Assembly: GCA_947625915.1 (NCBI GenBank)
Contig: CANQPX010000002.1
Location: 40,303 to 104,302 of the forward strand
DNA: 64,000 nucleotides
Direction of reading: 5' to 3'
Source of the DNA: an uncultured Clostridia bacterium
Lineage (GTDB): Bacteria; Bacillota; Clostridia; Oscillospirales; Ruminococcaceae
Shown here: positions 1-64,000 of the stretch, piece by piece
Layout: each line of letters starts with the position of its first letter
Numbering within the stretch: position 1 is the stretch's first letter
Notes under the pieces: generated by a model
The model's input: only the letters and a program-made list of their open reading frames with translations
Databases searched by the model: none
Told to the model about the DNA's origin: nothing
Translations under genes and position numbers: made by a program

Positions 1-119
1 TGTAGAATTCTCTCTTAAAATATTTAATATTGCAGGAACGACCGATAAGCAAAATGCCTATCGGTTCCCCCTGAAAGCTCCGCCGGAAATTGCCCGCCGA
101 CGGAGCCGGATAAATAATT

Positions 120-899
120 TTACTGTGCCGCAGCAGTTTCTGCGTTCTCTGCGGGAGCAGCTTCGATCGGCTTGATCTCGGCTGTTTCGTTCATTACCTC
201 GTCGATATTCAGCGGATAAACGGAATACAATGTCAGTACAGCCGTATACTCACTTTCATCGGGATTCTCGGGATTTTCCTCCGCCGAACCGATAGTATTG
301 AGTATGAGCGCCTTATCGTCCTCCGCGAACTTATCAAGCAAGGTGTATATCCTTTCGATATCAAATCCGCCTGTAAATCCGATCTCCATTGTTGTAACGC
401 CTATGATCGTATTCGGGTCGGCAGGATCTACAACGCCGTTATAAACGTCCCATGTTTTCTGCGGGAGTTCGTTATAAAAATCGGCATTCATCTTATTATC
501 ATATGTAAGGATATGCAGCTGTTCCACATTATACTTTTCGATCGCACTTGCCGTAGTATAATTGGTATTTGCGGATATCACCGTCAGACCGTTCACGCTT
601 GAAACGATATCGCGAACGTAATTTTCATTCTGGAACGGTTCCTGTTCAAGGAAGAAAAGATCCTGTTTTTCAGCGACTTCCGAAGCCATAGCCTTGATGT
701 TGTCGATAACCGTCGGAAGTGTGGCAAGTCTCTCATCGAGTTCTGTTCTTTCCTGCTGTTTTGCCTCAAAATTAGCCTGCGCAGTCTCTATCTCCGCGAA
801 CTTAGGTCTTATAAACAGGAAGAAACCGGCTACCAGTATAATAATTACAATAGCAACAATGAAAATTACCTTATCTCTGTAAGAGAGTTTCATATTCAT
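120..899 (-). CDS. PilO-like type IV pilus assembly protein
   Basis: 259-aa ORF. N-terminal TM helix (VIFIVAIVIIILVAGFFLF) followed by a coiled-coil (AEIETAQANFEAKQQERTELDERL). Lies directly downstream of the pilM/N-like gene. Call rests on architecture and context only. Confidence 0.5.
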   Translation of the reverse strand: MNMKLSYRDKVIFIVAIVIIILVAGFFLFIRPKFAEIETAQANFEAKQQERTELDERLATLPTVIDNIKAMASEVAEKQDLFFLEQEPFQNENYVRDIVSSVNGLTVISANTNYTTASAIEKYNVEQLHILTYDNKMNADFYNELPQKTWDVYNGVVDPADPNTIIGVTTMEIGFTGGFDIERIYTLLDKFAEDDKALILNTIGSAEENPENPDESEYTAVLTLYSVYPLNIDEVMNETAEIKPIEAAPAENAETAAAQ

Positions 900-919
900 T
901 TTACATCACTCTCCCTTTC

Positions 920-2482
920 TCAGTTATTTTCCGCAGCTGTGGAGTCTGCGTTTTCTGTGGTCTCAGCTTCCGGCTCGGGTTCTTCTTCCTTTTCGCGGAC
1001 GTCGCAGCTTACGGTGAATTTCAGATCCCCCGCGCTGATCAAAAGTTCTTCTTCGTCCTTATCTTCCTTTTCAAAGCCGTTATAAGTGATGTTATCGAAA
1101 ATATCCTGATTAACGAAATTCTCAGCTACCTTTGAAGGGAGATCGTTATCTTCCGCATAACATTCGATAGTAATGTGACCGTTTCCGAAGCTGAAGGTAT
1201 CCATAGATGTTCCTCTCTCCAGATTATCGAAAACATCTCTCATCATCTGAGAAGTAAGTTTCGGCAGAGAATTGTAGTTATCCGAAGCGATAGCGATGGA
1301 ATCTCTTATTCCCGTAACTTTAGTGAGTTTAGCTTCTGCCGCGTCCACCGCAGCGATCTGCGCCGCTACTTCCGGGGAATCGAGATAAGCTTGAATATCA
1401 GCGGTCTGACTGTTGAAATCGTTGACCTGTATGTTGCCGAAAAGCCATACCGCGCCTACTACCGCGCATGATACTACAGCCGCGCCGAGAACGCTCATTG
1501 CGAACTTTGCGCCTGCGCTTGTACGTCCCTGTGAAGCTTCAACTTCGATAAGGTTGATACGCTCTGTGTCCTTGTTGATACGGAACATTGCGCCGATAGC
1601 GTTCGCATAAGCTTGGAACTCGAAGTTCTCATATCCGCCTATGTTATTCGGAACGCCAAGCAGGCTGGTCTTGATATCCATTTGTTCGAGAGCATTCGTA
1701 AGGCGGATATACTCTGTTGTATCGCCGTAGAAAACAACATTCTGAATAGGATTTTCACTGTTCCTCGATCTCTGGAACTGGAACATTCTGAAGATGTTGT
1801 CATTAACGGCTTCGTAGATGTAATCCTCGGAGTTATCGTAGTCCTCGGGGTCTATTGAAGCGAAACGCGAGAATGTGAGCTGGTTATTTTCATAAAGGTT
1901 AAGGCTTATGAAGTTAGGATCGATCTGAACGAGGAGCATAGGCATTTTTGCTCTTGACTTCGGATCGTTGAGAATGATCCTCGAAATGGTGTTACATGAA
2001 ACAGCCACCGAGCGAAGGTTTATGCCCAGCATCGAGAATACTTTTCTGAAGCAGTCAACTACTTCAAAAGGACACGCCGTGGCGAGGACTTTCATTGCTT
2101 GAACGCCTTCCTCTTCGATCTCGCCCGCGATGGTATAAGAGATCGAATAGTCCTCTGCGATACCCATTGTATGCTGCATCTGGTTCTGAACCATAGTCAG
2201 CAGCTGGTTGCCCTTAGCTTTTGGGATATGTAATTCCTTAAAAATGATAAGGTTTGAAGAAACGCTGATAACGGCTTCTTTATCCGCCATTCTTTTACTT
2301 TTCAGCTCATCGTTGATGAGTGTTGCCATTTTTGGTATATCTTTTATATGACCGTTAACGATAAGACCGTCTGTAACGTCGATGGTAGAAGCGTCGGAAA
2401 CTCTTATCTTTCCGTGGTTCTCCGTACCACGAATAATGCGGACGTGTCTATCGGTAATATCAAATGAAAGCATACTCGTCAC
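920..2482 (-). CDS. pilM: PilM/PilN-like fused type IV pilus assembly protein
   Basis: 520-aa ORF. N-terminal actin-like PilM-type region, a single central TM helix (FAMSVLGAAVVSCAVVGAVWLF), a PilN-like extracytoplasmic part and an acidic tail. Located between the pilC and pilO-like genes. Confidence 0.55.
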   Translation of the reverse strand: MTSMLSFDITDRHVRIIRGTENHGKIRVSDASTIDVTDGLIVNGHIKDIPKMATLINDELKSKRMADKEAVISVSSNLIIFKELHIPKAKGNQLLTMVQNQMQHTMGIAEDYSISYTIAGEIEEEGVQAMKVLATACPFEVVDCFRKVFSMLGINLRSVAVSCNTISRIILNDPKSRAKMPMLLVQIDPNFISLNLYENNQLTFSRFASIDPEDYDNSEDYIYEAVNDNIFRMFQFQRSRNSENPIQNVVFYGDTTEYIRLTNALEQMDIKTSLLGVPNNIGGYENFEFQAYANAIGAMFRINKDTERINLIEVEASQGRTSAGAKFAMSVLGAAVVSCAVVGAVWLFGNIQVNDFNSQTADIQAYLDSPEVAAQIAAVDAAEAKLTKVTGIRDSIAIASDNYNSLPKLTSQMMRDVFDNLERGTSMDTFSFGNGHITIECYAEDNDLPSKVAENFVNQDIFDNITYNGFEKEDKDEEELLISAGDLKFTVSCDVREKEEEPEPEAETTENADSTAAENN

Positions 2483-2541
2483 CTCACTAATTTTTTATAA
2501 AATTTTATTCGGACCGCTCCTGCGGTGCAAAGACTTTTTTA

Positions 2542-3735
2542 TTATGCAACATTTTCCATGGAGTTGTACAATGCGGGAAGGATACCTGCGATAACGAAAC
2601 CGATCGCAACACCCATAATTATGATCATGACAGGTTCGATGATACCTACCAGACGCTGTATGGCTTCATCGGATTCGTCCTCATAGAACGAAGCTGATTT
2701 CTCAAGGATAGTATCCAGCGCACCTGATTCCTCGCCGACGTAAATGATCGAGCAGAACATTGACTCGAAAATACCTGTTCTTTGTATTGAAACGGAAAGC
2801 TGTTCGCCCTGTTTTACCTCGTCTATGACCGTTACGAAAGATTTTTCTATAAAACTGTTGCCGAGAACTGAAGACGAACGCTGGAGCGCTTCTACCATCG
2901 GTATACCTGAAGAATACAGAGAGGAAAGAGTTCTTGCGAAACGTCCTGTATAAACTTTAACAATAAGTTTGCCGACCTTAGGCATTTTACATATCAGTTT
3001 ATCGAATTTATACCGTACATCGGGTATTTTCAGCGAATATTTTATTACAAATACGAGTATAAGTACTACCGCAATATAAACATACCAATAACCTCTTATG
3101 CTGTCCGAGAAAGCGAACAGAGCACCTGTCAAGCCCTTCATATCCTTTTCGGTGAGCATATCCTTGAAGGTAGGCATGATGAACGTAAACAGACCTACTA
3201 CGATAGCAACGCAGAGTATCGCAAGGATTATAGGGTACATCATCGCACTCTTGATCTTGCTGTTGAGCTTATTCTGCTTATCGTAATATTCCTCAAGACG
3301 TTTTGCGATAACGTCCAGCGAACCGGAAGACTCGCCGGCTTGTATCATGGAGACCATGAAGTCCGGGAAACAGCCCTGCTGTTTTCTCAGTGCGTCCGAG
3401 AAAGAGGAACCCTTCTGCACTTCCTCGTAAACGTCTCTGAATACCTGTTTAGCAGCATCGTTCTGCTGCTCTTTATACAAGATATCGAGAGCTCTTACCA
3501 AGGTCAGACCCGAAGTAAGCATTGCGCTGAGCTGGCGGCAGTTATAGGACAGCTCTTTAATTTTGAACTTATGAAGAGTACCTGATTTTTTGTTTGTAAC
3601 TTCCTTATAATTGGAGCAGAAGAGACCTTTTTCGTGGATCTTTTCCAAAAAATCATTTACATCCTCGGCGGACATTCTGGCATTTTTAATAGTATTGCCC
3701 TGAACGTCTGTAGCCGTATAGACAAAGACCTTCAT
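2542..3735 (-). CDS. pilC: type II secretion system F family / type IV pilus platform protein PilC
   Basis: 397-aa ORF with the duplicated GspF-type domain layout and three hydrophobic segments typical of PilC/GspF. Confidence 0.85.
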   Translation of the reverse strand: MKVFVYTATDVQGNTIKNARMSAEDVNDFLEKIHEKGLFCSNYKEVTNKKSGTLHKFKIKELSYNCRQLSAMLTSGLTLVRALDILYKEQQNDAAKQVFRDVYEEVQKGSSFSDALRKQQGCFPDFMVSMIQAGESSGSLDVIAKRLEEYYDKQNKLNSKIKSAMMYPIILAILCVAIVVGLFTFIMPTFKDMLTEKDMKGLTGALFAFSDSIRGYWYVYIAVVLILVFVIKYSLKIPDVRYKFDKLICKMPKVGKLIVKVYTGRFARTLSSLYSSGIPMVEALQRSSSVLGNSFIEKSFVTVIDEVKQGEQLSVSIQRTGIFESMFCSIIYVGEESGALDTILEKSASFYEDESDEAIQRLVGIIEPVMIIIMGVAIGFVIAGILPALYNSMENVA

Positions 3736-3802
3736 AAATTTTTGACACCTCCGATATGGAAAAAATTATCTTCGGGCATACTCTGCCCACGATACTGTAA
3801 AT

Positions 3803-3831
3803 ATTATAACATTTTATAAGAAAATTAGCAA
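3803..3831 (-). promoter_or_regulatory. sigma-A type promoter candidate for the pil operon
   Basis: Minus strand reads TTGCTA (3831..3826), a 17-nt spacer, then TATAAT (3808..3803). It sits about 70 nt upstream of the pilC start. Confidence 0.45.
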
Positions 3832-3938
3832 TATGTTAATTCAAATAAATCCTCAACAAATATTTGTACATTTTAACATATAAAATGTGCAAACTGCCGC
3901 TGATTTCATAAAAATAGCCAAAAAATCGGTCAAAATTT

Positions 3939-4766
3939 TTATTCTCCGTTCAAACCAAGCAATTTTTCCGCATTACGGTGGAAAATATTCTGCCGTTCCT
4001 CTTCCGTAAGGGGAAGTCTTTCCAGCATCTTCATTTCTCTTGACGACGGGTGCCACGGGCAGTCGGAAGCGAAGAGTATCTTATCCGAGCCGTGGTTCCT
4101 TATGATCCTGAGGACTTGTTCATCGGGCAGGAGACCTTCCGTGAACGCGGTATCGAGGTAAACGTTTTTGCCCACGAGGTATTTTTCGGTATCGTCCCAG
4201 CAGTCGCAGCCGCCGAGGTGTGCCATTATCATTTTAAGATCGGGGAATTTATCTGCTATCTTTGCGCCCATTTGGGGAGTACAATGTATTTTATCGGGCG
4301 ACACCACATCAAATCCCGCATGGAATATCAGCGGCAAGCCCAGTTCTGCACATTTTTGATATATCGGGAAAGCTTTCTCATCATCTGCGCAGAATCCCTG
4401 ATAGTCGGGGTGAAGTTTAATGCCGTGCAGACCGAGTGTTTTTATCCGTTCCAGTTCGGGAAGGGCGTCTTCCGCGTCGGGGTGGACAGTTCCGAAACAT
4501 AACAATCTGCCCGTAAATTCTTCCTGAACGCTTTTTGCCCAGTTATTAATAGTATGCTGTTGGGAAGGTTTTGTTGCTATCGGGAGTATGACCGACATAT
4601 CTACGCCCCACTCGTTCATTTTCCCGACAAGTTCGTTTACAGTGCCGTTTGTAACGGGCAGAGCCTTATCGCGGAAATCTGACTCCATCATAGTACGGGT
4701 AAGGTTGGTCATAGCTTTTTCGGCGATTGTTTCCGTAAATGCGTGCGTATGGAAATCGATATACAT
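3939..4766 (-). CDS. amidohydrolase-family metal-dependent hydrolase (TIM barrel)
   Basis: 275-aa ORF. N-terminal MYIDFHTHAF (HxH metal motif) plus later conserved His/Asp positions typical of the amidohydrolase_2 fold. Confidence 0.7.
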   Translation of the reverse strand: MYIDFHTHAFTETIAEKAMTNLTRTMMESDFRDKALPVTNGTVNELVGKMNEWGVDMSVILPIATKPSQQHTINNWAKSVQEEFTGRLLCFGTVHPDAEDALPELERIKTLGLHGIKLHPDYQGFCADDEKAFPIYQKCAELGLPLIFHAGFDVVSPDKIHCTPQMGAKIADKFPDLKMIMAHLGGCDCWDDTEKYLVGKNVYLDTAFTEGLLPDEQVLRIIRNHGSDKILFASDCPWHPSSREMKMLERLPLTEEERQNIFHRNAEKLLGLNGE

Positions 4767-4839
4767 AATTTGATTCTCCTAACGAAATTTTTAAGAACGG
4801 CTGTTCTTAGCTTTTATTTTGTTTGTAACCTCTCAAAAA

Positions 4840-5715
4840 ATCTAAGAGCAGAACACATAAAAATCCTGTCAATACCTCAACTCTTAACTCTCAACACTCA
4901 ACACTGCCGAGTGGCAGACAACCATAAGGGAAAGCGTGGGGTGGGTGGGGGACGGTCGGCGGGGTTCTTTAGTTTGCTTTTCTTGATTTTTTATTTTGTA
5001 TATAACCTTTTTTGCCTATTTGTGCGAGGGGCAGACAACCATAAGGGAAGGGGAAACCCGAGCGCCCCTAAGGACGCTCGCCGGGTTTCCCCGTTCCCTT
5101 AGTTTTTCTCCCCTCGCGCTCCCCACTTTCCTTCAACCCTTCCCCTTCCGCGCTCGCTATCCTAAAGTTGAAATTATAGAAGAAATATCAAAGTTCTCTT
5201 GAACATAGATCATTGAGTCAACAGGAACCCTTAGTTTTGTTTATCTTAGTAAGAGAGTTCTACTGTTAGTTTGATATTCAACAATTATAGAGTTCTAAAC
5301 AATAGGATTTCTTTTTTAAAAAATTTCTCCCGTTTAGAACGCTTTTTCTTCTTTAATTTTCATCTAATAGTAGTGCGCTCGTACTAAGATAAGTTAAACC
5401 AAAGAACCCGTAGCCAACGCAATCCCCATTCAAGAGTTCTAAAAAGCTTTTTCTATAATTTCTACTTTAGCATAGCGAGCGCGGAGAGGGATAGGGTTAG
5501 GAAAAGAGGGGCGCGGGGGGAGAAACGCAGGGAAAGGGAGAACCCGGCGAGCGCCTATGGGCGCGTTCGGGTTCGCCCTTTCCTGAAGTGTCATCCCCCC
5601 GAACGATTAGGCAAAAAGGGTTATAAGAAAAGTAAAAGATAAGAACAGAATACAAAAGAACCCCACCCCAAAAGAAAAAATGAAAAGATTTTACTAAGCT
5701 TTTGTTAAAAGCACC
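4840..5715. repeat. large nested imperfect palindrome, copy 1 (non-coding)
   Basis: Dyad symmetry is centred near 5316. An AT-rich core of ~310 bp is bounded by CCGCGCTCGCTAT (5148..5160) and ATAGCGAGCGCGG (5472..5484). GC-rich ~90-nt hairpin arms lie at 5025..5116 and 5515..5600, and the outer flanks also mirror each other. It shares long exact blocks with 24180..25070. Only repeat-derived low-complexity ORFs are present. Confidence 0.85.
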
Positions 5716-5723
5716 CCCATGCC

Positions 5724-5752
5724 TTGACATCATAACAAAAAAGCACTATAAT
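5724..5752 (+). promoter_or_regulatory. consensus sigma-A promoter
   Basis: TTGACA (5724..5729), exactly 17 nt, then TATAAT (5747..5752). Lies 35 nt upstream of the small ORF at 5787. Confidence 0.65.
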
Positions 5753-5786
5753 ATATTTATAAGCTTGGTTATAAGGAGGCGAAGCT

Positions 5787-5933
5787 ATGGGACAGACCGA
5801 CAGCCAATTCAAAGCTTTTATCCGCTTTATCCTTGATGCTCTTAAAGAAGCGGATAATGAGACAGATGAAGCAAAACATAAAGCAAAAATGGCAAAAATT
5901 ATTGAAAATTTGCAGAAAATACTCGAAGATTAA
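5787..5933 (+). CDS. small hypothetical protein (48 aa, helical, charged)
   Basis: ATG at 5787 preceded by AAGGAGG (5773..5779). Translation is MGQTDSQFKAFIRFILDALKEADNETDEAKHKAKMAKIIENLQKILED. Framed by a consensus promoter and a terminator. It is too short for the ORF track. Confidence 0.55.
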   Translation: MGQTDSQFKAFIRFILDALKEADNETDEAKHKAKMAKIIENLQKILED

Positions 5934-5950
5934 TGAAAATTACCATTTAA

Positions 5951-5984
5951 GGTGTAAAGCTCAGGCTTTGCACCTTTTATTTTC
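5951..5984. terminator. rho-independent terminator (probably bidirectional)
   Basis: Hairpin GGTGTAAAGC-TCAG-GCTTTGCACC followed by TTTTATTTT. Lies between the convergent small ORF and the 5983..6669 gene. Confidence 0.65.
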
Positions 5985-6669
5985 AGTTCCTCGAAACAAG
6001 AAACTTTATCGCCCTCTCAATGCTGTCCTTGGAATTGCCCCAGTCCGCATCTTTGCCTGTGTTGCGGTAATCATACATTGAGCAGTAATGGGAAACGTCT
6101 TTGTATAAAAGCGCGATCTGCTTTTCGGTAAGCTCTCCCGCAAGTTTTCCGAAGCTTTCCAGATCGTCTTTTTTCAGATACGCGGGCGCAAGCGACTGCA
6201 AAAGATCATAATGCGGCAGACAGATGTATTCCTGCTCCGCAAGCAGTTCGCGGAATTCTTTCTGCTGCGAATACATCTCGAAAAACGTCCGCATGAGCCG
6301 TTCCATGCCCCAGTCAACTTTCTCGCATACAAAACAAGTGCCGTTTATCGCAGAAAGTTTTTCTTTCCTTGCGTTTTTCGGCTCAAAAAGCTTTTTCCGC
6401 GAAAATAACTGCTTGTCAACTTCTTCAAGATGAGTTTGCAGCATGAGCGCAAGGGAAAGACGGTTCTTCTGCTTTAACATTTGCTGAAAATGCGTGTGGC
6501 AAAATCCCGCGCGGTTCGTTTCGATGCGGACATCGGGTTCCATCATCGCCGCGCCCATGATATACTCCACCGTACGCTGCTCCAGCATATCACGCATACG
6601 GCATATGGGGCAGCCTTCCTTTGGTTCAAGTATCTCGCTTATCGGGATAGTCAGAATACTTTCGCGCAT
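5983..6669 (-). CDS. Cys-rich conserved hypothetical protein (DUF6062-like)
   Basis: 228-aa ORF with paired Cys/His motifs: CPICR...FCHTH and CFVCE...CLPH. Resembles a clostridial family of unknown function. The family name is from memory and is not verified. Confidence 0.5.
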   Translation of the reverse strand: MRESILTIPISEILEPKEGCPICRMRDMLEQRTVEYIMGAAMMEPDVRIETNRAGFCHTHFQQMLKQKNRLSLALMLQTHLEEVDKQLFSRKKLFEPKNARKEKLSAINGTCFVCEKVDWGMERLMRTFFEMYSQQKEFRELLAEQEYICLPHYDLLQSLAPAYLKKDDLESFGKLAGELTEKQIALLYKDVSHYCSMYDYRNTGKDADWGNSKDSIERAIKFLVSRN

Positions 6670-6682
6670 AAAATAACTCCTT

Positions 6683-7486
6683 TCATGTTCCCGTTCTCAT
6701 ATAATGGAAAAGATACTGTTGGGCGATGCCTGCATACGGCAGGACAAATTCCGGAAAACCGTCGGGATAGAACTGCTCCATAACACGTTTCATCCATACG
6801 TCCATGGGAACGCAGTCTATGCGGTACATTCCGTAAAGCATGGCACAGTCAGCAACTTTCGGACCGACGCCTTTTATCGTCATAAGTATCTTCCGTATCT
6901 CCTCGGTGGGGAAATTTTTTATATCATCAAGAACTATCTCCCGATCGTTCAGTTTTCGGACGCAATCGGCTATGTATTTTGCACGGAAACCCGCTCTCAG
7001 CGGCGCAAGATCATCAGGTGAAATGCCGTTCATATCTTCAAATTTCGGGAAACCGCCGTACATTTCGCAAAGCCGCCCGATAATTCCCTTTATGCGCGGG
7101 ATATTGTTGTTCTGGGAAATTATAAAGGAGCATAACGCTTCCCAGCTGTCCTGACGGAGTATCCTTATCCCGCCCGCATAGGCGCAGGCTTTTGAAAGTG
7201 CAGGATCTTCGGAAAAAATGCGTTTTATCTCGGAATAGTCCGTTTCAAGATCAAAATACGGCAGCCAGACATTTACAAATGTACTTTCGTCAGTATCGCG
7301 GAAACGGAAATAGTCCTTTTCCGCCGAGACAGTGAGCGGAGTATTCAGCATAAAGCCGCGGTAAACACATTCCGAGCCGTTTCCCTGACGTTCCCAGCGG
7401 AAAGCCTGACCGCAGTCAAGCGTTTCGTCAAGGTCAAAGTCGGAAGTTTTCAGAAGTATATCCTCTCCCTGCTTTATATATTCCAT
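6683..7486 (-). CDS. ogg: 8-oxoguanine DNA glycosylase / HhH-GPD N-glycosylase-DNA lyase
   Basis: 267-aa ORF. N-terminal OGG-type motif LDCGQAFRW, then an HhH-GPD region (IKGVGPKVADC). Confidence 0.7.
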   Translation of the reverse strand: MEYIKQGEDILLKTSDFDLDETLDCGQAFRWERQGNGSECVYRGFMLNTPLTVSAEKDYFRFRDTDESTFVNVWLPYFDLETDYSEIKRIFSEDPALSKACAYAGGIRILRQDSWEALCSFIISQNNNIPRIKGIIGRLCEMYGGFPKFEDMNGISPDDLAPLRAGFRAKYIADCVRKLNDREIVLDDIKNFPTEEIRKILMTIKGVGPKVADCAMLYGMYRIDCVPMDVWMKRVMEQFYPDGFPEFVLPYAGIAQQYLFHYMRTGT

Positions 7487-7660
7487 TCAAAGACTCCTTT
7501 TAAAAAAAACTATACTTATTATACCATTTGCACCGTCAAAAGTCAACATCACCGTTCTCTGCTTTGACATTGTTGTCCCCATTGTCTGCCGCAGCGGAAT
7601 AATCGGACTTGCCCCCGAATATAGTTTTAAAAAGCAGTCCATATTACGGGAGGAAAATTT

Positions 7661-10333
7661 ATGCTGGAAATTCTGGAAAGACCTTATACTTCAAGCTCAA
7701 AAGGACTTTCCTCGGCTGACGCTGCGGAAAAGCTCATACAATACGGAGAAAATTCTCTTGCAAAGGAAAAGAAAGCAAGACCTCTGAAAATTTTTCTCGG
7801 TCAGTTCCGTGATGTAATGATAATGATACTTCTTGCTGCAACGGTCATATCCTTTTGCCTCGGAGAAGTATACGACGCGGTAACGATCGTAATTATCGTA
7901 CTGCTGAACGCTATACTCGGTTTTATTCAGGAATACCGCACCGAAAAAACTCTTATCGCTCTGCGGAACATGACCGCTCCTTCCGCAAAATGCTGGCGTG
8001 ACGGCGCGCTGACCACCGTTCCCGCAGCGGAACTTGTTCCGGGGGATATCATACGCCTTGAAGCAGGCGACAAAGTTCCCGCCGACTGTATCATCATTTC
8101 CTGCAAAGGACTTCTTGCGGAGGAAAGTATCCTCACAGGCGAATCTGCCGCCGTTCCCAAGACCGAAGGCGACCCTTCCGACACGGACAATTCAATCGGG
8201 AAAGCGGACGCGGTCTACAGCGGAACTGTCATCGTCAAAGGCTCTGCCGAAGCAAAAGTCATCGCTACCGGACTCAATGCGCAAATGGGCAGGATCTCGG
8301 GTATGCTTAACGATATCGATGACGAAATGACCCCTCTCCAGAAACGTCTTGCCGAACTCGGAAAGATAATTGCTCTTATATGTCTCGGAGTCTGCGTCAT
8401 AGTAAGCGGCGCGGGGATACTCCGCGGCGAGCCTGTTTTTGATATGCTCATGACAGGCATCACAATTGCTATAGCAGCGATACCGGAGGGGCTTCCCGCG
8501 ACCGTGACTATCGCACTTGCACTTGCAACGGGAAGAATGCTGAAAAAGAATGCTCTCGTACATAAACTCCATTCTGTGGAAACTTTAGGCTGCGCGTCAG
8601 TTATATGCACCGACAAGACAGGAACTGTAACCGAAAATAAAATGACCGTCACAAACGCTTTTTGCGGCGGAAAGGAATTTTCCTTTTCGGGTAACGGCTA
8701 CCGTATGGCAGGAGAGATAACTCTTGACGGCTCGAGAGTAAATCCCGCTTCCGAACCCGCGTTAAAGGAAATGCTCATCTGCGGGACGCTTTGTACCGGA
8801 TCGTCAATTTCCTCCGACAAAAAAATTACCGTCCGAGACAGAGGAAAACTCGATCTTAAAGGAGAATGGAAAGTTACAGGCGATCCTACCGAACTTGCTA
8901 TCCTCATTGCCGCCGCAAAAGGCGGCATAACTGCGGAAACTCTTTCCGCAGAGCATAAAAAGACCGATGAGATACCCTTTGACAGCAATTCCCGCTGCAT
9001 GACGGTGATATGTTCCGAAAACGGCGGCAGAACGGCTTACACAAAAGGCGCGCCCGATGTTGTGATAAAGCGCTGCGGTTTTTATATGACCGACAGCGGA
9101 GCAGTTCCCATGACCGCAAGAAAGCGGCGGGAAATTTACGATATCCACGAAAAAATGACGGAAAACGCTTTGCGCGTTCTTGCATTTTGCAAAAAAGACG
9201 TTTCGGGGAATTCCGATCCCGAAAGCGGAATGATATTTCTCGGCATAATGGGAATGTCCGATCCTCCCCGAGCCGAAGCAAAACAAGCCGTAAGACTTTG
9301 CCGCAGCGCACATATCCGCACCGTTATGATAACCGGCGATCATAAGAACACCGCTGCCGCCGTTGCCAAGCAGGCGGGGATAATGCGTGAAGGCGATCTT
9401 GTTTTCACAGGTACGGAACTTGACCGTATGTCCGATACGGAACTTGACGGTATCATCGGCAAAACGGCTGTTTTTGCAAGAGTAAGTCCCGCCGACAAGC
9501 TGCGCATAGTCCGTGCTTTCAAGCGCAAAGGCGAGATAGTTACAATGACCGGAGACGGCGTGAACGACGCTCCCGCGGTAAAAGAAGCGAGCATCGGCGT
9601 TGCAATGGGACTTACCGGAACGGACGTCACAAAGCAGGCTGCGGACGTTGTGCTGCTTGACGATAATTTTGCAACGCTTGTAGGCGCAGTCGAACAGGGG
9701 CGCGGCATTTATGCAAACATAAGAAAATTTGTCCGTTATCTTTTAAGCTGCAACATCGGCGAAGTCCTCACAATGTTCCTCGGGATAGTTTTAGGTATGC
9801 CCATGGCTCTGCTGCCGACACAGATACTTCTTGTCAACCTTGTAACGGACGGACTTCCCGCGATCGCTCTGGGGGTCGAACCGCCCGACCGTGAGAACAT
9901 GAAAAAGCCGCCGAGAAGATCCGATGAAAGTTTTTTCTCGGGCGGACTAATGCAGAAAATAATTATCCGCGGTATCCTCATAGGTATCTGCACCTTGGGA
10001 AGTTTTGCGGTCACGGAAATTCTCAGCGGAAGTATTGCCGCGGCACGCACGGCAGCGCTTTTCACCCTTGTGACGTCACAGCTTTTTCATGTTTTCGAGT
10101 GCAAATCCGAGACGAAAAACATTTTTACCGTTCCGTACATGAACAACAAGAAGCTCATCGGAGCGGTGCTGATATCTCTTGCGGCAGTTCTCGGAGCAAT
10201 ATATTTCCCGCCTTTGCAGGTGATATTCGGAACGGTCCCGCTTACGGGAAAGCAGCTTCTCACGGCGTTGGGCATGGCATTTTCCGCACCGCTTTTGCAG
10301 GCGCTTACGCCGACGAAAAGAGAAGAAAATTAA
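7661..10333 (+). CDS. cation-translocating P-type ATPase (Ca2+-ATPase type, YloB/SERCA-like)
   Basis: 890-aa ORF with TGES, the phosphorylation motif CTDKTGTVTENKM, TGDHKNTA, MTGDGVNDAP and about 10 TM segments. Confidence 0.9.
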   Translation: MLEILERPYTSSSKGLSSADAAEKLIQYGENSLAKEKKARPLKIFLGQFRDVMIMILLAATVISFCLGEVYDAVTIVIIVLLNAILGFIQEYRTEKTLIALRNMTAPSAKCWRDGALTTVPAAELVPGDIIRLEAGDKVPADCIIISCKGLLAEESILTGESAAVPKTEGDPSDTDNSIGKADAVYSGTVIVKGSAEAKVIATGLNAQMGRISGMLNDIDDEMTPLQKRLAELGKIIALICLGVCVIVSGAGILRGEPVFDMLMTGITIAIAAIPEGLPATVTIALALATGRMLKKNALVHKLHSVETLGCASVICTDKTGTVTENKMTVTNAFCGGKEFSFSGNGYRMAGEITLDGSRVNPASEPALKEMLICGTLCTGSSISSDKKITVRDRGKLDLKGEWKVTGDPTELAILIAAAKGGITAETLSAEHKKTDEIPFDSNSRCMTVICSENGGRTAYTKGAPDVVIKRCGFYMTDSGAVPMTARKRREIYDIHEKMTENALRVLAFCKKDVSGNSDPESGMIFLGIMGMSDPPRAEAKQAVRLCRSAHIRTVMITGDHKNTAAAVAKQAGIMREGDLVFTGTELDRMSDTELDGIIGKTAVFARVSPADKLRIVRAFKRKGEIVTMTGDGVNDAPAVKEASIGVAMGLTGTDVTKQAADVVLLDDNFATLVGAVEQGRGIYANIRKFVRYLLSCNIGEVLTMFLGIVLGMPMALLPTQILLVNLVTDGLPAIALGVEPPDRENMKKPPRRSDESFFSGGLMQKIIIRGILIGICTLGSFAVTEILSGSIAAARTAALFTLVTSQLFHVFECKSETKNIFTVPYMNNKKLIGAVLISLAAVLGAIYFPPLQVIFGTVPLTGKQLLTALGMAFSAPLLQALTPTKREEN

Positions 10334-10340
10334 CAAGCTG

Positions 10341-10678
10341 ACGAAAAATAAAAACAGGCGCGGACAAACTAAAAAACAAAAAACAAAACTTTGCCCGAAA
10401 AGCCGGTCCGGCGCAGCCGCGCTGGCGGTTTCCAAAGGCAGAGCCTTTGGTCGCCATCCGCAGATGGCGAAATCCCCTAATGCCTTTAGGAGCTCCGCAA
10501 GGGGTGAATTTACGCCGTAGGCGTAAAGAGGGGGCTGCCCTGCGATAGAGGGCGCCCCCTTGGCATTAAAGGCTATTATAATTTATGCCTTGCAAAACAG
10601 CCCGGTGAGCTGTTTTGCAATAAAGAGCAATTGGTTTTTCTAAAAAATAATTCGTTGTTTGACAAAAACTGTATTATT
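10341..10678 (+). repeat. multi-hairpin intergenic element, copy 1
   Basis: Begins AGGCGCGGACAAACTAAAAAAC 8 nt after the ATPase stop. Contains the conserved hairpin series and the block AATCCCCTAATGCCTTTAGGAGCTCCGCA. Ends with the hairpin TTGCAAAACAGC-CCGGTGA-GCTGTTTTGCAA and a T-rich tail. Strand is given for the GGCGCGGAC-first orientation. Confidence 0.85.
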
Positions 10679-10780
10679 TTTATAAATACTTTTTTTGGCA
10701 GTATGTTAAAAGATCCTCTCCCGGAATGTCCGAAAGGGGATCTTGTCATAAAAATTATATTTTGTTCCGCAATTTTTATA

Positions 10781-11659
10781 TCAGACTTTGCCGCCTTCTA
10801 CAACAAGATTTTCTTTGTCTACCGCGTCACCGTAAACAGATGCAAGAGTCTCATCATAGTCGTTGTGGAAGAAATTTTCGCCCGCAAGTGCCGTTATCTC
10901 ATCGTTTATCCATTTGAGAAGAGTTTCATTCCCCTTTGAAACGGCAGGAGCAATAGTATCAATGCTGCCCAGTGATTCTATTCCCACGGTAAATCCCGGG
11001 TTCTGCATAGCCCATGCAAGAACTTCCGTATTGTCTGTGGAGAACGCATCTCCGCGTCCGTCCTGAAGTGCGGAATATGCTTCGTTGTATTCGTCGAATT
11101 TTACAAGTTCAACATCGGGATAATTTTCCGTAAAGTATGTCTCCGCCGTTGTTCCCTTTACAACTATGAGCTTCTTGCCCGCAAGATCCGCTTCGGAAGT
11201 TATTACCGCGCTGTCGGGAGAAACAACTCCCAGCGCAACCTTCATATACGGAAGTGCAAAATCCACCTTTTCCGCGCGTTCGTCCGTTACCGTAAAGTTT
11301 GCAAGGATAATATCCACCTTTCCTGTTTCAAGGAATTCCACACGGCTCGCCGCCTCAACGGGGACAAGTTCCAGTTCCGTTCCCAGATCCTCTGCTATGC
11401 GCTTTGCAAAATAGATGTCATAACCCTGATATTCACCGTTGTTGTCAATGTAGCCGAAGGGGTTCTTGTCGGAAAAAACGCCTATTTTGACCGTTCCCGA
11501 TGATTTTATATCGTCAACTGTCCTATAGATCGCATTCCCGCTGCCCGAAGCTTCTCCGTCTGCGGAAGTATCGCCGCTTCCGTTCCCGCCGCAGGCTGAA
11601 AGGCTGAACGCCAGTGCCGCAGCGGCGATCGCAGAAATTATCTTTTTGATGTTTTTCAT
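10781..11659 (-). CDS. amino-acid ABC transporter substrate-binding lipoprotein
   Basis: 292-aa ORF. Lipoprotein signal (AFSLSACGG) and a family-3 solute-binding fold pattern. Adjacent to ABC permease and ATPase genes. Confidence 0.85.
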   Translation of the reverse strand: MKNIKKIISAIAAAALAFSLSACGGNGSGDTSADGEASGSGNAIYRTVDDIKSSGTVKIGVFSDKNPFGYIDNNGEYQGYDIYFAKRIAEDLGTELELVPVEAASRVEFLETGKVDIILANFTVTDERAEKVDFALPYMKVALGVVSPDSAVITSEADLAGKKLIVVKGTTAETYFTENYPDVELVKFDEYNEAYSALQDGRGDAFSTDNTEVLAWAMQNPGFTVGIESLGSIDTIAPAVSKGNETLLKWINDEITALAGENFFHNDYDETLASVYGDAVDKENLVVEGGKV

Positions 11660-11766
11660 AAAAATTTCTCCTTAAACATATTTTTCGGATAGTTCTTACA
11701 GCATATGAGCCGTTCCCGCGAAAGCAAAGGGAGCGCTTAGCTATAAAACCTATCTGATATATAGAT

Positions 11767-11795
11767 ATTATACTCCCCCGCTTTTACATTGTCAA
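11767..11795 (-). promoter_or_regulatory. consensus sigma-A promoter for the binding-protein gene
   Basis: Minus strand reads TTGACA (11795..11790), 17 nt, then TATAAT (11772..11767). Confidence 0.6.
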
Positions 11796-11916
11796 TAGAA
11801 ATTTCTTGATTTTTTATTTTCATAGGAATACTCAAAAACAATGCACATAAAGAGAGGAAAATTATTATTTTTGACGGAACGGCTTTTTGCGGAAAATCTG
11901 AACTCGTCTATAAAGC

Positions 11917-12190
11917 ATAATATAGTTCGTTGTCAAACAACTCACCGGGTTGTTTGACAAGGCTCAAATTATAATAACCGTTAATGCCAAGGGGAACGCT
12001 CTCTCTTGCAGAGCGTTCCCCTCTTTACGCCTGCGGCGTAAATTCACCCCCTGCGGAGCTCCTAAAGGCATTAGGGGCTTTCGCCATCTGCGGATGGCGA
12101 CAAGGGGTTTCACCCCTTGACCCCACCAGCGCGGCTGCGCCGGACCAGCTTTTCAATTTTGCGCTACGCACAAAATTGTTAAAAATAGAA
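11917..12190 (-). repeat. multi-hairpin intergenic element, copy 2 (variant ends)
   Basis: Reverse-complement orientation relative to copy 1. It shares hairpins P3-P8 and the AATCCCC...CCGCA block. The GGCGCGGAC end is replaced by the hairpin CAATTTTG.GCG/CGCAAAATTG, and the terminal hairpin uses the TTGTCAAACAAC arm. Confidence 0.8.
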
Positions 12191-12196
12191 AACCCG

Positions 12197-12943
12197 TTAT
12201 TTTGAATAAGAAAATGTACTGAGGAATTTTTTCGCGCGTTCCGTGTCGGCGTCGTGGAAAAATTTCTGCGGAGGATTTTCTTCTACTATGACTCCTCCGT
12301 CCATAAGTATAACTCTGTCCGCAACGGCTTCCGCAAATGCCATTTCATGCGTAACTATTATCATTGTCGAACCGTTTTTCGCGAGATCAAGCACAACGTT
12401 CAGCACCTCATGCACCATTTCCGGGTCAAGTGCAGCCGTTATCTCGTCCAGAAGCATTATATCCGGGTTCACTACCAGACTGCGGACGATCGCCGCTCTC
12501 TGCTGCTGTCCTCCCGAAAGCTGCGAAGGATAAGACTTTGCCTTATCGCCGAGACCGACTCTTTCCAGAAGTGCCATTGCTTCGGTCTTTACCTCATCTT
12601 TCGGACGTTTCTGCACTTTTAACGGCGCCAGCATAACATTATCAAGCACCGTCATATGCGGGAAAAGTCCGTAATCCTGAAACACCATGCCGATCTTCTG
12701 ACGTATCTTGTTAAGGCTCCTTTTCCCGTACTCCACCGGTTCTCCGTGCAGAAAGACCGAACCGCCCTGTATCGGTTCCAGACCGTTCAGACATCGGAGA
12801 AGCGTTGATTTTCCGCAGCCCGACGGTCCTATCAGAACTACCGTCTCGCCTTTTCTTACGGTCAGATCTATCCCGTTTATTATAACGTTTTCGCCGAAAA
12901 CTTTTTTAAGACCTTTTACTTCAATTACAATATCCTCGTTCAT
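12197..12943 (-). CDS. amino-acid ABC transporter ATP-binding protein
   Basis: 248-aa ORF with Walker A GPSGCGKST, signature LSGGQQQR and Walker B MLLDE. GlnQ/ArtP-like. Confidence 0.9.
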   Translation of the reverse strand: MNEDIVIEVKGLKKVFGENVIINGIDLTVRKGETVVLIGPSGCGKSTLLRCLNGLEPIQGGSVFLHGEPVEYGKRSLNKIRQKIGMVFQDYGLFPHMTVLDNVMLAPLKVQKRPKDEVKTEAMALLERVGLGDKAKSYPSQLSGGQQQRAAIVRSLVVNPDIMLLDEITAALDPEMVHEVLNVVLDLAKNGSTMIIVTHEMAFAEAVADRVILMDGGVIVEENPPQKFFHDADTERAKKFLSTFSYSK

Positions 12944-12971
12944 TTCGGGCGTTTCTCCTTCCTTAAAGGGA

Positions 12972-13640
12972 TCATCTGAATTTGTCGGAAAGCTTTTTCG
13001 AGAACACCGACAGCGGGAAACATATTATAAAGTACATAAAGAATATCGCCGCATATACCCACAATGCCGCATCGGGCGCGTCATAACGGTTAGCGTCTAT
13101 TATCTGTTTTCCGACTTTAAGTACTTCTGTAACTCCTATGAGCGACACAAGAGCGGTAGTTTTTATCATTCTTGTGGAAAGGTTTATTATGTTCGGCGTA
13201 AGTCTGCGTATAGTCTGCGGGATAATAACATATCCGTAAAGCTGCGCTTTTCCCAGACCAAGCGCAAGTCCCGACTCATACTGATGTTTAGGTATTGAAA
13301 TGAACGCTCCCCGCACCAGATCTCCCATTTCCGCCGTTCCCCATATCGTGAAAACGATCATTGCCGCCGCTTCGCCCGAAAGATTTATGCCCGTAGAACG
13401 TGTTATCCCGAAAAATACTATGAACAGCCACACGAGCTGCGGCATTATCCTTACCACTTCAAGATATATCTTGCATATTGCTCTTACGGCTCTGTTCCTC
13501 ACCGTCATTGCCGCACCGAGAAGCACGCCGAGCACGAGCGATATGCCTATAGATATCAGCGAGATCCGTATAGTTACCCAAAGCCCGCCAAGGAGCCGCA
13601 GGAAGTTGTTCCCGGCGAAAAGGACTTCATATCCCCGCAC
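12972..13640 (-). CDS. amino-acid ABC transporter permease
   Basis: 222-aa polytopic membrane ORF of the HisM/GlnP type, within the ABC operon. Confidence 0.85.
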   Translation of the reverse strand: MRGYEVLFAGNNFLRLLGGLWVTIRISLISIGISLVLGVLLGAAMTVRNRAVRAICKIYLEVVRIMPQLVWLFIVFFGITRSTGINLSGEAAAMIVFTIWGTAEMGDLVRGAFISIPKHQYESGLALGLGKAQLYGYVIIPQTIRRLTPNIINLSTRMIKTTALVSLIGVTEVLKVGKQIIDANRYDAPDAALWVYAAIFFMYFIICFPLSVFSKKLSDKFR

Positions 13641-14280
13641 GGTGCATCCTCCTCTCCAGCAAAGTAAATACTATCGAAACAGGAAGGATCATTATTAAAT
13701 AAGCTATAACGAGCATCGTCAGTGCTTCCGTGGTGCTGTAATACATTCCTATAAGGTCTTTTGCCGTGTACATCAGGTCTGCGAGCGACACCGCACTGAA
13801 TACACTTGTCTCTTTCAGCAGGAAAATAACGTTTGCGCATACTGCGGGCGCGGATACCGAAGCCGCCTGCGGGAAAACAACATTCGTCATCGTCTGCAAT
13901 TCATTGAGTCCGAGACTTGCGGCTGCTTCAAGGTGAGTTTTTTTCACCGAAACAAGTCCGCTCAGGAAGGATTCCGACATATATCCTCCCCCAAGGAATG
14001 CGAGCCCTACCGTTCCGCATACTTCGGGCGAAAGAACTATCCCCGCTTTCGGGAGCCCGAAAAACAGGAAAAACAGCTGCACTATCAGCGGAGTATTTCT
14101 CGAAAGTTCCGTATATGCCGCAGCAATGGCATTCAGTATCGGTATTTTATAATATCTGCATAACGCGCATAACATTCCTATAATTACCGAAAGAATTATC
14201 CCCATGCAGCCTATAGTCACCGTAAGCACTGCCGATTCTATGTACAGCGGGTAATATTTATTTATGAATGACCGGTCCAT
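13627..14280 (-). CDS. amino-acid ABC transporter permease
   Basis: 217-aa polytopic membrane ORF. Its end overlaps the next permease gene by 14 nt, consistent with an operon. Confidence 0.85.
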   Translation of the reverse strand: MDRSFINKYYPLYIESAVLTVTIGCMGIILSVIIGMLCALCRYYKIPILNAIAAAYTELSRNTPLIVQLFFLFFGLPKAGIVLSPEVCGTVGLAFLGGGYMSESFLSGLVSVKKTHLEAAASLGLNELQTMTNVVFPQAASVSAPAVCANVIFLLKETSVFSAVSLADLMYTAKDLIGMYYSTTEALTMLVIAYLIMILPVSIVFTLLERRMHRAGI

Positions 14281-14385
14281 AACGTCAAACGCAGTTCCTT
14301 TCGTAAAAATGTAAATGCTCTTTAATATATTTATTCATTCAGCCGTAAAACGGTGAAGATCTTTCCTTTTCAAGAACACTGAAAA

Positions 14386-14414
14386 ATTATATCACACCGG
14401 ACATACAATGTCAA
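14386..14414 (-). promoter_or_regulatory. consensus sigma-A promoter for the permease/ATPase operon
   Basis: Minus strand reads TTGACA (14414..14409), 17 nt, then TATAAT (14391..14386). Confidence 0.6.
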
Positions 14415-14445
14415 TACGTTTTTATTGAATATTTTGTAATAGCAT

Positions 14446-15300
14446 TTACCCGTTAACGCTCATTGAAGACACAGTTTGTGCTATAGAACCCGTAACTTGA
14501 GCATAATTCCCGTTTTCCGTCTGCCATATGTCGATATAACATTTTGCCGAACCGTCTGCGGGGATATATTCACTTGCCTTATCGGAAGGCGATCTTTTTC
14601 CGTACATATACCCGTTGATGTGAGTGCCGACAAGCACAGCGTTCTGCGGTATCCCTATATTTTTCAGCAAATAACAGTTGACAAAAACGTCCGAATATAT
14701 ATTCCCGAGCTCCGACGGAAAAGACACCGACTCAAGGCTTATACATTCCGAAAATGCACAGCCCCCGAGCATATCCACCTTTGCGTTCGGGTCGCTGAAA
14801 GTTACATTTCTTAACGACAGACAATTTGAAAACGCATAACTCCCTATCCCGCCCGATAATGACGGAAGTGAGACGTCTCCGCCGAAAGTCACGCTTTGCA
14901 GCGCCGTGCAGCCGTAGAACGCGCCTTCGCCTATGCCGCCTATGCTGCCGTTGAAAGTGACCTTTTTAAGATTGGGACAGAACGCAAACGCCTGTTCATC
15001 TACCCAGTACCAACATTCTTTCGGGAAAGTAACGCTTGTGATGCTTCTGTTCCCGTAAAAAGCCTGCTTTCCTATCCATACCGCTTCTTTCGGTATAACT
15101 ATATCGCCGCCTTTGCCCGTATAGCCCGAGACATACAGATCCCCGTCATTGTCCGTCTTTAATATGAAGCCTTCCTCCTCCGCATATACGGGAACGGTCC
15201 CGCCGTTACCCGTCGGGCAGAAAACACATACCGCCAGCGCGGCAAATGCAGCAAGAACAAAGCTTATCCACTTTTCTTTTTTCATCTTCATCACATCCAA
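14446..15300 (-). CDS. secreted leucine-rich-repeat (BspA-like) protein
   Basis: 284-aa ORF. Signal/TM segment, then repeated units with the pattern xAFxxCxxLxxVxF ('AFYGCTALQSVTF', 'AFSNCLSLRNVTF', 'AFSECISLESVSF'). Confidence 0.6.
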   Translation of the reverse strand: MDVMKMKKEKWISFVLAAFAALAVCVFCPTGNGGTVPVYAEEEGFILKTDNDGDLYVSGYTGKGGDIVIPKEAVWIGKQAFYGNRSITSVTFPKECWYWVDEQAFAFCPNLKKVTFNGSIGGIGEGAFYGCTALQSVTFGGDVSLPSLSGGIGSYAFSNCLSLRNVTFSDPNAKVDMLGGCAFSECISLESVSFPSELGNIYSDVFVNCYLLKNIGIPQNAVLVGTHINGYMYGKRSPSDKASEYIPADGSAKCYIDIWQTENGNYAQVTGSIAQTVSSMSVNG

Positions 15301-15348
15301 ACAAATATGTATAAAGGGACAGGAAAATAATACCCGTCCCCCAAAACA

Positions 15349-15957
15349 TTACTTTTTCAATCCTTCTGTAAGAGCCGCTTCAACTTTATCCGAATTGTTC
15401 CCCATTATAAAGTAAGCATACGAACCTTCCGTTCCGACTATTGAAGCGCCTGCGCGTTCCACATCATCCGGATAGAAAGCGTCCTGTTCCTTTGCTTTTT
15501 TCTGCCTTGCTTCAAGGTCAGCCTTTGCGGAAGAAACATCGTCCGCTTCTATGATAATGAGTTCGCTCATGTTTGCGCTCATAGGACACTGCATTACGAG
15601 CAGATCCTTATAATTTGCATTTTCCGTATCCAGCAGGAAGAAATCCGCAATATAATCCTTTTCCGAATTGCTTACCGCCATCATAGCGGGCCAGTCATTG
15701 CCGTCGATCGCGGCTTCCGCAGCAGCCTGCAAAGGACTTGCCGCTTCTTCACCTTCCGCAGCATTGGTATCTTCCGTATTGTCCGCGCTGTCGTCTGTTA
15801 CTGCCGGAACGTCCGAATCCGTCGTTGCAGCGGAAGTAGTTTCGGCAGCTGACGTTGTTTCCTCATTTGCGCTGTCATTTCCATTCCCGCAGGCTGCAAG
15901 AAGTGCCGCGCAGATCGTGATCGCCGCTGCAAGTGCGGCAGTTTTTCCGAATTTCAT
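15349..15957 (-). CDS. DUF4358-like lipoprotein
   Basis: 202-aa ORF with a lipobox (LLAACGNG) and a low-complexity T/A/E linker. It holds the usual position downstream of DHHW and MBOAT genes. Confidence 0.5.
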   Translation of the reverse strand: MKFGKTAALAAAITICAALLAACGNGNDSANEETTSAAETTSAATTDSDVPAVTDDSADNTEDTNAAEGEEAASPLQAAAEAAIDGNDWPAMMAVSNSEKDYIADFFLLDTENANYKDLLVMQCPMSANMSELIIIEADDVSSAKADLEARQKKAKEQDAFYPDDVERAGASIVGTEGSYAYFIMGNNSDKVEAALTEGLKK

Positions 15958-15986
15958 AATAAAACTTCCTTTCGATAATTTCCGAT

Positions 15987-17732
15987 CTATTCTGTTTTTT
16001 CTGTTTCTGATGTTTCTTCCGTTTCCGAAGTCTCCGAAGCGATCTCGGACGATCCCGCAGTTTCCGCCGTAACAGATGAAGTCTCCGTGGGCAGAACAGT
16101 TGTAGCCACCGAAGTTTCTTCTGTCTGAGGAACCGTTGTCACAGTGGTTTCCGTTACTGACGGCGGAACGGAAGTTTCGGCAGCGGGAGTGCTTGTCTGC
16201 GTTTCCGTAACTTTCGGAGCAGTCGTAACGGCATTTGTTGTGACAGCGGGAGTTCTTCCCTGAGTCAGCATTCTTTCATAATACTTTACCGTAGATCTTG
16301 TTGTCGCATGGAAAGTATTGTTTGCGAAAAGCAGATCGGTTATTCCCTTTTCCTTCAGATAATCTTCCGCATTATAGGTAAAATAGCGCATATCCATTAT
16401 ATAGATATCCTCGAACGACCCGAACAGGAACTGGGGCAAAGCGTTCCCGTAGCTGTCCTTGAATATAGCAAGCCTTCTGCCGTTGTCGGTGGAAGTATGA
16501 ACATGAGTTATCTTGGCGTCGCCGCCCATGAATGTGCAGTAAAGCGAGGACTTGCTCTTTGAAAAATCAATGAAAAAATCCGCGTGTATCGGTTCAGCCA
16601 TACCTATTATCGCGTTACCTTCACCGAGAAGGTAATTATAGTATGTCACATCGTAGTCAACATTTTTCGGAACATAATAAACAAAATCTTCAGGGTTATT
16701 TTTTATTGCTATATCCTGAGTGTAGCCGTACATCGTTCCCACATATCCGTCAACGGTCTTTACATCATAATCCGTAAGTTCCGAAAACGGCACTCCCGCG
16801 GCTTGGGCAAATTCTCTTGCCGCATAATATGCGCCCAGAGAAGTCCAGTGATGATCCGTGCGGAAATATATATTTTCCGTTCTGTGTGCTTCAAGCGACG
16901 TATACGCGTCCACCGTTACCACATCATCTGAAAGATGAGAATAGATGTTATTGATATTATCAAGCTGGCTCGCGTTATACGGCATGATGCTTTCGGGACA
17001 GTAAAATTCCGATGATGTAGGAACTACCATACAGTAAACGTTCACTTTATCTCCGAGAACTTTCTTATATTTTTCCACAACGTCCGCATATGCTTCTCCG
17101 ACCTTGAAATTCCCGCCGTAAAGCATCAATGCTCTTGTTCCCACGACAGCGATACCGTTATTGAGGATATTTACATTATCGTCCTCCGCAGGAGGTTCGG
17201 TCCCCTCCGTCATTGTTTCGGGAGCAGATGTTTCAGGCGCGGAAGTTTCCGTCTGCGCCGCCGTAACGGAAGGAACGTTTTGTTTATCGTCCGTTTCCGT
17301 GACCGCTGCAGCTGTCGTTTCTGTTACTGCGGCAGTTTCCGTTTCTTCGGGCATTGTCTCCGCTTCCGCTATAGCGACATTATGGAGTTTTATATCATGT
17401 GAGCGAAAACCCGTATATTCCTGCAATTGAGAAGCAATATTCATAAGCTTGTCGCGCATGGGAACGTTGTCCCTGAAAAACAATGTCACATCTTCCATGA
17501 AGCTGCCGTCAAATATCGCCTTTGATGTGAGTTCGGGGAACTCTGCGAGTTTTCTCTGTTCCAGTTCCGACTCACCGTTCCTCGGCATGAATATCATCGC
17601 TGCCATTATTGCGGCAAAAGCAGTGCCCATAACGGTAACATATACTATATCCGCCAACCGTTTCTTTTTCCTGTCGGTAGTGGGATATCTTGAAACGGTC
17701 TTTAGCTCTGCGCCCGAAGCTTTTTTGCCCAT
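15987..17732 (-). CDS. DHHW family protein
   Basis: 581-aa ORF with an N-terminal TM anchor and the diagnostic motif FRTDHHWTSLGAYY. Has T/E/A-rich low-complexity inserts and a similar C-terminal tail. Confidence 0.75.
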   Translation of the reverse strand: MGKKASGAELKTVSRYPTTDRKKKRLADIVYVTVMGTAFAAIMAAMIFMPRNGESELEQRKLAEFPELTSKAIFDGSFMEDVTLFFRDNVPMRDKLMNIASQLQEYTGFRSHDIKLHNVAIAEAETMPEETETAAVTETTAAAVTETDDKQNVPSVTAAQTETSAPETSAPETMTEGTEPPAEDDNVNILNNGIAVVGTRALMLYGGNFKVGEAYADVVEKYKKVLGDKVNVYCMVVPTSSEFYCPESIMPYNASQLDNINNIYSHLSDDVVTVDAYTSLEAHRTENIYFRTDHHWTSLGAYYAAREFAQAAGVPFSELTDYDVKTVDGYVGTMYGYTQDIAIKNNPEDFVYYVPKNVDYDVTYYNYLLGEGNAIIGMAEPIHADFFIDFSKSKSSLYCTFMGGDAKITHVHTSTDNGRRLAIFKDSYGNALPQFLFGSFEDIYIMDMRYFTYNAEDYLKEKGITDLLFANNTFHATTRSTVKYYERMLTQGRTPAVTTNAVTTAPKVTETQTSTPAAETSVPPSVTETTVTTVPQTEETSVATTVLPTETSSVTAETAGSSEIASETSETEETSETEKTE

Positions 17733-17754
17733 TCGACCAAATGCCTTTCCTTTC

Positions 17755-19239
17755 TCAGAATCTGAAATACAAAAACGGATTGTTCGTTCCGCTTATGAGC
17801 AGCAGTGTGCTTACGGTCAATAATATGACCGAGACCGCAGCTTTCCCCATCGTAAATATTGCCGCAGCCGCCGATGAAGACATACTGCCCCCTGTTTTGA
17901 GCGACTTTGCGTAAGCATTTTTTATGAACTGTCCCAACGGCAGCGAACATATCACCGCCGCCGCAAGCAAATAAAGATTTCCCGCCAGCGAATCCTGTAC
18001 GACAATATCCCACAGCGAATTTCCCGCCGCTCCGAACAGAGCCTTGACGAATTTCACCAATCTGCCCATATCGTCAAAATAGAATATTGCCCAGCCGAAA
18101 ATTATCAAAAAAAGGCTGTATATGTGTAAAAATACTTTAGGTATTTTATCTTTCACTTTCAATAATGTGTATTTTTCCAACATCACTATTATCCCGAAAT
18201 AAAGTCCCCATATCACAAAGTTCCAGCTTGCGCCATGCCACAATCCCGTCAGTAACCATACCGTCATTATATTTAACGGCTGGTGCCGCTTATTGCCGCC
18301 CATTGGGATATAAACATAATCCCTGAAAAACGACCCGAGGGAAATATGCCATCTTCGCCAGAATTCCGTTATCGACCTGCTTATATACGGATAGTTGAAA
18401 TTCTCATCAAATCTGAATCCGAAACATCTTCCCATTCCTATAGCCATATCCGAATATCCCGAAAAATCAAAATATATCTGCAGCGTGAACGCTATAAGCC
18501 CAAGCCATGCTCCTCCCACCGAAAGTCCGCCGACATCGCCGTCAAGGAACTGTTCCGATATTATCGAAAGCTGATTTGCAAGTATCACCTTTTTGCCGAG
18601 CCCTATAAAGAATTTGAAAGAACCTTCCGAAACGTCCGAAAGCGTAAGATTTCGGAAAATAATATCCTCCGCGATAGTTCCGTATCTTACTATAGGACCC
18701 GCTATCAGCTGCGGGAACATCGAAATGTACAGCAGTATCAGGAACGGATCTTTCTGCGGCTCAACATCTCCTCTGTACACGTCCGCAAGATATGATATCG
18801 ACTGGAACGTATAAAAACTTATCCCCACCGGCGTAACTATATCCGGCATCGGTATCGAAAATCCCAAAGAATTTACCGAACTTACAAGAAATCCCGCATA
18901 CTTAAAAACAAAAATAAGCGCGATATTGAACGTCACTCCCGCCGCAAGCGCAGCCTTTGAACGTTTGCCTTTTCTTGTTATCAGCAGTCCCGCCGCATAG
19001 TTCACCGCAACGCTGAACAGCATCAGCAGTATATATATCGGTTCTCCCCAAGCGTAAAAAATAAGTGAGAAAACTATAAGTACTGCGTTCGTTACCGGGT
19101 TTTCGTTTGCGGAAAATCTCCCGCTGCGTATTTTTCTGCGGAAAGTATTTATCGCCTTATCCGCAAACCCCGCAAGGATATAAAGGATAAGCACCGCGGG
19201 CAAAAAAACATATAAAAAGAACTGATCTGCAAATATCAT
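17755..19239 (-). CDS. MBOAT family O-acyltransferase (AlgI/DltB-like)
   Basis: 494-aa polytopic membrane ORF with MBOAT hallmarks, including WRRWHISL and the conserved His in LTGLWHGASW. Confidence 0.85.
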   Translation of the reverse strand: MIFADQFFLYVFLPAVLILYILAGFADKAINTFRRKIRSGRFSANENPVTNAVLIVFSLIFYAWGEPIYILLMLFSVAVNYAAGLLITRKGKRSKAALAAGVTFNIALIFVFKYAGFLVSSVNSLGFSIPMPDIVTPVGISFYTFQSISYLADVYRGDVEPQKDPFLILLYISMFPQLIAGPIVRYGTIAEDIIFRNLTLSDVSEGSFKFFIGLGKKVILANQLSIISEQFLDGDVGGLSVGGAWLGLIAFTLQIYFDFSGYSDMAIGMGRCFGFRFDENFNYPYISRSITEFWRRWHISLGSFFRDYVYIPMGGNKRHQPLNIMTVWLLTGLWHGASWNFVIWGLYFGIIVMLEKYTLLKVKDKIPKVFLHIYSLFLIIFGWAIFYFDDMGRLVKFVKALFGAAGNSLWDIVVQDSLAGNLYLLAAAVICSLPLGQFIKNAYAKSLKTGGSMSSSAAAAIFTMGKAAVSVILLTVSTLLLISGTNNPFLYFRF

Positions 19240-19297
19240 TATACGTTCCGCAAGCTCGCGGGGAGCTTTCCTTTCCTGTGAAATTTATCAAGTATCT

Positions 19298-20209
19298 TTA
19301 TTCTTCTGTTCCCGTGCTGTTATCGGCATTGTTATTGCTGCTTGACGGAGCACTGCTGCCAGAAGCGTTCTGCGAGTTTCCGTTCATCTGTTCAAGCAGC
19401 TTGGAAAGATCTATCATCATCGTTCCGCCGTCTCCCGAGACCACCGTAGGAAGTTTTCCGTCCCATTTTTCAATATAATTGCTTATGATTATCTCCGGGG
19501 TGAGCTGTTCGGATTTCAGCCTGTAAGCTTCTGCTTCCGCTTCCGCCTTTGCGACTGTCTGTTCAGCTTCGACTTTTATCCTCTGCAAGTCCTGTTCCGC
19601 TTTAAGGGCATTCTGCTGAGCGGTCTGTTTAGCTTCGATAGCGGCGTTATATTCCGCTGTGAACTCAAATCCCGTTATGTTGAATATCTGTATATCTATA
19701 CCGTATGAACCTATTTTCTGTCTGAGAAGTTCCATCATCTGATCGCTGACGTTCTGGCGGTTCGTGATAAGTTCTTCAGCGGTAAATTTTGCTGTAACGG
19801 CTTTTACACATTCCACCACTGCGGGAGTAATTATGACCGACTCATAATCCATTCCGATATTTTTATAAACGCTTGCGGAATAGGAATTCAGTATCTTGTA
19901 GTTTACCACTATAGTCGAAGTTACCGTCTGCAAGTCTTTTGAAGCCGAAGAAGCGTCGTTCACTTCTGCTTTTTTTACTCTGTTGTCTATCAGCACTATC
20001 TGCTGAACGAACGGTATCTTGAAGTGCAATCCTTCGTTAAGTACATTATCCGACACCTGTCCGAGAGTTACCACTACTCCGCTGTGACCCGCCGTGACTA
20101 CCGTAAATGAACTTAAAATCAGCAATACCAGAACGGCGATGACTACTATTATGGTGATTATCTTTCCCATTGACTTGCCGCCCACGTCAATAACTTTATT
20201 TTCCGCCAT
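19298..20209 (-). CDS. SPFH/band-7 (prohibitin-like) membrane protein
   Basis: 303-aa ORF. N-terminal TM helix, an SPFH domain pattern, then an Ala/Glu-rich coiled-coil (AEQTVAKAEAEAEAYRLK). Confidence 0.8.
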   Translation of the reverse strand: MAENKVIDVGGKSMGKIITIIVVIAVLVLLILSSFTVVTAGHSGVVVTLGQVSDNVLNEGLHFKIPFVQQIVLIDNRVKKAEVNDASSASKDLQTVTSTIVVNYKILNSYSASVYKNIGMDYESVIITPAVVECVKAVTAKFTAEELITNRQNVSDQMMELLRQKIGSYGIDIQIFNITGFEFTAEYNAAIEAKQTAQQNALKAEQDLQRIKVEAEQTVAKAEAEAEAYRLKSEQLTPEIIISNYIEKWDGKLPTVVSGDGGTMMIDLSKLLEQMNGNSQNASGSSAPSSSNNNADNSTGTEE

Positions 20210-20239
20210 TTATAATACCTTCCTTTCAGAAATCGCCAT

Positions 20240-20515
20240 TCAGAACGCCAGTGTATCGCTGCCTACGTCGTCGTCATCAATGCCGTCATGATCGTTTTCA
20301 TAAGCTTTATCGCCGTCATAAATGTCGAATTCGCTTGCCGTAAGTTTACTTCTGCCCATGCTTTTTACAAGTGCAAAGATCGAAACTGCAAGTGCGATGA
20401 GTGAAACTGCCGCAGCAAACAAAGCCATTGCCGAAGCAAATGAACTTTCCTCTTTAGCGGAGCAATTTGTACATTCCATAAGATCTGATCTTTTCATATC
20501 CATACTTCCTTTCAT
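20240..20515 (-). CDS. small single-pass membrane protein with acidic tail (hypothetical)
   Basis: 91-aa ORF with one TM helix (FASAMALFAAAVSLIALAVSIFALV) and a D-rich C-terminus. No family recognised. Confidence 0.4.
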   Translation of the reverse strand: MKGSMDMKRSDLMECTNCSAKEESSFASAMALFAAAVSLIALAVSIFALVKSMGRSKLTASEFDIYDGDKAYENDHDGIDDDDVGSDTLAF

Positions 20516-20526
20516 TATTTGATCCG

Positions 20527-21393
20527 TCAGCCGTCCTCAAGTTCCTTGAGAGCCTGTATCTCTTCCTTATCGATCCTCATTTTTCCGTCTTTTATTATTG
20601 TAACGTCCTCTTTATCGTAGATAACGGCGGGGTCTTCTGATTTTTCCTGTTTTACTTTAAGTTTTCCCGTGAGCAGGTTGACTTCCTCCACATAGCCCTT
20701 GAAATCGGGAGTTTTTACATAAGCGCCCACTCTCGGAGTATTTTTCCACAGGTACTCATATGAATCCTGTTCATATTTAAGGCAGCACATAAGCCTTCCG
20801 CAAGTTCCTGAAATTTTTGTAGGGTTCAGTGAAAGCCCCTGTTCCTTAGCCATTTTTATAGAAACAGGCTGGAACTCGCCCAGAAAGCCTTTACAGCAGA
20901 ATTCCCTTCCGCATATCCCGAGCCCGCCGAGGATCTTCGATTCATCGCGTACGCCTATCTGCCGCAGCTCGATCCTTGTTCTGAACACCGAAGCAAGGTC
21001 TTTTACCAGCTCGCGGAAGTCCACTCTTGTTTCCGCCGTAAAATAAAAAAGCAGTTTATTGTTATCAAAAGTACACTCCACGTCCACAAGCTTCATATCC
21101 AGTTTATGGTCAAGGATCTTTCCCTGACAGATCTTAAAGGCGTTTTCCTCCTTGACTTTATTCTGTTCAATGACTTTAAGATCCTGTTTTGTGGCAGGTC
21201 TTATTATTTCTTTCAGCGGAGCCGTTATAAGTTCGTCCTCGATCATTCTGTTTTCGATGACCACTTCGCCGCACTCAACGCCTCTGGCGGTCTCGACTAT
21301 CACGAGCGAACCTCTTTCAAGTTTTGTTCTTCCCGGGGAGAAATAGTAGACTTTTCCGGCACTTTTGAACCGTACTCCAATTATTTCGGTCAT
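20527..21393 (-). CDS. ricT: PSP1-domain protein YaaT/RicT
   Basis: 288-aa ORF. N-terminus IIGVRFKSAGKVYYF, a Cys cluster GGLGICGREFCC...CGRLMCCL, and a conserved position after holB. Confidence 0.85.
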   Translation of the reverse strand: MTEIIGVRFKSAGKVYYFSPGRTKLERGSLVIVETARGVECGEVVIENRMIEDELITAPLKEIIRPATKQDLKVIEQNKVKEENAFKICQGKILDHKLDMKLVDVECTFDNNKLLFYFTAETRVDFRELVKDLASVFRTRIELRQIGVRDESKILGGLGICGREFCCKGFLGEFQPVSIKMAKEQGLSLNPTKISGTCGRLMCCLKYEQDSYEYLWKNTPRVGAYVKTPDFKGYVEEVNLLTGKLKVKQEKSEDPAVIYDKEDVTIIKDGKMRIDKEEIQALKELEDG

Positions 21394-21451
21394 ATACTGT
21401 TCCTTTCTTTATACAAAAAGTATATTTTGATCAAAAAAATACATTTTGCCA

Positions 21452-22408
21452 TTATATTACCTTGCTTGCAAAAGATGCTGCTTCCAACGGAACATTTGCT
21501 GTTCCCGCGCATCTTGCGCAAGTCGTATTTACAGCTTCGTGTATCGTTTCCGCGCGGTGGCGGCTTATCGTTCGGGAAAGCTTTTCCGCCCCCTCGGGAT
21601 CGCAGCCTATGAGCGGGATATTCCCGTATCTCATCATACACGCATCGCGGACCGTTTTATCAACAAGTCCGAGTATCTGTCTTACTTTCGGTCTGTCGTC
21701 GCCTATATCGTACAAAGCTTTCAGCAGATCGTATTCGCTGCCGTCCGCTATCGCCGAAACTATCCTTCCGCAGAGTTCCGCGTTTTCCGCAAGTTCCCCG
21801 CCCGAAAGATATTCCATGCAGCAGCCTATGTTCCCATGGAAACGCTTTAACGCGTCGTCTATTTGTTCCGCCGTATAGCAGCCTTTATCCGCAAGAGCGG
21901 CTTTGCAGTCATTTTCCGAAGCCTCAGGTATGCCGATCGTTACGACTCTTGACAATATCGTAGGCAGAAAAACGCTTCCGCTTACGGCGGTGAAGATAAA
22001 GTACGCCGTATCGGGAGGTTCTTCAATAAGTTTAAGCATCAGGTTCTGTGAACTTTCCTCAATGCTTTCGCAATCGGTAAAGATATACACCTTCACATCG
22101 CAGTCATTCGGTGCAACAAAAGCATCTCCGCACACCTGACGTATAGTTTCTCGGTTGTATATCTGTTTTTTTCCTGATTTTTCGGGTCTTATAACATCGG
22201 GGTGAGTGCCTGAAAGAATCCTTTTGCAGTTCCGACATTCACCGCAGGCACTGCCATTTTCGCACATAAGCGACATGGCGATATAGTCCGCAAATGTTTT
22301 TTTCCCGACGCCTTTTTCGCCCGTAAGCAAAAAAGCATGGGGAAATCTGCCCGTACGTTTCATTGACTCGACAGCCGCCGAAGGCATTTCCTTTGAATAA
22401 AGCTTCAT
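21452..22408 (-). CDS. holB: DNA polymerase III subunit delta'
   Basis: 318-aa ORF with AFLLTGEKGVGKKT, the zinc module CGECRNCKRILSGTHPD and synteny with yaaT. Confidence 0.8.
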   Translation of the reverse strand: MKLYSKEMPSAAVESMKRTGRFPHAFLLTGEKGVGKKTFADYIAMSLMCENGSACGECRNCKRILSGTHPDVIRPEKSGKKQIYNRETIRQVCGDAFVAPNDCDVKVYIFTDCESIEESSQNLMLKLIEEPPDTAYFIFTAVSGSVFLPTILSRVVTIGIPEASENDCKAALADKGCYTAEQIDDALKRFHGNIGCCMEYLSGGELAENAELCGRIVSAIADGSEYDLLKALYDIGDDRPKVRQILGLVDKTVRDACMMRYGNIPLIGCDPEGAEKLSRTISRHRAETIHEAVNTTCARCAGTANVPLEAASFASKVI

Positions 22409-22794
22409 ACCTTTTCAAACCGTTCAACGTCCGTAACGAAGATAGTCGCGCCGCCGACGGAAACTTCCACCGGGAAGCTTGCGCTCTGCATTTCCGCGCC
22501 CGCAAGTATCGTAGCGGGAACATACTGTTTTCTTCTTCTTGAACGTTCCTTGATTATTTCGATGATCTCGTCCACCTTATCATCATCAGTACAGATCATG
22601 AAAGTGGTATTTCCCGACATAAGGAAACCGCCTGTTGAAGCAAGCTTTGTAGCAAAAAATCCCGATTTTGTCAAAGCTGCGGAAACATCGTGGCTGTCAT
22701 CGTTATTTACAATAGCATATATAAGTTTCATACACATCGCTCCGATCGTCCCGAATGGGTCAAATGTCAAGTTTTCCGCATGATAACACATCAT
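22405..22794 (-). CDS. darA: PII-like cyclic-di-AMP receptor (DarA/YaaQ family)
   Basis: The MKLIYAIVNNDDSHDV... core is typical of YaaQ/DarA, and the gene lies upstream of holB as in Bacillus. The real start is probably the internal Met at 22731 (108 aa), so the 129-aa ORF is likely over-extended. Confidence 0.6.
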   Translation of the reverse strand: MMCYHAENLTFDPFGTIGAMCMKLIYAIVNNDDSHDVSAALTKSGFFATKLASTGGFLMSGNTTFMICTDDDKVDEIIEIIKERSRRRKQYVPATILAGAEMQSASFPVEVSVGGATIFVTDVERFEKV

Positions 22795-22810
22795 TGCGGT
22801 ACACCTATAA

Positions 22811-24151
22811 TCATTTTACCACATTTACTTGAAAAATGCTATAGTTTTTTAAAATTTTTATAGTATTTTCATCAATGATCTCACCTGCCGCGACTGCGGG
22901 GACGCACGGCGGGCATACCGAAACGGTCTCGGCGGCTGTTCTGCCGAGGGAATCATCGACATTCACTGTCTCTCTGCTTGAAAAGAAAGCCTCCGCAGGA
23001 GAAAGTGCGCGTTTCAGCGGCAAAATATCAAGATCCGGCGCATCTATGCGAATTTTCGGCATTCTTATATTTTCCATAGCGGCTGCGATCTTCTGCATAT
23101 CTTCCTCTGTGTTCATGACAGAAAGCATCATCACCGTATGCACCGTATCGGAATATTCCGTCTCGATCCCCTGTACGCGAAGTTTTTCCGCAAGTTCATT
23201 TCCCGTAAGACCGCAAAGCAGCGCGTTCACCGTAATTTTTAACGGTTCTGAGCAAAGTATCTCATAAGCGGGCGAAAGCCTTTCTTTAAGAGCGTTTATC
23301 CGTTTCACCGTTTCGGAAAGGTCTTTGCGGAAATTTTCCGCAAGATATCTGTTGCATATGTCAAGGCTTTCCAGAATGAGATAACTCGGGCTTGTGCTGC
23401 CGAAAAGCGACATATTGCGTTTCAATCCCGCCGCAGTTATATCCATACGTTCTCCCGTATGCAGATATGCCCCGCCCGTAAGCACGGGAAGCGTTTTATG
23501 CGCAGAATCGCAGCACATATCCGCGCCGAGAGCGATGGGGTGCAAATTTTTCTCAAGGAACGCCAGATATGCGCCGTGTGCGTTATCCACCAGCAGCGGC
23601 AGATCATATTTATGACAAACATCGGCAATTCTCTCAATATCCGCCATTCCGCCCAGATAATCGGGAGAAGTGATAAACACACAAGCGGGGCATTTATCCT
23701 TATTGGAAACTATTGTATTTTCCACGTTATCGGGAGAAATTTCCCCCGAAACGGCGGAACCGTTCCTATATTCGGGATATATCCATATCGGATCAAGTTC
23801 CAACAAAACGCAGGTATTCATGACCGAGCGGTGGGCATTTCTCGCACATATAAAAGAGCGCCCCTTCCCGCACACAGAAGCGAGCATAGTTTGTATACAA
23901 AGAGTAGAACCGCCCGCCGAATATACAGTTTGTTTGCTGCCGAAAAGTTTTGAAGCGTTTAATTCGCTTTGTCTTATAATACCGTTTGCATCGAACAGTG
24001 AATCCGCGCCTTTAATTTCCGTAATATCGAGATCAAAGGCATTTCCGAGGTCGCAGTCGGGCAAAGTTTTTCCCTTATGACCGGGCATATGGGCGCGGGT
24101 GGGGAAACTTTTCACATAGTTTTCCGTGAAATCGTAAATAGGAGTATTCAT
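22811..24151 (-). CDS. PLP-dependent Orn/Lys/Arg decarboxylase family protein (YaaO-like)
   Basis: 446-aa ORF with N-terminal RAHMPGHKG, the PLP-lysine region SAHKTLP, and synteny with the darA-holB-yaaT block. Confidence 0.75.
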   Translation of the reverse strand: MNTPIYDFTENYVKSFPTRAHMPGHKGKTLPDCDLGNAFDLDITEIKGADSLFDANGIIRQSELNASKLFGSKQTVYSAGGSTLCIQTMLASVCGKGRSFICARNAHRSVMNTCVLLELDPIWIYPEYRNGSAVSGEISPDNVENTIVSNKDKCPACVFITSPDYLGGMADIERIADVCHKYDLPLLVDNAHGAYLAFLEKNLHPIALGADMCCDSAHKTLPVLTGGAYLHTGERMDITAAGLKRNMSLFGSTSPSYLILESLDICNRYLAENFRKDLSETVKRINALKERLSPAYEILCSEPLKITVNALLCGLTGNELAEKLRVQGIETEYSDTVHTVMMLSVMNTEEDMQKIAAAMENIRMPKIRIDAPDLDILPLKRALSPAEAFFSSRETVNVDDSLGRTAAETVSVCPPCVPAVAAGEIIDENTIKILKNYSIFQVNVVK

Positions 24152-24179
24152 AGGGGGACCTTTCTTTCAAATTTTTAGA

Positions 24180-25070
24180 GTGGAGGTAGGCTGAGCCTGC
24201 CGACAGTGTGGAGAGTTGAGATACTGACGGGGTTTTGAGGTGTTCTGTTCTTATATTTAGTTTTGTGAAAATTTCTTAGTTTTATGTTTCGGGGGACAGA
24301 ACCTTCCGGGAAGGGCGACCCCGAGAAATTAACAGGGACGCTCGCACGGGTTCTCCCTTCCCCTGCGGTTCTGTCCCCCGAGCCCCCTACTCCCCAACCC
24401 TATCCCTCTCCACGCTTGCTACCGAAAAGGTTGATATTATAGAAAAATTTTCTTCGTACTCTATAACATATATTATTGAGTCAATAGGAACCGTCAGTTT
24501 GGTTTATCTTGGTACGAGAGTTCTACTGTTAGTTTGATATTCAACAATTATAGAGTTCTACACGGGAAAGGACTCCACAAAAAGAAAATCTATTGTTTAG
24601 AACGCTTATTCTTCTTTAATTTTCATCTAATAGTAGTGCGCTCGTACTAAGATAAGCAAAACCAAAGAACCCGTAGCCATCGCTTTCCACGTTCAAGAGT
24701 TCTAAAAAACCTTTTCTATATTTTCAACTTTGAGCATAGCGAGCGCGGAAGGGGTTAGGTTGAAGGAAAGTGGGGAGCGCGAGGGGAGAAAAACTAAGGG
24801 AAGGGGAAAACCGTGCGAGCGCCCATAGGGGCGGTCGGGTTTCCCCGTCCCTTATGGTTGTCTTCCCCTCGCACGTTTTGGCAAAATAAAAATTTTACTA
24901 TAGCTTTTTAAGAAAAGCAATCTCCGCCCCTTTTACATTTGCCCCGAAAACACAAAAAGAGGTCATAAGCAAAATAAAGAATAAGAAAAGCAAACTAAAG
25001 AACCCGCAAAAGTTTTACACCGAAAGAAAAACTAAAAAGATTTTTACTAAGCTTTTGTTAAAAAGCAATT
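24180..25070. repeat. large nested imperfect palindrome, copy 2 (non-coding)
   Basis: Dyad symmetry is centred near 24579. The core is bounded by CCACGCTTGCTAC (24410..24422) and ATAGCGAGCGCGG (24736..24748). Hairpin arms lie at 24291..24379 and 24780..24871. It has exact 45-nt and 48-nt direct matches to the copy 1 core and an exact 43-nt inverted match to the copy 1 left arm. Confidence 0.85.
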
Positions 25071-25169
25071 TCCCTTTAGGGAAAAATAATTTACACCCTT
25101 GTAACATATGAGAAGGGAAATTACGCTATAATTAACCGAAAGAACTTCAATAAAAGGTGCCTTTTTTGT

Positions 25170-25904
25170 ATGAAAAAAATCAAATGCCTTAATTCCCTGC
25201 ATCTGAAAATAATTGCCGCAGCTTTTATGCTGCTCGACCATATGTGGTCAACGATAGCCCCCGATCAGATGTGGCTCACCGCCGCAGGAAGGATCGCGTT
25301 CCCGATATTTGCCTTCCAGATCGCGGAAGGGTTCTACTATACCAAAAACAGAAAAAAATATTTTTTCAGAATGCTGATATTTGCCGCGATCTCGGAAATA
25401 CCGTTCAACTTAATAGCTGGCGGAGGAATGATCTATCCGATACATCAGAATGTAATGTTTACATTTTGTATATCAATATTGATAATGATGCTCCTTGAAA
25501 AAGCAAAGGCAAAAAACATGACCGTCTTTATAATTGCCGCGATAATAACCGTTCCGCTCAGTTTTTTGATAGGCTTTATAACATTTGTAGACTATTTCGG
25601 ATACGGGATATGGACAGTGCTGATATTCTATCTTTTCCGCGGTGTTAAGTTCGGTCAGATAGCCGAACTTGCGGGAATAGTTTACATCAATTGGTTCATG
25701 ATAGGCGGACTTGTATATTATGTGCCGCTGTTCGGACATCAGATCGAGATCCCCGAGCAAGGCTTTGCAATACTTGCGCTTATACCCATATGGCTCTATA
25801 ACGGCAAAAAAGGTTATTCGGGAAAAGCGGCACAGTATTTCTTCTACATTTTCTACCCAGCGCATATGCTCATTCTTTACATTCTGGAGCATATAATGTA
25901 TTGA
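25170..25904 (+). CDS. TraX family membrane protein
   Basis: 244-aa polytopic ORF starting LHLKIIAAAFMLLDHMW, characteristic of the TraX family. Confidence 0.7.
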   Translation: MKKIKCLNSLHLKIIAAAFMLLDHMWSTIAPDQMWLTAAGRIAFPIFAFQIAEGFYYTKNRKKYFFRMLIFAAISEIPFNLIAGGGMIYPIHQNVMFTFCISILIMMLLEKAKAKNMTVFIIAAIITVPLSFLIGFITFVDYFGYGIWTVLIFYLFRGVKFGQIAELAGIVYINWFMIGGLVYYVPLFGHQIEIPEQGFAILALIPIWLYNGKKGYSGKAAQYFFYIFYPAHMLILYILEHIMY

Positions 25905-25932
25905 ACACGTTACAGGCTTTGCCGTCCAAATC

Positions 25933-25968
25933 AAAAAGAGAACGTTTTTCGCGGCGTTCTCTTTTTAT
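25933..25968. terminator. bidirectional rho-independent terminator
   Basis: AAAAAGAGAACG-loop-CGTTCTCTTTTT lies between the convergent traX-like and HAD genes. Confidence 0.6.
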
Positions 25969-26017
25969 TATATTATCGGGAACTTATCATTGAATGTTTT
26001 CGGGAAAATTTTTCTTT

Positions 26018-26890
26018 TTATTGCTTTGACGGCAAATCAGCCGCAGCAAAGTTCACATAATGTTTTGCCGCTATTCCCGAACGCACCGCCATTTCAACAT
26101 CTGATGCATAATTATCTCCGACGTGTACAATGCTTTTCCCGCTGTACTCGTCAGCGATCTTTTTAAACAATTCTCCTGTGTTTTTCCCGCAGGAATTATC
26201 ACATGAAACATACAATTTTTTATACCCGCCGTAACCGCATGAAAAAAGCAGTTCCTCCATTTTGTCATGCGGGATATACATATCCGAAACGATAATTATA
26301 TCTTTTTTGTTTTCACGCAGCAGCCCGAATACACGGGACATATATGCGTCCGCAAAACAATATTCTTTTTCGGTAAGTAATTCCGTTTCAGCTCCTTTTT
26401 GCGGATCAATGCCTGTTCTTTCCGAAATTATATCATAAATGTCATAAATATTCACTTCGCCGTGACCGCTTTCGGAAAGCTTTTTTTTCCTTGCTGTCCT
26501 TTCTGCGTCTATCCTGATCTTTTTGAAATTTTTTATGCCCAGCTTTTCCCCGACTATCGGGAAAATATCCGTTGGCGACTCAAACGGGCGCCGTATCAGC
26601 GTATCGAATATGTCAAATGATATTATGTCATACTTCATAAGTTCATTTTCAAAACTTTCAAAGCTTTCATTCTGTGTTTTTCCGGCAATATCGTATTTTA
26701 TAAGCGGAGTTGTTTTCCTCATCAAACGGTAATATATGTTCAGCCTTATAAGAAAAATAACACGCTTTATCTTTGAAAAACGATCTTTTTCTGAATGGGA
26801 ATTTGCATATTTCCTGTACTCATTATGTATCAAAGAATTTTTCTCTGCAAGGAAATAATACGCTTTATCCTTAAATTTTCCCATATCCAA
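26018..26890 (-). CDS. HAD-superfamily hydrolase
   Basis: 290-aa ORF with HAD motif I (ISFDIFDTLIRR) and motif IV (VHVGDNYASDV). Confidence 0.55.
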   Translation of the reverse strand: MDMGKFKDKAYYFLAEKNSLIHNEYRKYANSHSEKDRFSKIKRVIFLIRLNIYYRLMRKTTPLIKYDIAGKTQNESFESFENELMKYDIISFDIFDTLIRRPFESPTDIFPIVGEKLGIKNFKKIRIDAERTARKKKLSESGHGEVNIYDIYDIISERTGIDPQKGAETELLTEKEYCFADAYMSRVFGLLRENKKDIIIVSDMYIPHDKMEELLFSCGYGGYKKLYVSCDNSCGKNTGELFKKIADEYSGKSIVHVGDNYASDVEMAVRSGIAAKHYVNFAAADLPSKQ

Positions 26891-26901
26891 GACCCTTCTT
26901 T

Positions 26902-28170
26902 TTATTTTTTAAGCAGGAGCCTCAATATGTCCCAGCCTGCAATATTCGCTCTGTACCACCATCTTGTCCGCGTCGGCTTTGCGGCAATTATCCCATACAG
27001 CCATAAAGGTTTTGAACTTGCCTTGCTTTTTATATGAAAAATTTTTCTCATTACTCTGGGTACTATCAAATATTCTTTCAGTACGTCCTTCATCTCGCTG
27101 TCAGTCGGACTCAGATAATAACTTTCCGTCACATCATCACAGAACATGAACCGTCCGTACATTTCCGCTTCGTTATATTCCGGATATACCATCGCTCTTT
27201 TAAGGAGACCGTAACATTTTTTCAGCGAACTTCCGTGGTCGAAGTTCCCGTCATATGTCTCACTGTATTTTTCCGCATATTTCAGTACTCCCGCGTTTTG
27301 GTGCTCCGTAAGCAGCCGCATTTCATTATCCGGATATTCCGAAAGGATCGGAACATATTTCCCGTTATTGTACTTATATCCCATTGTCATGCCGTGCGGC
27401 GCGGAAAGCATACATTCAAACAGATTATTGTTGAACATTACCTTGCGCTTCATTCCCTTTTTACGGTCAAAGTAAAATGTAAGATATTCTCCGTCAGCTT
27501 CTTCCTTAGGCTCTGTATACATACCGAAATAGAAACCCACGATCCTGCCTTTATATCCCGCAGACTCCGCAAGTATCCTCAGCGAACGCTGCATCGTCCC
27601 CGTCCAGCCGCTGTCTGCCACCGCGATAACATCATCGTCAAGCAATTTTTCCTGTTTCAGATAATTTATTGCAGGCTCATACGCAGCCTCGGAATATTTT
27701 TTAATAAGTTCTATGTAAGTTTTATTTTCCCTGAGTTTTTCGGCAAAAGCATAGAATTCTCCATCGCTCAGAACGGCATTTTCATTCTCTGTCCCTGTCT
27801 GTCTGCATATTTCACCGACTTCCGCATCATCAAGACCCGCACGCTGCAAAACGCTTTTGGGCGTAAGGTAACACCCTTTCATCAGCAGCAGATCCAACGC
27901 TTCTTCGCCGATAAGGTGATATGACGGGATCCTTAAAGAATATCTTGAACAGCACAGATACCGACATTCTGTTTCCGGAAAATATCTTGAACACAGCATC
28001 TTTGCTATCCCGAAAAGCGTATATCCGTCACGGGCAAGAAAATACAATTTTTTTATCCCGCGCTTTTTTGCTTCCGTCAATATCCACATTGTATACTCAC
28101 ACATTATCGGACCTATTATATCGTAAGAATATTTATCCATAAGCGCAAGCAGTTTGTCTGTCTCCTGCAT
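26902..28170 (-). CDS. HAD-like protein of unknown function (COG5610-type)
   Basis: 422-aa ORF with LYFLARDGYTLF and VADSGWTGTMQRSL motifs. These are reminiscent of predicted HAD-like hydrolases encoded in polysaccharide loci. Weak, memory-based call. Confidence 0.35.
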   Translation of the reverse strand: MQETDKLLALMDKYSYDIIGPIMCEYTMWILTEAKKRGIKKLYFLARDGYTLFGIAKMLCSRYFPETECRYLCCSRYSLRIPSYHLIGEEALDLLLMKGCYLTPKSVLQRAGLDDAEVGEICRQTGTENENAVLSDGEFYAFAEKLRENKTYIELIKKYSEAAYEPAINYLKQEKLLDDDVIAVADSGWTGTMQRSLRILAESAGYKGRIVGFYFGMYTEPKEEADGEYLTFYFDRKKGMKRKVMFNNNLFECMLSAPHGMTMGYKYNNGKYVPILSEYPDNEMRLLTEHQNAGVLKYAEKYSETYDGNFDHGSSLKKCYGLLKRAMVYPEYNEAEMYGRFMFCDDVTESYYLSPTDSEMKDVLKEYLIVPRVMRKIFHIKSKASSKPLWLYGIIAAKPTRTRWWYRANIAGWDILRLLLKK

Positions 28171-28271
28171 TTCATCACTCCGTTATTTTTCTGTGATAAC
28201 GTTTTTTCTGCAATATGTTCGGAAGCTTATGCGGGATAACCCCCGCCGCCAACGGCTTTACCGTCACATTC

Positions 28272-29252
28272 TCATATCATGCCTATATGGTTTAGCATCG
28301 GAACTACCCCCGCGTGCAGAACGCCCGCGATATTTACCGCCAGAACTTTCGGCAAGGCTTTATATACCTTCACCGCAAGTTTTTTCCTTTTCGGTCGGCA
28401 GTCTTTTTTTAACGGGATCTCCGCCCAATCCGAAGCCGCTTTGTATTTCAGCCATTCTTCCGCAAACGGGTGCCTGCAATTTTCTTCCCAAGGTCTGAGC
28501 GACAAAAAACTTGTTGTAAAATGCACGATCGCGGGATCATTTTTTGATGCTTCTATGGTATTTTCGTCATAATATTTCCATGGTTTGCGGAAAGCCGTAA
28601 GATCCTTGTATGTAAAATCGTACATTGCCGTATAACAATTGTACTCCGGCGGCATCATCAGTGAAGCTTTGCCGAAAACGCCGTTTATTATTCCCTGATC
28701 CGCGTAAAGAACGTTATTATTATGTGTTTTTGAGAACTCGATAAATTTTTCCGAAGCGTTTTCCTCACGCCATTTCCCAAGATTTATCAGCAGCACTCCC
28801 GCGTTCATATAATTCCCGCCGCCTTCAAGTCCGACAGCTTTTATATGGGCTTTGCTCACGCAGTCGTTTACGCCTGCAAAAAAATAACCGCTTACATCTG
28901 TTCCATAAAAATCCTTCAGGCTTTTTAAGATCAGCGTATCGCAGTCAAGGTAAAGAATTTTTTCTATATCCCGCGGCAGGAACTTATCCAGATACAATCT
29001 TGAAAATGTTGACAGCGAACCTCTTCGCTGTTTCATATCCGGGTCAAGCATATTTTTTACATCGACAAAAAACATCTCCGCTTGATATTTTTCGGAAATT
29101 TTATTCAGTATAGCTTTATTTTCGCGGCTTATGCCCCCGTCCAGAATGTGAAAACGGATCTTTTCGCCTTTATTGTTATCCAGCAGTGAAAGTATGGATA
29201 TACCCATCATTTCGGCAAAATTATCATCGCTTGCGTATACTATTTCCATCAT
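28272..29252 (-). CDS. glycosyltransferase family 8
   Basis: 326-aa ORF with N-terminal IVYASDDNFAEMMGISILSL, a DxD region (LYLDCDTL) and later ADQGIIN. Confidence 0.8.
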   Translation of the reverse strand: MMEIVYASDDNFAEMMGISILSLLDNNKGEKIRFHILDGGISRENKAILNKISEKYQAEMFFVDVKNMLDPDMKQRRGSLSTFSRLYLDKFLPRDIEKILYLDCDTLILKSLKDFYGTDVSGYFFAGVNDCVSKAHIKAVGLEGGGNYMNAGVLLINLGKWREENASEKFIEFSKTHNNNVLYADQGIINGVFGKASLMMPPEYNCYTAMYDFTYKDLTAFRKPWKYYDENTIEASKNDPAIVHFTTSFLSLRPWEENCRHPFAEEWLKYKAASDWAEIPLKKDCRPKRKKLAVKVYKALPKVLAVNIAGVLHAGVVPMLNHIGMI

Positions 29253-30028
29253 ACTGCCCCCTTCCCGAACAGTACAGCCGTAACGGTCTTGAAAATGATC
29301 TTTATATCGAAGATCACAGATCTGTTTTTTATGTAATACAGTTCCATTTTCTGGCGCTTTCCTGTTTCATAGCCTGCGTTATTTCTTGCATAAGCCTGCC
29401 AGTAGCCCGTAAGTCCGGGCTTTACCGACAGCAGAAGTTTCTGTTCTTCCGGAGTATAATTTTCTTCCAGTTCGCAGCGGAGTATCGGTCTCGGACCGAC
29501 AACGGACATATTGCCTTTTATCAGTATGTTGTAAATTATCTGCGGTATCTCATCTATGCTCATTCTTCTCAGTATCGCGCCGAAGCATGATGCACCGTCG
29601 CCCGCTTTTTTATAACCTATAAGTCTCGGATCGTCCCTTAACTTGTACTCTTTTTTATATTCGGCAAGCTGCTTCGGATCCAGTGAATTTTCCAGATCGT
29701 CCGCGCCTTCCTTCATGCAGCGGAACTTCAATACACCTATCTCTCGGAAATCCTTCCCCAATCTTTTGTGCATAAAGAACGGATTTCCCGGGTCTTTTAT
29801 GACTATCATCACCGATACTATCAGTACCGGCAGCAGCAATATTATGCTTGCCGCAAGACAAGAAACTATGTCGAAACATCTTTTGAAAAAATCATATACC
29901 GGCTTCTGAGGAACAACAACTTCCTCTTCGGTTTTCGGTTTTTCAACTCCTACAGCAGCCGCGTCGGCAGTTTCTATCAAAGTCATTTTCCTCACCGCTT
30001 TCGATATTTCAATACTCAAATAAAACAA
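29249..30028 (-). CDS. undecaprenyl-phosphate sugar phosphotransferase (bacterial sugar transferase family)
   Basis: ORF with FKRCFDIVSCL, a TM helix, KFRCM and PGLTGYWQ motifs. The likely start is the internal Met at 29986 (MTLIETAD). Confidence 0.85.
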   Translation of the reverse strand: MFYLSIEISKAVRKMTLIETADAAAVGVEKPKTEEEVVVPQKPVYDFFKRCFDIVSCLAASIILLLPVLIVSVMIVIKDPGNPFFMHKRLGKDFREIGVLKFRCMKEGADDLENSLDPKQLAEYKKEYKLRDDPRLIGYKKAGDGASCFGAILRRMSIDEIPQIIYNILIKGNMSVVGPRPILRCELEENYTPEEQKLLLSVKPGLTGYWQAYARNNAGYETGKRQKMELYYIKNRSVIFDIKIIFKTVTAVLFGKGAV

Positions 30029-30076
30029 ACGGTTACGAAATACACCTTTGCATGAAAAGTGTATTTCGTAACCGTT
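30015..30076 (-). terminator. rho-independent terminator
   Basis: Perfect 18-bp stem AACGGTTACGAAATACAC/GTGTATTTCGTAACCGTT (30028..30076), followed on the minus strand by TGTTTTATTT. Confidence 0.7.
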
Positions 30077-30121
30077 CAGGCAGCCGCGAACGGTGCCTGA
30101 ACGATATGGATCGGGTGAAAA

Positions 30122-30736
30122 TTACTTGATCTCGTAAGTTCCGCCCTTTGTAACTGTGATCACAGGCTTGTTGTTTTCGTTGATCTCAACTGTATCTGCA
30201 ACGACTTCACCGTCGCAATATACGGAACAAGTCTTGAGCTTTGCAACAGTCATCTTGCAGTTCTTAACAGTTACCTTAACTTCGCAACCGAAATCGCTGC
30301 TTGATTTGAAATCAACAACACTTCTGGTCTTAGAACCGTAAACCTTCATAGAAAGGTCTACCTTTCTTGCCTTAGTGATAGTTGCGGGATCGATCTCAAC
30401 TTCAGCTTCTTTAGAAGTGATCTTGAGAACAGCTCCTTCAGCCTTAAGTTCCTTCAGAGCAGAAGGCTTGATAGAGAAATTTCTGTCCAAGGTATCAACT
30501 TCAACAACTGCTGCCTTTGTGCCATCCTCAGCAGTAGTAGGATTTGTGATGGCATCATCAAGCTTTGCGCTTACGGCTGCATCATCTTCTGTGGATCCTG
30601 CGGATTCTGTAGAACTTGAAGATACTGCAGGAGCAGTAACTGTGTCGCCGTAATCAGCAGCATAAGCTGTAGCAGCAAGAGCAGCTGTCATCATAAGAGC
30701 AACCGCTGCAGTGATCACTTTTTTCATCTTCTTCAT
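30122..30736 (-). CDS. secreted hypothetical protein
   Basis: 204-aa ORF. Signal peptide (AALAATAYA|AD), an S/T/A-rich linker, then a beta-rich C-terminal domain. No family recognised. Confidence 0.45.
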   Translation of the reverse strand: MKKMKKVITAAVALMMTAALAATAYAADYGDTVTAPAVSSSSTESAGSTEDDAAVSAKLDDAITNPTTAEDGTKAAVVEVDTLDRNFSIKPSALKELKAEGAVLKITSKEAEVEIDPATITKARKVDLSMKVYGSKTRSVVDFKSSSDFGCEVKVTVKNCKMTVAKLKTCSVYCDGEVVADTVEINENNKPVITVTKGGTYEIK

Positions 30737-30776
30737 GGTGGAGGTCCTCCTTTCTTTTTATATTTATAATTATCAC

Positions 30777-31283
30777 TTAAAAGAAAGTGTAATTACCGTC
30801 TTTTACTTTTTCGGGGCAGAACTTTCCGCTGAAAAATATGAGCGTACAAAGGACTGCCATGACGATCGCCAGCATCAGAGAAGGCATACCGATAATTTCC
30901 GCCGGCTTAACGAATATCAGTGAAAAGAATTCCGACAAAAGGTAGAGCGTCACACTCATGCGGCAGAATTCCGGACCGTTGTCCGATAAAAACATTATCA
31001 GCTGCGGCAGCAGCCAGAACACCGCCGAAAATATCTCAAATCCAAGTTTATTTTTTATTCCGCTGTAGAAGGAATACCATAACCATACCGCAGCGCACAC
31101 CAGCATAAGCACCGTTCTGTACACCGCCGTAAAAGTCTGCGGCATATAATTTTCAAAGCATATCGTTCCTGCCGCGAACGTAATTATAAAGGATATAAAC
31201 ATACTTTCACACAGGCTGTATTCTTTTTTTCCCGTTTTTCCCGCCTGCTGAGATGTTTTTTCATCGTAACCGTGTTCACACAT
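30777..31283 (-). CDS. hypothetical polytopic membrane protein
   Basis: 168-aa ORF with about 5 hydrophobic segments, inside the polysaccharide locus. Confidence 0.4.
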   Translation of the reverse strand: MCEHGYDEKTSQQAGKTGKKEYSLCESMFISFIITFAAGTICFENYMPQTFTAVYRTVLMLVCAAVWLWYSFYSGIKNKLGFEIFSAVFWLLPQLIMFLSDNGPEFCRMSVTLYLLSEFFSLIFVKPAEIIGMPSLMLAIVMAVLCTLIFFSGKFCPEKVKDGNYTFF

Positions 31284-31318
31284 ATCTGATCTCCCGAAAG
31301 AAGTAAGATCTTACCGCA

Positions 31319-32932
31319 TCAGCGGTTAAGGATCTCACGAATCGTATCTCCATCTATTTCAATCTTGCCGTTCGGACCCGCTGTAACAACATACGGCTCT
31401 ACGGATCCGCCGTTCCCGCCGCCCTGACTGCTGCTGCCGCCGCTGCCGCCGGAACTTCCGCCGTTCTGTCCCATGCTGTCTGCACCGCCTGCGCTGTTTC
31501 CGCCGCCGTTGTTCCCGCCTGCGTCTCCGCCGCCATTTCCGCCGTTTCCTGACGAGCCGCCGGAATTGTTTCCGCCAACGCTGTTTCCGCTGCCGCTGCC
31601 GCCGCCATTTCCGCCGCCCTGACTGCTGCTGCCGCCGTTGCCGCCGGAACTTCCGCCGTCCTGACCTTCGCTGTCCCAATTTTCATCGTCCCAACCTTCA
31701 TCGTCCCAACCTTCGTCATCCCAATTTTCGTAGTCCCATTCGTCCTCGTCCCAATCTTCGCCGTCGTCGGGATATCCGTTATTAAAACTGTCTGCAATAT
31801 CAAGGCTGTATACTTCTTCGGGTCTGTTTATTCTTGAAGCATACGGGACAACTCCGTTATAGTTGCCTATCAGGAGCATGAAGTAAAATCCCGCGCAGTA
31901 AAGCGAAAGTGCAGACATTGCTGCGATCCCGTATTTTTTCCCGAGAGCGCGGTCCTTCTTGAAAAACTTATCTTCAAAAAATTCTTTTACCGCTTGTACA
32001 ACGTCGGGAGCCATGAAAATTATCGGCGCTATACAAACTATTATCGCAAATCTTGAAAGCACCGCATGGCGCATACCTGTCGCTTCAAACACGACCATGT
32101 ACATCGCGCAGTTTATATAGACCTTATTCTTCGGGTTTATCTCCATCAGCCGTTCCCTGAAGATGAAGCACAGCGCGAACGCCAGCCCGAACATTATCGT
32201 GAACTTCGGAGACAGCCCTACGATCACTTCTCTGTTTGTAGAGATGTCATACACATTATACATATAGAAGGTATCCGCCGCCCACGTTATGAATGTCCTT
32301 GAGAAAATGCAGAATATGACCGTCAGACCTGCAATAACGCCGAGGTATATATAACCGGGCTTTATCTGTAAAAGCCAGAACAGCGGTATCATTATCAGAG
32401 CCGACCAGTGGAAAAGCGACGCGGCAAGTATCATTACGAAAAATCTTGCGGAAAACTTTCTGTCCGCATATTTCAGCGCATATGTTACTATAAGCGCGGC
32501 AATGACCTGCCTTATGAAACACAGCGAATTAAAGAACAGACCCATGCAGAGGTATGCGGTAACGCTTATCCACGGGCATGAGGAATTCTTATATATCAGG
32601 AAAAACACAGCCGAATATATTATCAGCGATGTATAGATGAATACTGTATAATAACTTTCAAATTCGATCCCCAGCACATACAGCGGCATAAGGAAACCTT
32701 TTTCCATTTTAAGCTGCGATATCTCGTCCGGGTACATGAACGCGATGTTGTAATATGTACCGCCGTAGAGGCTGAAATCATAACCGACCTGATATCTTAC
32801 CGCGGATATGAACATAAAGACCGCAGCCGCAGCGCAGCAGTAGATAAGCCTGCCCGACCTTCCGCACTTTTCGCTGCAAAGCGGTATACCCACAAGGACG
32901 GTACCTATAAGTAAAAAGATATAAACTCCCAT
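31319..32932 (-). CDS. EpsG-family polysaccharide polymerase-like membrane protein with a long low-complexity tail
   Basis: 537-aa ORF. The N-terminal ~390 aa are polytopic with the EpsG-like RYQVGYDFSLY motif. The C-terminal ~150 aa are acidic Trp repeats plus G/S/N repeats. Confidence 0.65.
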   Translation of the reverse strand: MGVYIFLLIGTVLVGIPLCSEKCGRSGRLIYCCAAAAVFMFISAVRYQVGYDFSLYGGTYYNIAFMYPDEISQLKMEKGFLMPLYVLGIEFESYYTVFIYTSLIIYSAVFFLIYKNSSCPWISVTAYLCMGLFFNSLCFIRQVIAALIVTYALKYADRKFSARFFVMILAASLFHWSALIMIPLFWLLQIKPGYIYLGVIAGLTVIFCIFSRTFITWAADTFYMYNVYDISTNREVIVGLSPKFTIMFGLAFALCFIFRERLMEINPKNKVYINCAMYMVVFEATGMRHAVLSRFAIIVCIAPIIFMAPDVVQAVKEFFEDKFFKKDRALGKKYGIAAMSALSLYCAGFYFMLLIGNYNGVVPYASRINRPEEVYSLDIADSFNNGYPDDGEDWDEDEWDYENWDDEGWDDEGWDDENWDSEGQDGGSSGGNGGSSSQGGGNGGGSGSGNSVGGNNSGGSSGNGGNGGGDAGGNNGGGNSAGGADSMGQNGGSSGGSGGSSSQGGGNGGSVEPYVVTAGPNGKIEIDGDTIREILNR

Positions 32933-33262
32933 ATGCGCTCCTTATACCGATCCGCTGTATGGGATCGTCGTCCGTTCACGGATTTGAATTCCAAAAAATC
33001 CCTTATCGATTTTGAAACTGTAAAAAAGTATTTAACAACTTATTATTCCGTGAAAATACCCTAAAATGGTTGTATCATATTATACAACATTTTCGATCAA
33101 AAGTCAATAGCAAAATGGCTAAGAAACAAATATTTTTAAATATGATTTTTAGCTGTTCAGACAATCAAAAAGCAATTATTTTCACATAATGGGCATATTT
33201 GCCGACATTTTTACATTTAATTCCTGCAAGTGAAAGGATAAATGCCTGCGGACAGCCCCTTT

Positions 33263-33295
33263 TTGACAGAATATGCAAAGGATCTCATGTATAAT
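33263..33295 (+). promoter_or_regulatory. spoIIE promoter candidate with a 21-nt spacer
   Basis: TTGACA (33263..33268), a 21-nt spacer, then TATAAT (33290..33295). Lies 46 nt upstream of the spoIIE ATG. Confidence 0.5.
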
Positions 33296-33340
33296 TATCC
33301 TGCAATTAAAGCTGATGAGCCGAAAGGGGCATAAAAGATC

Positions 33341-35644
33341 ATGGAATTAAAAGAAAGATCAAGCATTTTAAAAGAAAAGACGGACAAAAGCAGATCTGCG
33401 GGAAAATTCCCCCTTCCTGCGGAAATTTTCCTTTCCGCACTGCTGGGATATTTTGCCGCAGGAACGGATCTCGGTGGCAGCGGCGCGCCTTTTTGCGCGG
33501 CAGCGGCAGCAGTACTTCCGCCCATAGGCGGTATCGCCGCGTTTGCGGGAACAATGTCCGCGCTGCTGCTGAAAAAAACGATAAATTCTTTCGTCACGGA
33601 AATAATAGCAATGCCTGCGATAGTGACAGCAAAAATCCTGCTTACTTACATATCGGGCAAAAAACATTCTCCCGTCATGTCAGCCGTGCTTTCAGGCGCG
33701 GCATATCTTATATGCGGCATAATAACGGTCATTTCCTTCGGCTCGGGATATGCGCCGATACCCGCAGTTATTTTCCGCAGCATGATATCCGCCGCAGCCG
33801 CTTTCCTGACGGAAAAAACATTTTCCGCCGCAAAGAACGGGACGGTATTTTCCCACGGGAACAGGATCTCGCTTTCGGCGGTATTCGTAATGGCGCTTTG
33901 TATGCTTTGCGGCATAAATATCGGCTCCATGGATCTCGGGCGCACCGCGGGAGCGTTCATTTCACTTGCGGCGGCATACAGATACGGCAGCGGTGCGGCA
34001 GGAACGGCTGCCGCGCTGACGGCTTTCGCGTCGGGAATAGCCTCGAGAACTCTTCTGCCGCCGTCGCCGATAATGATATGTTCGGCAATGGCGGCGGGGA
34101 TCCCCGACAAAGGCGGGAAACTTTCCCATGCGCTGGTATTTGTGGGCTTCGGGCTTTCGGGAACGCTCATGTACGGCATACCTTCCGATGCGGCGGAACT
34201 TCTTGCCGACATGACGGCGGCAGCGGTGATATTCTGCGTACTGCCGGAGAAAATATACCGGAAAGCCTTTGCGGAAGAACTTAAACACCATGCCCCTGTT
34301 TCCGTACCGATAACACTTTTCGGTGAAAAACTCAGATTTGCTGCCGCCGCAGTCTCGGAAATAAAGGAAAGCTACGAAAAAGCGGCGGAAGTCCTTGCGG
34401 AAAAAGAACGTCCCGCCGACATTTCCCGTGACGTATGCGAAAAAGTATGCTCCCGCTGCAAAAGCAGCGCATTCTGCGGCGAAAATGCGGAACATCGCAT
34501 CGAGAACTATTTCCGACCAATGGAGACCGTAACGGACAAAAACGGCATACTTACCGAAAAAGAACTCCATCATGCCCTCGGTCACTGTCCGCACAAACAG
34601 GCGCTGACAGAAGCTTTCAACTCCGCATACGGCAAAATGCTCATGGAAAAACGTTTGGCGGATATGTCCGCATCAATGCGGGAAATAACTTCCGAACATC
34701 TTGAAGGAACGGAAAAAATGCTTTCTTTCCTTGGCGGCAGAACGGATATCTTCCCTTTCTGCGACGAAAGAGTTTCCGTCCGCATAAACGGGATAATTTC
34801 CGACGCGGGCGCAAAAGATCCCCATTCCGCATTATTCTCCGACCGTGCGGGAAGAGTATACATAGAATGTTTTTATGAGGGAATGTTAAATGTGAGCCAT
34901 GAGGAACTTACGGAAATGTTTTCCCGTGCTGCCGACAGGGAACTTGCCATGCCCGCAGCCGCCGTTTTCGGCGGCATAACGCGGCTATGTTTCCATGAGC
35001 AGGAATGTTTTTCCGCCGAAATAGGCTCCGCCGCCGCAAACGGCAGGGAAGAAACAGGCGGCGACTTCGGAACTGTCTTTCATGACGGTCTCGGCAGCGT
35101 TAGCATAATACTTTCCGACGGAATGGGCAGCGGTGCCCGCGCTGCGGTGGAAAGCTGCATGACCGTATCGGTGATCGCAAGAATGATAAAAGCGGGGCTC
35201 GGCGCAGAAGCAGCCGTAAAGATCACCAATCTCCTGCTTCTGACAAAATCTCCCGAAGAATGTTTTTCTACCATAGATCTGCTGACCATAGATCTTTTTA
35301 CGGGCAGCGCGGAACTCATCAAACTCGGCGCGGCGCAAAGCTTTGTCAAGAGCTGCGGAACGGTCAAGACCGTTGAGAGCCGCACCGCTCCCGTGGGAAT
35401 GATAAGTCCCGCCGAGATAGACCGCAGAACGTTCCGTCTTTCGGACGGGGACGAAGTGGTGATGATAACGGACGGCATCTGCGAAGAATGTTTCCCGAGG
35501 ATAAGGGAACTTATGCTCAGCATGGGAGTCACAGCCCGCGACTGCGCCGAAAGGATAATTTCCGCCGCAGAGGACGGAAAAGAAAACAATATTTTCATGC
35601 AGGACGACAAGACCGTTTACGCCGTCAAACTGCACAAAATATGA
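33341..35644 (+). CDS. spoIIE: stage II sporulation protein E (PP2C phosphatase)
   Basis: 767-aa ORF with about 10 N-terminal TM segments, a central regulatory region and a C-terminal PP2C domain (GGDFGTV...LSDGMGSG...ITDGI). Confidence 0.8.
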   Translation: MELKERSSILKEKTDKSRSAGKFPLPAEIFLSALLGYFAAGTDLGGSGAPFCAAAAAVLPPIGGIAAFAGTMSALLLKKTINSFVTEIIAMPAIVTAKILLTYISGKKHSPVMSAVLSGAAYLICGIITVISFGSGYAPIPAVIFRSMISAAAAFLTEKTFSAAKNGTVFSHGNRISLSAVFVMALCMLCGINIGSMDLGRTAGAFISLAAAYRYGSGAAGTAAALTAFASGIASRTLLPPSPIMICSAMAAGIPDKGGKLSHALVFVGFGLSGTLMYGIPSDAAELLADMTAAAVIFCVLPEKIYRKAFAEELKHHAPVSVPITLFGEKLRFAAAAVSEIKESYEKAAEVLAEKERPADISRDVCEKVCSRCKSSAFCGENAEHRIENYFRPMETVTDKNGILTEKELHHALGHCPHKQALTEAFNSAYGKMLMEKRLADMSASMREITSEHLEGTEKMLSFLGGRTDIFPFCDERVSVRINGIISDAGAKDPHSALFSDRAGRVYIECFYEGMLNVSHEELTEMFSRAADRELAMPAAAVFGGITRLCFHEQECFSAEIGSAAANGREETGGDFGTVFHDGLGSVSIILSDGMGSGARAAVESCMTVSVIARMIKAGLGAEAAVKITNLLLLTKSPEECFSTIDLLTIDLFTGSAELIKLGAAQSFVKSCGTVKTVESRTAPVGMISPAEIDRRTFRLSDGDEVVMITDGICEECFPRIRELMLSMGVTARDCAERIISAAEDGKENNIFMQDDKTVYAVKLHKI

Positions 35645-35822
35645 ACGATGCCGCCAAGGCAAAAGTGTAAACTCTGCACATTTTTATGTGAAATTATTAC
35701 AGTATTCCCGATTTTGTGAAAATTTTCAATTTTTTTGGCGGTCGTAAAGGAAATTTTGTGTAAAAAATGCACAATTTAAAGGTGGGTTTTACGTCAATAT
35801 TGTAAAACTTTACTAAAAAGGC

Positions 35823-35851
35823 TTGAAATGTGATACATAATCTGTTAAAAT
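35823..35851 (+). promoter_or_regulatory. sigma-A type promoter candidate for the glg operon
   Basis: TTGAAA (35823..35828), 17 nt, then TAAAAT (35846..35851). Confidence 0.5.
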
Positions 35852-35885
35852 AATAACATAAGAAATTGTGAAGGAGCATCCTCAT

Positions 35886-37928
35886 ATGTCTGATAATAAA
35901 AAATTACCGGAAAGCTATGAATTCCCCCTCCATGTTTTCCATGAAGGTACAAATTATACCTGCTTCGATTTCTTCGGCGCACATAAAGGCGAAAAAGACG
36001 GCAGGAAAGGCGTGTTCTTCCGCGTCTGGGCACCTCATGCCAGATCTGTGTCCATAGTCGGCGACTTCAACGACTGGGACCGCGACAAAAACCCCATGGA
36101 ACGGCTTGCGGACGAATCCGTCTGGGAGATCTTCCTTCCCGATATCCAACAGTATTTTACCTATAAATACAGCATCGAGACCGCTCATATGAGCATTGTA
36201 ATGAAAGCCGATCCCTTCGGCACACATATGGAGACCCGCCCCAATACCGCTACAAAATATTTCGATATCAGCGAGTATAAGTGGAACGACTCCAAATGGT
36301 ATAAAGAAAGAGATTCCAAGAATATCTACCAAAGCGCAATGAACATCTATGAGTGCCACCTCGGCTCATGGAGAACTTACGAAAACGACAAACCTTTCAA
36401 TTATGTGAAATTTGCCGAGGAAATGATACCCTATCTCAAAGATATGGGCTATACCCACCTCGAACTCATGCCCCTCGCCGAATATCCTTTCGACGGTTCA
36501 TGGGGATATCAGATAATCGGTTACTACGCTCCCACTTCCCGATACGGTACTCCCGAAGATATGATGAAAATGGTGGATATGTTCCATCAGGCGGGAATAG
36601 GCGTTATCCTCGACTGGGTACCCGCACATTTCCCCAAAGACGCCGCGGGACTTTTTGAATTCGACGGCGACTGCCTGTATGAATACACCGATCCCCTCAA
36701 AAAAGAACACGCTTCATGGGGAACGAGAGTGTTCGATTTCGGCAGACCCGAAGTAAATTCGTTCCTTATCTCAAACGCAATATACTGGATAGAAAAATTC
36801 CACCTCGACGGTCTGAGAGTCGACGCTGTCGCTTCAATGCTCTACCTCGACTACGACAGAAGAGAATGGAGACCGAATAAGGACGGCGGCAACGAGAACT
36901 ACGAAGCTATCGAGTTCCTGAGAAAACTCAATACCGCTGTTTTCGGACGATGCGGAAATGTCCTCATGATAGCCGAGGAATCCACCGCTTGGCCTCTGGT
37001 AACAAAACCTGCCGATGTGGGCGGTCTGGGCTTCAACTTCAAATGGAACATGGGCTGGATGAACGATATGCTCGACTATATGAGAATGGATCCCATCTTC
37101 CGCGCCAATAACCACGGAAAACTTACATTCTCCTTCTTCTACAGCTTCAGCGAGAACTATATCCTCCCGATCTCGCATGACGAAGTAGTCCACGGAAAAG
37201 CTTCACTTTTCAATAAAATGAGCGGACGATCAATGGAAGAAAAATTCGCTTCCCTCCGCGCTTTCCTTGCGTATATGTTCGCTCACCCCGGCAAAAAGCT
37301 AAACTTCATGGGAACAGAGTTCGCACAGGTCATCGAGTGGAACTACAAACAAGGTCTCGACTGGATGCTCCTTGACTACGAAACTCACAGAAAAATACAG
37401 GATTTCAACAGAGATCTCAATAAATTCTACCTCGCAAATTCTCCCCTCTGGGAAAACGATGAATCTTGGGAAGGCTTCTCTTGGATCTGCCACGACGACT
37501 ATATGCAGAGCATAATCTCCTTCCGCAGGATAGACAGGAGCGGGAACGAACTTATCGCCGTCTGCAACTTCGTTCCCGTCGGAAGAGACAACTACCGCAT
37601 AGGCGTTCCCTATGAGGGAACTTATGAACAGGTCCTCTGCACAGATGATGAAAAATACGGCGGCACCGGAGTCGTACAGAACGGAAAACTTAGATCGGAA
37701 GATTACTCCATGCACGGATACGATAATTCTATCGTGCTCGATATCCCCCCAATGAGCGTACTTTACTTCAAATGTACCCCAAAGAAAAAACGCGAACCTA
37801 AAGCCGATGCCCCTGCATCAAAAAGCGAAAAAACATCAAAAACCAAAAACACAAAGGAGGCGAACCCCGGATCCGGAAAAACTGCCGGCAAAAAAACAGG
37901 AGGGCGGAAAAAGAACGTCACTGAATAA
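35886..37928 (+). CDS. glgB: 1,4-alpha-glucan branching enzyme
   Basis: GH13 branching-enzyme motifs (DWVPAHF, GLRVDAV, AEESTAWP, SHDEVVHGK). ATG 35886 follows GAAGGAG. The GTG at 35868 in the ORF track overlaps that RBS. Confidence 0.9.
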   Translation: MSDNKKLPESYEFPLHVFHEGTNYTCFDFFGAHKGEKDGRKGVFFRVWAPHARSVSIVGDFNDWDRDKNPMERLADESVWEIFLPDIQQYFTYKYSIETAHMSIVMKADPFGTHMETRPNTATKYFDISEYKWNDSKWYKERDSKNIYQSAMNIYECHLGSWRTYENDKPFNYVKFAEEMIPYLKDMGYTHLELMPLAEYPFDGSWGYQIIGYYAPTSRYGTPEDMMKMVDMFHQAGIGVILDWVPAHFPKDAAGLFEFDGDCLYEYTDPLKKEHASWGTRVFDFGRPEVNSFLISNAIYWIEKFHLDGLRVDAVASMLYLDYDRREWRPNKDGGNENYEAIEFLRKLNTAVFGRCGNVLMIAEESTAWPLVTKPADVGGLGFNFKWNMGWMNDMLDYMRMDPIFRANNHGKLTFSFFYSFSENYILPISHDEVVHGKASLFNKMSGRSMEEKFASLRAFLAYMFAHPGKKLNFMGTEFAQVIEWNYKQGLDWMLLDYETHRKIQDFNRDLNKFYLANSPLWENDESWEGFSWICHDDYMQSIISFRRIDRSGNELIAVCNFVPVGRDNYRIGVPYEGTYEQVLCTDDEKYGGTGVVQNGKLRSEDYSMHGYDNSIVLDIPPMSVLYFKCTPKKKREPKADAPASKSEKTSKTKNTKEANPGSGKTAGKKTGGRKKNVTE

Positions 37929-37965
37929 TTTTCAATAAATCCCATAATATAGGAGGATAATCAGA

Positions 37966-39171
37966 ATGTATACGACTAAAAAAGAATGTGTTGCAATGCT
38001 GCTTGCAGGCGGACAGGGAAGCCGTCTGTATGCCCTGACCCATGATATGGCTAAACCTGCCGTTCCTTACGGCGGAAAATACCGTATCATCGACTTCCCG
38101 CTTTCAAACTGCATAAACTCCGGTATCGATACGGTCGGCGTACTTACACAGTACCAGCCGCTGGTATTGAACGACTACATCGGAAACGGTCAACCGTGGG
38201 ATCTGGATAAACAGTACGGCGGCGCACACTGCCTCCCTCCGTACCAGACGGCTCTCGGTGCCGAATGGTACAAAGGTACCGCAAACGCTATCTATCAGAA
38301 TATCGCTTTCGTGGATCGCTACGATCCCGAATATGTCATAATCCTCTCCGGCGACCATATCTATAAAATGGATTACAACAAAATGCTCGACTTCCATAAG
38401 GAAAAGAAAGCTGACGCTACTATCGCCGTTCTGGACGTTCCTAAGGAAGAAGCTTCCCGCTTCGGCATCATGACCGCCGATGAGAACGGCTTTATTACCG
38501 AATTCGAGGAAAAACCCAAGAACCCTAAGTCTACGCTTGCTTCAATGGGTATATACATCTTCACATGGAAGAAACTGAAACAGTACCTCATCGAAAACGA
38601 AAACGACGAGACCGCTTCCAAAGACTTCGGTAAGAATATTATCCCCGATATGCTCAATAATAAGGAAGTAATGGTGGCTTACCCGTTCGAGGGCTACTGG
38701 AAAGACGTCGGAACTCTCGATTCCCTCTGGGAAGCAAATATGGATCTTCTCAATCCGAATATCCCTATCGACCTGTACGATCCCGAGTGGAAAATGTATT
38801 CCAGAAATCCTATCATGCCTCCTCAGTATATCGGTCCCGATGCAGTTGTTGAAAATTCAATGATAACAGACGGCTGCGTTATCAACGGAACTATAGATTT
38901 CTCCGTAATTTTTGAGGGCGTTACCATCGAAGCCGGCGCAACAGTCACCGACTCAATAATCATGCCGGGTTCCGTTATCAAATCGGGCGCGATAGTTGAA
39001 TATGCTATCGTAGGCGAGAACTGCGTTGTAAATTCAGGCGTACAGATAGGCGCACGCCCCGAAACAGTCGAGAACAGAGACGACTGGGGAATTGCCGTTG
39101 TAGGACACAACATCACAATATCCGAAAATGCAAAGGTTCTTCCGAAGCAGATCATTTCGGAAAATATGTAA
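37966..39171 (+). CDS. glgC: glucose-1-phosphate adenylyltransferase
   Basis: 401-aa ORF with [12 protein letters not shown], the GKYRIIDF motif and a C-terminal left-handed beta-helix. Confidence 0.9.
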
Positions 39172-39184
39172 GGAGGAACTGAAT

Positions 39185-40309
39185 ATGAGCAGCAACAGAA
39201 AAGTATTAGGTCTTATCTTCTCAAATATGCACGATAACACCATTCCCGATATCACAAAGGAAAGAACTATGGGTTCCGTACTCTTCGGCGGACGTTATCG
39301 TCTGATAGATTTCCCCCTCTCCGGCATGGTCAACAGCGGAGTCGATGAAGTGGGCGTTATCACAAAATCCAACTACCAGTCCCTGCTCGACCACCTCGGA
39401 AGCGGTCGTGAATGGGATCTGGCAAGAAAGATCGGCGGTCTCCACCTTCTCCCTCCTTTCAGCCACGTCCAGAGCGGTATGTACAGAGGAAGACTTGAAG
39501 CTCTTTACGGCGTTTGGGATTTCATAAAAACTTCCGACGCGGACTACGTTATCATGTCCGACTGCGATGTTGTGGCAAATATCGACTACTCAAAGATAGT
39601 TGACTATCACGTTGAAACAGGCGCTGATATCACGGCGGTATACGCAAAAGATGTCGTTACTACCGAACAGGCACAGCACGCTACCGTTTTCAGCATAAAC
39701 GATGATGGCAGGATCGTGGACGTGCTCATCAACCCCGTTATCAGCGGCGCCTGCAACATCTCCTTGAATATGTTCATACTTTCAAAGGAATTCCTCAAGA
39801 ACATAGTTCTCGAATCCGCTTCAAGGAGCCTTTACAGCTTTGAACAGGCTATCCTTCAGGCAAGAACTCATGAATATAAGATCATGGCTTACCGCTATGA
39901 CGGCTATTTCAGCAAGATCACATCCATGGAAACTTTCTATAAGGCAAATATGTCCCTGCTGAATACGGACAACCGTTCCAAGCTGTTCCTCGAAACAAGT
40001 CCTATCTACACAAAGGTAAGAGATAATCCTCCCGCTAAGTTCGCTATCGGAGCTTCCGTAAAGAACTCCCTTATCGGCGACGGCTGTATCATCGAGGGAA
40101 CAGTTGAAAATTCCGTCCTGTTCCGCGGCGTAAAGGTCGGCAAAGGCGCTGTTGTCAAGAATTCTATCCTTATGCAGGATACAAATATCGGCAGCAAGTG
40201 CGATATAAACTATGTAATTACCGATAAGAACGTCAAGATCAGCGATATGAGACTCCTCACAGGATCCCAGAACTATCCTCTGTTCCTCGGAAAGGGCGCT
40301 GTTATCTGA
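39185..40309 (+). CDS. glgD: glucose-1-phosphate adenylyltransferase regulatory subunit GlgD
   Basis: Paralogue of glgC that lacks the catalytic GGxGxRL loop (VLFGGRYRLIDF is retained). ATG 39185 follows AAGGAGG. Confidence 0.85.
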   Translation: MSSNRKVLGLIFSNMHDNTIPDITKERTMGSVLFGGRYRLIDFPLSGMVNSGVDEVGVITKSNYQSLLDHLGSGREWDLARKIGGLHLLPPFSHVQSGMYRGRLEALYGVWDFIKTSDADYVIMSDCDVVANIDYSKIVDYHVETGADITAVYAKDVVTTEQAQHATVFSINDDGRIVDVLINPVISGACNISLNMFILSKEFLKNIVLESASRSLYSFEQAILQARTHEYKIMAYRYDGYFSKITSMETFYKANMSLLNTDNRSKLFLETSPIYTKVRDNPPAKFAIGASVKNSLIGDGCIIEGTVENSVLFRGVKVGKGAVVKNSILMQDTNIGSKCDINYVITDKNVKISDMRLLTGSQNYPLFLGKGAVI

Positions 40310-40379
40310 TAACTGCGGATGCCGTGCGGAAACGTACGGCTTTCCGACTTGAATAATAATTGAAAGGAAAGTGCATTTT

Positions 40380-41804
40380 ATGAATATTTTATATGCTGCT
40401 TCGGAAGCTGTTCCTTACGCTGCATCAGGCGGACTTGCAGATGTTGCGGGTTCACTTCCCCGCGCTCTAAACGCTGCCGGACAGGATTGCCGCGTTGTTC
40501 TTCCTCTTTACAAGAGCACTAAGCCGGAGTTGCGTTCCGCGCTTGAATTTATAACAAATTTCACAGTTGACGTAGGCTGGAGAAAACAGTACTGCGGAGT
40601 TTTCAAAGGCGTTGCAGGCGGGGTTACATATTACCTGCTTGACAATGAATATTACTTCGGCAGAGACGGACTTTACGGCTTTTACGATGACTGCGAGCGT
40701 TTCGTTTTCCTTTCAAGAGCGATAATGGAAATGCTCAAACACATCGGCTGGAAACCCGATATCATCAACTGCAACGACTGGCAGACTGCGCTCGTTCCGG
40801 TATACTACAATGTATTCTACAAATACCAGTACGGTTACGACAATATCAAGACCGTGTTCACCATTCACAATATCCAGTATCAGGGCAAGTACGGCATGGA
40901 AGTCCTTAACGAAGTTCTGGGCATACCTATGTACCACACAAAACTGCTCGAATACGACGGCTGCGTTAACCTGATGAAAGGCGCGTTCGAGACCGCTGAC
41001 AAGATCACAACGGTATCTCCGAGTTATGCTTGGGAGATCCTCGATCCGTGGTATTCACACGGACTTGACAGAGCGCTCCAGAATAAGCAGTATAAGCTTA
41101 CAGGTTTCTTGAACGGTATAGATGTTGAAACATTTGACCCGGAAAAAGACCCGCTGCTCACAAAGAATTTCTCCACGAAAAATCTCAAGGGCAAAGCAGA
41201 GTGCAAAGCCGCGCTTCTTAACGAACTGCATCTTCAGGAAGGCGATGAGCCTGTTATCGGTATCATAACAAGATTTGTTTCCCACAAGGGAATTGATCTT
41301 ATCAAGTATGTTTTTGAGGATATGCTCAACATGGGCTGCAAATTCGCAGTTCTCGGCTCGGGCGAAAAGATCTACGAAGATTTCTTCAAGGAAATGGCTT
41401 GGAGACACCCTGACAAGGTAAGTGCCACCATAGGTTTCCTGCCCGATCTGGCAAGAAGGATCTATTCTTCCGCGGATATGTTCCTTATGCCGTCACAGAG
41501 CGAGCCTTGCGGACTTGCGCAGATGATCTCCCTGAGATACGGAACTATCCCTATAGTTCGTGAAACAGGCGGTCTCCGTGACAGTATCAGAGATGCAGGC
41601 GGCGAAAACGGCAACGGTTTCACATTCAAGACATATAACGCACATGATATGCTTGATGCTGTACGCCGTGCAAAGGAATACTATGACAACAAGTCCGCAT
41701 GGAAAAATCTTGTTATTGCAGCGATGAAGAATGATTACAGCTGGGCAAGATCGGCGGAACTTTACATGGGACTTTACAGGGAACTTTGCGGACAAAATCA
41801 ATAA
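40380..41804 (+). CDS. glgA: glycogen synthase (ADP-glucose type)
   Basis: MNILYAASEAVPYAASGGLADV start, then a GT5 pattern through PSQSEPCGLAQM. Confidence 0.9.
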   Translation: MNILYAASEAVPYAASGGLADVAGSLPRALNAAGQDCRVVLPLYKSTKPELRSALEFITNFTVDVGWRKQYCGVFKGVAGGVTYYLLDNEYYFGRDGLYGFYDDCERFVFLSRAIMEMLKHIGWKPDIINCNDWQTALVPVYYNVFYKYQYGYDNIKTVFTIHNIQYQGKYGMEVLNEVLGIPMYHTKLLEYDGCVNLMKGAFETADKITTVSPSYAWEILDPWYSHGLDRALQNKQYKLTGFLNGIDVETFDPEKDPLLTKNFSTKNLKGKAECKAALLNELHLQEGDEPVIGIITRFVSHKGIDLIKYVFEDMLNMGCKFAVLGSGEKIYEDFFKEMAWRHPDKVSATIGFLPDLARRIYSSADMFLMPSQSEPCGLAQMISLRYGTIPIVRETGGLRDSIRDAGGENGNGFTFKTYNAHDMLDAVRRAKEYYDNKSAWKNLVIAAMKNDYSWARSAELYMGLYRELCGQNQ

Positions 41805-41825
41805 TGATAAACAGCAAATAAAGAG

Positions 41826-41860
41826 TGCCTGCCGAAATTCGGCAGGCATTCTTTATTTTG
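41826..41860 (+). terminator. rho-independent terminator of the glg operon
   Basis: TGCCTGCCGAA-AT-TTCGGCAGGCA followed by TTCTTTATTTT. Confidence 0.7.
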
Positions 41861-41878
41861 GAAAATTAGTTGTAAAAA

Positions 41879-42203
41879 ATAATATAGTTGTTTGACATCG
41901 AACTATTTTTGAACAAATTGCTCTTTATTGCAAAACAGCTCACCGGGCTGTTTTGCAAGGCTTAAATGGTCTTAGCCGTTAATGCCAAGGGGAACGCTCT
42001 CTCTTGCAGAGCGTTCCCCTCTTGCCGCCCAAAGGGCGGCAATTCACCCCTTTGCAGAGGCGCCTTCGTAAAGGGGATTTCGCGCTCTGCGGAGCGCGAC
42101 GAGGGCTTCGCCCCTCGACCCCACCAGCGCGGCTGCGCTGGACCAGCTTTTCGGGCAAGGTTTTGTTTTTCGTTTTTTAGTTTGTCCGCGCCTGTTTTTT
42201 AAC
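41879..42203 (-). repeat. multi-hairpin intergenic element, copy 3
   Basis: Reverse-complement orientation. The GGCGCGGAC end (42185..42203 region) faces the stop of the minus-strand EAL gene. The full hairpin series is present. Confidence 0.85.
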
Positions 42204-42210
42204 AAAATAG

Positions 42211-42247
42211 ATCGGCTCCTCTGACGAGAAGCCGATAACTTTTTTTT
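42211..42247. terminator. hairpin terminator between the EAL gene and repeat copy 3
   Basis: ATCGGCT-loop-AGCCGAT, flanked by an A-run upstream and TTTTTTTT downstream. Confidence 0.5.
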
Positions 42248-44183
42248 AAACAGCAGTTTCCGATGCTTTGTACATGAAGTCTATGAACTCATCTTCCGGA
42301 ATAGGTTTCGAGAAATAATAACCTTGGATATATTCACAGTTAAGATCCGAAAATTTCTTAACAAGATTTTCCGTCTCAATGCCTTCCACAACTATATGCA
42401 TATCCATGTCTTTTAGCATTTTTATAGTGTTCCGCAAAACTATCCACATTCTCGGATTGTCTTCCTCATCGACAAAAGACTTATCCAGTTTAACTATTTT
42501 AAGCGGCAGCGAAGCAACGCTCTTTATATTGGAATAACCCGTTCCGTAATCGTCCAGCGAAAAACTTATGCCCGCCCTTGTAAGCTTTTCAATGTTCGCG
42601 GTCATAACGTTCTGCGCGTAATTTGCAGCTGTCTCGGTTATTTCGAGATTTATCTTATCCGCCGAGACTCCGAAACGTTTCATTGTGCTGAGCACTTTAT
42701 CCGCCAGATCTGACTGCATACACTGTGCAACGGAAAGGTTTATTTCGATATAGTCGAGCCCGAGTTTCTTGAAATCGGGGCCCGAAATGAACCTGCATAC
42801 TTCTTCCAGAACATAATCGCCTATCTTGTGTATCGCGCCGCTCCTTTCCGCTGCAACGATGAACAGATCCGGCGGAATGAAGCCGTGCTTTTCATCTTTG
42901 AGTCTGAGAAGTGCTTCCGCCGAAAGAAAACGCTTTTCTTCAACGGAATATATAGGCTGATAATATACTTCAAACTTTTTGTTCGCCAGAGCGGAATCTA
43001 TTATCATATCCAGTTCGTTTGTAAGCTGGAAACGGTTCTTTTTGGCGATCTCGGAAGTCTGCATAACTCTTCCTGAATAAGGATTTAAAATGTGGAAATC
43101 ATTTCCGAATGTCATGAGCGATTTGAAATCGTGTATATCCTCAGGGCATCTTGCAACGCACACATAAGCAATAAGGTTCAGTTCCATGCCGTTTATGACC
43201 ATGCTTGTTTTCAGCCGCTGATTTATTTTTTCCGCAGCGTCCTCGATCTTGCCGCGGTTCTTTTCGTTTACGACGAAGCGGAACCTTCCTCTGTCGAGGT
43301 AATAGATATCCGCGCCTGCCTTTATCTCTTTGTTTATGTCGTTGAGTTCGCCTGCGATCTTTACGAGGATAGCGTTGCTTGCGTCATAGCCGACTATGCC
43401 GAAAAGCGTTGTATAGTTTGCGATATTAAGCAGTATGACGCTTACTTTTTTCTCGTTATAGAAATTCCGTTTCATATCGTCCGTGTAAGCGGAATATTTT
43501 CTAAGGCTCGTCAGTGAATCGATGGTCTCCTCAGGTTTTTGTATGGTTATGGTAATGAGCAGGACGCATATCGCGTTGAAAAACATTTCAATTACGATCT
43601 CTTTGTTGAGCATCTGTATTATCACCGCAAAAAGCTGTATCGGGACAATAAGCAGCAAAGCGATGAACTTTCCCCGTGAGAAAAGTTTTCTGTGTATTAT
43701 GACGTAGATAAGTCCCGCAGCCATGAACGCGCCTGCAAGCAGGTACAATATGAAGAACAGTTTACCTCTGGTATACTTGTTGTTTTCATCGAAATAGAAC
43801 ATGAGGTTCGTTACGGGATTTAGTGCAAGCAGTATTATAAGCGCGGAATAAGGTACTATCGCACTCAGTTTGAACAGCAGACTGTGGCTCATCTTGTGCC
43901 ATCTGTCCGTAAGTGAGATAAGGTACAGCAGGAAACAGAACGAGGTAAGGTTATGGAACAGCAGATATCCCGTCTGGGAGATATATCTTGCCTGTATGCT
44001 CGCATTCGGGTCGGCATCGCATACCAGACCCCACAGGTCAAAAGCGGTGGAAACAAATGTCACTATAGCAACGAGCATAAGGAATTTGCCCTGACTGCCG
44101 CTTGTCATTTTACGGGATATTATAGAAAACAAAAGAAAGACCAGCAATATAAGCGCGCATACATCAAAAGAGATCATTCGCAT
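42246..44183 (-). CDS. membrane-anchored EAL-domain c-di-GMP phosphodiesterase with a degenerate GGDEF domain
   Basis: 645-aa ORF with about 6-7 N-terminal TM segments. The GGDEF-like region has DRGRFRF in place of GGDEF. The C-terminal EAL domain carries EALLR, EITE, DDYGTGYS and EGIE. Confidence 0.8.
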   Translation of the reverse strand: MRMISFDVCALILLVFLLFSIISRKMTSGSQGKFLMLVAIVTFVSTAFDLWGLVCDADPNASIQARYISQTGYLLFHNLTSFCFLLYLISLTDRWHKMSHSLLFKLSAIVPYSALIILLALNPVTNLMFYFDENNKYTRGKLFFILYLLAGAFMAAGLIYVIIHRKLFSRGKFIALLLIVPIQLFAVIIQMLNKEIVIEMFFNAICVLLITITIQKPEETIDSLTSLRKYSAYTDDMKRNFYNEKKVSVILLNIANYTTLFGIVGYDASNAILVKIAGELNDINKEIKAGADIYYLDRGRFRFVVNEKNRGKIEDAAEKINQRLKTSMVINGMELNLIAYVCVARCPEDIHDFKSLMTFGNDFHILNPYSGRVMQTSEIAKKNRFQLTNELDMIIDSALANKKFEVYYQPIYSVEEKRFLSAEALLRLKDEKHGFIPPDLFIVAAERSGAIHKIGDYVLEEVCRFISGPDFKKLGLDYIEINLSVAQCMQSDLADKVLSTMKRFGVSADKINLEITETAANYAQNVMTANIEKLTRAGISFSLDDYGTGYSNIKSVASLPLKIVKLDKSFVDEEDNPRMWIVLRNTIKMLKDMDMHIVVEGIETENLVKKFSDLNCEYIQGYYFSKPIPEDEFIDFMYKASETAV

Positions 44184-44333
44184 AATGAGCCGACTCCTTT
44201 CTATGTTTGATCGGAGAGAAATGGAAAAATTACAACTTTCTACTTAAAATTATAACACATTTTTTAAAGGAAAGCGACTATTTTACAAAAATATGTGTTA
44301 ATTTATTGTAAATTAATAATTAAAAGTTTGCTT

Positions 44334-45305
44334 TTAGTCGGCAAACAGTTTCGCCATGTCGGGGCGGATTTCGCTGAAAATTTCCTCGCGCTTCCCGTCA
44401 GACGGTCTGAAAAACCGCATTTCACCGCAGTGTAACGCCTGTTCTTTGCAGTGATCAAGGCTCCCGCCGTAAAAATCATCTCCCGCCAGCGGATATCCCA
44501 GTGAAGAAAAATGCACCCGTATCTGATGCGTTCGCCCCGTTTCGAGAACTATCCGCAAAAGAGAATGTTTTTCGCTGATTTTGAGTATGGTATATCTTGT
44601 TACCGCACGTTTCCCGTCGGGACGGACTTTCCTTTTTATTAGAGAATCTCCCGCTCTGCCTATGGGCGCGTCAATTACATACTCCCCGTCTGAACAGTAC
44701 CATTTTATGTCGGGAACTTCCGTTTCATGAGGTATCGGCACTCCTTCCGCAGCGGCAAAATATACCTTTGAGATCTTTCCGCTCAGCATATTTGCGGCAT
44801 AAGGCGACTTCGCCACCGCGCAAAGCCCCGAAGTATCCTTGTCGAGCCTGTTTATCGGACGGAAAGTAAGCTGCGGGAACAGTGCCGAAAAGTAATTCCC
44901 CAGCGTATCGTCCCTGTGCTTTATCGAAGGATGGACAGCCATTCCCGCGGGCTTGTCAAAAACTATTACATCGCTGTCCTCATACACCGCAGGAACGTAA
45001 AGTCCATAATTTGGCTCAAGGGGAAAACTTTCCCCTGTGCCGAGAGTCAGTATATCTCCTTCAAAGACTTTATCGCAGGTGCGTATGAACTTCCCGCCGC
45101 AAAGTATGCCGCCGTCGGTGCGTTTCAGTTTTACCGTAAGTCTCCGCGACACGCCGCAGCTTTTCAGGAATTCTCCGCAGGTGCGCCCGTCGGATCCTTT
45201 CCCCACAATAAATCTTGCCTGTATTTTTTCATCACGTTCAGACCGTAAGGGGAACTTCCGCGTTAACGGATCCATCCGTATGCTCCTCCTCAATATTTTC
45301 ATCAA
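44334..45305 (-). CDS. RluA-family 23S rRNA pseudouridine synthase
   Basis: S4-like N-terminus, the catalytic motif HRDDTLGN/NRLDKDTSG and the C-terminal GRTHQIRVH. The start is uncertain because the ORF overlaps the upstream gene end (the Met at 45275 is a candidate). Confidence 0.85.
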   Translation of the reverse strand: MMKILRRSIRMDPLTRKFPLRSERDEKIQARFIVGKGSDGRTCGEFLKSCGVSRRLTVKLKRTDGGILCGGKFIRTCDKVFEGDILTLGTGESFPLEPNYGLYVPAVYEDSDVIVFDKPAGMAVHPSIKHRDDTLGNYFSALFPQLTFRPINRLDKDTSGLCAVAKSPYAANMLSGKISKVYFAAAEGVPIPHETEVPDIKWYCSDGEYVIDAPIGRAGDSLIKRKVRPDGKRAVTRYTILKISEKHSLLRIVLETGRTHQIRVHFSSLGYPLAGDDFYGGSLDHCKEQALHCGEMRFFRPSDGKREEIFSEIRPDMAKLFAD

Positions 45306-46089
45306 GAATTATCTCATTTATTGCCGCCGTATATACCATATGTATATACGGTATAATGAATATCATGGGGAATATTATCAAACAGGGTATCAGCCACCAT
45401 GAAAGTGAGAACATCACTTCCGCGATGTACTTGCCTTTGCCTTTCATTATCCGTTTGCTTTCCGCGATAAGTTCGGCAGCGGTCTTGTCCGAGCCGAGAA
45501 CATAAAGATACGGTACAGCCGCATACCTGACATTCAGCATAAGTGCCGGTACGATAAGGCAGAAAGTCACCAACAGCGCTCCGAAGAACAGCATATAGTA
45601 CACTATGACATTTTCCACCACATTTCCCGCAAGTCCAACCAAGTAGAACAGCGCCGCCGCTATAAGAGCCAGCGGCAGGACGATGTAAAGCTTTTTTATG
45701 ATAAGTATACTGTTCAGCCGCAGCACCTGCCATAGTTTTCCCGATGAGGTGTAACAGCTGAAAATGCTTCTTGCGTGTACGGAAACTCCTCTTATCTGCT
45801 GTATCCTGTACCAGCCGACGCCGTATGACAGCGGAGTCACTGCGATAATAATGATTATTGCGGCAGCCGCAGCCGCAAGGAACAATTTTCCGTAGGAAAA
45901 TATCAGCACATCAGCTCCGACCGCACTGCTTTCCGGGTCAATGATAAGTTCTTCAGCGATAAGCACGGCAAGCACGAACATTGCCGCTCCGCCTACGGTC
46001 AGGAAAAACACCGTACACAGTTCGCCGAAACAGTACATCATTCTTGCGAACACATTTTTTTTAAGTTCTTTAGGGCTTTTCAAGGTCAT
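45238..46089 (-). CDS. DUF975-like polytopic membrane protein
   Basis: 283-aa ORF with about 6 TM segments. The family assignment is from memory. Confidence 0.45.
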   Translation of the reverse strand: MTLKSPKELKKNVFARMMYCFGELCTVFFLTVGGAAMFVLAVLIAEELIIDPESSAVGADVLIFSYGKLFLAAAAAAIIIIIAVTPLSYGVGWYRIQQIRGVSVHARSIFSCYTSSGKLWQVLRLNSILIIKKLYIVLPLALIAAALFYLVGLAGNVVENVIVYYMLFFGALLVTFCLIVPALMLNVRYAAVPYLYVLGSDKTAAELIAESKRIMKGKGKYIAEVMFSLSWWLIPCLIIFPMIFIIPYIHMVYTAAINEIILDENIEEEHTDGSVNAEVPLTV

Positions 46090-46112
46090 GCACTTCCTTT
46101 CGGACAGATCTG

Positions 46113-46736
46113 TCAGTTCTGTTCGCTGCCGGGGATCTTGCCGAGTATTTCAAAGGTATTGCCGTTCTGCCACATCATCGCGCTAACGAGGATCTCATAG
46201 CCTTCCCCGGGACCGCAGGCGAATTCCATAGGCTTCATTTTAGGCAGACCGAAGCAGGACATCATATTCATCAGTATTCCCGAATGTGTAACAACGCCCG
46301 TATGAGTAAAACCGTTTTTCATCATATCCATTATCATAAGGTTGAGGGCGGAATAGCATCTTAACATCATGTTCCTCAGGCTCTCGCCGTTGGGAGGAGG
46401 GTTGTCAAGACCGCCTTTGAGCCATTTTTTGTAACTGTCAAGACCGATAAGTTCCTCTGCGGCAATATTTTCAAATACGCCGAAATCCATTTCCCGCAGG
46501 TCGTCAACGATCACTATCTCTCTTTCGGGGAAAAGTATCTCCGCCGACTGAACGGCTCTTTCCAACGGGCTCGAGTAGACTCTCTGTACCTTAGGGTACT
46601 CAAGAAGGTCGTATTTATCCTGTAAAGCTTCTCTGCCCGCGTCCGAAAGCGGAAGATCGGTCTTTCCGATATAAACGCCGTTTTCATTAGCTTCGGTAAG
46701 ACCGTGGCGGAGTATGCTCAATCTGTAACCTTTCAT
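46113..46736 (-). CDS. histidine phosphatase (phosphoglycerate mutase) family protein
   Basis: 207-aa ORF with the N-terminal catalytic motif ILRHGLTEAN. Confidence 0.8.
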   Translation of the reverse strand: MKGYRLSILRHGLTEANENGVYIGKTDLPLSDAGREALQDKYDLLEYPKVQRVYSSPLERAVQSAEILFPEREIVIVDDLREMDFGVFENIAAEELIGLDSYKKWLKGGLDNPPPNGESLRNMMLRCYSALNLMIMDMMKNGFTHTGVVTHSGILMNMMSCFGLPKMKPMEFACGPGEGYEILVSAMMWQNGNTFEILGKIPGSEQN

Positions 46737-46837
46737 ATTTTACCGTTCCTTTCAAATATCCGGTCAAAGCCGGAACAAGTATACTATATGTACAAAAAAT
46801 CCGCTGAACATTTATCGACTTTTTTTGCCGAAAGCTA

Positions 46838-46866
46838 TTTACAAATTGTACGCAATGAGTTATAAT
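46838..46866 (+). promoter_or_regulatory. sigma-A promoter candidate for the HTH regulator
   Basis: TTTACA (46838..46843), 17 nt, then TATAAT (46861..46866). Confidence 0.55.
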
Positions 46867-46903
46867 TTACTGTGTGTAGAACTAAAATTACTTAGGAGGT
46901 GAC

Positions 46904-47611
46904 ATGATGAATTCGGACTTTCCAAGAATTATAACTTTGTTGAGGAAAGAACGCGGCATCAGTCAGAAAAACGCAGCTTCCGCACTTGGCATTTCCCAAG
47001 CGCTGCTGTCCCATTACGAAAAAGGTATAAGAGAATGCGGATTGGAGTTCCTTGTAAAAACAGCGGATTACTATAACGTGTCCTGCGACTATCTTCTGGG
47101 AAGATCCCCCGAACCCGCGGGAAAGACCATATCCTATGAGGATATCCCCGAACAGGATCTTAACGGAAAAGAAAAAATATCCGCAGGCGGCGTAATGGCT
47201 TCTTTCAACAAAAAACTCGTTGTCAATGCGGCGGCGGTGCTGTTCTCGCTCGCACAAAAGACGGGAAGTTCCACCGTTCTGAAAGAAGTATCTTCGTATC
47301 TGATGCTTGCGATATACAAAATGTTCCGCGTTGTTTATTCCGCAAATCCAAAGAACGATCAGCGGTTTTTCACCGTTCCGGAAGTTACCGCGCAGGGCAG
47401 TTCCTCTGCGGCTATGGCGATATGTGAAGCAAACGCGTATGCCGCGTCAAAGGGCATATCCGTAAACGGAGGAGACACTGCAAAAGAGACCGATGAAAGT
47501 CTTATAACGGCAAATTCGCTTTCGGAAGAATATCCCGGTTCGGCATCATCGCTGTTGAATGTTATAAAGAACAGTGAAGCGCGTATGCATATACTTAACG
47601 GTGAAAAGTGA
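46904..47611 (+). CDS. XRE-family helix-turn-helix transcriptional regulator
   Basis: 235-aa ORF with an N-terminal HTH_3 pattern (LRKERGISQKNAASALGISQALLSHYEKG). The C-terminal ~160 aa belong to no family I recognise. Confidence 0.75.
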   Translation: MMNSDFPRIITLLRKERGISQKNAASALGISQALLSHYEKGIRECGLEFLVKTADYYNVSCDYLLGRSPEPAGKTISYEDIPEQDLNGKEKISAGGVMASFNKKLVVNAAAVLFSLAQKTGSSTVLKEVSSYLMLAIYKMFRVVYSANPKNDQRFFTVPEVTAQGSSSAAMAICEANAYAASKGISVNGGDTAKETDESLITANSLSEEYPGSASSLLNVIKNSEARMHILNGEK

Positions 47612-47700
47612 AATATAAAAGCCGATATAGATAATTGTAGCACAATTCCGTCAAGAATTCAATAGACATAAAGTAAAACTTAAAATATATTTTAACAAAA

Positions 47701-47729
47701 ACAATACCTTCCCGAGCGGAAGGTATTGT
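47701..47729 (-). terminator. hairpin with a T-run on the minus strand only
   Basis: ACAATACCTTCC-CGAGC-GGAAGGTATTGT. The minus strand continues TTTTGTT, while the plus strand continues CAGCTTATAAAAAA. Confidence 0.4.
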
Positions 47730-47739
47730 CAGCTTATAA

Positions 47740-48030
47740 AAAAGCCTTAAAGCAGGCGCGGACAAACTAAAAAACGAAAAACAAAACCTTGCCCGAAAAG
47801 CTGGTCCAGCGCAGCCGCGCTGGTGGGGTCGAGGGGCGAAGCCCTCGTCGCCGTCCGCAGACGGCGAAATCCCCTAATGCCTTTAGGAGCTCCGCAGGGG
47901 GTGAATTGCTGTCGCAGACAGCAAGAGGGGGAAGCCCTGCGATAGAGGGCTTCCCCCTTGGCATTAACGGCTTTTTCAAATTTTGTCTTGTCAAACAACC
48001 CGGTGAGTTGTTTGACAACAAAATATTTTT
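47740..48030 (+). repeat. multi-hairpin intergenic element, copy 4
   Basis: GGCGCGGACAAACTAAAAAACG starts at 47755. The hairpin series is conserved. The terminal hairpin uses the TTGTCAAACAAC/GTTGTTTGACAA arms, and the distal T-rich tail module is absent. Confidence 0.85.
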
Positions 48031-48073
48031 GGAAACCTCAGCCTTGAAAGACCGACAAAATTTCAAGTAAACT

Positions 48074-48772
48074 ATGAAAGGAGTTACTTGCTTTTTCAAG
48101 CATTTGCAGAGTATGAAAAGATATATTGTAAAATATTCAGGGAACGGAAAAAATTTCTCCGCTGCGGATAAGGAAAACGGTCTCGCCGTACTCGATGCGG
48201 AAACAGCCGACGGATATGAGGTGATCGCCGATGTGACGGGGAACCCTTTCTACAGCGACGAAAGTATAAGGAGCCGCAAAGGACATATACTGAACCTTGA
48301 AATAGAACGGAAATGGTTAGTAAAGATCCCCGAAAATATCGGCGAGCTTCCTTTTAAGACTATAGAACAGGACTACCTCGCTCCCGAAAGCGGCTTCCGC
48401 GGACGGATAAGAAAATTAGACGATAAATTCATCTACACAGAAAAAGCCCCCACCGCCGACCCGAAAGTCCGTGTCGAGAACGAAAAGTTCATTTCCCGCG
48501 AAGAATATCTTTCCCTTAAAGAAAAAACCGTTGGAAATACTATCAAAAAACGGCGGTACCTTATCCCTTACGGCGGGCTGACTTTTGAACTGGACGTCTT
48601 TGAAAATAATGCGGATAAAGACTATGCTCTTATGGAAGCGGAACTTGAACATAAAAACGACAAAGCGGAACTTCCGCCCTTTGTAGAAGTTATACAAGAA
48701 GTAACTGATGATATGTATTATACAAATAGGAATTTATCCGACATGAAAATAATTCGGCTTTTGAAAAAATAA
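48074..48772 (+). CDS. CYTH-domain (triphosphate tunnel metalloenzyme) protein
   Basis: The C-terminal ~150 aa start with the CYTH signature LEIERKWLV. The N-terminal ~70 aa are unassigned. The start could also be the Met at 48113. Confidence 0.6.
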   Translation: MKGVTCFFKHLQSMKRYIVKYSGNGKNFSAADKENGLAVLDAETADGYEVIADVTGNPFYSDESIRSRKGHILNLEIERKWLVKIPENIGELPFKTIEQDYLAPESGFRGRIRKLDDKFIYTEKAPTADPKVRVENEKFISREEYLSLKEKTVGNTIKKRRYLIPYGGLTFELDVFENNADKDYALMEAELEHKNDKAELPPFVEVIQEVTDDMYYTNRNLSDMKIIRLLKK

Positions 48773-48804
48773 TGTTAAAATTTGTGGTTAACGCTGCAAA
48801 ACTA

Positions 48805-48833
48805 TTGACTTTTATTCGGAAAAATGATATAAT
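48805..48833 (+). promoter_or_regulatory. consensus sigma-A promoter (extended -10) for secDF
   Basis: TTGACT (48805..48810), 17 nt ending in TG, then TATAAT (48828..48833). Confidence 0.6.
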
Positions 48834-48868
48834 GATTTGATAATTTGTGCAAAACAGGAGGTTAAATC

Positions 48869-50284
48869 GTGGGAAAAGTCAAAAAACCTGTTTTCTTTAT
48901 CGTCTGTGCTTTGATCCTGATCTTTGCGGCTTCCGTCATATTCGGGATAACATACTATTACGGCGATATGGAAACAGTTTATCTTAAAGGTGTCAACAAT
49001 ATCCGCTTCGGTATCGATATCAAGGGCGGCGTTGACGTTACATTCACTCCGCCGGAAGGCATAGATGCAGAGGATGATCAGCTTGACGCCGCAAAACAGG
49101 TAATAGTCCAGCGTATGATGAACCTTGGCATTACCGACTACGAAAGCTATATCGACTATAACAACGACCGTATCATCGTAAGGTTCCCTTGGAAAGAGGG
49201 CGAGGCAAATTTCGACCCCGAAGCCGCCGTTAAGGAACTGGGCGAAACTGCCGAACTGACTTTCCGTGAGGGGCATGAGGTGGACGAACTCGGTATGTAC
49301 ACAGGCGTTACAAAGGATAACGTTATCCTTGTGGGCGCAGACGTTCAGAAAGCCGAAGCAGTCTACACTCAGGACGAGAGCGGCGCGCGTGATTGGCTCG
49401 TAAGCCTTGAACTTACCGATGAAGGAGCAGAAAAATTCGCAACAGCTACCGAAAAGCTATACGCGGAACACGGCGTTATCTCAATATGGATGGACGAGAA
49501 TTGTTTCTCATATCCTAACGTTGAAGCTATTATTACCGACGGAAGAGCCACTATCTCCGGCTCCTTCGACGCCGACAGCGCAAAGGAACTCGCCGATAAG
49601 ATCAATTCGGGCGCACTGCCTTTCAAACTCGTTACCGCAAGCTTCTCCACCATTTCCCCGAGCCTTGGCACGGGCGCACTTGAAGCTATGGTGATCGCGG
49701 GTCTTATTGCATTTGTTTTCATTGCAATATTTATGATAGCCGTTTACCGCCTGCCCGGCGCAGTTTCGGTAATTGCACTTATAGGACAGGTAGCGGGAAC
49801 ATTGGCGTTCATTTCGGGCTACTTCGGATTTATGAACGGCTCCATACTGACCATACCGGGTATCGCAGGTATCATACTTGCAGTCGGCATGGGCGTTGAC
49901 GCAAACGTTATCACTTCCGAAAGAATAAAAGAAGAACTCCTCAACGGCAAGACCCTGAACGGCTCTATCGAATCGGGCTTCAAGAGAGCATTCTCCGCTA
50001 TCCTCGACGGAAACGTAACAATGATACTCGTTGCGATAATCCTTATGGGCGCTTTCGGAACTCCCGACAGCATATTCTCAAAACTTCTCCACTTCGTATT
50101 CTTCATGTTCGGTCCGTCCACCGCGGGAACTATCTATTCTTTCGGCTTCACATTGCTGACGGGCGTTGCGCTTAACCTATTCTTCGGCGTGTTCTGCTCA
50201 AGACTCATGCTTTCTTCTCTCTCAAAGTTCAAAGTGTTCAGAAACCCTAAATTCTACGGGGGAGGTAATAAAAATGAGCAGTAA
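48869..50284 (+). CDS. secD: protein translocase subunit SecD
   Basis: 471-aa ORF with a GTG start after AGGAGG. It has an N-terminal TM segment, a large periplasmic-type domain and a C-terminal 5-TM SecD/F block. Confidence 0.9.
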   Translation: MGKVKKPVFFIVCALILIFAASVIFGITYYYGDMETVYLKGVNNIRFGIDIKGGVDVTFTPPEGIDAEDDQLDAAKQVIVQRMMNLGITDYESYIDYNNDRIIVRFPWKEGEANFDPEAAVKELGETAELTFREGHEVDELGMYTGVTKDNVILVGADVQKAEAVYTQDESGARDWLVSLELTDEGAEKFATATEKLYAEHGVISIWMDENCFSYPNVEAIITDGRATISGSFDADSAKELADKINSGALPFKLVTASFSTISPSLGTGALEAMVIAGLIAFVFIAIFMIAVYRLPGAVSVIALIGQVAGTLAFISGYFGFMNGSILTIPGIAGIILAVGMGVDANVITSERIKEELLNGKTLNGSIESGFKRAFSAILDGNVTMILVAIILMGAFGTPDSIFSKLLHFVFFMFGPSTAGTIYSFGFTLLTGVALNLFFGVFCSRLMLSSLSKFKVFRNPKFYGGGNKNEQ

Positions 50285-51233
50285 ATTCAATTTCGATTTT
50301 GTCGGAAAGAAAAAGCTTTTCTTCGGCATTTCAATAGCTATGATCGCAATTTCAATACTTTCGACGTTTATTTTTGGCGCAAACCTTGATATCCAGTTCA
50401 AGGGCGGCACTATCCTGACATACATTTATGACGGAACTATAGATCAGGCACAGTTTGAAAAGGACGCTACCGACGCTCTTGGCGGGATAGGCGTTACTTC
50501 CACCGTGGGAGAAGATTTCTCCACGGGAAAGAACAATATCCAGCTCTCACTTATTTCAAACGAAGGTCTTACTTCCGACAAACAGTTTGAACTTACAAAT
50601 ACCCTTACGGAAAAATATGCGGAAAATTCCGTTGAACTGGTGGAATCTTCCGATGTTTCCCCGTCCTCGGGTAAGGAATTCTTCCTTAAATGTCTTGTTG
50701 CGGTACTGTTGTCCTTCATTGTCCTGATAATCTATATCGCAATACGTTTCAAGAACATCGGCGGCTGGCTCGCAGGCGTATGCGCGATACTTGCACTGCT
50801 CCATGACTGTATCATCGTTTACGGAACATTCATCATCTGCGGAATGTCCATAAACGCAAACTTTATGGCAGTTGTACTGACTATCCTTGGATATTCCATC
50901 AACAACACCATCGTTATCTATGACCGTATCCGTGAAAATGAAGTGCTTTTCAGAAAGACAAAGACCCATGCCGAGATCGTTAATCTCAGCATAAACCAGT
51001 CTCTGACGCGTTCTATAAACACATCTATAACAACTATCGCGGCAATGCTGGCGGTAACTATCGTTGCGGCGATCTACGGAGTAACTTCTATAATCTCTTT
51101 CTCACTGCCGATGATGATAGGCATGATAGCAGGCGCATATTCTTCCGTATGCTTCACCTGCCCGCTGTGGCTGACGCTTGAAAGCAAACTCAATAAAAAC
51201 AGCGGCAAAAAAGCTAAAACGGCAAAAGCCTGA
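50274..51233 (+). CDS. secF: protein translocase subunit SecF
   Basis: MSSKFNFDFVGKKKLFFG start after GGGAGG, overlapping the secD stop by 11 nt. The ORF-track start at 50166 is an in-frame over-extension inside secD. Confidence 0.9.
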   Translation: MSSKFNFDFVGKKKLFFGISIAMIAISILSTFIFGANLDIQFKGGTILTYIYDGTIDQAQFEKDATDALGGIGVTSTVGEDFSTGKNNIQLSLISNEGLTSDKQFELTNTLTEKYAENSVELVESSDVSPSSGKEFFLKCLVAVLLSFIVLIIYIAIRFKNIGGWLAGVCAILALLHDCIIVYGTFIICGMSINANFMAVVLTILGYSINNTIVIYDRIRENEVLFRKTKTHAEIVNLSINQSLTRSINTSITTIAAMLAVTIVAAIYGVTSIISFSLPMMIGMIAGAYSSVCFTCPLWLTLESKLNKNSGKKAKTAKA

Positions 51234-51266
51234 TGTGAGATCCTTACGGACAGGGAGGCGGTCTTA

Positions 51267-52058
51267 ATGAAAGCGGGAGTCTCTACGGCTTGCCTTTACC
51301 CCACGGAAGTTGAAAAAGCCTTCCTTCAGCTCGCCAGAAACGGCATAAGATCAACGGAAATATTCGTCAATACTCATTGTGAACTTCATGACCCGTACCT
51401 GAGCGAAATGTTGGCGGTACAGCACGAATACGGCATGGAGGTCGTTTCCGTACACCCGTTCACCTGCGGCATAGAGCCGATGATGCTGTTCACAAAATAC
51501 GAACGCCGCGTGAACGATATGCTTGACTACTTCAAAAAATTCTTTGAGTATATGAACTTTTTCGGCGCAAAATTTTTCGTTCTGCACGGAAATAAGCCGG
51601 AAAATTATTGCCCCGATGAAAAATATTTCGAGCGTTTCCTTAAACTTCAGGAAACCGCGGAAAGCTTCGGCGTTACCGCAGTACAGGAAAATGTTTCAAG
51701 ATGCACCGGAAGGAGCCTTGATTTCCTCGTGAAAATGAAAAATACCCTCGGAGATAAGGCGGCTTTCGTACTCGATACAAAACAGGCTCTCCGCTCGGAG
51801 AACGATCCCATACAAATGGTAAAAGCCCTCGGCAGCAGCATAAAACACCTGCATTTCTCCGACTCGGGAAAAGCAGGTGATTGCTTGAAATTCGGCTTCG
51901 GAGAGTATGATGACCTTGCGCTGCTTCGGGAAATGAAAGCCTGCGGCTATAACGGAAGCGTGATGATAGAACTTTACAAAGGCAGTTTTGAAAATGTTCC
52001 CGACCTTGCGGATAATTACAGAACACTGGAAAAATTCCTGAAAGATAACAATTTATAA
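51267..52058 (+). CDS. sugar phosphate isomerase/epimerase (xylose isomerase-like TIM barrel)
   Basis: 263-aa ORF with the AP-endonuclease-2/xylose-isomerase-like TIM-barrel pattern. Confidence 0.65.
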
Positions 52059-52072
52059 AAGGTGGTAATTTT

Positions 52073-53443
52073 ATGGAAAAAAGTATGGATAAAATAGTAG
52101 CCCTCTGTAAAGGCAGAGGATTTGTTTACCCCGGCTCGGAAATTTACGGCGGTCTGGCAAATACATGGGACTACGGTCCACTCGGCGTTCTGCTGAAAAA
52201 CAATATAAAAAATGCTTGGCTGAAAAAATTCGTGCAGGAATGTCCATACAATGTCGGTCTTGACAGCGCGATACTTATGAACCCGCAGACATGGGTAGCT
52301 TCGGGACATCTGGGAGGATTTTCCGACCCGCTTATGGACTGCCGCGAATGTAAGACCCGCCACCGTGCAGATCAGCTTATCGAAACACAGACAGACGTTA
52401 ACCCCACCGGCTGGTCAAACGAGCAGATGAGCGAATTTATCGAAACTCATGATATAAAATGCCCCAACTGCGGAAAGAAAAATTTTACCCCGATACGTCA
52501 GTTCAACCTTATGTTCAAAACATTTCAGGGCGTTACCGAGGATTCAAAAGCGGAACTTTATCTCCGTCCCGAGACCGCACAGGGAATTTTCGTAAACTTT
52601 GCAAATATCCAGAGAACTACCAGAAAAAAAGTTCCTTTCGGCGTTGCGCAGGTGGGAAAATCATTCCGTAATGAGATAACTCCGGGAAACTTCATTTTCC
52701 GCGTCCGTGAATTTGAGCAGATGGAACTTGAATTCTTCTGTAAACCCGGTACGGATCTTGAATGGTTCCAGTACTGGAGAGGATATTGTCACGACTTTCT
52801 GCTGAGTCTCGGTCTTAAAGACGAGCATCTCCGTCTCCGCGATCATTCTCCGGAAGAACTTTGCTTCTATTCAAAGGCGACAACCGACTTTGAGTTCCTG
52901 TTCCCATTCGGTTGGGGAGAACTCTGGGGCGTTGCGGACAGAACGGATTACGATCTTACGCAGCATATCAAGACAAGCGGCAAGTCACTTGAATATTTTG
53001 ATCCCGAAACAAATGAGAAATATGTTCCCTATGTTATCGAACCGTCACTGGGCGTTGAAAGACTGTTCCTTTCGATCGTCTGTGAAGCATATGATGAGGA
53101 GACCATCGGTGAAGGCGATGTCCGCACGGTAATGCATTTCCACCCTGCGCTTGCGCCCATCAAGGCAGCCGTTCTCCCGCTCACAAAGAAGCTGAAAGAT
53201 CAGGCACTTGAAGTTTACACCATGCTTTCAAAATATTTCAGTGTAGATTATGACGAAGCGGGACAGATCGGAAAGCGTTACCGCCGTCAGGACGAGATAG
53301 GAACGCCTTTCTGCATTACTTACGACTTTGACACTCTTGAAAAGGACGGCTGCGTGACTGTCCGTGACCGTGACACAATGGAGCAGGAGCGAGTAAAGAT
53401 AGACGCGCTTGTAGACTATCTCAACAAAAAGTTAGAATTCTGA
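52073..53443 (+). CDS. glyQS: glycine--tRNA ligase (alpha2 homodimeric type)
   Basis: 456-aa ORF with [24 protein letters not shown] and class II synthetase motifs. Confidence 0.95.
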
Positions 53444-53448
53444 TATTA

Positions 53449-53478
53449 CAAAAGCCCCCGAACGGGGGCTTTTGGTTT
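53449..53478. terminator. rho-independent terminator after glyQS
   Basis: AAAAGCCCCCG-AA-CGGGGGCTTTTGG. The same 23-mer recurs at 53902..53924. Confidence 0.7.
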
Positions 53479-53480
53479 GT

Positions 53481-53886
53481 TGAAAAACTGAAAAATAGGC
53501 GCGGACAAACTAAAAAACGAAAAACAAAACCTTGCCCGAAAAGCTGGTCCAGCGCAGCCGCGCTGGTGGGGTCTAAGGGAAAAACGAATGCTTCGCATTC
53601 GTCTAAACCCCTTGTCGTCGAAACGAACGCAGTTCGTTTTTCGCAGTACGACGAAATTCCCCTAATGCCTTTAGGAGCTCCGCAGGGGGTGAATTTGCGC
53701 CGCAGGCGTAAAGAGGGGGAAGCCTCTGCAAAAACCAAAACTTCGTTTGGTTGAGGGCTTCCCCCTTGGCATTAACGGTTATTATAATTTATGCCTTGCA
53801 AAACAGCCCGGTGAGCTGTTTTGCAATAAAGAGCAATTTGTTTTTCTAAAAAATGATCTGTTGTTTGACAACAAATTATATTATGC
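53481..53886 (+). repeat. multi-hairpin intergenic element, copy 5 (expanded)
   Basis: Full-length copy with two of the hairpin modules enlarged by nested hairpins (53570..53650). Flanked by an identical 23-bp direct repeat. Confidence 0.85.
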
Positions 53887-54104
53887 TTTATCGATAAGCT
53901 GAAGCCCCCGAACGGGGGCTTTTGATTTTCGACCGAAAAATGTTGAAAACTTGTGGAAAACGTTGAATTTATCCCTCATTTGCCGTAAAACCGCACTTCC
54001 GCTTTCAACATTTTTAACGAAATTTTCCACCCGCGATCGCTTTTCATGATTTCGTTTTAATTTCAACTTATTTTCACATAATTTACACAAAAAACAGTTA
54101 TCAT

Positions 54105-54310
54105 GTAAATGTACTCAAACAAAGAGTACGTTATCCCCCATAATGTGCTTTTATATTGCAGATCATCACCCCTGGATCTGCGCGGTGAAAACCATATAAA
54201 AGACCCCTATCCATAAGCTGTTTACCCCTACGGTTTATGGAAACCCCCAATAATCCTATATCATAATCTTCGGCTCTGCCTTACCCCAAGACAGAGCCAC
54301 TTTCTTTTTT
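54105..54310 (+). ncRNA. candidate C-rich small RNA (six CCCC motifs, intrinsic terminator)
   Basis: Hairpins lie at 54111..54129, 54158..54181 and 54211..54240. The terminator is GGCTCTG (54272..54278)/CAGAGCC (54292..54298) plus a T-run. CCCC(C) runs occur at 54135, 54169, 54204, 54225, 54244 and 54284, mostly in loops or linkers. A separate consensus promoter for the downstream gene follows the terminator. The 5' end is not defined. Confidence 0.4.
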
Positions 54311-54326
54311 ATCAACTTTCCCGTGA

Positions 54327-54355
54327 TTGACATTCTTTTGTAAAAATGTTATAAT
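54327..54355 (+). promoter_or_regulatory. consensus sigma-A promoter for the GH3 gene
   Basis: TTGACA (54327..54332), 17 nt, then TATAAT (54350..54355). Confidence 0.65.
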
Positions 54356-54388
54356 CATAAAAACGGCTTTTTGAAAGGATCATGCGTT

Positions 54389-57133
54389 ATGGCAAAGATA
54401 ATTCTCGATTGGAACAAATACCTCAATACCGCCCGCAAAGCTGCCGCGGAAGGAATAGTTATGCTCGAAAATAACGGCGTTCTACCGCTCGATAAAAATT
54501 CCGTAACGGCTGTTTTCGGACGTATACAAAGCAATTATTATAAGAGCGGTACAGGCTCGGGAGGATTGGTAAACGTCTCTAAAGTGTGGAACTTGACCGA
54601 AGGCTTGAAGGAAAACGGCGCAAAACTCAATGCGGAACTCGAAAACGCTTATTCCGAATGGGAAAAGGAACACCCTTTCAGTCACGGTCTCGGTTGGGGA
54701 GAAGAACCTTGGTCGCAGGAGGAAATGCCCCTTGACGAAACCTTCGTTAAACATATTGCAGAAAATTCCGATACGGCTCTTGTAATTATCGGACGAACCG
54801 CAGGCGAAGAACTGGACAGCAAAAACGAACCCGGTTCATATCTGCTTACGGAACTTGAATATGATATGCTGAAAAAAGTCCGCAGAAATTTCACGAAAAT
54901 GACGGTCGTCCTCAATGTGGGCGGTATCATTGATATGAAATTCGTTCACGATATAAGACCCGACGCGGTGCTTTATGTTTGGCAGGGCGGAATGATCGGC
55001 GGTCTTGCGGCGGCGGACGTTTTGTTGGGAAAAACAAGCCCCGGCGGAAAACTTGCGGACACTATCGCAGAAAATATTTCCGACTATCCGTCTCATCCGT
55101 ACTTCGGCGACAGAGAGAGAAACTTTTACTCTGAGGATATTTATGTCGGATATCGTTATTTTGAAACTTTTGCACAGGACAAAGTGTTATATCCCTTCGG
55201 CTTCGGACTTTCTTACACCGATTTTGAGGTAAAAACACTTTCCGCTTCTCACGATAAAGAAAATGTGCGGCTTGAAATTTCCGTGAAAAATATCGGCAAA
55301 TGTGCGGGAAAAGAAGTTATACAGATATACTGCGGCGCAGCCCAAGGCAAACTCGGCAAGCCTGCAAAAGTCCTCTGCAATTTTGCAAAAACCAATGAAC
55401 TTGCCCCCGACAAAGAGCAAAAACTTTCTTTTGTGGTACCTCTTGCTTCCCTTGCGTCTTACGATGATTCGGGAGCATCGGGATATGCAAATTGCTACGT
55501 TCTCGAAGCGGGAGAATATAAAATTTTTGCGGGAACGGACGTAAGATCCGCAGAATGTGTCTACAGCTTCAACATCTCCGAAAATATCGTTACAGAAAAG
55601 CTTTCCGAAGCATATGCTCCCGTTATTGAGTTTGAAAGAATGAAAAACAGCGGCGGGAAAGTTATCATGGAAAACGTTCCTACCGCCAAGACCGATATGT
55701 ATGCCCGCCGCAAAGAAAACCTTCCCGCCGAGATACCGCAGACAGACGACAAGGGCATAAAGCTTTCGGACGTTATGAACGGGAAAAATCCCATGGACGA
55801 ATTTATCGCCCAGCTTACCGATGACGATCTTTCCTGCATTATCCGCGGCGAAGGTATGGGAAGCCCTAAAGTCACCGCAGGAACTGCCGCCGCTTTCGGC
55901 GGAGTCTCGGAACATCTCGCAGCACTCGGGATCCCCTGCGGCTGCTGTGACGACGGTCCTTCGGGAATGAGACTTGACTGCGGAACAAAAGCTTTCAGCC
56001 TGCCTATAGGAACGCTTATCGCCTGCACGTTCAACACCGAACTTATCACAGAACTTTTCTCCTTTACGGGAATTGAAATGGCTGCAAATAAAGTTGACTG
56101 CCTTCTCGGTCCGGGAATGAACATTCACCGCCACCCGCTGAACGGAAGGAATTTTGAATATTTCAGCGAAGATCCTTTCTTAACGGGAACCATGGCTGCG
56201 GCTGAACTGAAAGGTATGCGCTCCGCAGGCGTTACCGGAACTATAAAGCATTTCTGCGGAAACAATCAGGAGACCCTCCGCCGAACCGTTGATAATGTTA
56301 TATCCCAAAGAGCTCTGCGGGAAATTTACCTTAAAGGTTTTGAAATCGCAATAAAAGACGGCGGAGCAGTTACCGTTATGACTACTTACGGTCCTGTAAA
56401 CGGTATTTGGACGGCAAGCAGCTACGACCTTAATACAACTATCCTGCGCGGCGAATGGGTATTTGACGGCTTTGTAATGACCGACTGGTGGTCAACGATG
56501 AACGAACGCGACAAGCCCGCTTCGCCAAACGATTTTGCATCAATGGCAAGAGCGCAGAACGATGTCTATATGGTCTGCGCGGACAGCTCGAAAAATACTC
56601 ACGGCGACAATACCCTTGCTTCGCTTGAAGCGGGAACGCTCACAAGAGGAGAACTTCAGAGAAATGCAAAAAACATATGCAAAATGCTTATGGGAACTCT
56701 TGCTATGAAACGTCTCCTCGGAACTGCCGATGAAATAGAGATCATAAACCGTCCTAATGACGGAGAAAATTTTGACGCGTCAAATGTGGAATTCCACAAG
56801 CTTGACGGAAGTCTTACCCTTCCTCTTGCCGGAATAAACACCGAAAAGGGTTCAAGCTATGTTTTCGCGCTTGACATAGTTCGCACGGGAAAATTCAGAG
56901 CCACCATAACCGCAAAGTCCGACAGCGGCGAAGTAGCGCAAATGCCTGTTACGCTTTTTGTACTCGGAACGCCTACAGGAGTTTACACATTCAACGGAAC
57001 GAACGGCGAATGGGTATCTATAGATCGTGAGATAATAGCATTCTCGCGGTTCACGGCTTGCAGGTTATATTTTGGACAAAGCGGGCTTACGCTGAAAGAC
57101 ATACGCTTTGAAATAACGGAAGAATTCAAATAA
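54389..57133 (+). CDS. glycoside hydrolase family 3 (beta-glucosidase/beta-xylosidase-like)
   Basis: GH3 pattern including the KHFCGNNQE and VMTDWW (nucleophile Asp) regions, a fibronectin-like domain and a C-terminal extra domain. ATG 54389 follows AAAGGA. The TTG at 54371 in the track is less likely. Confidence 0.9.
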   Translation: MAKIILDWNKYLNTARKAAAEGIVMLENNGVLPLDKNSVTAVFGRIQSNYYKSGTGSGGLVNVSKVWNLTEGLKENGAKLNAELENAYSEWEKEHPFSHGLGWGEEPWSQEEMPLDETFVKHIAENSDTALVIIGRTAGEELDSKNEPGSYLLTELEYDMLKKVRRNFTKMTVVLNVGGIIDMKFVHDIRPDAVLYVWQGGMIGGLAAADVLLGKTSPGGKLADTIAENISDYPSHPYFGDRERNFYSEDIYVGYRYFETFAQDKVLYPFGFGLSYTDFEVKTLSASHDKENVRLEISVKNIGKCAGKEVIQIYCGAAQGKLGKPAKVLCNFAKTNELAPDKEQKLSFVVPLASLASYDDSGASGYANCYVLEAGEYKIFAGTDVRSAECVYSFNISENIVTEKLSEAYAPVIEFERMKNSGGKVIMENVPTAKTDMYARRKENLPAEIPQTDDKGIKLSDVMNGKNPMDEFIAQLTDDDLSCIIRGEGMGSPKVTAGTAAAFGGVSEHLAALGIPCGCCDDGPSGMRLDCGTKAFSLPIGTLIACTFNTELITELFSFTGIEMAANKVDCLLGPGMNIHRHPLNGRNFEYFSEDPFLTGTMAAAELKGMRSAGVTGTIKHFCGNNQETLRRTVDNVISQRALREIYLKGFEIAIKDGGAVTVMTTYGPVNGIWTASSYDLNTTILRGEWVFDGFVMTDWWSTMNERDKPASPNDFASMARAQNDVYMVCADSSKNTHGDNTLASLEAGTLTRGELQRNAKNICKMLMGTLAMKRLLGTADEIEIINRPNDGENFDASNVEFHKLDGSLTLPLAGINTEKGSSYVFALDIVRTGKFRATITAKSDSGEVAQMPVTLFVLGTPTGVYTFNGTNGEWVSIDREIIAFSRFTACRLYFGQSGLTLKDIRFEITEEFK

Positions 57134-57142
57134 TAAAGAATG

Positions 57143-57486
57143 TCGAAAAACTAAAAATAGGCGCGGACAAACTAAATAGCGAAAAACAAAACTTCGCCCG
57201 AAAAGCTGATCCAGCGCAGCCGCGCTGGTGGGGTCAAGGGGTGAAACCCCTTGTCGTTGTCCGCAGACAACGAAATCCCCTTTACGAAGGCGCCTCTGCA
57301 AAGGAGTGAATTGCCGCCCCTTTGGGCGGCAAGAGGGGAACGCTCTGCAAGAGAGAGCGTTCCCCTTGGCATCAACGGTTATTATAATTTAAACCTTGCC
57401 AAACAGCCCGGTGAGCTGTTTGGCAATATAGAGCAATTTGTTTTTCTAAAAATTGATCCGTTATTTGTCAACGAACTATACTATTA
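57143..57486 (+). repeat. multi-hairpin intergenic element, copy 6
   Basis: Starts 10 nt after the GH3 stop with GAAAAACTAAAAATAGGCGCGGACAAAC. The full hairpin series and the terminal TTGCCAAACAGC-CCGGTGA-GCTGTTTGGCAA hairpin are present. Confidence 0.85.
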
Positions 57487-57525
57487 AAAATTTAAATGCC
57501 GATGCTTTTGCACCGGCATTTTGTA
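57487..57525. terminator. bidirectional terminator (ftsZ side / GH3 side)
   Basis: ATGCCGATGC-TTTT-GCACCGGCAT, flanked by AAAAATTTAAA and TTTTG. Confidence 0.6.
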
Positions 57526-57546
57526 TCATTATGTATTTATCTCATT

Positions 57547-58644
57547 TTACGGTCTGTCGTTGAATATTCCCATAAGTACGGAATAATCGTCTATCGCCGA
57601 ATGTTCCGCAGGCTCGGAACTGTCACCGCTGCTGCCGCTGCCTGTTGATGAAGATTCGTCAACGTTCGTTACCATTCCTTCACCAAGATTTTTAAATCCC
57701 GAAGCAATTACCGTAAGATTGATCTCGTCCTGCATCTCAGGATCGAAACTTGCACCAAATATCAGTTCAACATCAGGATCCGCAGCTTCAGTAATAAGTT
57801 TTGTAGCAGTGTCTATATCCGTTGAAAGCGCGTCCTCTGACATAACGATGTTTACCAGCAAACGAGTTGCACCGCTGATAGAAGTTTCGAGCAGAGGGCT
57901 TGTGATGACCGCATTTGCAGCTTCCGCAGCCTTATCCTTGCCCGAACCGTGACCTATAGCCATATGTGCATATCCCGCGTTCTTCATCGTAGTCTCAACG
58001 TCCGCGAAATCCAGATTGATAAATCCGTCTACCGTAATAAGTTCGGCAATGGATTTTACACCTGTTTTAAGGATATTATCCGCCAGAGCAAAACTTTCCT
58101 TCATGGTGAGCTGTTTTTCGCTCGTCGTGATAAGGCGTTCGTTAGGGATGACCACCAACGAGTCAACGTGCTTCATCAGTTCGGCAATACCGCGTTCAGC
58201 CTGTGCCATTTTAGCTTTTTGTTCAAAGTTAAAAGGTTTTGTAACAACGGCAACGGTAAGTATATCCATTTCCTTGGCTATTTCCGCAACTACAGGAGCA
58301 GCGCCCGTGCCTGTACCGCCGCCCATACCCGCAGCAATAAACACCATTGTTGAACCTTTCAGCGCGGCAGCGATCTCATCGCGGTTCTCCTGAGCGGAAC
58401 GCTCGCCTATTTCGGGCTTATTGCCCGCGCCGCGTCCTCTGGTAAGTTTTTCACCGATCTGGACTTTTGTAGAAGCCTTTGAAGCTCTCAGAGCGGCGGC
58501 ATCGGTATTCACCGCCACGAATTCAACGTCAAAAATGCCTTCGGTAGCCATGCAGTTCAGGGCGTTTCCGCCGCCGCCGCCAACACCTACTACCTTTATG
58601 TTAATGTCGGAATAGATCTCCTCATTATCTACCGCAAAACTCAT
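57547..58644 (-). CDS. ftsZ: cell division protein FtsZ
   Basis: 365-aa ORF with the GVGGGGGNA and AGMGGGTGTGAAP tubulin signature motifs. Confidence 0.97.
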   Translation of the reverse strand: MSFAVDNEEIYSDINIKVVGVGGGGGNALNCMATEGIFDVEFVAVNTDAAALRASKASTKVQIGEKLTRGRGAGNKPEIGERSAQENRDEIAAALKGSTMVFIAAGMGGGTGTGAAPVVAEIAKEMDILTVAVVTKPFNFEQKAKMAQAERGIAELMKHVDSLVVIPNERLITTSEKQLTMKESFALADNILKTGVKSIAELITVDGFINLDFADVETTMKNAGYAHMAIGHGSGKDKAAEAANAVITSPLLETSISGATRLLVNIVMSEDALSTDIDTATKLITEAADPDVELIFGASFDPEMQDEINLTVIASGFKNLGEGMVTNVDESSSTGSGSSGDSSEPAEHSAIDDYSVLMGIFNDRP

Positions 58645-58780
58645 TTAAAACGTCCTCCTAATTTATTTTTACATTCTGTAAAACTCAACACATATACAAG
58701 TTTATTGTACCACACTTCAAATAATTTTTCAAGTGGTTTTAAGAAAAAATATAAGTTTTAGAAAATATTACTAAAATGGG

Positions 58781-59677
58781 CTACTCAAAATTCAATTTTG
58801 TTGTTTCCGAAGCGTCTGTTACGGCGTCCGAACTGCTTTCAGAAGCGGGATCCGCGGCAGTTTCTTCCTGTGAAACGGAAGTTTCCATATTGAATTCGAC
58901 TGTCTGTTCTATCTGTTCCAGATCCGACTTGCTAAGGAACTGTGCGCTGTTTTCAAGCATTCGCAGCCGTCCTTCCGCGTCGGGGGATATCTTTGTGGAA
59001 AGTATATTTTCCGCAAGCCTGTACTTGTAGTCTATATCCGCGATAACGCCGAGGTCTATCTCAATGCGCCCTTCGTATGTACAGCTTATGTTCAGCCTGT
59101 CGTTTACGTTGTAATCGGTTATTTTTGAGCCGAACTCGGAATTTGCCCGTTCCATAAGTTCATAAATGACTTCGGTCTTGTTTTCATCGGCGGAAACGAA
59201 CTTCATTCCCTCTGTAAGCCCTTCCGCAGGTTCTGTTCCGTAGAAGATCGGTAATCCGCTGCCCGGCGAAGCGGAACTTGCAAGTATCTTGCCTGTTCTG
59301 CTTACGATACGGTAACCGTTATCATAATTATCCATACAAGCGGTCTCCTGACAAGGTGTAACGGATATTTCCAGCGATGAGGGGAAACGTCTTGTTATTT
59401 CCGCAGTTTCAATATATATCAGATCTTCGGTAATGCGTTTTTCGGCTTTGCCCATATTTTTCCGTATCATATTGTCGCCGCCGTTTATGCCGCTTGCCGC
59501 AACTATCTCTTCTGCGGTGTATATGGACGAACCTGTTACTATCACCGTCTCAACGTTGAAAAATACCGTTACCGCAAGTATTGAAAATATTATAATGACT
59601 ATCGCCGCCAAAGTGATATAATAAAGCGACATATTTCGTTTGCGGCTTCTTCCGTATCCTTTTTCCGGATCCTGCAT
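58781..59677 (-). CDS. ftsQ: FtsQ/DivIB-type cell division protein
   Basis: 298-aa ORF with an N-terminal TM anchor and a POTRA-like region (VETVIVTGSSIYTAEEI). Positioned between murA and ftsZ. Confidence 0.6.
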   Translation of the reverse strand: MQDPEKGYGRSRKRNMSLYYITLAAIVIIIFSILAVTVFFNVETVIVTGSSIYTAEEIVAASGINGGDNMIRKNMGKAEKRITEDLIYIETAEITRRFPSSLEISVTPCQETACMDNYDNGYRIVSRTGKILASSASPGSGLPIFYGTEPAEGLTEGMKFVSADENKTEVIYELMERANSEFGSKITDYNVNDRLNISCTYEGRIEIDLGVIADIDYKYRLAENILSTKISPDAEGRLRMLENSAQFLSKSDLEQIEQTVEFNMETSVSQEETAADPASESSSDAVTDASETTKLNFE

Positions 59678-59690
59678 TTTAAATTTCTCC

Positions 59691-60947
59691 TTATTCCCGG
59701 GCTATCCCGGCGCCTATTGACGAAAGAACTTTTTCTATCTCTTCATAACCTCTGTCAATGTAATGAATGTCCGATATCTCACTGACGCCTTCCGCAGAAA
59801 GCGCAGCCGTCACAAGTCCCGCACCGCCTCTCAGGTCTGCGGCGCATACTTTTGCGCCGTAAAGGCGTTCGACCCCTTCTATAACGGCAACTTTCCCTTC
59901 AACAAGTATATCCGCGCCCATTCGGCAAAGTTCTCCAACGTGCTTGAAACGGTTCTCGAATATATTTTCCACAAATACCGATGTACCCTTTGCTTTACAA
60001 AGCGCAGCCATCAGCACCGCCTGTGCGTCCGTCGGAAATCCGGGGAAGACCATTGTTCTTATAGGCGCGACCGCTTTAAGAGGGTGATCCGCGCTGAAAT
60101 ATATCTTATCCGCAGCCGAGTGAACTATGCAGCCCATCTGCTCGAAAACATTCATTATGCTTTCCATATCCGCAGGACGACAGCCCGAAACTACCAGTTC
60201 TCCGCCCGCTGCGGCAGCGCATGAAAGATATGTTGCACAAACTATCCTGTCGGGCATTATCGTATATTCACAGCTATGGAGCTTTTCCACTCCGTTTATG
60301 ACTATCCTTCCGCAGCCCGCGCCGCTTATTTTTGCTCCGCAGGAATTGAGAAATCCCGCAAGATCGGAAATTTCGGGTTCCCGCGCGGCATTCTGTATCA
60401 CAGTCGTTCCCTCTGCGAGCACCGCGGCAAGCATAATATTTTCCGTTGTACCCACCGATGGGAAAGAAAGGTTTATTTTTGCGCCTCTTAATCCTTTTTC
60501 CGCCGTACAGTCAAGTACGCCGAATTCCTCGCGTATCGTGACTCCCATTTTCCGCAGTGCGGAAATATGCATATCTATCGGGCGGGGACCGAGATCGCAG
60601 CCGCCGGGAAGAGTTATCCTGCATTTTCCCGTTCTTCCGAGGACTGCACCCAGAAAGAACACCGAAGAACGCATTTCCCGCATAAGTTCGTCCGGGATAT
60701 CATTCACAGAAATATTTTCGGCTTTTACCGAAAGATGATTTTTATCTTCAAAACCGACTTTACAGCCGAGATATGTAAGTATCCTCATAGCGGAATAAAC
60801 GTCCGAAATACGCGGGCAATTGTGCAGGATGATCTCCCCGCCGCAGAGCGTACACGCTGCTATTATCGGCAGCGCGGCATTTTTTGCGCCTTGTATACGA
60901 ATTTCTCCGCCCAGTCTTTTCCCTCCGTTTATGATAAGCTTTTGCAT
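59691..60947 (-). CDS. murA: UDP-N-acetylglucosamine 1-carboxyvinyltransferase
   Basis: 418-aa ORF with LIINGGKRLGGEIRIQGAKNAALPI and the active-site loop PGGCDLGPRPID. Confidence 0.95.
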   Translation of the reverse strand: MQKLIINGGKRLGGEIRIQGAKNAALPIIAACTLCGGEIILHNCPRISDVYSAMRILTYLGCKVGFEDKNHLSVKAENISVNDIPDELMREMRSSVFFLGAVLGRTGKCRITLPGGCDLGPRPIDMHISALRKMGVTIREEFGVLDCTAEKGLRGAKINLSFPSVGTTENIMLAAVLAEGTTVIQNAAREPEISDLAGFLNSCGAKISGAGCGRIVINGVEKLHSCEYTIMPDRIVCATYLSCAAAAGGELVVSGCRPADMESIMNVFEQMGCIVHSAADKIYFSADHPLKAVAPIRTMVFPGFPTDAQAVLMAALCKAKGTSVFVENIFENRFKHVGELCRMGADILVEGKVAVIEGVERLYGAKVCAADLRGGAGLVTAALSAEGVSEISDIHYIDRGYEEIEKVLSSIGAGIARE

Positions 60948-61182
60948 ATGGGCAGCTCCCTTACGTTTTTACATTATGTTATGCGTAAGGGGGATATTGT
61001 GTGAAAAGCTTCGCCTTTCAGCAGGCTGAGCCTGCACCCATTAAGGCATTATTTTGTTGTTTCTTGTTTATTTAAACCGTGCATAAAGTATGTCGGTTTA
61101 ACTGTCCGTCTCCCCAATTAGAGGAGAAAATATCATCGTATATTAAACGATACCGGATCTAAAAAAATTTTCTAAACACAAA

Positions 61183-62322
61183 TCAATCTTTTGCAGTTGG
61201 AACTAATTTTTTTATAACAGAATAAATTCTGTCGGGCGTGTCTTTTACATAAGTTTCCGCAGCGCGTTTCGCAAGCGTATCGAGCCTTGCGGGATCGTGT
61301 ATAAGTTCAAGAACTTTTTCAAGCAGAAGTTCATCTGTAAGATCTTTTTCTTCAATAACAACTGCCGCTCCCGCACGTCCGAGGACCATTGCGTTATGGA
61401 ACTGATGATTTGCTGTAACGTTCGGCGAAGGGATAAGCACCGAAGCCCGTCCCATTGCCTGTAATTCCGATATTGTGGACGCTCCGCTGCGGCTGATTAT
61501 AAGATCTGCGGCGGCTGTGCAAACGTCCATATTGTTTATGTATTCACGAACGATAAGGTTCGGGTTATTGTCGGGATCTATCCCAAGTTCGGCAAGCTTG
61601 GGGAGAAACGTTTCATGACCCATTTTTCCGAAACCGTGGATATGGTTCACGGGGAAGCCGTTTTCCTTTTCCCATTTCATAAGTGCGGCGGCGCTGTTGT
61701 TTATCGCGCCCGCACCAAGGCTCCCGCCGAAACTGAAAATACATATCTTATCGTCAAGACCGAGTTTTTTCTTTGCTTCGATCCTCGTCAGTCTGCCCGA
61801 AGAAAACCCGCTCCTTACGGGAAGTCCCGTTATGGTATACTTTGCCTTCGGGTCAATATGCTGAACTGCTTCTTCCACCGTCAGCATAACTTCATCTACT
61901 TTTTTTGAAAGCAGCCTGTTCGTTATCCCGGGGAAAGCGTTCTGCTCATGTATAGCGGTGGGTATGCCCATTTGTGCGGCTTTTGAAAGTATGGGATAAC
62001 TTACATATCCGCCCGTTCCGATAACGATATCGGGCTTGAAATCCTCTATTATCTGATGCGAACGTATCCCCGAAACGGAAAGATATGCGGCGGCTTTCGC
62101 GTTCCTGACAAAATTTTTCGGAGTTATCTTCCTTTGGAAACCGCTTATTTTTATAGGTGCGAAATCGTATCCCGCTTCCGGGATAAGTTTTGCTTCCATT
62201 CCGTTGGGAGTTCCCGCAAAAAGGAACTCCGCATCGGGGTCATGCTGTTTTATTATTGACGCTATTGCAAGAGCGGGGTTTATATGTCCGCCCGTACCGC
62301 CGCCCGCAAGCAGCACTTTCAT
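61183..62322 (-). CDS. murG: undecaprenyldiphospho-muramoylpentapeptide beta-N-acetylglucosaminyltransferase
   Basis: 379-aa ORF with LLAGGGTGGHINPALA and a GT28 pattern. Confidence 0.95.
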   Translation of the reverse strand: MKVLLAGGGTGGHINPALAIASIIKQHDPDAEFLFAGTPNGMEAKLIPEAGYDFAPIKISGFQRKITPKNFVRNAKAAAYLSVSGIRSHQIIEDFKPDIVIGTGGYVSYPILSKAAQMGIPTAIHEQNAFPGITNRLLSKKVDEVMLTVEEAVQHIDPKAKYTITGLPVRSGFSSGRLTRIEAKKKLGLDDKICIFSFGGSLGAGAINNSAAALMKWEKENGFPVNHIHGFGKMGHETFLPKLAELGIDPDNNPNLIVREYINNMDVCTAAADLIISRSGASTISELQAMGRASVLIPSPNVTANHQFHNAMVLGRAGAAVVIEEKDLTDELLLEKVLELIHDPARLDTLAKRAAETYVKDTPDRIYSVIKKLVPTAKD

Positions 62323-62351
62323 AGTTATCTTCCTTTCAGAAATATCCTGCG

Positions 62352-63572
62352 CTATGTTTCAATTATAGATTGTCGGGAAATATTCAGTATAATGCCCATT
62401 TGGACCAGCTGCATTATAAGCGCCGTTCCGCCGTAACTGAAAAACGGCAGCGAAACTCCCGTGTTCGGGATCGTATTTGTTACAACGGCAATATTCAGCA
62501 GCGCCTGCAATCCGATCTGCACCGTAAGACCCACGGCGATCATCATGCCGAACTTATCAGGTGCTTTTGATGCGATATAAAATCCTCTTGCGATGAATAT
62601 AAGGAACAATATTATTACCATTATCGCTCCCACGAAGCCGAGTTCTTCACATACTACCGCAAAAACAAAGTCGTTCTGCGCTTCGGGAAGATACAAAAAC
62701 TTCTGTCTTGAATTCCCCAGTCCCAAGCCGAAAAGTCCGCCCGAACCTATTGCGATAAGGCTGTTCCTTGTCTGCCATACATCGTTCTGTGCGGCGTCTT
62801 CGTTGAAAGGATCCGTCCACGAAAGCAGACGGCTCTCAAAGTATGAGAACTTTCCTACTTTTACCAGTACGAACAGTGCCAGTGCAAGAAGTGCCAGACC
62901 TGCAAGACCGAGAAAAAGCAGATGACTGAATTTTGTTCCGCCCACATACATCATTATAATGCCTATGGCGCAAATGATTATCGTACCCGAAAGGTGGGGC
63001 TGCCACATCATCAGCAGCACTACCACTCCCAGAAACATCATAAACGGCACAACACCGTATTTGAACTGTTTCATTTTTGTGTAGTTTACCGAAATAAGAT
63101 ATGAGAAAAGCAGTATTATCGCCAGCTTCATAAGTTCCGACGGCTGGAACGCGGGAAGCGGTCCTATCTGTATCCATCTGTGAGAGTAACCTCTTGTATA
63201 CTGGAACGGTCCCACGCGGCACAATATCAGCAGCACTACGCAGAATGAATAAAATCCGTATGCAATTATAGGTTTTCTTAACCAGTGGTAGTCGAAAAAC
63301 GACATAAAGAACATTCCCACCAGTCCGATCACCGCCATTATAAGCTGATGGCTAACATAGTTCGTTCCCTTATTGCCCTTTGCGATAGCCCATGCGTACC
63401 CCGCCGAGAACATCATGATTATCCCCATAACGAGCAGTATCATAACTACCAGAAAAAACGGGAAATCCATAGGACCTACAGCATATTTTTCCTTATAGCC
63501 TTTGGAAACTCCGCCGGAAGTTATCTGTTTTCTCCTTCCGTCGTCCGGAATGGCTCTCGCCGTATTCTGCAT
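62352..63572 (-). CDS. ftsW: FtsW/RodA/SpoVE family peptidoglycan glycosyltransferase
   Basis: 406-aa polytopic SEDS ORF (QPSELMKL, PFFSYGGTA) between mraY and murG. It could be the sporulation paralogue spoVE. Confidence 0.9.
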   Translation of the reverse strand: MQNTARAIPDDGRRKQITSGGVSKGYKEKYAVGPMDFPFFLVVMILLVMGIIMMFSAGYAWAIAKGNKGTNYVSHQLIMAVIGLVGMFFMSFFDYHWLRKPIIAYGFYSFCVVLLILCRVGPFQYTRGYSHRWIQIGPLPAFQPSELMKLAIILLFSYLISVNYTKMKQFKYGVVPFMMFLGVVVLLMMWQPHLSGTIIICAIGIIMMYVGGTKFSHLLFLGLAGLALLALALFVLVKVGKFSYFESRLLSWTDPFNEDAAQNDVWQTRNSLIAIGSGGLFGLGLGNSRQKFLYLPEAQNDFVFAVVCEELGFVGAIMVIILFLIFIARGFYIASKAPDKFGMMIAVGLTVQIGLQALLNIAVVTNTIPNTGVSLPFFSYGGTALIMQLVQMGIILNISRQSIIET

Positions 63573-63613
63573 AAGGACGCACTCTCCTTTCCGCGGAAAT
63601 TAAAATTATCTTT

Positions 63614-64000
63614 TTAAAGAAGATCGTATATCAGATTTGCCGCAATTCCCGCAATAAGCGCGGCAGTTGAAAATGTTATCACTATTTTATATTCGGAAAA
63701 TCCGCACATTTCAAAATGGTGATGTATAGGCGACATTTTGAAAAGGCGTTTGCCTTTTGTTATCTTGAAATATGTTACCTGAATTACCACCGACAGTGCT
63801 TCGATAATATAAACTATCGCCACCAGCGCAAGCAGCAGATGTTTATGCAGCGCAAATCCTATAGCGCATACCGCTCCGCCGAGGAACATCGATCCCGTAT
63901 CGCCCATAAATACTTTTGCCGGGTGAAGGTTCCATATAAGGAAGCCCAGACAAGCTCCCGCCAGAGCCATTGAGAATATCGAATATTCCCATTCGCCCAT
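63614..64000 (-). CDS. mraY: phospho-N-acetylmuramoyl-pentapeptide-transferase (C-terminal part; gene runs off the window)
   Basis: Contains KVFMGDTGSMFLGG and MSPIHHHFE, typical of the MraY C-terminal third. The Met at 64000 is an edge artefact. Confidence 0.9.
   Translation of the reverse strand: MGEWEYSIFSMALAGACLGFLIWNLHPAKVFMGDTGSMFLGGAVCAIGFALHKHLLLALVAIVYIIEALSVVIQVTYFKITKGKRLFKMSPIHHHFEMCGFSEYKIVITFSTAALIAGIAANLIYDLL

Follow-up and report, generated by a model that had tools for sequence, protein, structure and literature searches.

Nested imperfect palindromes with exchanged arms at two intergenic sites of an uncultured Clostridia lineage

Organization of copy 1

The window, that is, the whole stretch of 64,000 nt analysed here, contains 1214 nt of lineage-specific DNA between a DUF6062 gene and an amidohydrolase gene (4769..5982); in the relatives L098 and L099 (75% amino acid identity), these two genes are co-directional and 31 nt apart. 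The 1214-nt stretch holds an imperfect DNA palindrome of ~710 bp (copy 1, 4958..5667, centre near 5316) and a motif designated E. It further includes a promoter of consensus type at 5724-5752, an ORF of 48 aa at 5787-5933 and a terminator hairpin. Copy 1 is flanked by the amidohydrolase gene and the 48-aa ORF. An earlier, sequence-only reading had placed the element between divergent genes, which is literally so, but the plus-strand gene of copy 1 is the 48-aa ORF and belongs to the inserted DNA itself. The mirror symmetry about ~5316 described in that reading was confirmed, and every feature quoted there was found where it had been placed. Copy 1 matched its own reverse complement with 71.7% identity over 725 nt (blastn, E 2e-89), and about 25% of the arm positions were mismatched, many of them by transversions. 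Folding of both strands, which the sequence-only reading had proposed, gave ~-350 kcal/mol each for the 716 nt of copy 1 (-353 on the plus strand and -349 on the minus strand), far below shuffled sequences at about -190 kcal/mol (z-scores of -25 and -28 for the two strands).

Each arm consists, from outside to inside, of an AT-rich terminal module starting with GGGTTCTTTRGTTT, a GC-rich hairpin of ~100 nt, a tract of pyrimidines, a perfect repeat of 13 bp and an inner part that is AT-rich. The left terminal module (B, 4958..5021, plus strand, from the four-arm alignment A1) carries the terminal motif GGGTTCTTTAGTTT at 4962-4975 (plus, by motif search), and the right one (B', 5605..5667, minus strand) carries it at 5650-5663. 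Terminal inverted repeats, which are a mark of miniature inverted-repeat elements (MITEs), are thus present, as GGGTTCTTTRGTTT lies inverted at both outer ends of copy 1 (4962-4975, plus; 5650-5663, minus, 2 mismatches) and recurs at the right end of copy 2. The motif occurs five times within the two copies and once more, with one mismatch, at 38512-38525, giving 6 occurrences against 1.1 expected. Inside the terminal modules lie the two GC-rich modules, each of which is a hairpin in its own right as had been proposed, with fold energies of -58 to -69 kcal/mol and z-scores of -5 to -9. The left one (5022..5119) folds at -65.5 (plus) and -69.1 (minus) kcal/mol (z -8.9 and -7.4), and the right one (5510..5604) at -63.4 (plus) and -58.7 (minus) kcal/mol. 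They are followed inwards by the 13-bp inverted pair CCGCGCTCGCTAT (5148..5160, plus) and ATAGCGAGCGCGG (5472..5484, plus), which had also been pointed out before and which extends with its flanks to 33/35 matches.

The 13-bp pair encloses a middle segment (5161..5471), whose centre is occupied by a smaller palindrome of 172 bp (5231..5402) between direct GAACCC hexamers at 5225..5230 and 5404..5409 (both plus, read from the sequence); the corresponding positions of copy 2 read GAACCG and GAACCC. The arms of the inner palindrome (5231-5284 and 5349-5402) are 72% complementary, and its right end carries the motif of the outer ends, GGGTTCTTTGGTTT (5396-5409, minus, by motif search), so GGGTTCTTTRGTTT marks the end of the inner palindrome as well as both outer ends. 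The innermost pair of the sequence-only reading, GTTCTAAAC (5292..5300, plus) and GTTTAGAAC (5332..5340, plus), is a perfect 9-bp inverted repeat and borders a central loop of 31 bp (5301..5331). On the right, the symmetry is broken by an extension common to both copies (5668..5715, plus; family D15, 77% identity between copies). It ends in motif E, a small hairpin GCTTTT-GTT-AAAAGC (5688-5715). The shared right-end motif noticed earlier is real: ACTAAGCTTTTGTTAAAAGC was found twice (5693-5712 and 25046-25065) with 0 occurrences expected by chance. Another motif, GAGTTCTA, is present three times per copy, always on the plus strand (6 in the window, 1.6 expected).

To the left of copy 1 lies a fragmentary third copy (4795..4932), composed of a mini B/B' palindrome (4795-4866), heptads of the sequence CTCAACT (4876-4905) and, at 4908-4932, a duplicate of the hairpin start. 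Its stretch 4838-4884 matches 24258-24212 at 83%, and an inverted pair (4801-4830 and 5619-5648) links it to the region of the right terminal module. The duplicated hairpin start forms the direct repeat D2 (4908-4932 and 5025-5049), which had been noted as 20 nt and was measured here as 25 nt at 96% identity.

Copy 2 and nested inversions

The second copy reported in the sequence-only reading exists, aligning with copy 1 both directly (79.5% identity over 557 nt) and as the reverse complement (73.3% over 663 nt); its palindrome, however, ends on the right at 25005 and not at 25070 (24226..25005). Within this span, an insert of ~65 nt (24887-24954) contains one more E-like end motif. Copy 2 lies between the genes for a decarboxylase and TraX. 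Adjoining its left end is a hairpin with a CTCAACT heptad motif (24180..24225, minus), which is older and is present also in relatives that lack the palindrome. The left GC hairpin of copy 2 (24288..24382; -58.2 and -61.1 kcal/mol) is divergent in sequence with a perfect 14-bp outer stem (inverted pair I8), and the right one (24776..24876), compared by eye, agrees at ~90% of positions with the left hairpin of copy 1 in reverse complement. The left 13-bp repeat is degenerate (CCACGCTTGCTAC, 24410..24422, plus) and its partner reads ATAGCGAGCGCGG (24736-24748); the 9-bp repeats GTTCTACAC (24555-24563) and GTTTAGAAC (24595-24603) flank a central loop in flipped orientation (24564..24594). The terminal motif is found at the right end (24992-25005, minus), the left end being degenerate, and the right extension (25006..25068, plus) includes motif E at 25040-25068.

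Comparison of the two copies revealed a swap of the outer arms and of the central 31 bp, with the orientation of the middle unchanged. Informative sites were scored as supporting exchange (SWAP) or equal orientation (SAME): the outer arm gave 11 SWAP, the middle 30 SAME and the centre 3 SWAP sites. Between 5161 and 5291 there were 30 SAME and 0 SWAP sites, and the middle segment matches copy 2 in plus orientation with 92-100% identity. The change from SWAP to SAME falls between 5146 and 5161, within the 13-bp repeat, and the change back falls between 5291 and 5301, within the 9-bp repeat, with SWAP sites at 5301-5303. In agreement with this, a comparison by eye of the central loop with copy 2 gave 25/37 matches as the reverse complement and 14/37 directly. 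This pattern, with its switch points inside the two perfect inverted repeats, indicates that two nested inversions separate the copies. As read from their sequences, the copies represent flip/flop isomers at two nested levels, with arms exchanged at short perfect inverted repeats, and the suggestion that the element acts as a recombination hub gains support. Identity also varies by module: stretches of 46-48 nt are 100% identical next to stretches of ~65%, with ~80% otherwise. The earlier view that this is not a recent perfect duplication was supported.

These inversions could reflect a programmed DNA-inversion switch, a nested 'inverton' in which a recombinase encoded elsewhere flips the ~311-bp middle at the 13-bp inverted repeats with their extension to ~35 bp, and perhaps the centre, and thereby alters expression of the flanking genes. 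Exactly such inversions distinguish the copies, with the switch points in perfect inverted repeats; each copy is situated upstream of a gene; and the asymmetric inner sequence shows 97-100% conservation from one copy to the other. Repeats of ~35 bp around a segment of ~270-310 bp are the typical geometry of invertons in gut bacteria, and the 33/35 outer repeat of copy 1 fits it. However, no promoter-like site was found in the invertible segment and no recombinase among the ~50 genes of the window. The independent assemblies that cover copy 1 show it in the orientation of the window (L088 for middle and centre, L089 for the centre only). The 31-bp loop is too short, as ordinary site-specific inversion needs a longer one, and the left 13-bp repeat of copy 2 is degenerate. 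Moreover, general recombination or template switching can flip the spacer of any large inverted repeat. We consider a programmed switch unlikely. A broader proposal is likewise improbable, namely a new two-level inversion module (outer ~311 bp, inner 31 bp) of uncultured gut Oscillospirales, whose flips would depend either on hairpin or cruciform formation or on a dedicated recombinase. Its role would be that of a heritable switch, or of the structure by which a mobile element with hairpin ends, of a kind not yet described, is recognised.

Relatives and strains

Upstream of the decarboxylase gene, all three related lineages compared (L007, L091 and L092/L093) lack the element. In a strain 98.5-99% identical to the window, the sequence departs exactly at 4946/4947, the left boundary of copy 1, and motif E occurs there as a variant, GCTTTTC-ATA-GAAAAGC, in which the hairpin is retained. 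These comparisons of sequences indicate that this lineage alone acquired the DNA at intergenic sites, and that modules have been shuffled between copies and between strains. A 19-kb inversion between the two copies was considered and rejected, as L098 shows synteny on either side of copy 1. A 767-aa ORF (33341-35644) would imply an inversion if it were the orthologue of an ATPase of L007, but Pfam identified it as SpoIIE.

The retained hairpin is one of the observations that would fit a cis-acting architectural or regulatory DNA element, cruciform-prone or protein-binding, that insulates or tunes promoters and in which E and GAGTTCTA would be putative binding sites. In both copies hairpin E lies by the downstream promoter region, GAGTTCTA is over-represented with three plus-strand occurrences per copy (6 in the window against 1.6 expected), and the two copies agree at 100% in the asymmetric inner core. 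On the other hand, relatives have no orthologous element at the same genes, the flanking genes are functionally unrelated (amidohydrolase and the 48-aa ORF; decarboxylase and TraX), and gene conversion between copies can explain the patches of identity. A regulatory role of this kind therefore seems doubtful.

Coding capacity and RNA structure

The element is non-coding, as had been claimed: its ORFs are short, the frame differs between the arms and no protein homologues were found. Gene callers placed no ORF in the element on the independent contig L088. The inward ORFs are open merely through the pyrimidine-rich strand, and a 38-aa ORF across the centre was rejected as a gene because it has no ribosome-binding site. 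No record was found for the 78-aa ORF of the right arm, and a pseudo-protein translated from the arm gave no candidate among 5.8 billion proteins.

The sequence-only reading had held that the structure is conserved and had suggested a large hairpin RNA, neither of which our data support. In the four-arm alignment, only 3/51 quartet-informative sites were compensatory, that is, changed together in both arms, which indicates no detectable selection on arm-arm pairing; the remaining 48/51 were arm-to-arm differences common to both copies. Selection for a giant RNA hairpin should leave a wobble bias, which was absent on either strand, with G:T and A:C mismatches at 22:20 in copy 1 and 17:18 in copy 2, besides 45-56 transversions, and no strand-specific fold was supported by wobble bias or covariation. 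Neither a sigma-70-type promoter nor an intrinsic terminator was found inside either copy. The GC hairpin modules alone displayed some compensation (5/33 pairs among the four modules), on either strand. A covariance-model search of the whole window yielded no Rfam family at gathering score, including ROOL, GOLLD, OLE, raiA and HEARO, in line with the earlier view that no described RNA family is matched; the best sub-threshold matches at both copies were generic microRNA-precursor hairpin models far below gathering scores. No tRNA was found.

The extremely stable predicted folds, the five compensated pairs among the four ~100-nt GC hairpins and the lack of coding capacity would be accounted for if the element encoded a very large hairpin RNA or an ornate structured one, or gave rise to dsRNA or small RNAs. 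Against this stand the missing Rfam match, promoter and terminator, the equally good folding of both strands without wobble bias in the mismatches, the 3/51 compensatory sites for arm-arm pairing, the ~25% of mismatches in the arms with many transversions, and the absence of the element from relatives. We regard an RNA gene as quite unlikely.

Assembly

The possibility of a chimeric assembly had been raised for these loci, and the sequence was found to be reproduced by independent short-read contigs: L088 reproduces 5106-8593 at 99.97%, L089 reproduces 5262-6793 at 100%, L095 extends up to 4989, L090 up to 24351, and L003, L004 and L005 begin at 24792. Although short-read contigs often end in or near the element, a foldback chimera or mis-join is very improbable, because the palindrome is only 72% complementary whereas artefactual foldbacks are near-perfect palindromes, L088 spans the centre and parts of both arms (5106-5790) at 99.97%, and L089, L090, L095 and L003-L005, from different samples, confirm other parts.

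Discussion

We assign a probability of roughly 50% to the reading that the element is a lineage-restricted, non-coding, nested foldback or mosaic repeat of the MITE/REPIN/BIME kind, selfish or near-neutral, and not an RNA gene. It is favoured by the two full copies and the fragment within 64 kb, with identity that changes from module to module, and by the presence in the window of a second, unrelated family of intergenic repeats with at least six copies. The non-coding sequence, the lack of detectable selection on arm pairing, the shared terminal motif and the nesting, the missing element at the corresponding loci of relatives, the difference between near-identical strains and the flip/flop isomers speak for it as well. 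One foldback element was apparently inserted into the loop of another. Its spread would rely on functions supplied from other parts of the genome, either a transposase or hairpin-dependent copying, and its flips may result from exchange between the arms by recombination or by template switching during replication. Effects on neighbouring genes, such as the split of the former DUF6062-amidohydrolase pair, would be by-products. Several observations count against this reading. Only two full copies were examined; the window revealed no outer target-site duplication and no transposase, RAYT or recombinase; and 710 bp exceeds typical bacterial MITEs. The 46-48-nt stretches of 100% identity could mean purifying selection rather than gene conversion, and in the GC hairpins compensated changes have preserved the pairing. 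Each full copy is situated upstream of a gene, with motif E by the downstream promoter region, which may be regulatory.

The 64 kb contain two full copies and one fragment, and the contig sequence recovered past the window amounts to 123 nt only. An inner-core pattern had 0 matches in genome, metagenome and viral contig collections, a gapped outer-arm pattern had 0 in metagenome and viral contigs, and the motif E pattern had 0 in viral contigs. Blastn against plasmids and phages gave no match, an nhmmer profile built from the four arms had no match in 1.24 Mb of related-species loci, and nothing specific to the element was found in the literature. Among the ~50 genes of the window there was no transposase, RAYT/Y1 transposase or recombinase. 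No target-site duplication was seen at the outer ends on reading the sequence, and the relatives that served for comparison are only ~75% identical.

Among known systems, palindromic MITEs (ERIC/IRU, Correia, RUP and the Rickettsia palindromic elements) are likewise non-coding, intergenic and multi-copy with inverted terminal sequences, fold into long hairpins, vary in presence between related genomes and include nested or fragmentary copies. They measure ~100-400 bp compared with ~710 bp here, and, unlike them, the element has no outer target-site duplication seen and no known parent insertion sequence, and its copies are mosaic and only ~80% alike. The REP/REPIN/BIME repeats of proteobacteria share the alternation of palindromic units with short conserved motifs, the reshuffling of modules between copies and the maintenance of hairpin potential by compensated changes. 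Their units are 20-40 nt long, whereas those here are ~100 nt, and they differ further in that our element is as a whole one large palindrome, in a Clostridia host, with no RAYT seen in the window.

Invertons resemble the element in the ~270-310-bp segment, the inverted repeats of ~13-35 bp, the opposite relative orientation in the two copies and the position upstream of genes. The element differs from them in that its segment contains no promoter, no recombinase was found close by and the sequence outside the repeats is also palindromic; the two orientations were seen between paralogous copies in assembled sequence. In large inverted repeats with flip/flop isomers (AAV terminal repeats, plastid inverted repeats and the yeast 2-micron plasmid), the spacer or loop likewise occurs in both orientations, but these are forms of one replicon and not two paralogous chromosomal copies. 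Ornate RNAs (ROOL, GOLLD, OLE, raiA) are also large, non-coding and predicted to be highly structured, and they too occur in Firmicutes-like genomes; unlike them, the element has no covariance-model match, is symmetric between strands, and lacks long-range covariation and transcription signals. A replication origin or terminus was rejected because the cumulative GC skew declines almost monotonically across the window and shows no lasting change of sign. A telomere-resolution site, a retron, an attC site and a single-strand origin were also rejected, as the centre is imperfect, no reverse transcriptase or integrase is nearby and the context is chromosomal housekeeping.

If the foldback or mosaic repeat reading is true, the result is mostly cautionary and descriptive. 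An uncultured gut Clostridia lineage would carry unusually large nested palindromic repeats that break short-read assemblies, split once-adjacent genes and vary between near-identical strains, which would bear on how good metagenome-assembled genomes are and on rearrangements at the strain level. When copies of a palindrome are compared in one orientation, inversions appear as 'compensatory' changes, and covariation tests would be misled. Should the flips turn out to occur actively and reversibly, the element would amount to a compact natural DNA switch with two levels.

Organization of the palindromic element

The imperfect palindrome at 4958–5667 and its second copy at 24226–25005 are best read, with a probability of about 0.5, as a nested foldback or mosaic repeat of the MITE/REPIN/BIME kind, non-coding and specific to this lineage. 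The element is repeated, modular and non-coding. The sequence-only reading had described a nested mirror symmetry here; all of its quoted repeats were present, and an alignment of 4958–5667 with the reverse complement of that region reached 71.7% across 725 nt (E = 2e-89). A repeat search detected arm pairs of 52–95 nt, 71–77% complementary, nested around a centre near 5316. The 716-nt stretch folded into a single long hairpin of −353 kcal/mol on the plus strand and −349 kcal/mol on the minus strand, compared with about −190 kcal/mol for shuffled sequence (z = −25 and −28). The second copy, also proposed earlier, aligned with copy 1 both when read in the same direction (79.5% over 557 nt) and as reverse complement (73.3% over 663 nt). 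Both share the right end that had been noticed, an extension of ~50–60 nt terminating in ACTAAGCTTTTGTTAAAAGC (two occurrences against 0 expected), and copy 2 carries an additional ~65 nt with a second motif resembling motif E, the small hairpin of the right end.

In the alignment of all four arms, each arm opens on the outside with an AT-rich terminal module starting with GGGTTCTTTRGTTT. Next come a GC-rich unit of ~100 nt that folds as a hairpin (−58 to −69 kcal/mol whichever strand is taken), a pyrimidine tract and a perfect 13-bp repeat (33 of 35 matches when extended, in copy 1). Further towards the centre lie an AT-rich outer-middle part and the inner palindrome (5231–5402), then a perfect 9-bp repeat and a 31-bp central loop. 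Besides marking both outer ends, the terminal motif recurs where the inner palindrome ends (six window matches against 1.1 expected), direct GAACCC copies bracket the inner palindrome at 5225–5230 and 5404–5409, and ~20 nt of unique non-palindromic sequence borders it on each side. This layout would be expected from insertion of a small foldback element into the loop of a larger foldback element. Copy 1 is preceded on its left by a partial third copy, in which a mini palindrome of the AT-rich terminal modules B/B' (4795–4866) is accompanied by CTCAACT heptads and by a duplicate of the hairpin start. That some modules are 100% and others ~65% identical suggests that modules are exchanged among a larger pool of copies.

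A G-run tract, GCGTGGGGTGGGTGGGGGACGGTCGGCGGGG, which is a potential G-quadruplex sequence, lies directly left of copy 1 at 4933–4960 and is partially mirrored by CCCCACCCC at 5660–5668. In addition, each copy contains three occurrences of GAGTTCTA, all on the plus strand (5255, 5290 and 5434; 24518, 24553 and 24697), with spacings of 35 and 144 nt. All six occurrences in the window, against 1.6 expected, fall within the two copies, and the motif could be a protein-binding site.

Exchange between arms at two nested levels

Quartet-informative sites along the arm, together with sliding identities, show that the arms exchange with each other. At 5024–5146 the left arm of copy 1 resembled the right arm of copy 2 (11 sites, against two favouring the same-side arm and two compensatory), at 5161–5291 the orientation was the same in both copies (30 sites against 0), and at 5301–5303 three sites indicated an exchanged centre. 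The central 37 bp (between GTTCTA and TAGAAC) agreed with copy 2 at 25 of 37 positions as reverse complement and at 14 of 37 directly, counted by eye. Both change points lie within perfect inverted repeats picked out beforehand (5148–5160 and 5292–5300), which coincide exactly with the switches in arm affinity; this makes the copies flip/flop isomers of each other, at both of the nested levels. When the copies are aligned in genome orientation, the outer arms would seem full of compensatory changes that are really inversion.

Candidate routes for this exchange are a dedicated recombinase, general recombination and replication template switching; from general knowledge of quasi-palindrome mutagenesis, a 31-bp loop should flip more easily by template switching. 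That the two levels form a programmed nested inversion switch is unlikely. The window consists of ordinary chromosomal DNA from an uncultured Oscillospirales bacterium, and no transposase or recombinase was found among its genes, which include type IV pilus genes, OGG, P-type ATPase, DarA, holB, SpoIIE, glycogen genes, SecDF, HisRS, FtsZ, FtsQ and MurA.

Insertion and variation of the element

The element is missing from relatives at the same sites and varies between strains. The nearest public relatives share only 74–76% protein identity in the decarboxylase and 75–84% in the amidohydrolase. Patterns of the inner core, outer arm and motif E had no match in the genome, metagenome or viral collections searched, blastn against plasmids and phages gave none, and a search of 1.24 Mb of related-species loci with an arm profile was negative. 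In two relatives with 75% amino acid identity (L098 and L099), OGG, DUF6062, amidohydrolase and T2SSF are co-directional, and the DUF6062–amidohydrolase gap is 31 nt versus 1214 nt in the window (4769–5982), where it contains a terminator hairpin, an opposite-strand 48-aa ORF with a consensus promoter, motif E, the palindrome and the third-copy fragment. The sequence-only reading had placed the element between divergent genes; these do flank copy 1, but given the 31-nt gap in relatives this is not an ancestral divergent promoter region, and the divergent arrangement is therefore a consequence of the 1214-nt insertion. Between OGG and DUF6062, L098 has a 503-aa gene without a Pfam family (7770–9281), which the window lacks; there, OGG and DUF6062 adjoin each other at 6669–6683.

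At the decarboxylase locus, no element was found upstream in three of three related lineages examined (L007, L091 and L092/L093), which are syntenic downstream of the decarboxylase and differ in their upstream neighbours. In the strain of SRR11585415 (98.5–99% identical elsewhere), the left flank follows the window up to 4946 and continues into 30 nt, CGTAAATTGTCAAGTCAAGTGCAACGAAAA, absent from the window, while the right flank stops at 5690 with a motif E variant, GCTTTTC-ATA-GAAAAGC, that keeps the small hairpin. Both contigs of this strain stop at these points (L094, 1–30; L087, last ~30 nt), and these differences indicate that the locus varies even among near-identical strains.

Counting against a foldback repeat are the lack of a target duplication at the outer ends, the large size, the absence of a transposase in view, the perfect conservation of asymmetric inner sequence between copies and the conserved hairpin motif beside downstream promoter regions; that the element is a cis-acting architectural or regulatory DNA element is, for its part, quite unlikely. 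The comparisons show common inverted termini, recombining arms and arm pairing that is not detectably selected. As a foldback or mosaic repeat, the element would be mobilized by an enzyme encoded elsewhere, would flip via recombination or template switching, and may have more copies elsewhere in the genome. It behaves in the same way as known bacterial palindromic intergenic repeats, among which it is unusual in its size, its palindrome-of-palindromes build and its two-level flip/flop.

Arm pairing and the question of a transcript

The structure had been taken as conserved; in our comparisons, arm pairing is not detectably maintained. Only 3 of 51 quartet-informative columns were compensatory, that is, changed together in both arms between copies. 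Arm-to-arm mismatches of G:T and A:C numbered 22 and 20 in copy 1 and 17 and 18 in copy 2, with 45–56 transversions, so that the surplus of wobble pairs that an RNA stem should show is seen on neither strand. The remaining informative columns are arm differences common to both copies; the arms thus diverged before the copies separated, which makes the inverted duplication old. Compensation was confined to the ~100-nt GC hairpins (5 of 33 pairs among four modules), where it is seen whichever strand is read, in the manner of REP-like DNA repeats.

A large hairpin RNA, for all the depth of the predicted fold, is decidedly unlikely. Rfam gave no family at gathering score, the top matches at relaxed thresholds being generic microRNA-precursor hairpin models and every match falling far short of its gathering score, and a tRNA search found none. 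No sigma-70-type promoter or intrinsic terminator was found inside the repeat, and the sole consensus promoter (5724–5752) lies outside and is directed away from it. The earlier impression of no coding capacity holds: ORFs are short, shifted in frame between arms by indels and open only on the pyrimidine-rich strand, no gene was called there on the metagenome contig L088, and the translated arm had no homologue among 5.8 billion proteins. No described family matched, as had been supposed. An assembly artefact is hardly credible, a chimera or foldback being refuted by independent short-read contigs of other samples that reproduce copy 1 (L088, 5106–8593 at 99.97%; L089, 5262–6793 at 100%; L095, extending to 4989) and the side of copy 2 (L090, extending to 24351; L003, L004 and L005, beginning at 24792).

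Neighbouring repeats and a small ORF

A second intergenic repeat family, unrelated to the palindrome, has at least six window copies (10344–10680; 11930–12154, inverted; 41928–42152; 47742–48022; 53485–53884; 57147–57484). The ~340-nt unit contains several GC hairpins, TTGCAAAACAGCCCGGTGAGCTGTTTTGCAA among them. Its copies resemble one another at 70–88% and are mostly situated downstream of genes, and a solute-binding-protein gene (10781–11659) sits between two inverted copies; Rfam gave no match. A piece upstream of the amidohydrolase in the relative L097 (12–114) is 92% identical, against 81% amino acid identity, and is thus better conserved than coding DNA.

The CTCAACT/CTTAACT heptad motif, usually beside a small GC hairpin (GCAGGCTGAGCCTGC) or TATTGACA, adjoins the fragment left of copy 1 (4876–4905, plus strand) and the left end of copy 2 (24205–24220, minus strand). 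It recurs in intergenic DNA of the clade, including relatives without the big palindrome (L007, 5337–5352 and 5448–5463; L092, 59–74; L094, 10020–10050 and 10150–10185), and in L094 two inverted copies enclose ~110 nt of GC-rich mini-hairpins.

The 48-aa helical ORF (MGQTDSQFKAFIRFILDALKEADNETDEAKHKAKMAKIIENLQKILED; 5724–5933 including promoter) is preceded by a perfect TTGACA-17-TATAAT promoter and by the ribosome-binding site AAGGAGG, and the gene calls of three independent assemblies include it. The ORF belongs to no Pfam, NCBIfam or PHROG family, lies within the 1.2 kb missing from relatives and is antisense to the DUF6062–amidohydrolase direction. Degenerate GC-rich direct repeats at 31401–31675 (CCGCC-rich, units of 60–74 nt) lie within a minus-strand 537-aa ORF of the EpsG family and probably specify a low-complexity segment rich in Gly, Ser and Asn.

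What the first reader, a model, noticed from the sequence alone, without database searches (positions are those of the whole stretch)
24180..25070. Cores of the two palindromic elements share an orientation but their hairpin arms are swapped and inverted (inversion/flip-flop signature)
Core blocks match exactly in direct orientation: 5253..5297 equals 24516..24560 (45 nt) and 5346..5393 equals 24609..24656 (48 nt). In contrast, the left arm of copy 1 matches the right arm of copy 2 only as a reverse complement: 5094..5136 equals the rc of 24760..24802 (43 nt exact). The right arm of copy 1 (5485..5600) likewise resembles the rc of the left arm of copy 2 (24291..24420). The outermost left flank is also inverted between copies (4846..4900 against the rc of 24205..24260). 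The right-end motif next to the downstream gene is direct in both. Relative to its arms, the core is therefore flipped in one copy. This is what site-specific or homologous inversion across the CGCGCTCGCTAT/ATAGCGAGCGCG repeats would produce (an inverton-like switch or flip-flop isomers). No recombinase gene is present in the window.
Basis: partly seen in the sequence, partly recalled or inferred. Interest (0 to 1): 0.65.

Follow-up and report, generated by a model that had tools for sequence, protein, structure and literature searches.

The report
High-copy palindromic repeat with flipped layers
The two loci are copies of a 0.7-kb hairpin-shaped repeat that occurs roughly 50-90 times in an uncultured rabbit-gut Oscillospiraceae genome; its concentric layers were flipped relative to one another in the past, and nothing shows it working as an active genetic switch today.

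Summary
Both intergenic elements (4958-5667 and 24226-25005) are giant imperfect palindromes. A four-way comparison of their half-elements shows alternating layers. The arms come in two types that sit on opposite sides in the two copies. The roughly 110-nt inner "shell" on each side keeps the same orientation. The 31-nt centre is inverted again.

These are not two special loci. Unitig depth in four rabbit-gut runs is 48-142 times the flank depth, so this is a dispersed repeat family. Other copies carry the centre in either orientation and recombinant box/shell junctions. At these two loci, every independent assembly and unitig chain shows the window's arrangement. The one unitig resembling a flipped junction has no reciprocal partner. 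No promoter lies inside the element and no recombinase or transposase is encoded in the window.

Best reading: a new lineage-specific foldback or MITE-like repeat whose layers were shuffled by recombination or template switching between its own inverted repeats. That is historical shuffling, not a demonstrated inverton. Coverage is low (3-12x), so rare flipping is not excluded.

The parts
4800..4957 (+). Debris left of copy 1. It holds a U-like outer block (4800-4833), the T motif of CTYAACW heptads plus a small hairpin (4838-4915), and a truncated arm start (4899-4957).
   Evidence: 4801-4830 is the rc of 5619-5648 (83%), and 4908-4932 matches 5025-5049 (96%). One search gives the T motif matches.
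4958..5023 (+). Copy 1, outer terminal block U of the left arm (GGCGGGGTTCTTTAGTTTGCTTTTCTT...). This is the left boundary of the element.
   Evidence: Unitigs of other copies diverge exactly at 4957-4960 (loose ends). The terminal 24-mer is found twice.
5024..5147 (+). Copy 1 left arm, type A: a 94-nt G+C-rich hairpin H (5024-5117) plus linker K (5118-5147).
   Evidence: Self-complementarity is 80%. It is 90% identical to the rc of R2. Trans-informative sites lie at 5024-5146.
5148..5181 (+). Copy 1 left junction box J (CCGCGCTCGCTAT CCTAAAGTTGAAATTATAGAA). The arm/shell switch point lies here.
   Evidence: locates the motif. The last trans site is 5146 and the first cis site is 5161. The box is 92% complementary to the right box.
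5182..5291 (+). Copy 1 L-shell, the left half of the inner core. It is in direct orientation relative to copy 2.
   Evidence: All informative sites are cis. It contains the exact 45-nt match 5253-5297. Depth is 48-88 times the flank at 95% likeness or better.
5292..5340 (.). Copy 1 centre: GTTCTAAAC box, 31-nt centre Z (5301-5331), GTTTAGAAC box. It is inverted relative to copy 2.
   Evidence: The window orientation is confirmed by an 87-nt unitig.
5341..5450 (+). Copy 1 R-shell, the right half of the inner core. It is in direct orientation relative to copy 2.
   Evidence: Cis sites are. It contains the exact 48-nt match 5346-5393.
5451..5484 (-). Copy 1 right junction box J (…TTCTATAATTTCTACTTTAGC ATAGCGAGCGCGG).
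   Evidence: The arrangement is supported by single-copy-depth unitigs in X1-X4 and by contigs L017 and L018.
5485..5667 (-). Copy 1 right arm, type B: linker K (5485-5513), hairpin H (5514-5601) and outer block U (5602-5667, ending GAACCCCACC).
   Evidence: It is nearest to L2 among the non-A arms (74%).
5668..5713 (+). M motif (AAAAGATTTTACTAAGCTTTTGTTAAAA) abutting the right end of copy 1.
   Evidence: It is 88% identical to 25017-25067 in direct orientation. Depth is about 4 times the flank. In other copies M follows H directly (joints).
24186..24225 (-). Hairpin GTAGGCTGAGCCTGCC plus the T motif in the orientation opposite to copy 1. It abuts the left end of copy 2.
   Evidence: The same hairpin plus T lies upstream of the decarboxylase orthologue in relative L012, which lacks the big element.
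24226..24409 (+). Copy 2 left arm, type B and the most diverged arm: U (24226-24288), hairpin H (24289-24381), linker K (24382-24409).
24410..24444 (+). Copy 2 left junction box, degenerate (CCACGCTTGCTAC CGAAAAGGTTGATATTATAGAA).
   Evidence: One search shows the sequence. There is no match to CGCGCTCGCTAT at 1 mismatch or fewer. A unitig chain links it to the B linker and the L-shell.
24445..24554 (+). Copy 2 L-shell.
24555..24603 (.). Copy 2 centre: GTTCTACAC box, 31-nt centre Z (24564-24594) in the opposite orientation to copy 1, GTTTAGAAC box.
24604..24713 (+). Copy 2 R-shell.
   Evidence: Most family members carry AA instead of TG at 24637-24638, which improves the internal palindrome.
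24714..24748 (-). Copy 2 right junction box J (…ATAGCGAGCGCGG).
   Evidence: A unitig chain runs R-shell to box to A linker at single-copy depth in X2.
24749..25005 (-). Copy 2 right arm, type A: K (24749-24778), hairpin H (24779-24872), a roughly 70-nt insertion holding an M-like motif (24878-24950), and outer block U (24953-25005).
   Evidence: The X4 strain's contig runs from the TraX flank in to 24858.
25017..25073 (+). M motif next to the right end of copy 2.
   Evidence: (D19).

Best explanation
Both loci are members of one lineage-specific, high-copy, non-coding dispersed repeat in an uncultured rabbit-gut Oscillospiraceae. I estimate about 50-90 copies per genome.

A full copy is a quasi-palindrome of about 0.7 kb, resembling a foldback element or a very long-armed MITE. 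It is built of concentric modules. From the outside in these are: outer block U, a 94-nt G+C-rich hairpin H, linker K, a 34-nt junction box J, a roughly 110-nt shell S with distinct and highly conserved left and right versions, a 9-nt GTTCTAAAC box, and a 31-nt centre Z.

The left and right halves are inverted repeats of each other. An exchange between them at a given depth therefore inverts everything inside that point. I infer that such exchanges happened repeatedly during the family's history. Candidate mechanisms are homologous recombination across the 34-nt J boxes (92% complementary within copy 1), replication template switching within the hairpin (the only plausible route for a 31-nt centre between 9-nt boxes), and gene conversion from oppositely oriented copies.

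The outcome is the alternating pattern seen between these two copies: arms swapped, shells direct, centre inverted. At these two loci the states are fixed, not switching. The element carries no recognisable promoter, gene or recombinase.

Shown: the anatomy, the layer pattern, the positions of the switch points, the high copy number, the variety of combinations in other copies, and the fixed arrangement in all available assemblies.
Inferred: the mechanism of exchange, the mobility of the element, and the absence of a regulatory role.
For: - Palindromy. Copy 1 aligns with its own rc at 72% over 725 nt. As ssDNA the copies fold with dG -181 and -148 kcal/mol, z -18.8 and -15.1.
- Layering. The arms have 16 trans, 6 cis and 3 within-copy informative sites. 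The shell has 29 cis and none of the others. The centre scores 20/31 as rc against 9/31 direct.
- Switch points lie inside CCGCGCTCGCTAT and GTTCTAAAC.
- Copy number. Unitig depth on the shell is 48-88 times the flank, and on hairpin H 87-142 times, in four runs.
- Discrete ends. Other copies diverge at 4957-4960 into unrelated flanks.
- Absence from relatives. The element is missing from the orthologous locus in relatives with 75% amino-acid identity.
- Family-wide shuffling. The same centre sequence is joined to the L-shell in both orientations (loose ends). Recombinants of CC-box with R-shell and GC-box with L-shell exist.
- Fixed state at these loci. L017 matches window 5106-8593 with 1 mismatch and L018 matches 5262-6793 exactly. 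Unitig chains at single-copy depth reproduce the copy 2 junctions, the copy 1 centre and the copy 1 right junction in all four runs. The X4 strain, about 97.5% identical, has the same outer R2 arm joined to the TraX flank.
- Age of the swap. The swapped arms differ by 10% (type A) and 26% (type B), so the events are old relative to strain divergence.
- No promoter or terminator consensus lies inside the element. No recombinase or transposase was found among the window's proteins.
- Mechanism precedent. Template switching between imperfect inverted repeats homogenises the arms and inverts the spacer (PMC8604942). Small hairpin-associated inversions are common in plastomes (PMC6824564).
Against: - Only two complete copies could be read. 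The family-level statements rest on 31-mer unitigs of 30-115 nt, which cannot phase arm type against shell orientation.
- Part of the unitig depth could come from related species in the same samples.
- Coverage of the organism is 3-12x and only contigs, not reads, were available. A minority isomer would be missed.
- One unitig is exactly the predicted left junction of a flipped copy 1.
- Within-element arm identity is low (63-77%), which makes RecA-dependent exchange inefficient outside the J box.
- The shells are far better conserved (blocks of 45-48 nt are identical) than the arms. This hints at a function, or a protein-binding role, that this explanation does not supply.
- No target-site duplication and no autonomous partner element were found, so mobility is unproven.
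Confidence: 0.6

Rival explanations
1. Active site-specific inversion. A serine or tyrosine recombinase encoded elsewhere in the genome recognises the CGCGCTCGCTAT/ATAGCGAGCGCG boxes, and perhaps the GTTCTAAAC boxes. It flips the core, or the centre, reversibly at each of the many copies. This would be a genome-wide set of invertons, or a dispersed shufflon.
For: The switch points coincide with short, well conserved inverted boxes. Both orientations of the centre, and recombinant box/shell junctions, exist in the same samples. One unitig equals the predicted flipped left junction of copy 1 at near single-copy depth. The shells are conserved far beyond the arms, as protein-binding sites would be.
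Against: The reciprocal junction for copy 1 is absent in all four runs, while the window junction is present in all four. Two other assemblies give the window orientation. Neither junction variant shows halved depth. The left box of copy 2 is degenerate. A 31-nt segment between 9-nt boxes is too short for a synaptic inversion, on my own knowledge of Hin/Gin-type systems. There is no promoter in the invertible part and no recombinase in 64 kb. With 50-90 copies, other loci explain the alternative junctions.
Confidence: 0.12
2. Modular mosaic without inversion. The hairpin arms (H+K) are independent REP/REPIN-like mobile units. They insert in either orientation next to a conserved core module, as REPs do in BIMEs. 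On this reading 'swapped arms' only reflects which arm subtype happened to land on which side.
For: Hairpin H is more abundant than the shell (87-142x against 48-88x). Variants lacking U, or joining H directly to M, exist (joints). A truncated solo arm lies at 4899-4957. Insertions occur between U and H (24878-24950). Compensatory differences keep the hairpins paired in both the A and B types.
Against: All four arms join the core at the same 13-nt box and always point inward, which independent insertions would not give. The centre is also inverted, and that has nothing to do with arm insertion. An H excess of roughly 2:1 is expected simply because each element has two arms.
Confidence: 0.15
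3. Assembly artefact. The assembler threaded the wrong path through a high-copy repeat graph, so one or both copies in the window are chimeras of different genomic copies.
For: The family is high-copy. All short-read contigs of the organism break inside the arms. The source and technology of the window are unknown.
Against: L017, from another sample's assembly, covers R1, both shells, the centre and the A-type linker of copy 1 with 1 mismatch in 3488 nt. Unitig chains with zero mismatches at single-copy depth cover the diagnostic junctions of copy 2 on both sides and the centre and right junction of copy 1.
Confidence: 0.05

Closest known systems
Invertons (site-specific invertible promoters, e.g. 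fimS, Bacteroides PSA-type invertons; PMC11892184)
   Same: A DNA segment is bounded by inverted repeats, and its orientation differs between copies. The location is intergenic, between divergent genes, in a gut bacterium.
   Different: Invertons are single-purpose loci with short IRs, a promoter or coding payload, an invertase that is usually nearby, and both orientations present in one population. Here there are 50-90 dispersed copies and 200-330-nt composite arms. No promoter, invertase or mixed orientation was detected at either locus.
[quoted passage not shown]
   Same: Non-coding, intergenic, multi-copy, with terminal inverted repeats, discrete ends and a strong predicted hairpin. The element is absent from the orthologous locus of relatives.
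   Different: At 0.7 kb it lies at or above the usual size range. Almost the whole element is palindromic. The centre, not the termini, is the best conserved part. No target-site duplication and no parent IS were found.
REP / REPIN / BIME elements (PMC3116915, PMC2817692)
   Same: G+C-rich extragenic palindromes in alternating orientation are assembled with other motifs into mosaic intergenic structures. Copy number is high and there is no target duplication.
   Different: REPs are 20-40 nt and REPINs about 100 nt. Here the hairpins are 94 nt and flank a 300-nt conserved asymmetric core. No RAYT could be sought because there is no genome. The host is a Firmicute, not a proteobacterium.
Eukaryotic foldback elements (FB, Galileo; PMC3573991)
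   Same: Long, internally structured terminal inverted repeats make up most of the element. Copies are structurally dynamic, and exchange between TIRs causes inversions.
   Different: Those are eukaryotic, kilobase-scale, and associated with a P-superfamily transposase. There is no homology to them. The resemblance is architectural only.
Template-switch spacer inversions at quasi-palindromes (PMC8604942, PMC7202029) and hairpin-loop small inversions in plastomes (PMC6824564)
   Same: A short segment between imperfect inverted repeats is found in either orientation, recurrently and without any recombinase. This matches the 31-nt centre between the GTTCTAAAC boxes.
   Different: Those cases are isolated hairpins. 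Here the process acts at several nested depths of a 0.7-kb palindrome and across a whole repeat family.
Parvovirus/AAV ITR flip-flop isomers
   Same: An inner asymmetric part of a palindrome is found in two orientations relative to the outer stem.
   Different: Flip and flop arise from hairpin transfer at the ends of linear ssDNA genomes. Here the palindromes are internal to a bacterial chromosome, and several layers differ.

Membership tests
Inverton (site-specific invertible switch) | Segment bounded by inverted repeats | tested here: met
   The J boxes are 92% complementary over 37 nt in copy 1, and the GTTCTAAAC/GTTTAGAAC boxes bound the centre. The left J box of copy 2 is degenerate.
Inverton (site-specific invertible switch) | Both orientations coexist at the same locus within a population | tested here: inconclusive
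   Only the window orientation appears in L017 and L018 and in the unitig chains. One flipped-like junction has no reciprocal. Coverage was 3-12x and only contigs were available, so a minority isomer cannot be excluded.
Inverton (site-specific invertible switch) | Invertase (serine or tyrosine recombinase) encoded nearby | tested here: not met
   No recombinase domain was found in the window's proteins (with the Pfam tables). The rest of the genome could not be searched.
Inverton (site-specific invertible switch) | Promoter or coding payload inside the invertible segment | tested here: not met
   No sigma-70-type promoter match lies inside either element. The only strong promoter (5724-5752) lies outside. 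There was no RNA data.
MITE | Terminal inverted repeats and discrete ends | tested here: met
   The ends are GGCGGGGTTCTTT... / ...GAACCCCACC. Other copies diverge at 4957-4960.
MITE | Multi-copy, dispersed, non-coding | tested here: met
   Depth is 48-142 times the flank. There are two copies in 64 kb in unrelated intergenic regions. No ORF has homologues.
MITE | Target-site duplication flanking each copy | tested here: not met
   The flanks are TCGGC / ACCCC for copy 1 and CTGAC / GCAAA for copy 2. No direct repeat is present.
MITE | Autonomous IS with matching TIRs | not testable with these tools
   The genome of the organism is not available. Core k-mers are absent from the GTDB representative genomes, JGI metagenomes, IMG/VR, PLSDB and INPHARED.
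REP/REPIN/BIME | Short (20-40 nt) G+C-rich palindromic units, in pairs of about 100 nt for REPINs | tested here: not met
   The hairpins are 88-94 nt and are embedded in a 0.7-kb palindrome.
REP/REPIN/BIME | Associated RAYT (IS200/IS605-like TnpA) in the genome | not testable with these tools
   None is in the window. The genome is unavailable.
Any Rfam RNA family | Covariance-model score at or above the gathering threshold | tested here: not met
   There were no hits at gathering. Only sub-threshold generic hairpin (miRNA-precursor) matches appeared.

The most novel reading that the evidence does not exclude
The family is a dispersed, multi-layer invertible element. A trans-acting recombinase, or a hairpin-processing enzyme, would bind the strongly conserved shells and the GTTCTA/TAGAAC and CGCGCTCGCTAT boxes. 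It would flip the shell and the centre at dozens of intergenic sites, giving combinatorial states genome-wide, in effect a 'distributed shufflon'. A related possibility is a new bacterial foldback-type transposon whose mobility depends on cruciform extrusion.
Probability: 0.1. Interest if true: 0.8.

Novelty: new variant of a known kind. Interest (0 to 1): 0.45.

Why it matters
If the reading is right, this is an undescribed family of unusually large, almost fully palindromic interspersed repeats in a gut Firmicute. It would occupy perhaps 1-2% of the genome.

It gives a clean natural record of nested inversions inside a palindrome. The arms, shell and centre each carry their own orientation history, and the breakpoints fall in 9-13-nt inverted boxes.

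That is useful in three ways:
- As a model for recombinase-free inversion and template switching in bacteria.
- As a warning for inverton callers such as PhaseFinder-type tools. Dispersed palindromic repeats generate 'both-orientation' junctions from different loci that mimic phase variation.
- As an explanation for why short-read MAGs of this lineage fragment at these sites.

The extreme conservation of the asymmetric shells remains unexplained and may point to a host or element function.

Tried and rejected
Searches that gave nothing:
- Exact-pattern scans for core k-mers found nothing real. GTDB representatives gave 0 hits with a 24-mer that, as later showed, covered polymorphic sites. A 22-mer gave 1 chance hit in a Saprospiraceae MAG. 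JGI metagenomes gave 2 chance hits with no wider similarity. IMG/VR gave 0. The family could not be collected from public assemblies.
- I tried to pull further copies through spurious ORFs called inside the arms. The 68-aa pseudo-ORF found no protein sharing words.
- Rfam gave nothing at gathering and only generic hairpin noise in E-value mode.
- Plasmid and phage collections gave no match.
- No RNA runs were available.

Checks that limited the analysis:
- The orthologous loci in relatives (P0002-P0004; L011-L015) lack the element and share only the small T motif. No cross-species orientation comparison was therefore possible.
- Contigs of the same strain break in the arms, except L017 and L018.

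Readings considered and rejected:
- A small protein in the core. A 38-aa TTG-start ORF is open in both copies, but it has no ribosome-binding site, no homologues and spans the inverted centre.
- A Tn3-type TIME. The termini start GGGG, but there is no TAAG inner end and no 5-bp duplication.
- An intrinsic terminator role. No consensus terminator was found.
- A LexA or other known operator in the shells. No match, by eye only.
Full report
**1. What is at the coordinates**

The finding concerns two intergenic regions of about 1 kb. Each lies between divergently transcribed housekeeping genes.
- Copy 1 (4767-5787) lies between an Amidohydro_2 gene (3939-4766, minus strand) and a 48-aa ORF (5787-5933, plus strand).
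- Copy 2 (24152-25169) lies between an OKR_DC_1 decarboxylase (22811-24151, minus strand) and a TraX gene (25170-25904, plus strand).

Each region contains one giant imperfect palindrome. Copy 1 (4958-5667) aligns with its own reverse complement at 72% over 725 nt. The two copies align at 77% in direct orientation and at 72% as reverse complement over about 700 nt. As single-stranded DNA they fold into one long hairpin, with dG -181 and -148 kcal/mol and z-scores of -18.8 and -15.1.

**2. Anatomy and the layer pattern**

I cut each element at its centre and aligned the four half-elements: L1, rc-R1, L2 and rc-R2. From the outside in, a half consists of:
- an outer block U (GGCGGGGTTCTTTAGTTTGCTTTTCTT...);
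- a G+C-rich hairpin H of 88-94 nt;
- a linker K;
- a junction box J (CCGCGCTCGCTAT + CTAAAGTTGAAATTATAGAA);
- a shell S of about 110 nt;
- a 9-nt box GTTCTAAAC;
- half of a 31-nt centre Z.

The parsimony-informative columns change sign along this axis.
- In U/H/K, 16 sites group L1 with R2 and R1 with L2 ('trans'). Six sites are 'cis' and three are 'within copy'.
- In the shell, 29 sites are cis and none are otherwise. Fisher p is 1e-8.

Global arm identities agree with this: L1-rcR2 0.90, rcR1-L2 0.74, L1-L2 0.68, L2-rcR2 0.65. The arms therefore come in two types, A (L1, R2) and B (R1, L2), and the types sit on opposite sides in the two copies. R1 is about as close to R2 (0.76) as to rc-L2 (0.74).

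5301-5331 matches the rc of 24564-24594 at 20/31, against 9/31 in direct orientation, and 0 of 20000 shuffles reach that score.

The trans-to-cis switch lies between 5146 and 5161, inside CCGCGCTCGCTAT. The cis-to-trans switch lies inside GTTCTAAAC.

Outside the palindrome, a 45-nt M motif abuts the right end in both copies in direct orientation. A T motif (CTYAACW heptads plus a small hairpin) lies to the left in both copies but in opposite orientations.

**3. It is a high-copy family, not two special loci**

The organism is an uncultured Oscillospiraceae from rabbit gut. I laid Logan contigs from four runs on the loci. X1-X3 come from one sample and are identical to the window. X4 is a strain about 97.5% identical.

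Flank depth is 3-12. On the element it is 100-1400. At 95% likeness or better, the L-shell is 48-88 times the flank depth and hairpin H is 87-142 times. Two copies in 64 kb is the density expected for 50-90 copies in a genome of a few megabases.

Unitigs from other copies diverge from copy 1 exactly at 4957-4960 into unrelated flanks. This defines a discrete end.

The element is absent upstream of the decarboxylase orthologue in relatives with 75% amino-acid identity. Those relatives keep only the T motif and its hairpin. T is therefore ancestral at that locus, and the element arrived next to it. A third copy also has a T-like sequence abutting its end, which suggests a target preference.

No target-site duplication is visible. 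Core k-mers are absent from GTDB representatives, JGI metagenomes, IMG/VR, PLSDB and INPHARED. Rfam has nothing.

**4. Is it switching?**

At copy 1, two other assemblies agree with the window. L017 covers 5106-8593 with one mismatch. That stretch includes the A-type linker, both shells, the centre and the whole B arm. L018 covers 5262-6793 exactly.

Unitigs with zero mismatches at single-copy depth reproduce:
- the copy 1 centre (87 nt);
- the copy 1 right junction in all four runs;
- both diagnostic junctions of copy 2.

Assembly chimerism is therefore unlikely.

One 48-nt unitig, at depth 3.3-4.7 in X1-X3, reads L1-type box followed by R-shell. That is exactly the left junction a flipped copy 1 would have. 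The reciprocal junction is absent, and the window junction is present at full single-copy depth. With 50-90 copies, another locus is the simpler source.

Across the family, the same centre sequence (the ...GGACTCCGCAAAAAG... version) is joined to the L-shell in both orientations. Box/shell recombinants of both kinds also occur (loose ends).

There are caveats. The data are contigs rather than reads, at 3-12x. Unitigs are too short to phase arm type against shell orientation.

**5. Mechanism**

No sigma-70-type promoter or intrinsic-terminator consensus lies inside either element. The perfect promoter at 5724-5752 is outside. No recombinase or transposase domain was found in the window's proteins, which are ordinary chromosomal genes: type IV pilus, ABC transport, glycogen synthesis, SecDF, and the FtsZ/FtsQ/MurG/FtsW cluster.

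The best-supported account is that the palindrome's own halves exchange.
- An exchange at the 34-nt J boxes, which are 92% complementary within copy 1, inverts shell plus centre.
- An exchange at the 9-nt GTTCTAAAC boxes inverts the 31-nt centre. That segment is too short for a recombinase synapse (my own knowledge of Hin/Gin-type systems). It is typical of replication template switching at quasi-palindromes, which is known to invert spacers and homogenise arms (PMC8604942, PMC7202029), and of the hairpin-loop inversions common in plastomes (PMC6824564).
- Gene conversion from oppositely oriented copies would give the same patterns.

At least two nested events, plus either an opposite insertion orientation or a third outer event, separate the two copies. 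The 10% (type A) and 26% (type B) divergence of the swapped arms shows that these events are old.

One feature stays unexplained. The two shells are distinct from each other (about 60% identical) yet nearly invariant across the family. Blocks of 45 and 48 nt are identical here, and no variant at 10% or more appears between 24472 and 24632. This suggests a sequence-specific role, such as protein binding or mobilisation, that I could not identify.

**6. Comparison and verdict**

The element works like a foldback or long-TIR MITE-like repeat that undergoes IR-mediated inversions.
- It fails the inverton tests that could be run: no nearby invertase, no payload, no mixed orientation.
- It lacks the target duplication of DDE-type MITEs.
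- It is far larger than REP or REPIN units.

I therefore file it as a new variant of a known kind, interspersed palindromic repeats. The 'inversion across the CGCGCTCGCTAT repeats' is supported as history. The 'active inverton or flip-flop switch' is not supported. Interest is moderate at 0.45.

Noticed in passing
window 10339-10678(+), 11930-12154(-), 41912-42199(-), 47754-48018(+), 53478-53884(+), 57130-57500(+): A second, unrelated dispersed repeat: a multi-hairpin element of about 290 nt with six copies in 64 kb, all intergenic. RNAalifold predicts 84 pairs, and 17 of them show compensatory double changes among just six copies. One copy carries two extra inserted hairpins. There is no Rfam hit. 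It is a candidate novel structured RNA or a structured MITE, and may be more interesting than the finding itself.
   Followed up: partly
window 4838-4915 and 24186-24225; L012 5325-5366 and 5431-5465; L014 54-83: A T motif made of tandem CTYAACW heptads next to a GCAGGCTSAGCCTGC-type hairpin. It sits beside both palindromic elements, in opposite orientations, and beside a third copy seen only as a unitig. It is also present in relatives that lack the big element, upstream of the decarboxylase orthologue in L012 and near a contig end in L014. It may be an insertion target or an independent small repeat.
   Followed up: partly
window 5668-5713, 24883-24925, 25017-25073: An M motif (AAAAGATTTT(T)ACTAAGCTTTTGTTAAAA) abuts the right end of both elements. 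It also occurs inside a 70-nt insertion in the right arm of copy 2. Its depth is about 4 times the flank, and in other copies it follows hairpin H directly.
   Followed up: partly
window 5724-5933: A perfect sigma-70 consensus promoter (TTGACA, 17 nt, TATAAT; 12/12) drives a 48-aa ORF (MGQTDSQFKAFIRF...). The ORF has no Pfam match and is conserved next to a DUF6062 gene in other assemblies.
   Followed up: no
window 4800-4957: A truncated extra left arm (a U-like block and a hairpin start) lies just outside copy 1, with the T motif between its two parts. It points to nested or abortive insertion, or to a rearrangement scar.
   Followed up: partly
window 31401-31675 (minus-strand gene 31319-32932, EpsG family): Degenerate CCGCC-rich tandem repeats lie inside the coding sequence and encode a Gly-rich low-complexity stretch at the C-terminal end of an EpsG-family protein.
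   Followed up: no
L001-L007, L016 (contig ends at window 24792, 24351, 4948, 5690): All short-read assemblies of this organism break inside the arms of the element. The repeat family is therefore a major cause of MAG fragmentation for this lineage.
   Followed up: yes
window 24637-24638 (and 5374-5375): Both window copies read TG here, where most family members read AA (GTAGAACGCTC). The majority form restores a TAGAAC box and a better internal palindrome.
   Followed up: no

Follow-up and report, generated by a model that had tools for sequence, protein, structure and literature searches.

Small structured repeats are a known class of bacterial element that includes bcr1, BOX, ERIC and REP/BIME. 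ERIC is one imperfect palindrome of 127 nt. Ornate multicopy RNAs of ~200–300 nt are also found on mobile elements, as in the HEARO/IscB omega-RNAs and TnpB re-RNAs, which show strong covariation and sometimes occur without a protein. In the Bacillus cereus group, the bcr1/bcr repeats (Okstad 2004, Klevan 2007, Kristoffersen 2011) are non-coding, 155–310 nt long and Firmicute-specific (summarized in PMC3184786). bcr1 is transcribed with its neighbors, non-syntenic between close relatives, folded into a predicted RNA structure kept by compensatory changes and of unknown function (PMC3184786). In Streptococcus pneumoniae, the BOX repeats (also RUP and SPRITE) are intergenic, vary in length and consist of highly base-paired modules; they are enriched downstream of coding sequences, and neighboring mRNAs include them (PMC3049150). 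REP/BIME lie between stop codon and terminator, are biased toward convergent gaps and have documented effects on mRNA stability (PMC3184786). Group IIC introns, which are mobile structured RNAs, home in sense orientation to positions immediately 3′ of the stem-loop of an intrinsic terminator (PMC1702495).

Here we describe a structured intergenic element from a 64,000-nt stretch of DNA of an uncultured gut Clostridia bacterium (the window, meaning the whole stretch analyzed). It is best read as an undescribed family within this known class of small structured repeats, and one mechanistically odd trait, the duplication of terminator hairpins, sets it apart. Like bcr1, the element is interspersed, non-coding and non-syntenic and has a compensated fold, while its co-transcription is only inferred; there is no sequence similarity, and size, architecture, flanks and host all differ, so that the resemblance is one of behavior only. 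The bcr1 unit is a ~155-nt two-arm cruciform with a fixed 5-bp direct repeat (TTTAT target) (PMC3184786), whereas the element has six helices, a closing helix, a 29-nt near-invariant block and usually no flanking repeat, with a hairpin duplication of 23–35 nt in 3/12 copies. As in BOX, modules are gained, lost and shuffled. BOX, however, combines boxA and boxC with repeated boxB units, and its terminal inverted repeats pair together (PMC3049150); the element sets hairpin modules in a fixed scaffold, its ends are not inverted repeats, and its polarity to the terminator is fixed. With proteobacterial REP/BIME and ERIC the element shares its position between stop codon and terminator, its bias toward convergent gaps and GC-rich hairpins in the 3′ UTR. 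REP units are single palindromes of ~35 nt (unit 20–40 nt) with a GTAG/CGTC tag and a link to the RAYT transposase (PMC3733652), in contrast to a ~300-nt unit of six different hairpins in which no GTAG/CGTC-tagged unit is found. Multi-helix junction architecture is present in the element and in neither REP nor ERIC.

Copies and their placement

An earlier note on this DNA had reported six homologous non-coding copies in the window. All six are present at or within a few bases of the positions given there, and profile (nhmmer) and repeat searches agree. A profile made from the copies recovers each of them with E-values of 1e-81 to 1e-99, and repeat families, both direct and inverted, connect all six regions over 80–190 nt at 70–97% identity. 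We refer to these copies as c1–c6. The element is ~300–430 bases long, and window copies diverge by 10–30% from one another. As also claimed previously, no reading frame is common to the copies on either strand, and a protein-coding element was rejected on this basis.

The full-length c1 (10337..10690, + strand; profile match 10343–10667) begins 4 nt past the stop of a P-type ATPase gene (7661–10333) and is followed by a bidirectional terminator and then a convergent SBP gene. Copy c2 (11883..12168, − strand) is 5′-truncated, begins at GAAAAGCTGG and lies downstream of an ABC-ATPase gene (12197–12943, − strand). Downstream of an EAL-domain gene (42246–44183, − strand) lies c3 (41884..42208, − strand), which carries a variant middle block and has one hairpin before it and a bidirectional terminator after it. 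Copy c4 (47738..48031, + strand) is 3′-truncated just past the terminal hairpin and falls between an HTH gene (46904–47611) and a gene at 48074–48772. The longest copy, c5 (53475..53901, + strand; profile match 53480–53878), is inserted between two copies of the terminator hairpin of the GlyRS gene; it had been placed at 53481..53886, and the flanking duplication moves the limits of the inserted DNA to 53475–53901. Finally, c6 (57142..57479, + strand) begins 9 nt past the stop of a GH3 gene (54371–57133); a terminator and the convergent ftsZ gene come after it.

By its flanking proteins the window falls in Oscillospiraceae, near Huintestinicola, and the nearest relatives are rabbit-gut MAGs. 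In an exact-pattern scan of one genome per GTDB species, only MAG Lapin-023_bin87 was positive, with six copies (L001–L006); this MAG and the window are ~84% identical in syntenic coding DNA. A partial copy closes contig L030 of GCA_947628405.1, and contig L015 likewise stops inside the element. The total is 13 copies, of which the window has six and two related MAGs from rabbit gut have the other seven. The earlier note took six copies in 64 kb to imply a very abundant genome-wide family; copies are few in the related genomes, and counts from MAGs are underestimates because contigs break inside the element. A scan of JGI metagenomes gave seven high-GC chance matches to the pattern alone and no real copy. 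IMG/VR, the PLSDB plasmids and GenBank phages contained no match to the element, no diverged relatives came up when 277 kb (window plus related loci) were searched with a covariance model of the 5′ domain, and a six-frame concatenated peptide query for spurious ORFs returned no further copies. The antisense ORF of c4, searched against representative genomes, yielded one 66-aa ORF with a c2-type junction.

The element had been described as fitting no known RNA family, and Rfam searches bear this out. Against Rfam 15 the whole window gave 0 matches at the gathering score, and relaxed searches (c5, c4, c1+c2 and the L001 copy) gave scattered chance matches, mostly to flanking terminators, with no family recurring. 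A type III hammerhead matched the junction of hairpins H5 and H7 (see below) in L001 at 15.5 bits (gathering score 48.5) and was rejected because the CUGANGA/GAAA core is absent; the junction strand between H5 and H7 is a single G. Nor did a cognate transposase appear that would remove the novelty: among ~50 window ORFs we found no transposase, RT, integrase, TnpB or IscB domain.

Copies are placed in a consistent way with respect to transcription units. The genes upstream of the window copies are unrelated (P-type ATPase, ABC ATPase, EAL protein, HTH regulator, GlyRS and GH3 glycosidase). All copies start at most ~130 nt past a same-strand stop codon, six of them within ~15 nt, and a terminator hairpin lies directly 3′ of the element in at least 10/12 copies. 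The element occupies 3/4 convergent, 3/42 tandem and 0/4 divergent gaps of the window (Fisher P = 0.004), and all four tandem-gap copies point the same way as the genes. Co-orientation is automatic in a convergent gap, so the real signal is the fixed order of stop codon, element 5′ to 3′, and terminator. Since + and − copies lie only 1.5 kb apart, polarity tracks transcription units and not one replication direction. This position suggests transcription of the sense strand within the mRNA of the upstream gene, as its 3′ UTR. For c5, a consensus scan found no sigma-70-type promoter site in or before the element, and the terminator is that of the host gene.

A hairpin stands 5–25 nt upstream of the start in 5/13 copies, and seven copies have no upstream hairpin. 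In the five copies that have it, this hairpin might stop transcription before the element. Their position resembles that of group IIC introns, which, unlike the element, do not duplicate the hairpin on insertion. A group IIC intron or intron fragment was rejected as an identity for the element, which is far too small, has no domain V/VI, matches no Rfam intron model and starts with TTGAAAAAC rather than GUGYG.

A compensated multi-helix fold

The anatomy of the element rests on an alignment of 12 copies folded with RNAalifold. Where about eight hairpins had been counted, the alignment gives six well-supported core hairpins and a closing helix, to which at most four optional hairpins are added by insertion. 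Coordinates below are those of c5 (+ strand).

The unit opens with an A-rich leader of the general form TTGAAAAACTAAAAATAGGCGCGGACAAACTAAA, and full-length copies begin TTGAAAAAC. In c5 the leader reads TTGAAAAACTGAAAAATAGGCGCGGACAAACTAAAAAAC (53480..53518) and is conserved and predicted to be unpaired; its GCGGA could pair with UCCGC of the middle block, a predicted contact without covariation support. After the leader stands the closing helix GAAAAACA/TGTTTTTC, which shuts a domain of ~250 nt and is formed in c5 by the 5′ strand GAAAAACAAA (53519..53528) and the 3′ strand TTTGTTTTTC (53837..53846). The earlier note had seen here an inverted repeat at the ends that could be a TIR or a closing helix. 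The repeat is real but subterminal: in c5 it is set back from the 5′ end by ~45 nt and from the 3′ end by ~55 nt, and hence is no terminal TIR. Copies c2, c3 and c4 lack it or have it in degenerate form. It behaves as a closing helix would, and L003 shows one variant that is compensated (TAAAAAACA/TGTTTTTTA). We rejected a classical MITE, as the only inverted repeat is subterminal and is missing in c2 and c4, and there is no fixed short target duplication.

Within the closed domain, a 29-nt near-invariant block (53538..53566) includes hairpin H3 (53549–53566 in c5, CCAGCGC-AGCC-GCGCTGG). In this block 26/29 positions are identical in 12 copies, and its sequence GAAAAGCNGNTCCNGCGCAGCCGCGCTGG has 6 matches in the window vs. 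0.00 expected in shuffles. The block is a candidate recognition site. A GGGG/CCCC helix then surrounds H5 and H7, giving a three-way junction. The stem of H5 (53573..53614) covaries, with variants CAAGGGG/CCCCTTG, CGAGGG/CCCTCG and CCAAAGG/CCTTTGG among copies, and has a tip hairpin inserted in c5. H7 (53615..53654) has a conserved loop, UCCGCAG, and five perfectly complementary stem variants between copies; in c5 it contains the mini-hairpin insert AAACGAACGCAGTTCGTTT, a 19-nt sequence that is identical in c5, L002 and L006 and found nowhere else. The middle block AATTCCCCTAATGCCTTTAGGAGCTCCGCAGGGGGTGAAT (53655..53694) follows, with a second variant in c3 and c6 and a third in the MAG copies.

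The 3′ part of the element comprises three further hairpins and a tail. H9 (TTTGCGCC-GCA-GGCGTAAA, 53694..53712) has four covarying pairs. H10 (GAGGGGGAAGCCTC...GAGGGCTTCCCCCTT, 53713..53767) has three compensated variants and, in c5, an inserted tip hairpin; a linker separates it from the 12-bp terminal hairpin H11 (53796..53826), which has five covarying pairs and the loop CCGGTGA. The 3′ tail (53847..53901) contains a small hairpin, GTTGT-TTG-ACAAC, and terminates ...AAGCTG, the 3′ end sequence of the element being ...GACAGACTG. The tail hairpin of c5 is a remnant of an H11 3′ arm of the c2/c4 type; c3 has it in flipped form. The alignments contain all the conserved blocks and stem variants quoted earlier (TCGCCATC/GATGGCGA, CCAAAGG/CCTTTGG and others, and the loop CCGGTGA), as well as the nested hairpins said to expand the fifth copy, of which c5 has three. 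The extra small hairpins are of four kinds, each at a helix tip, loop or junction, and stems are never interrupted. Mini-hairpin inserts as independent repeats were rejected, since they are present only inside the element.

Pairing is maintained while stems change. Across 67 predicted pairs in 12 copies, 97.9% of cells are standard pairs, compared with 45–54% when partners are slid by 1–3 columns. The covariation score is 0.252 vs. 0.05–0.07 in slid controls, and the observed pairing and covariation values were reached by 0/500 shuffles. These results agree with the earlier observation that stems change on both sides with pairing kept, as 19/67 pairs are doubly changed vs. 0–4 in the controls. 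The copies hold at least 15 distinct, perfectly complementary stem variants over five helices. Conservation is 0.89 in paired and 0.82 in unpaired columns, although several unpaired runs are invariant.

The strand on which the fold acts is less evident from energies. Consensus energy is −94.7 kcal/mol for sense vs. −95.6 for antisense, and the folding z-score of c5 is −6.0 for sense vs. −9.5 for antisense. Both strands fold equally well, so energy cannot tell an RNA from a single-stranded DNA fold. The ratio of G-U to A-C cells is 41:5, a value inflated by one-strand prediction bias and in part by the register of the H10 bulge, and too biased to assign the strand.

Equal folding of both strands also favors a decaying, functionless DNA repeat, in which palindromes would stay perfect through events at the DNA level, namely the exchange of whole modules and the correction of one arm by the other in hairpins or cruciforms, rather than through selection on the fold. 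Copies do swap whole hairpin modules, and many "compensatory" cells therefore trace to single exchanges. Loop flips likewise indicate cruciform-type DNA events, and C-GNA-G triloops, as typically seen in stable DNA mini-hairpins, make up many of the loops. On the other hand, such a repeat does not readily account for so many perfectly complementary stem variants, for stems free of insertions, for the higher conservation of paired columns or for the imperfect features that are kept among copies (the H10 bulge, 7-nt loops and unpaired invariant blocks). We regard decay without function as scarcely probable.

Invariant loops and junctions, compensated stems and tip-only insertions are equally expected of a host-functional structured RNA module, for which mobility would be merely the route of spread. 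Such a module could be a cis-acting 3′-UTR stabilizer or processing signal, or one abundant RNA cut from many mRNAs, with a protein bound via the 29-nt block and the conserved loops. Conserved unpaired blocks lie beside freely covarying stems, all four kinds of extra hairpin leave the stems unbroken, every copy lies within a transcription unit upstream of a terminator, and the 26 invariant positions of the 29-nt block are shared by genomes only ~84% identical. Conversely, folding is equally good for the antisense strand, the flips of a loop (TTC/GAA in the H5 insert) and of the c3 tail hairpin are palindrome events at the DNA level, c5 has no promoter-like site, and the flanking genes are functionally unrelated. 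Together with the mobility evidence below, this leaves a host function unlikely.

Insertion, mosaicism and duplicated terminators

In syntenic comparisons, relatives lack individual copies of the window. The gap between the ABC-ATPase and SBP genes is alignable in the related loci L026, L030 and L033, and the element (c2) is there only in the window. The SecDF–GlyRS block is syntenic in L016, L020 and L023 (~84% nucleotide identity), where c4 and c5 are missing. At the c4 locus, relatives carry an adenylosuccinate lyase gene at that junction. Regions downstream of GlyRS cannot be aligned in relatives, where another repeat or a Wadjet island is found, and c5 thus has no clean empty site. Since the family is missing in sister species and at syntenic loci, the element cannot be essential, and both this absence and the persistence of truncated copies (c2, c4 and L030) count against a host function.

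Copies are also mosaic. Grouping copies block by block gives {c1,c2,c5} and {c3,c6} for the middle block, {c2,c3,c6} for H10 and {c2,c4} for H11. Different blocks group the copies differently, indicating that modules are exchanged between copies. The 3′ third of the element is species-specific, with 57% identity between genomes vs. 83–93% within.

Around three copies, a whole local terminator hairpin is duplicated. The left copy of the GlyRS terminator hairpin, AAGCCCCCGAACGGGGGCTTTTG (53452..53474, + strand), and the right copy (53902..53924, + strand) form a 23-nt exact repeat around c5, compared with a longest shuffle match of 10; a T-run follows the right copy, which looks like a functional terminator. 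The repeat is 29 nt and exact at L004 and ~35 nt at L003, where 31/34 nt match and the loop differs. The length of the duplication follows hairpin size, and there are a few variable filler bases at the 5′ junction. The remaining 9/12 copies have flanking repeats at chance level only. Starting points at the 5′ end vary, from full length through losses of 10 nt and of 55 nt (c2) to the still shorter L030, and 3′ ends are ragged, with c4 cut short.

Target-primed synthesis would account for hairpin duplication, as would nicking of both strands at the stem-loop foot. One possibility is that the element homes to intrinsic terminators by a mechanism undescribed in bacteria, using either a structure-specific nicking enzyme or target-primed copying of 3′ UTRs. 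In the nicking variant, the enzyme would cut both strands at the 3′ foot of the stem-loop. By either route, the whole terminator hairpin (23–35 nt, as set by hairpin size) would be duplicated, polarity would be fixed to transcription, and 5′-truncated, mosaic copies would be left behind; the machinery would recognize the element by its six-helix fold and 29-nt block. We consider dedicated homing of this kind rather improbable.

The element could also be an RNA-mediated, SINE-like target-primed element, with a reverse transcriptase supplied in trans that copies the 3′-UTR transcript at nicks beside terminator hairpins. To our knowledge, nothing of the sort is established in bacteria. Flanking duplications of varied length (23, 29 and ~35 nt), one hairpin each, would fit such a route, as would differing 5′ starts that include truncations, variable filler nucleotides at the 5′ junction, polarity set by transcription and not by a single replication direction, and mosaic copies that look like template switching. 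A precedent exists in group IIC introns, retroelements that home to terminator stem-loops (PMC1702495). However, there is no RT gene in the window, 3′ ends are ragged too (c4 is 3′-truncated), 9/12 copies show no duplication, there is no A-tail or other priming signature, and group II intron models found no match. RNA-mediated spread is accordingly very doubtful.

Non-autonomous derivatives of IS200/IS605-type transposons are common in Clostridia, and the orientation of this family goes with replication direction. The element could be such a derivative (a PATE) or come from a similar single-strand transposon, its fold being the omega- or re-RNA scaffold for a TnpB/IscB-like nuclease encoded elsewhere. 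It is multicopy and lineage-specific, lacks a TIR and usually a target duplication, has a covarying multi-hairpin scaffold, and both the left flank and the right end finish in yTG/CTG, which fits peel-and-paste ends. Such a derivative would be expected to have subterminal hairpins at both ends and a conserved 4–5-nt target at the left flank. Nevertheless, the common flank motif is only 2–3 nt long, and the ~40 nt next to each end hold no subterminal hairpin. Both orientations occur among the copies of the 64 kb, and the 23–35-nt duplications at three insertions are not what peel-and-paste produces. The window contains no tnpA, tnpB or iscB gene, no IscB or TnpB ORF adjoins any of the 13 copies, and the Rfam models for HEARO and the IS605-orfB motifs gave no match. 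An identity as HEARO/IscB omega-RNA was rejected, given no match to RF02033 or the IS605-orfB motifs and neighbors that are housekeeping genes; end anatomy and orientation pattern also differ between the element and HEARO/TnpB-type elements. A single-strand transposon origin is, on balance, very unlikely.

A proposed mobile repeat of 3′ UTRs

The explanation that we favor, with somewhat more confidence than doubt, is an undescribed family of structured repeats, restricted to an uncultured rabbit-gut Oscillospiraceae lineage, that are non-autonomous, have probably been mobile in recent times and settle in 3′ UTRs. The element would be moved in trans, now or until recently, by an enzyme encoded elsewhere in the genome, which may recognize the folded single strand and the invariant block. 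Integration would occur adjoining terminator hairpins, and nicks on either side of the hairpin at some integrations would duplicate the entire hairpin. By landing upstream of the terminator, the element would become transcribed as the 3′ UTR of the upstream gene, where a compact, nuclease-resistant fold may be tolerated or mildly useful. We propose that this tolerance or usefulness would explain both where copies survive and why pairing is kept.

Some observations fit this explanation less well. Among the window ORFs we found no mobilizing enzyme or autonomous parent. The element is also not a classical MITE, because it lacks a terminal inverted repeat and a fixed-length duplication, and 9/12 copies have no detectable duplication. 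Finally, the 10–30% divergence of the window copies is old for a burst, unless the sources lie elsewhere or recombination scrambles the copies.

If the favored explanation is true, a well-defined family from uncultured gut Clostridia joins the few bacterial interspersed repeats with a demonstrably maintained fold, among which the element is unusually large and architecturally complex. In practice, the element flags assembly break points and rearrangement junctions in these MAGs, and it provides naturally occurring 3′ UTRs, some with a bulky structured insert and some lacking it, for the study of mRNA decay in Firmicutes. The importance of the family would be higher if a dedicated enzyme or an RNA-templated route is involved, and lower if it is mobilized by a plain IS with matching ends. 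In addition, the three insertions that duplicate terminators give a handle on how repeats find the ends of transcription units.

Sequences behind the GlyRS gene and other repeats

In relatives whose GlyRS is 98% identical, a JetABCD (Wadjet) defence island lies directly 3′ of the GlyRS gene (L020, 11405–17806; also related-genome loci L021, L022 and L023), while behind GlyRS the window has instead the element copy c5 (53475–53901, +), a candidate sRNA and a GH3 gene. The non-coding stretch at 54040–54315 (+) shares 85% identity with positions 17735–18046 of L016 from a related MAG, where the gene neighbourhood differs from that of the window. Six CCCC/CCCCC motifs occur within the stretch, which is closed by a strong terminator (TTCGGCTCTGCC...GACAGAGCC followed by a T-run), and an Rfam search of it returned zero matches, even at E ≤ 1. 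Possibly this is the gene of a C-rich sRNA similar in style to RsaE/RoxS.

A second repeat family, unrelated to the element, spans about 600–700 nt and has long inverted arms that are G-rich and C-rich (GGGGAAACC.../...GGTTTCCCC). Copies occur in the window at 5010–5600 and 24347–24886 and, in the related MAG, downstream of GlyRS (L016, 11470–12080); by appearance the family looks like a long-TIR MITE. Imperfect GC-rich tandem repeats (CCGCCG.../GGCGG...) at 31401–31675 (−) fall within the 3′ part of an EpsG-family ORF (31319–32932) and probably encode its low-complexity, Gly/Ser-rich tail.

Junctions and insertions at element sites

Comparison of window positions 47591–48113 with L020 4137–6028 placed the element copy c4 exactly at the position that an adenylosuccinate lyase gene occupies in relatives, between an HTH gene and a gene for a 219-aa protein. 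In MAG bin87, by contrast, the HTH block is inverted and relocated downstream of GlyRS. Because c4 takes the place of the lyase gene and the HTH block has moved in bin87, the c4 site is the junction of a deletion or rearrangement, marked by the element. The ABC-ATPase/SBP site that holds copy c2 in the window is occupied in a third genome by an unrelated inserted sequence, about 95 nt long (L033, 1440–1540), with a hairpin of its own (GCCTGCTACGCAGGC). The site, a short spacer that follows the stop codon, is a recurrent hot spot for insertions.

Inversions and contig breaks within the element

Small palindromes within the element have flipped loops and the same stems. The c5 palindrome at 53586–53600 reads AATGC-TTC-GCATT, compared with AATGC-GAA-GCATT in L002 (a bin87 copy), and the tail hairpin GTTGT-TTG-ACAAC is inverted in copy c3 (41886–41911, versus 53859–53884). 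These flips are cruciform-type inversions at the DNA level. Two independent metagenome contigs stop inside the element (the ends of L015, 1509–1582, and L030, 15283–15361). The element is a break point for assemblers, and its copy numbers in MAGs are therefore underestimates.
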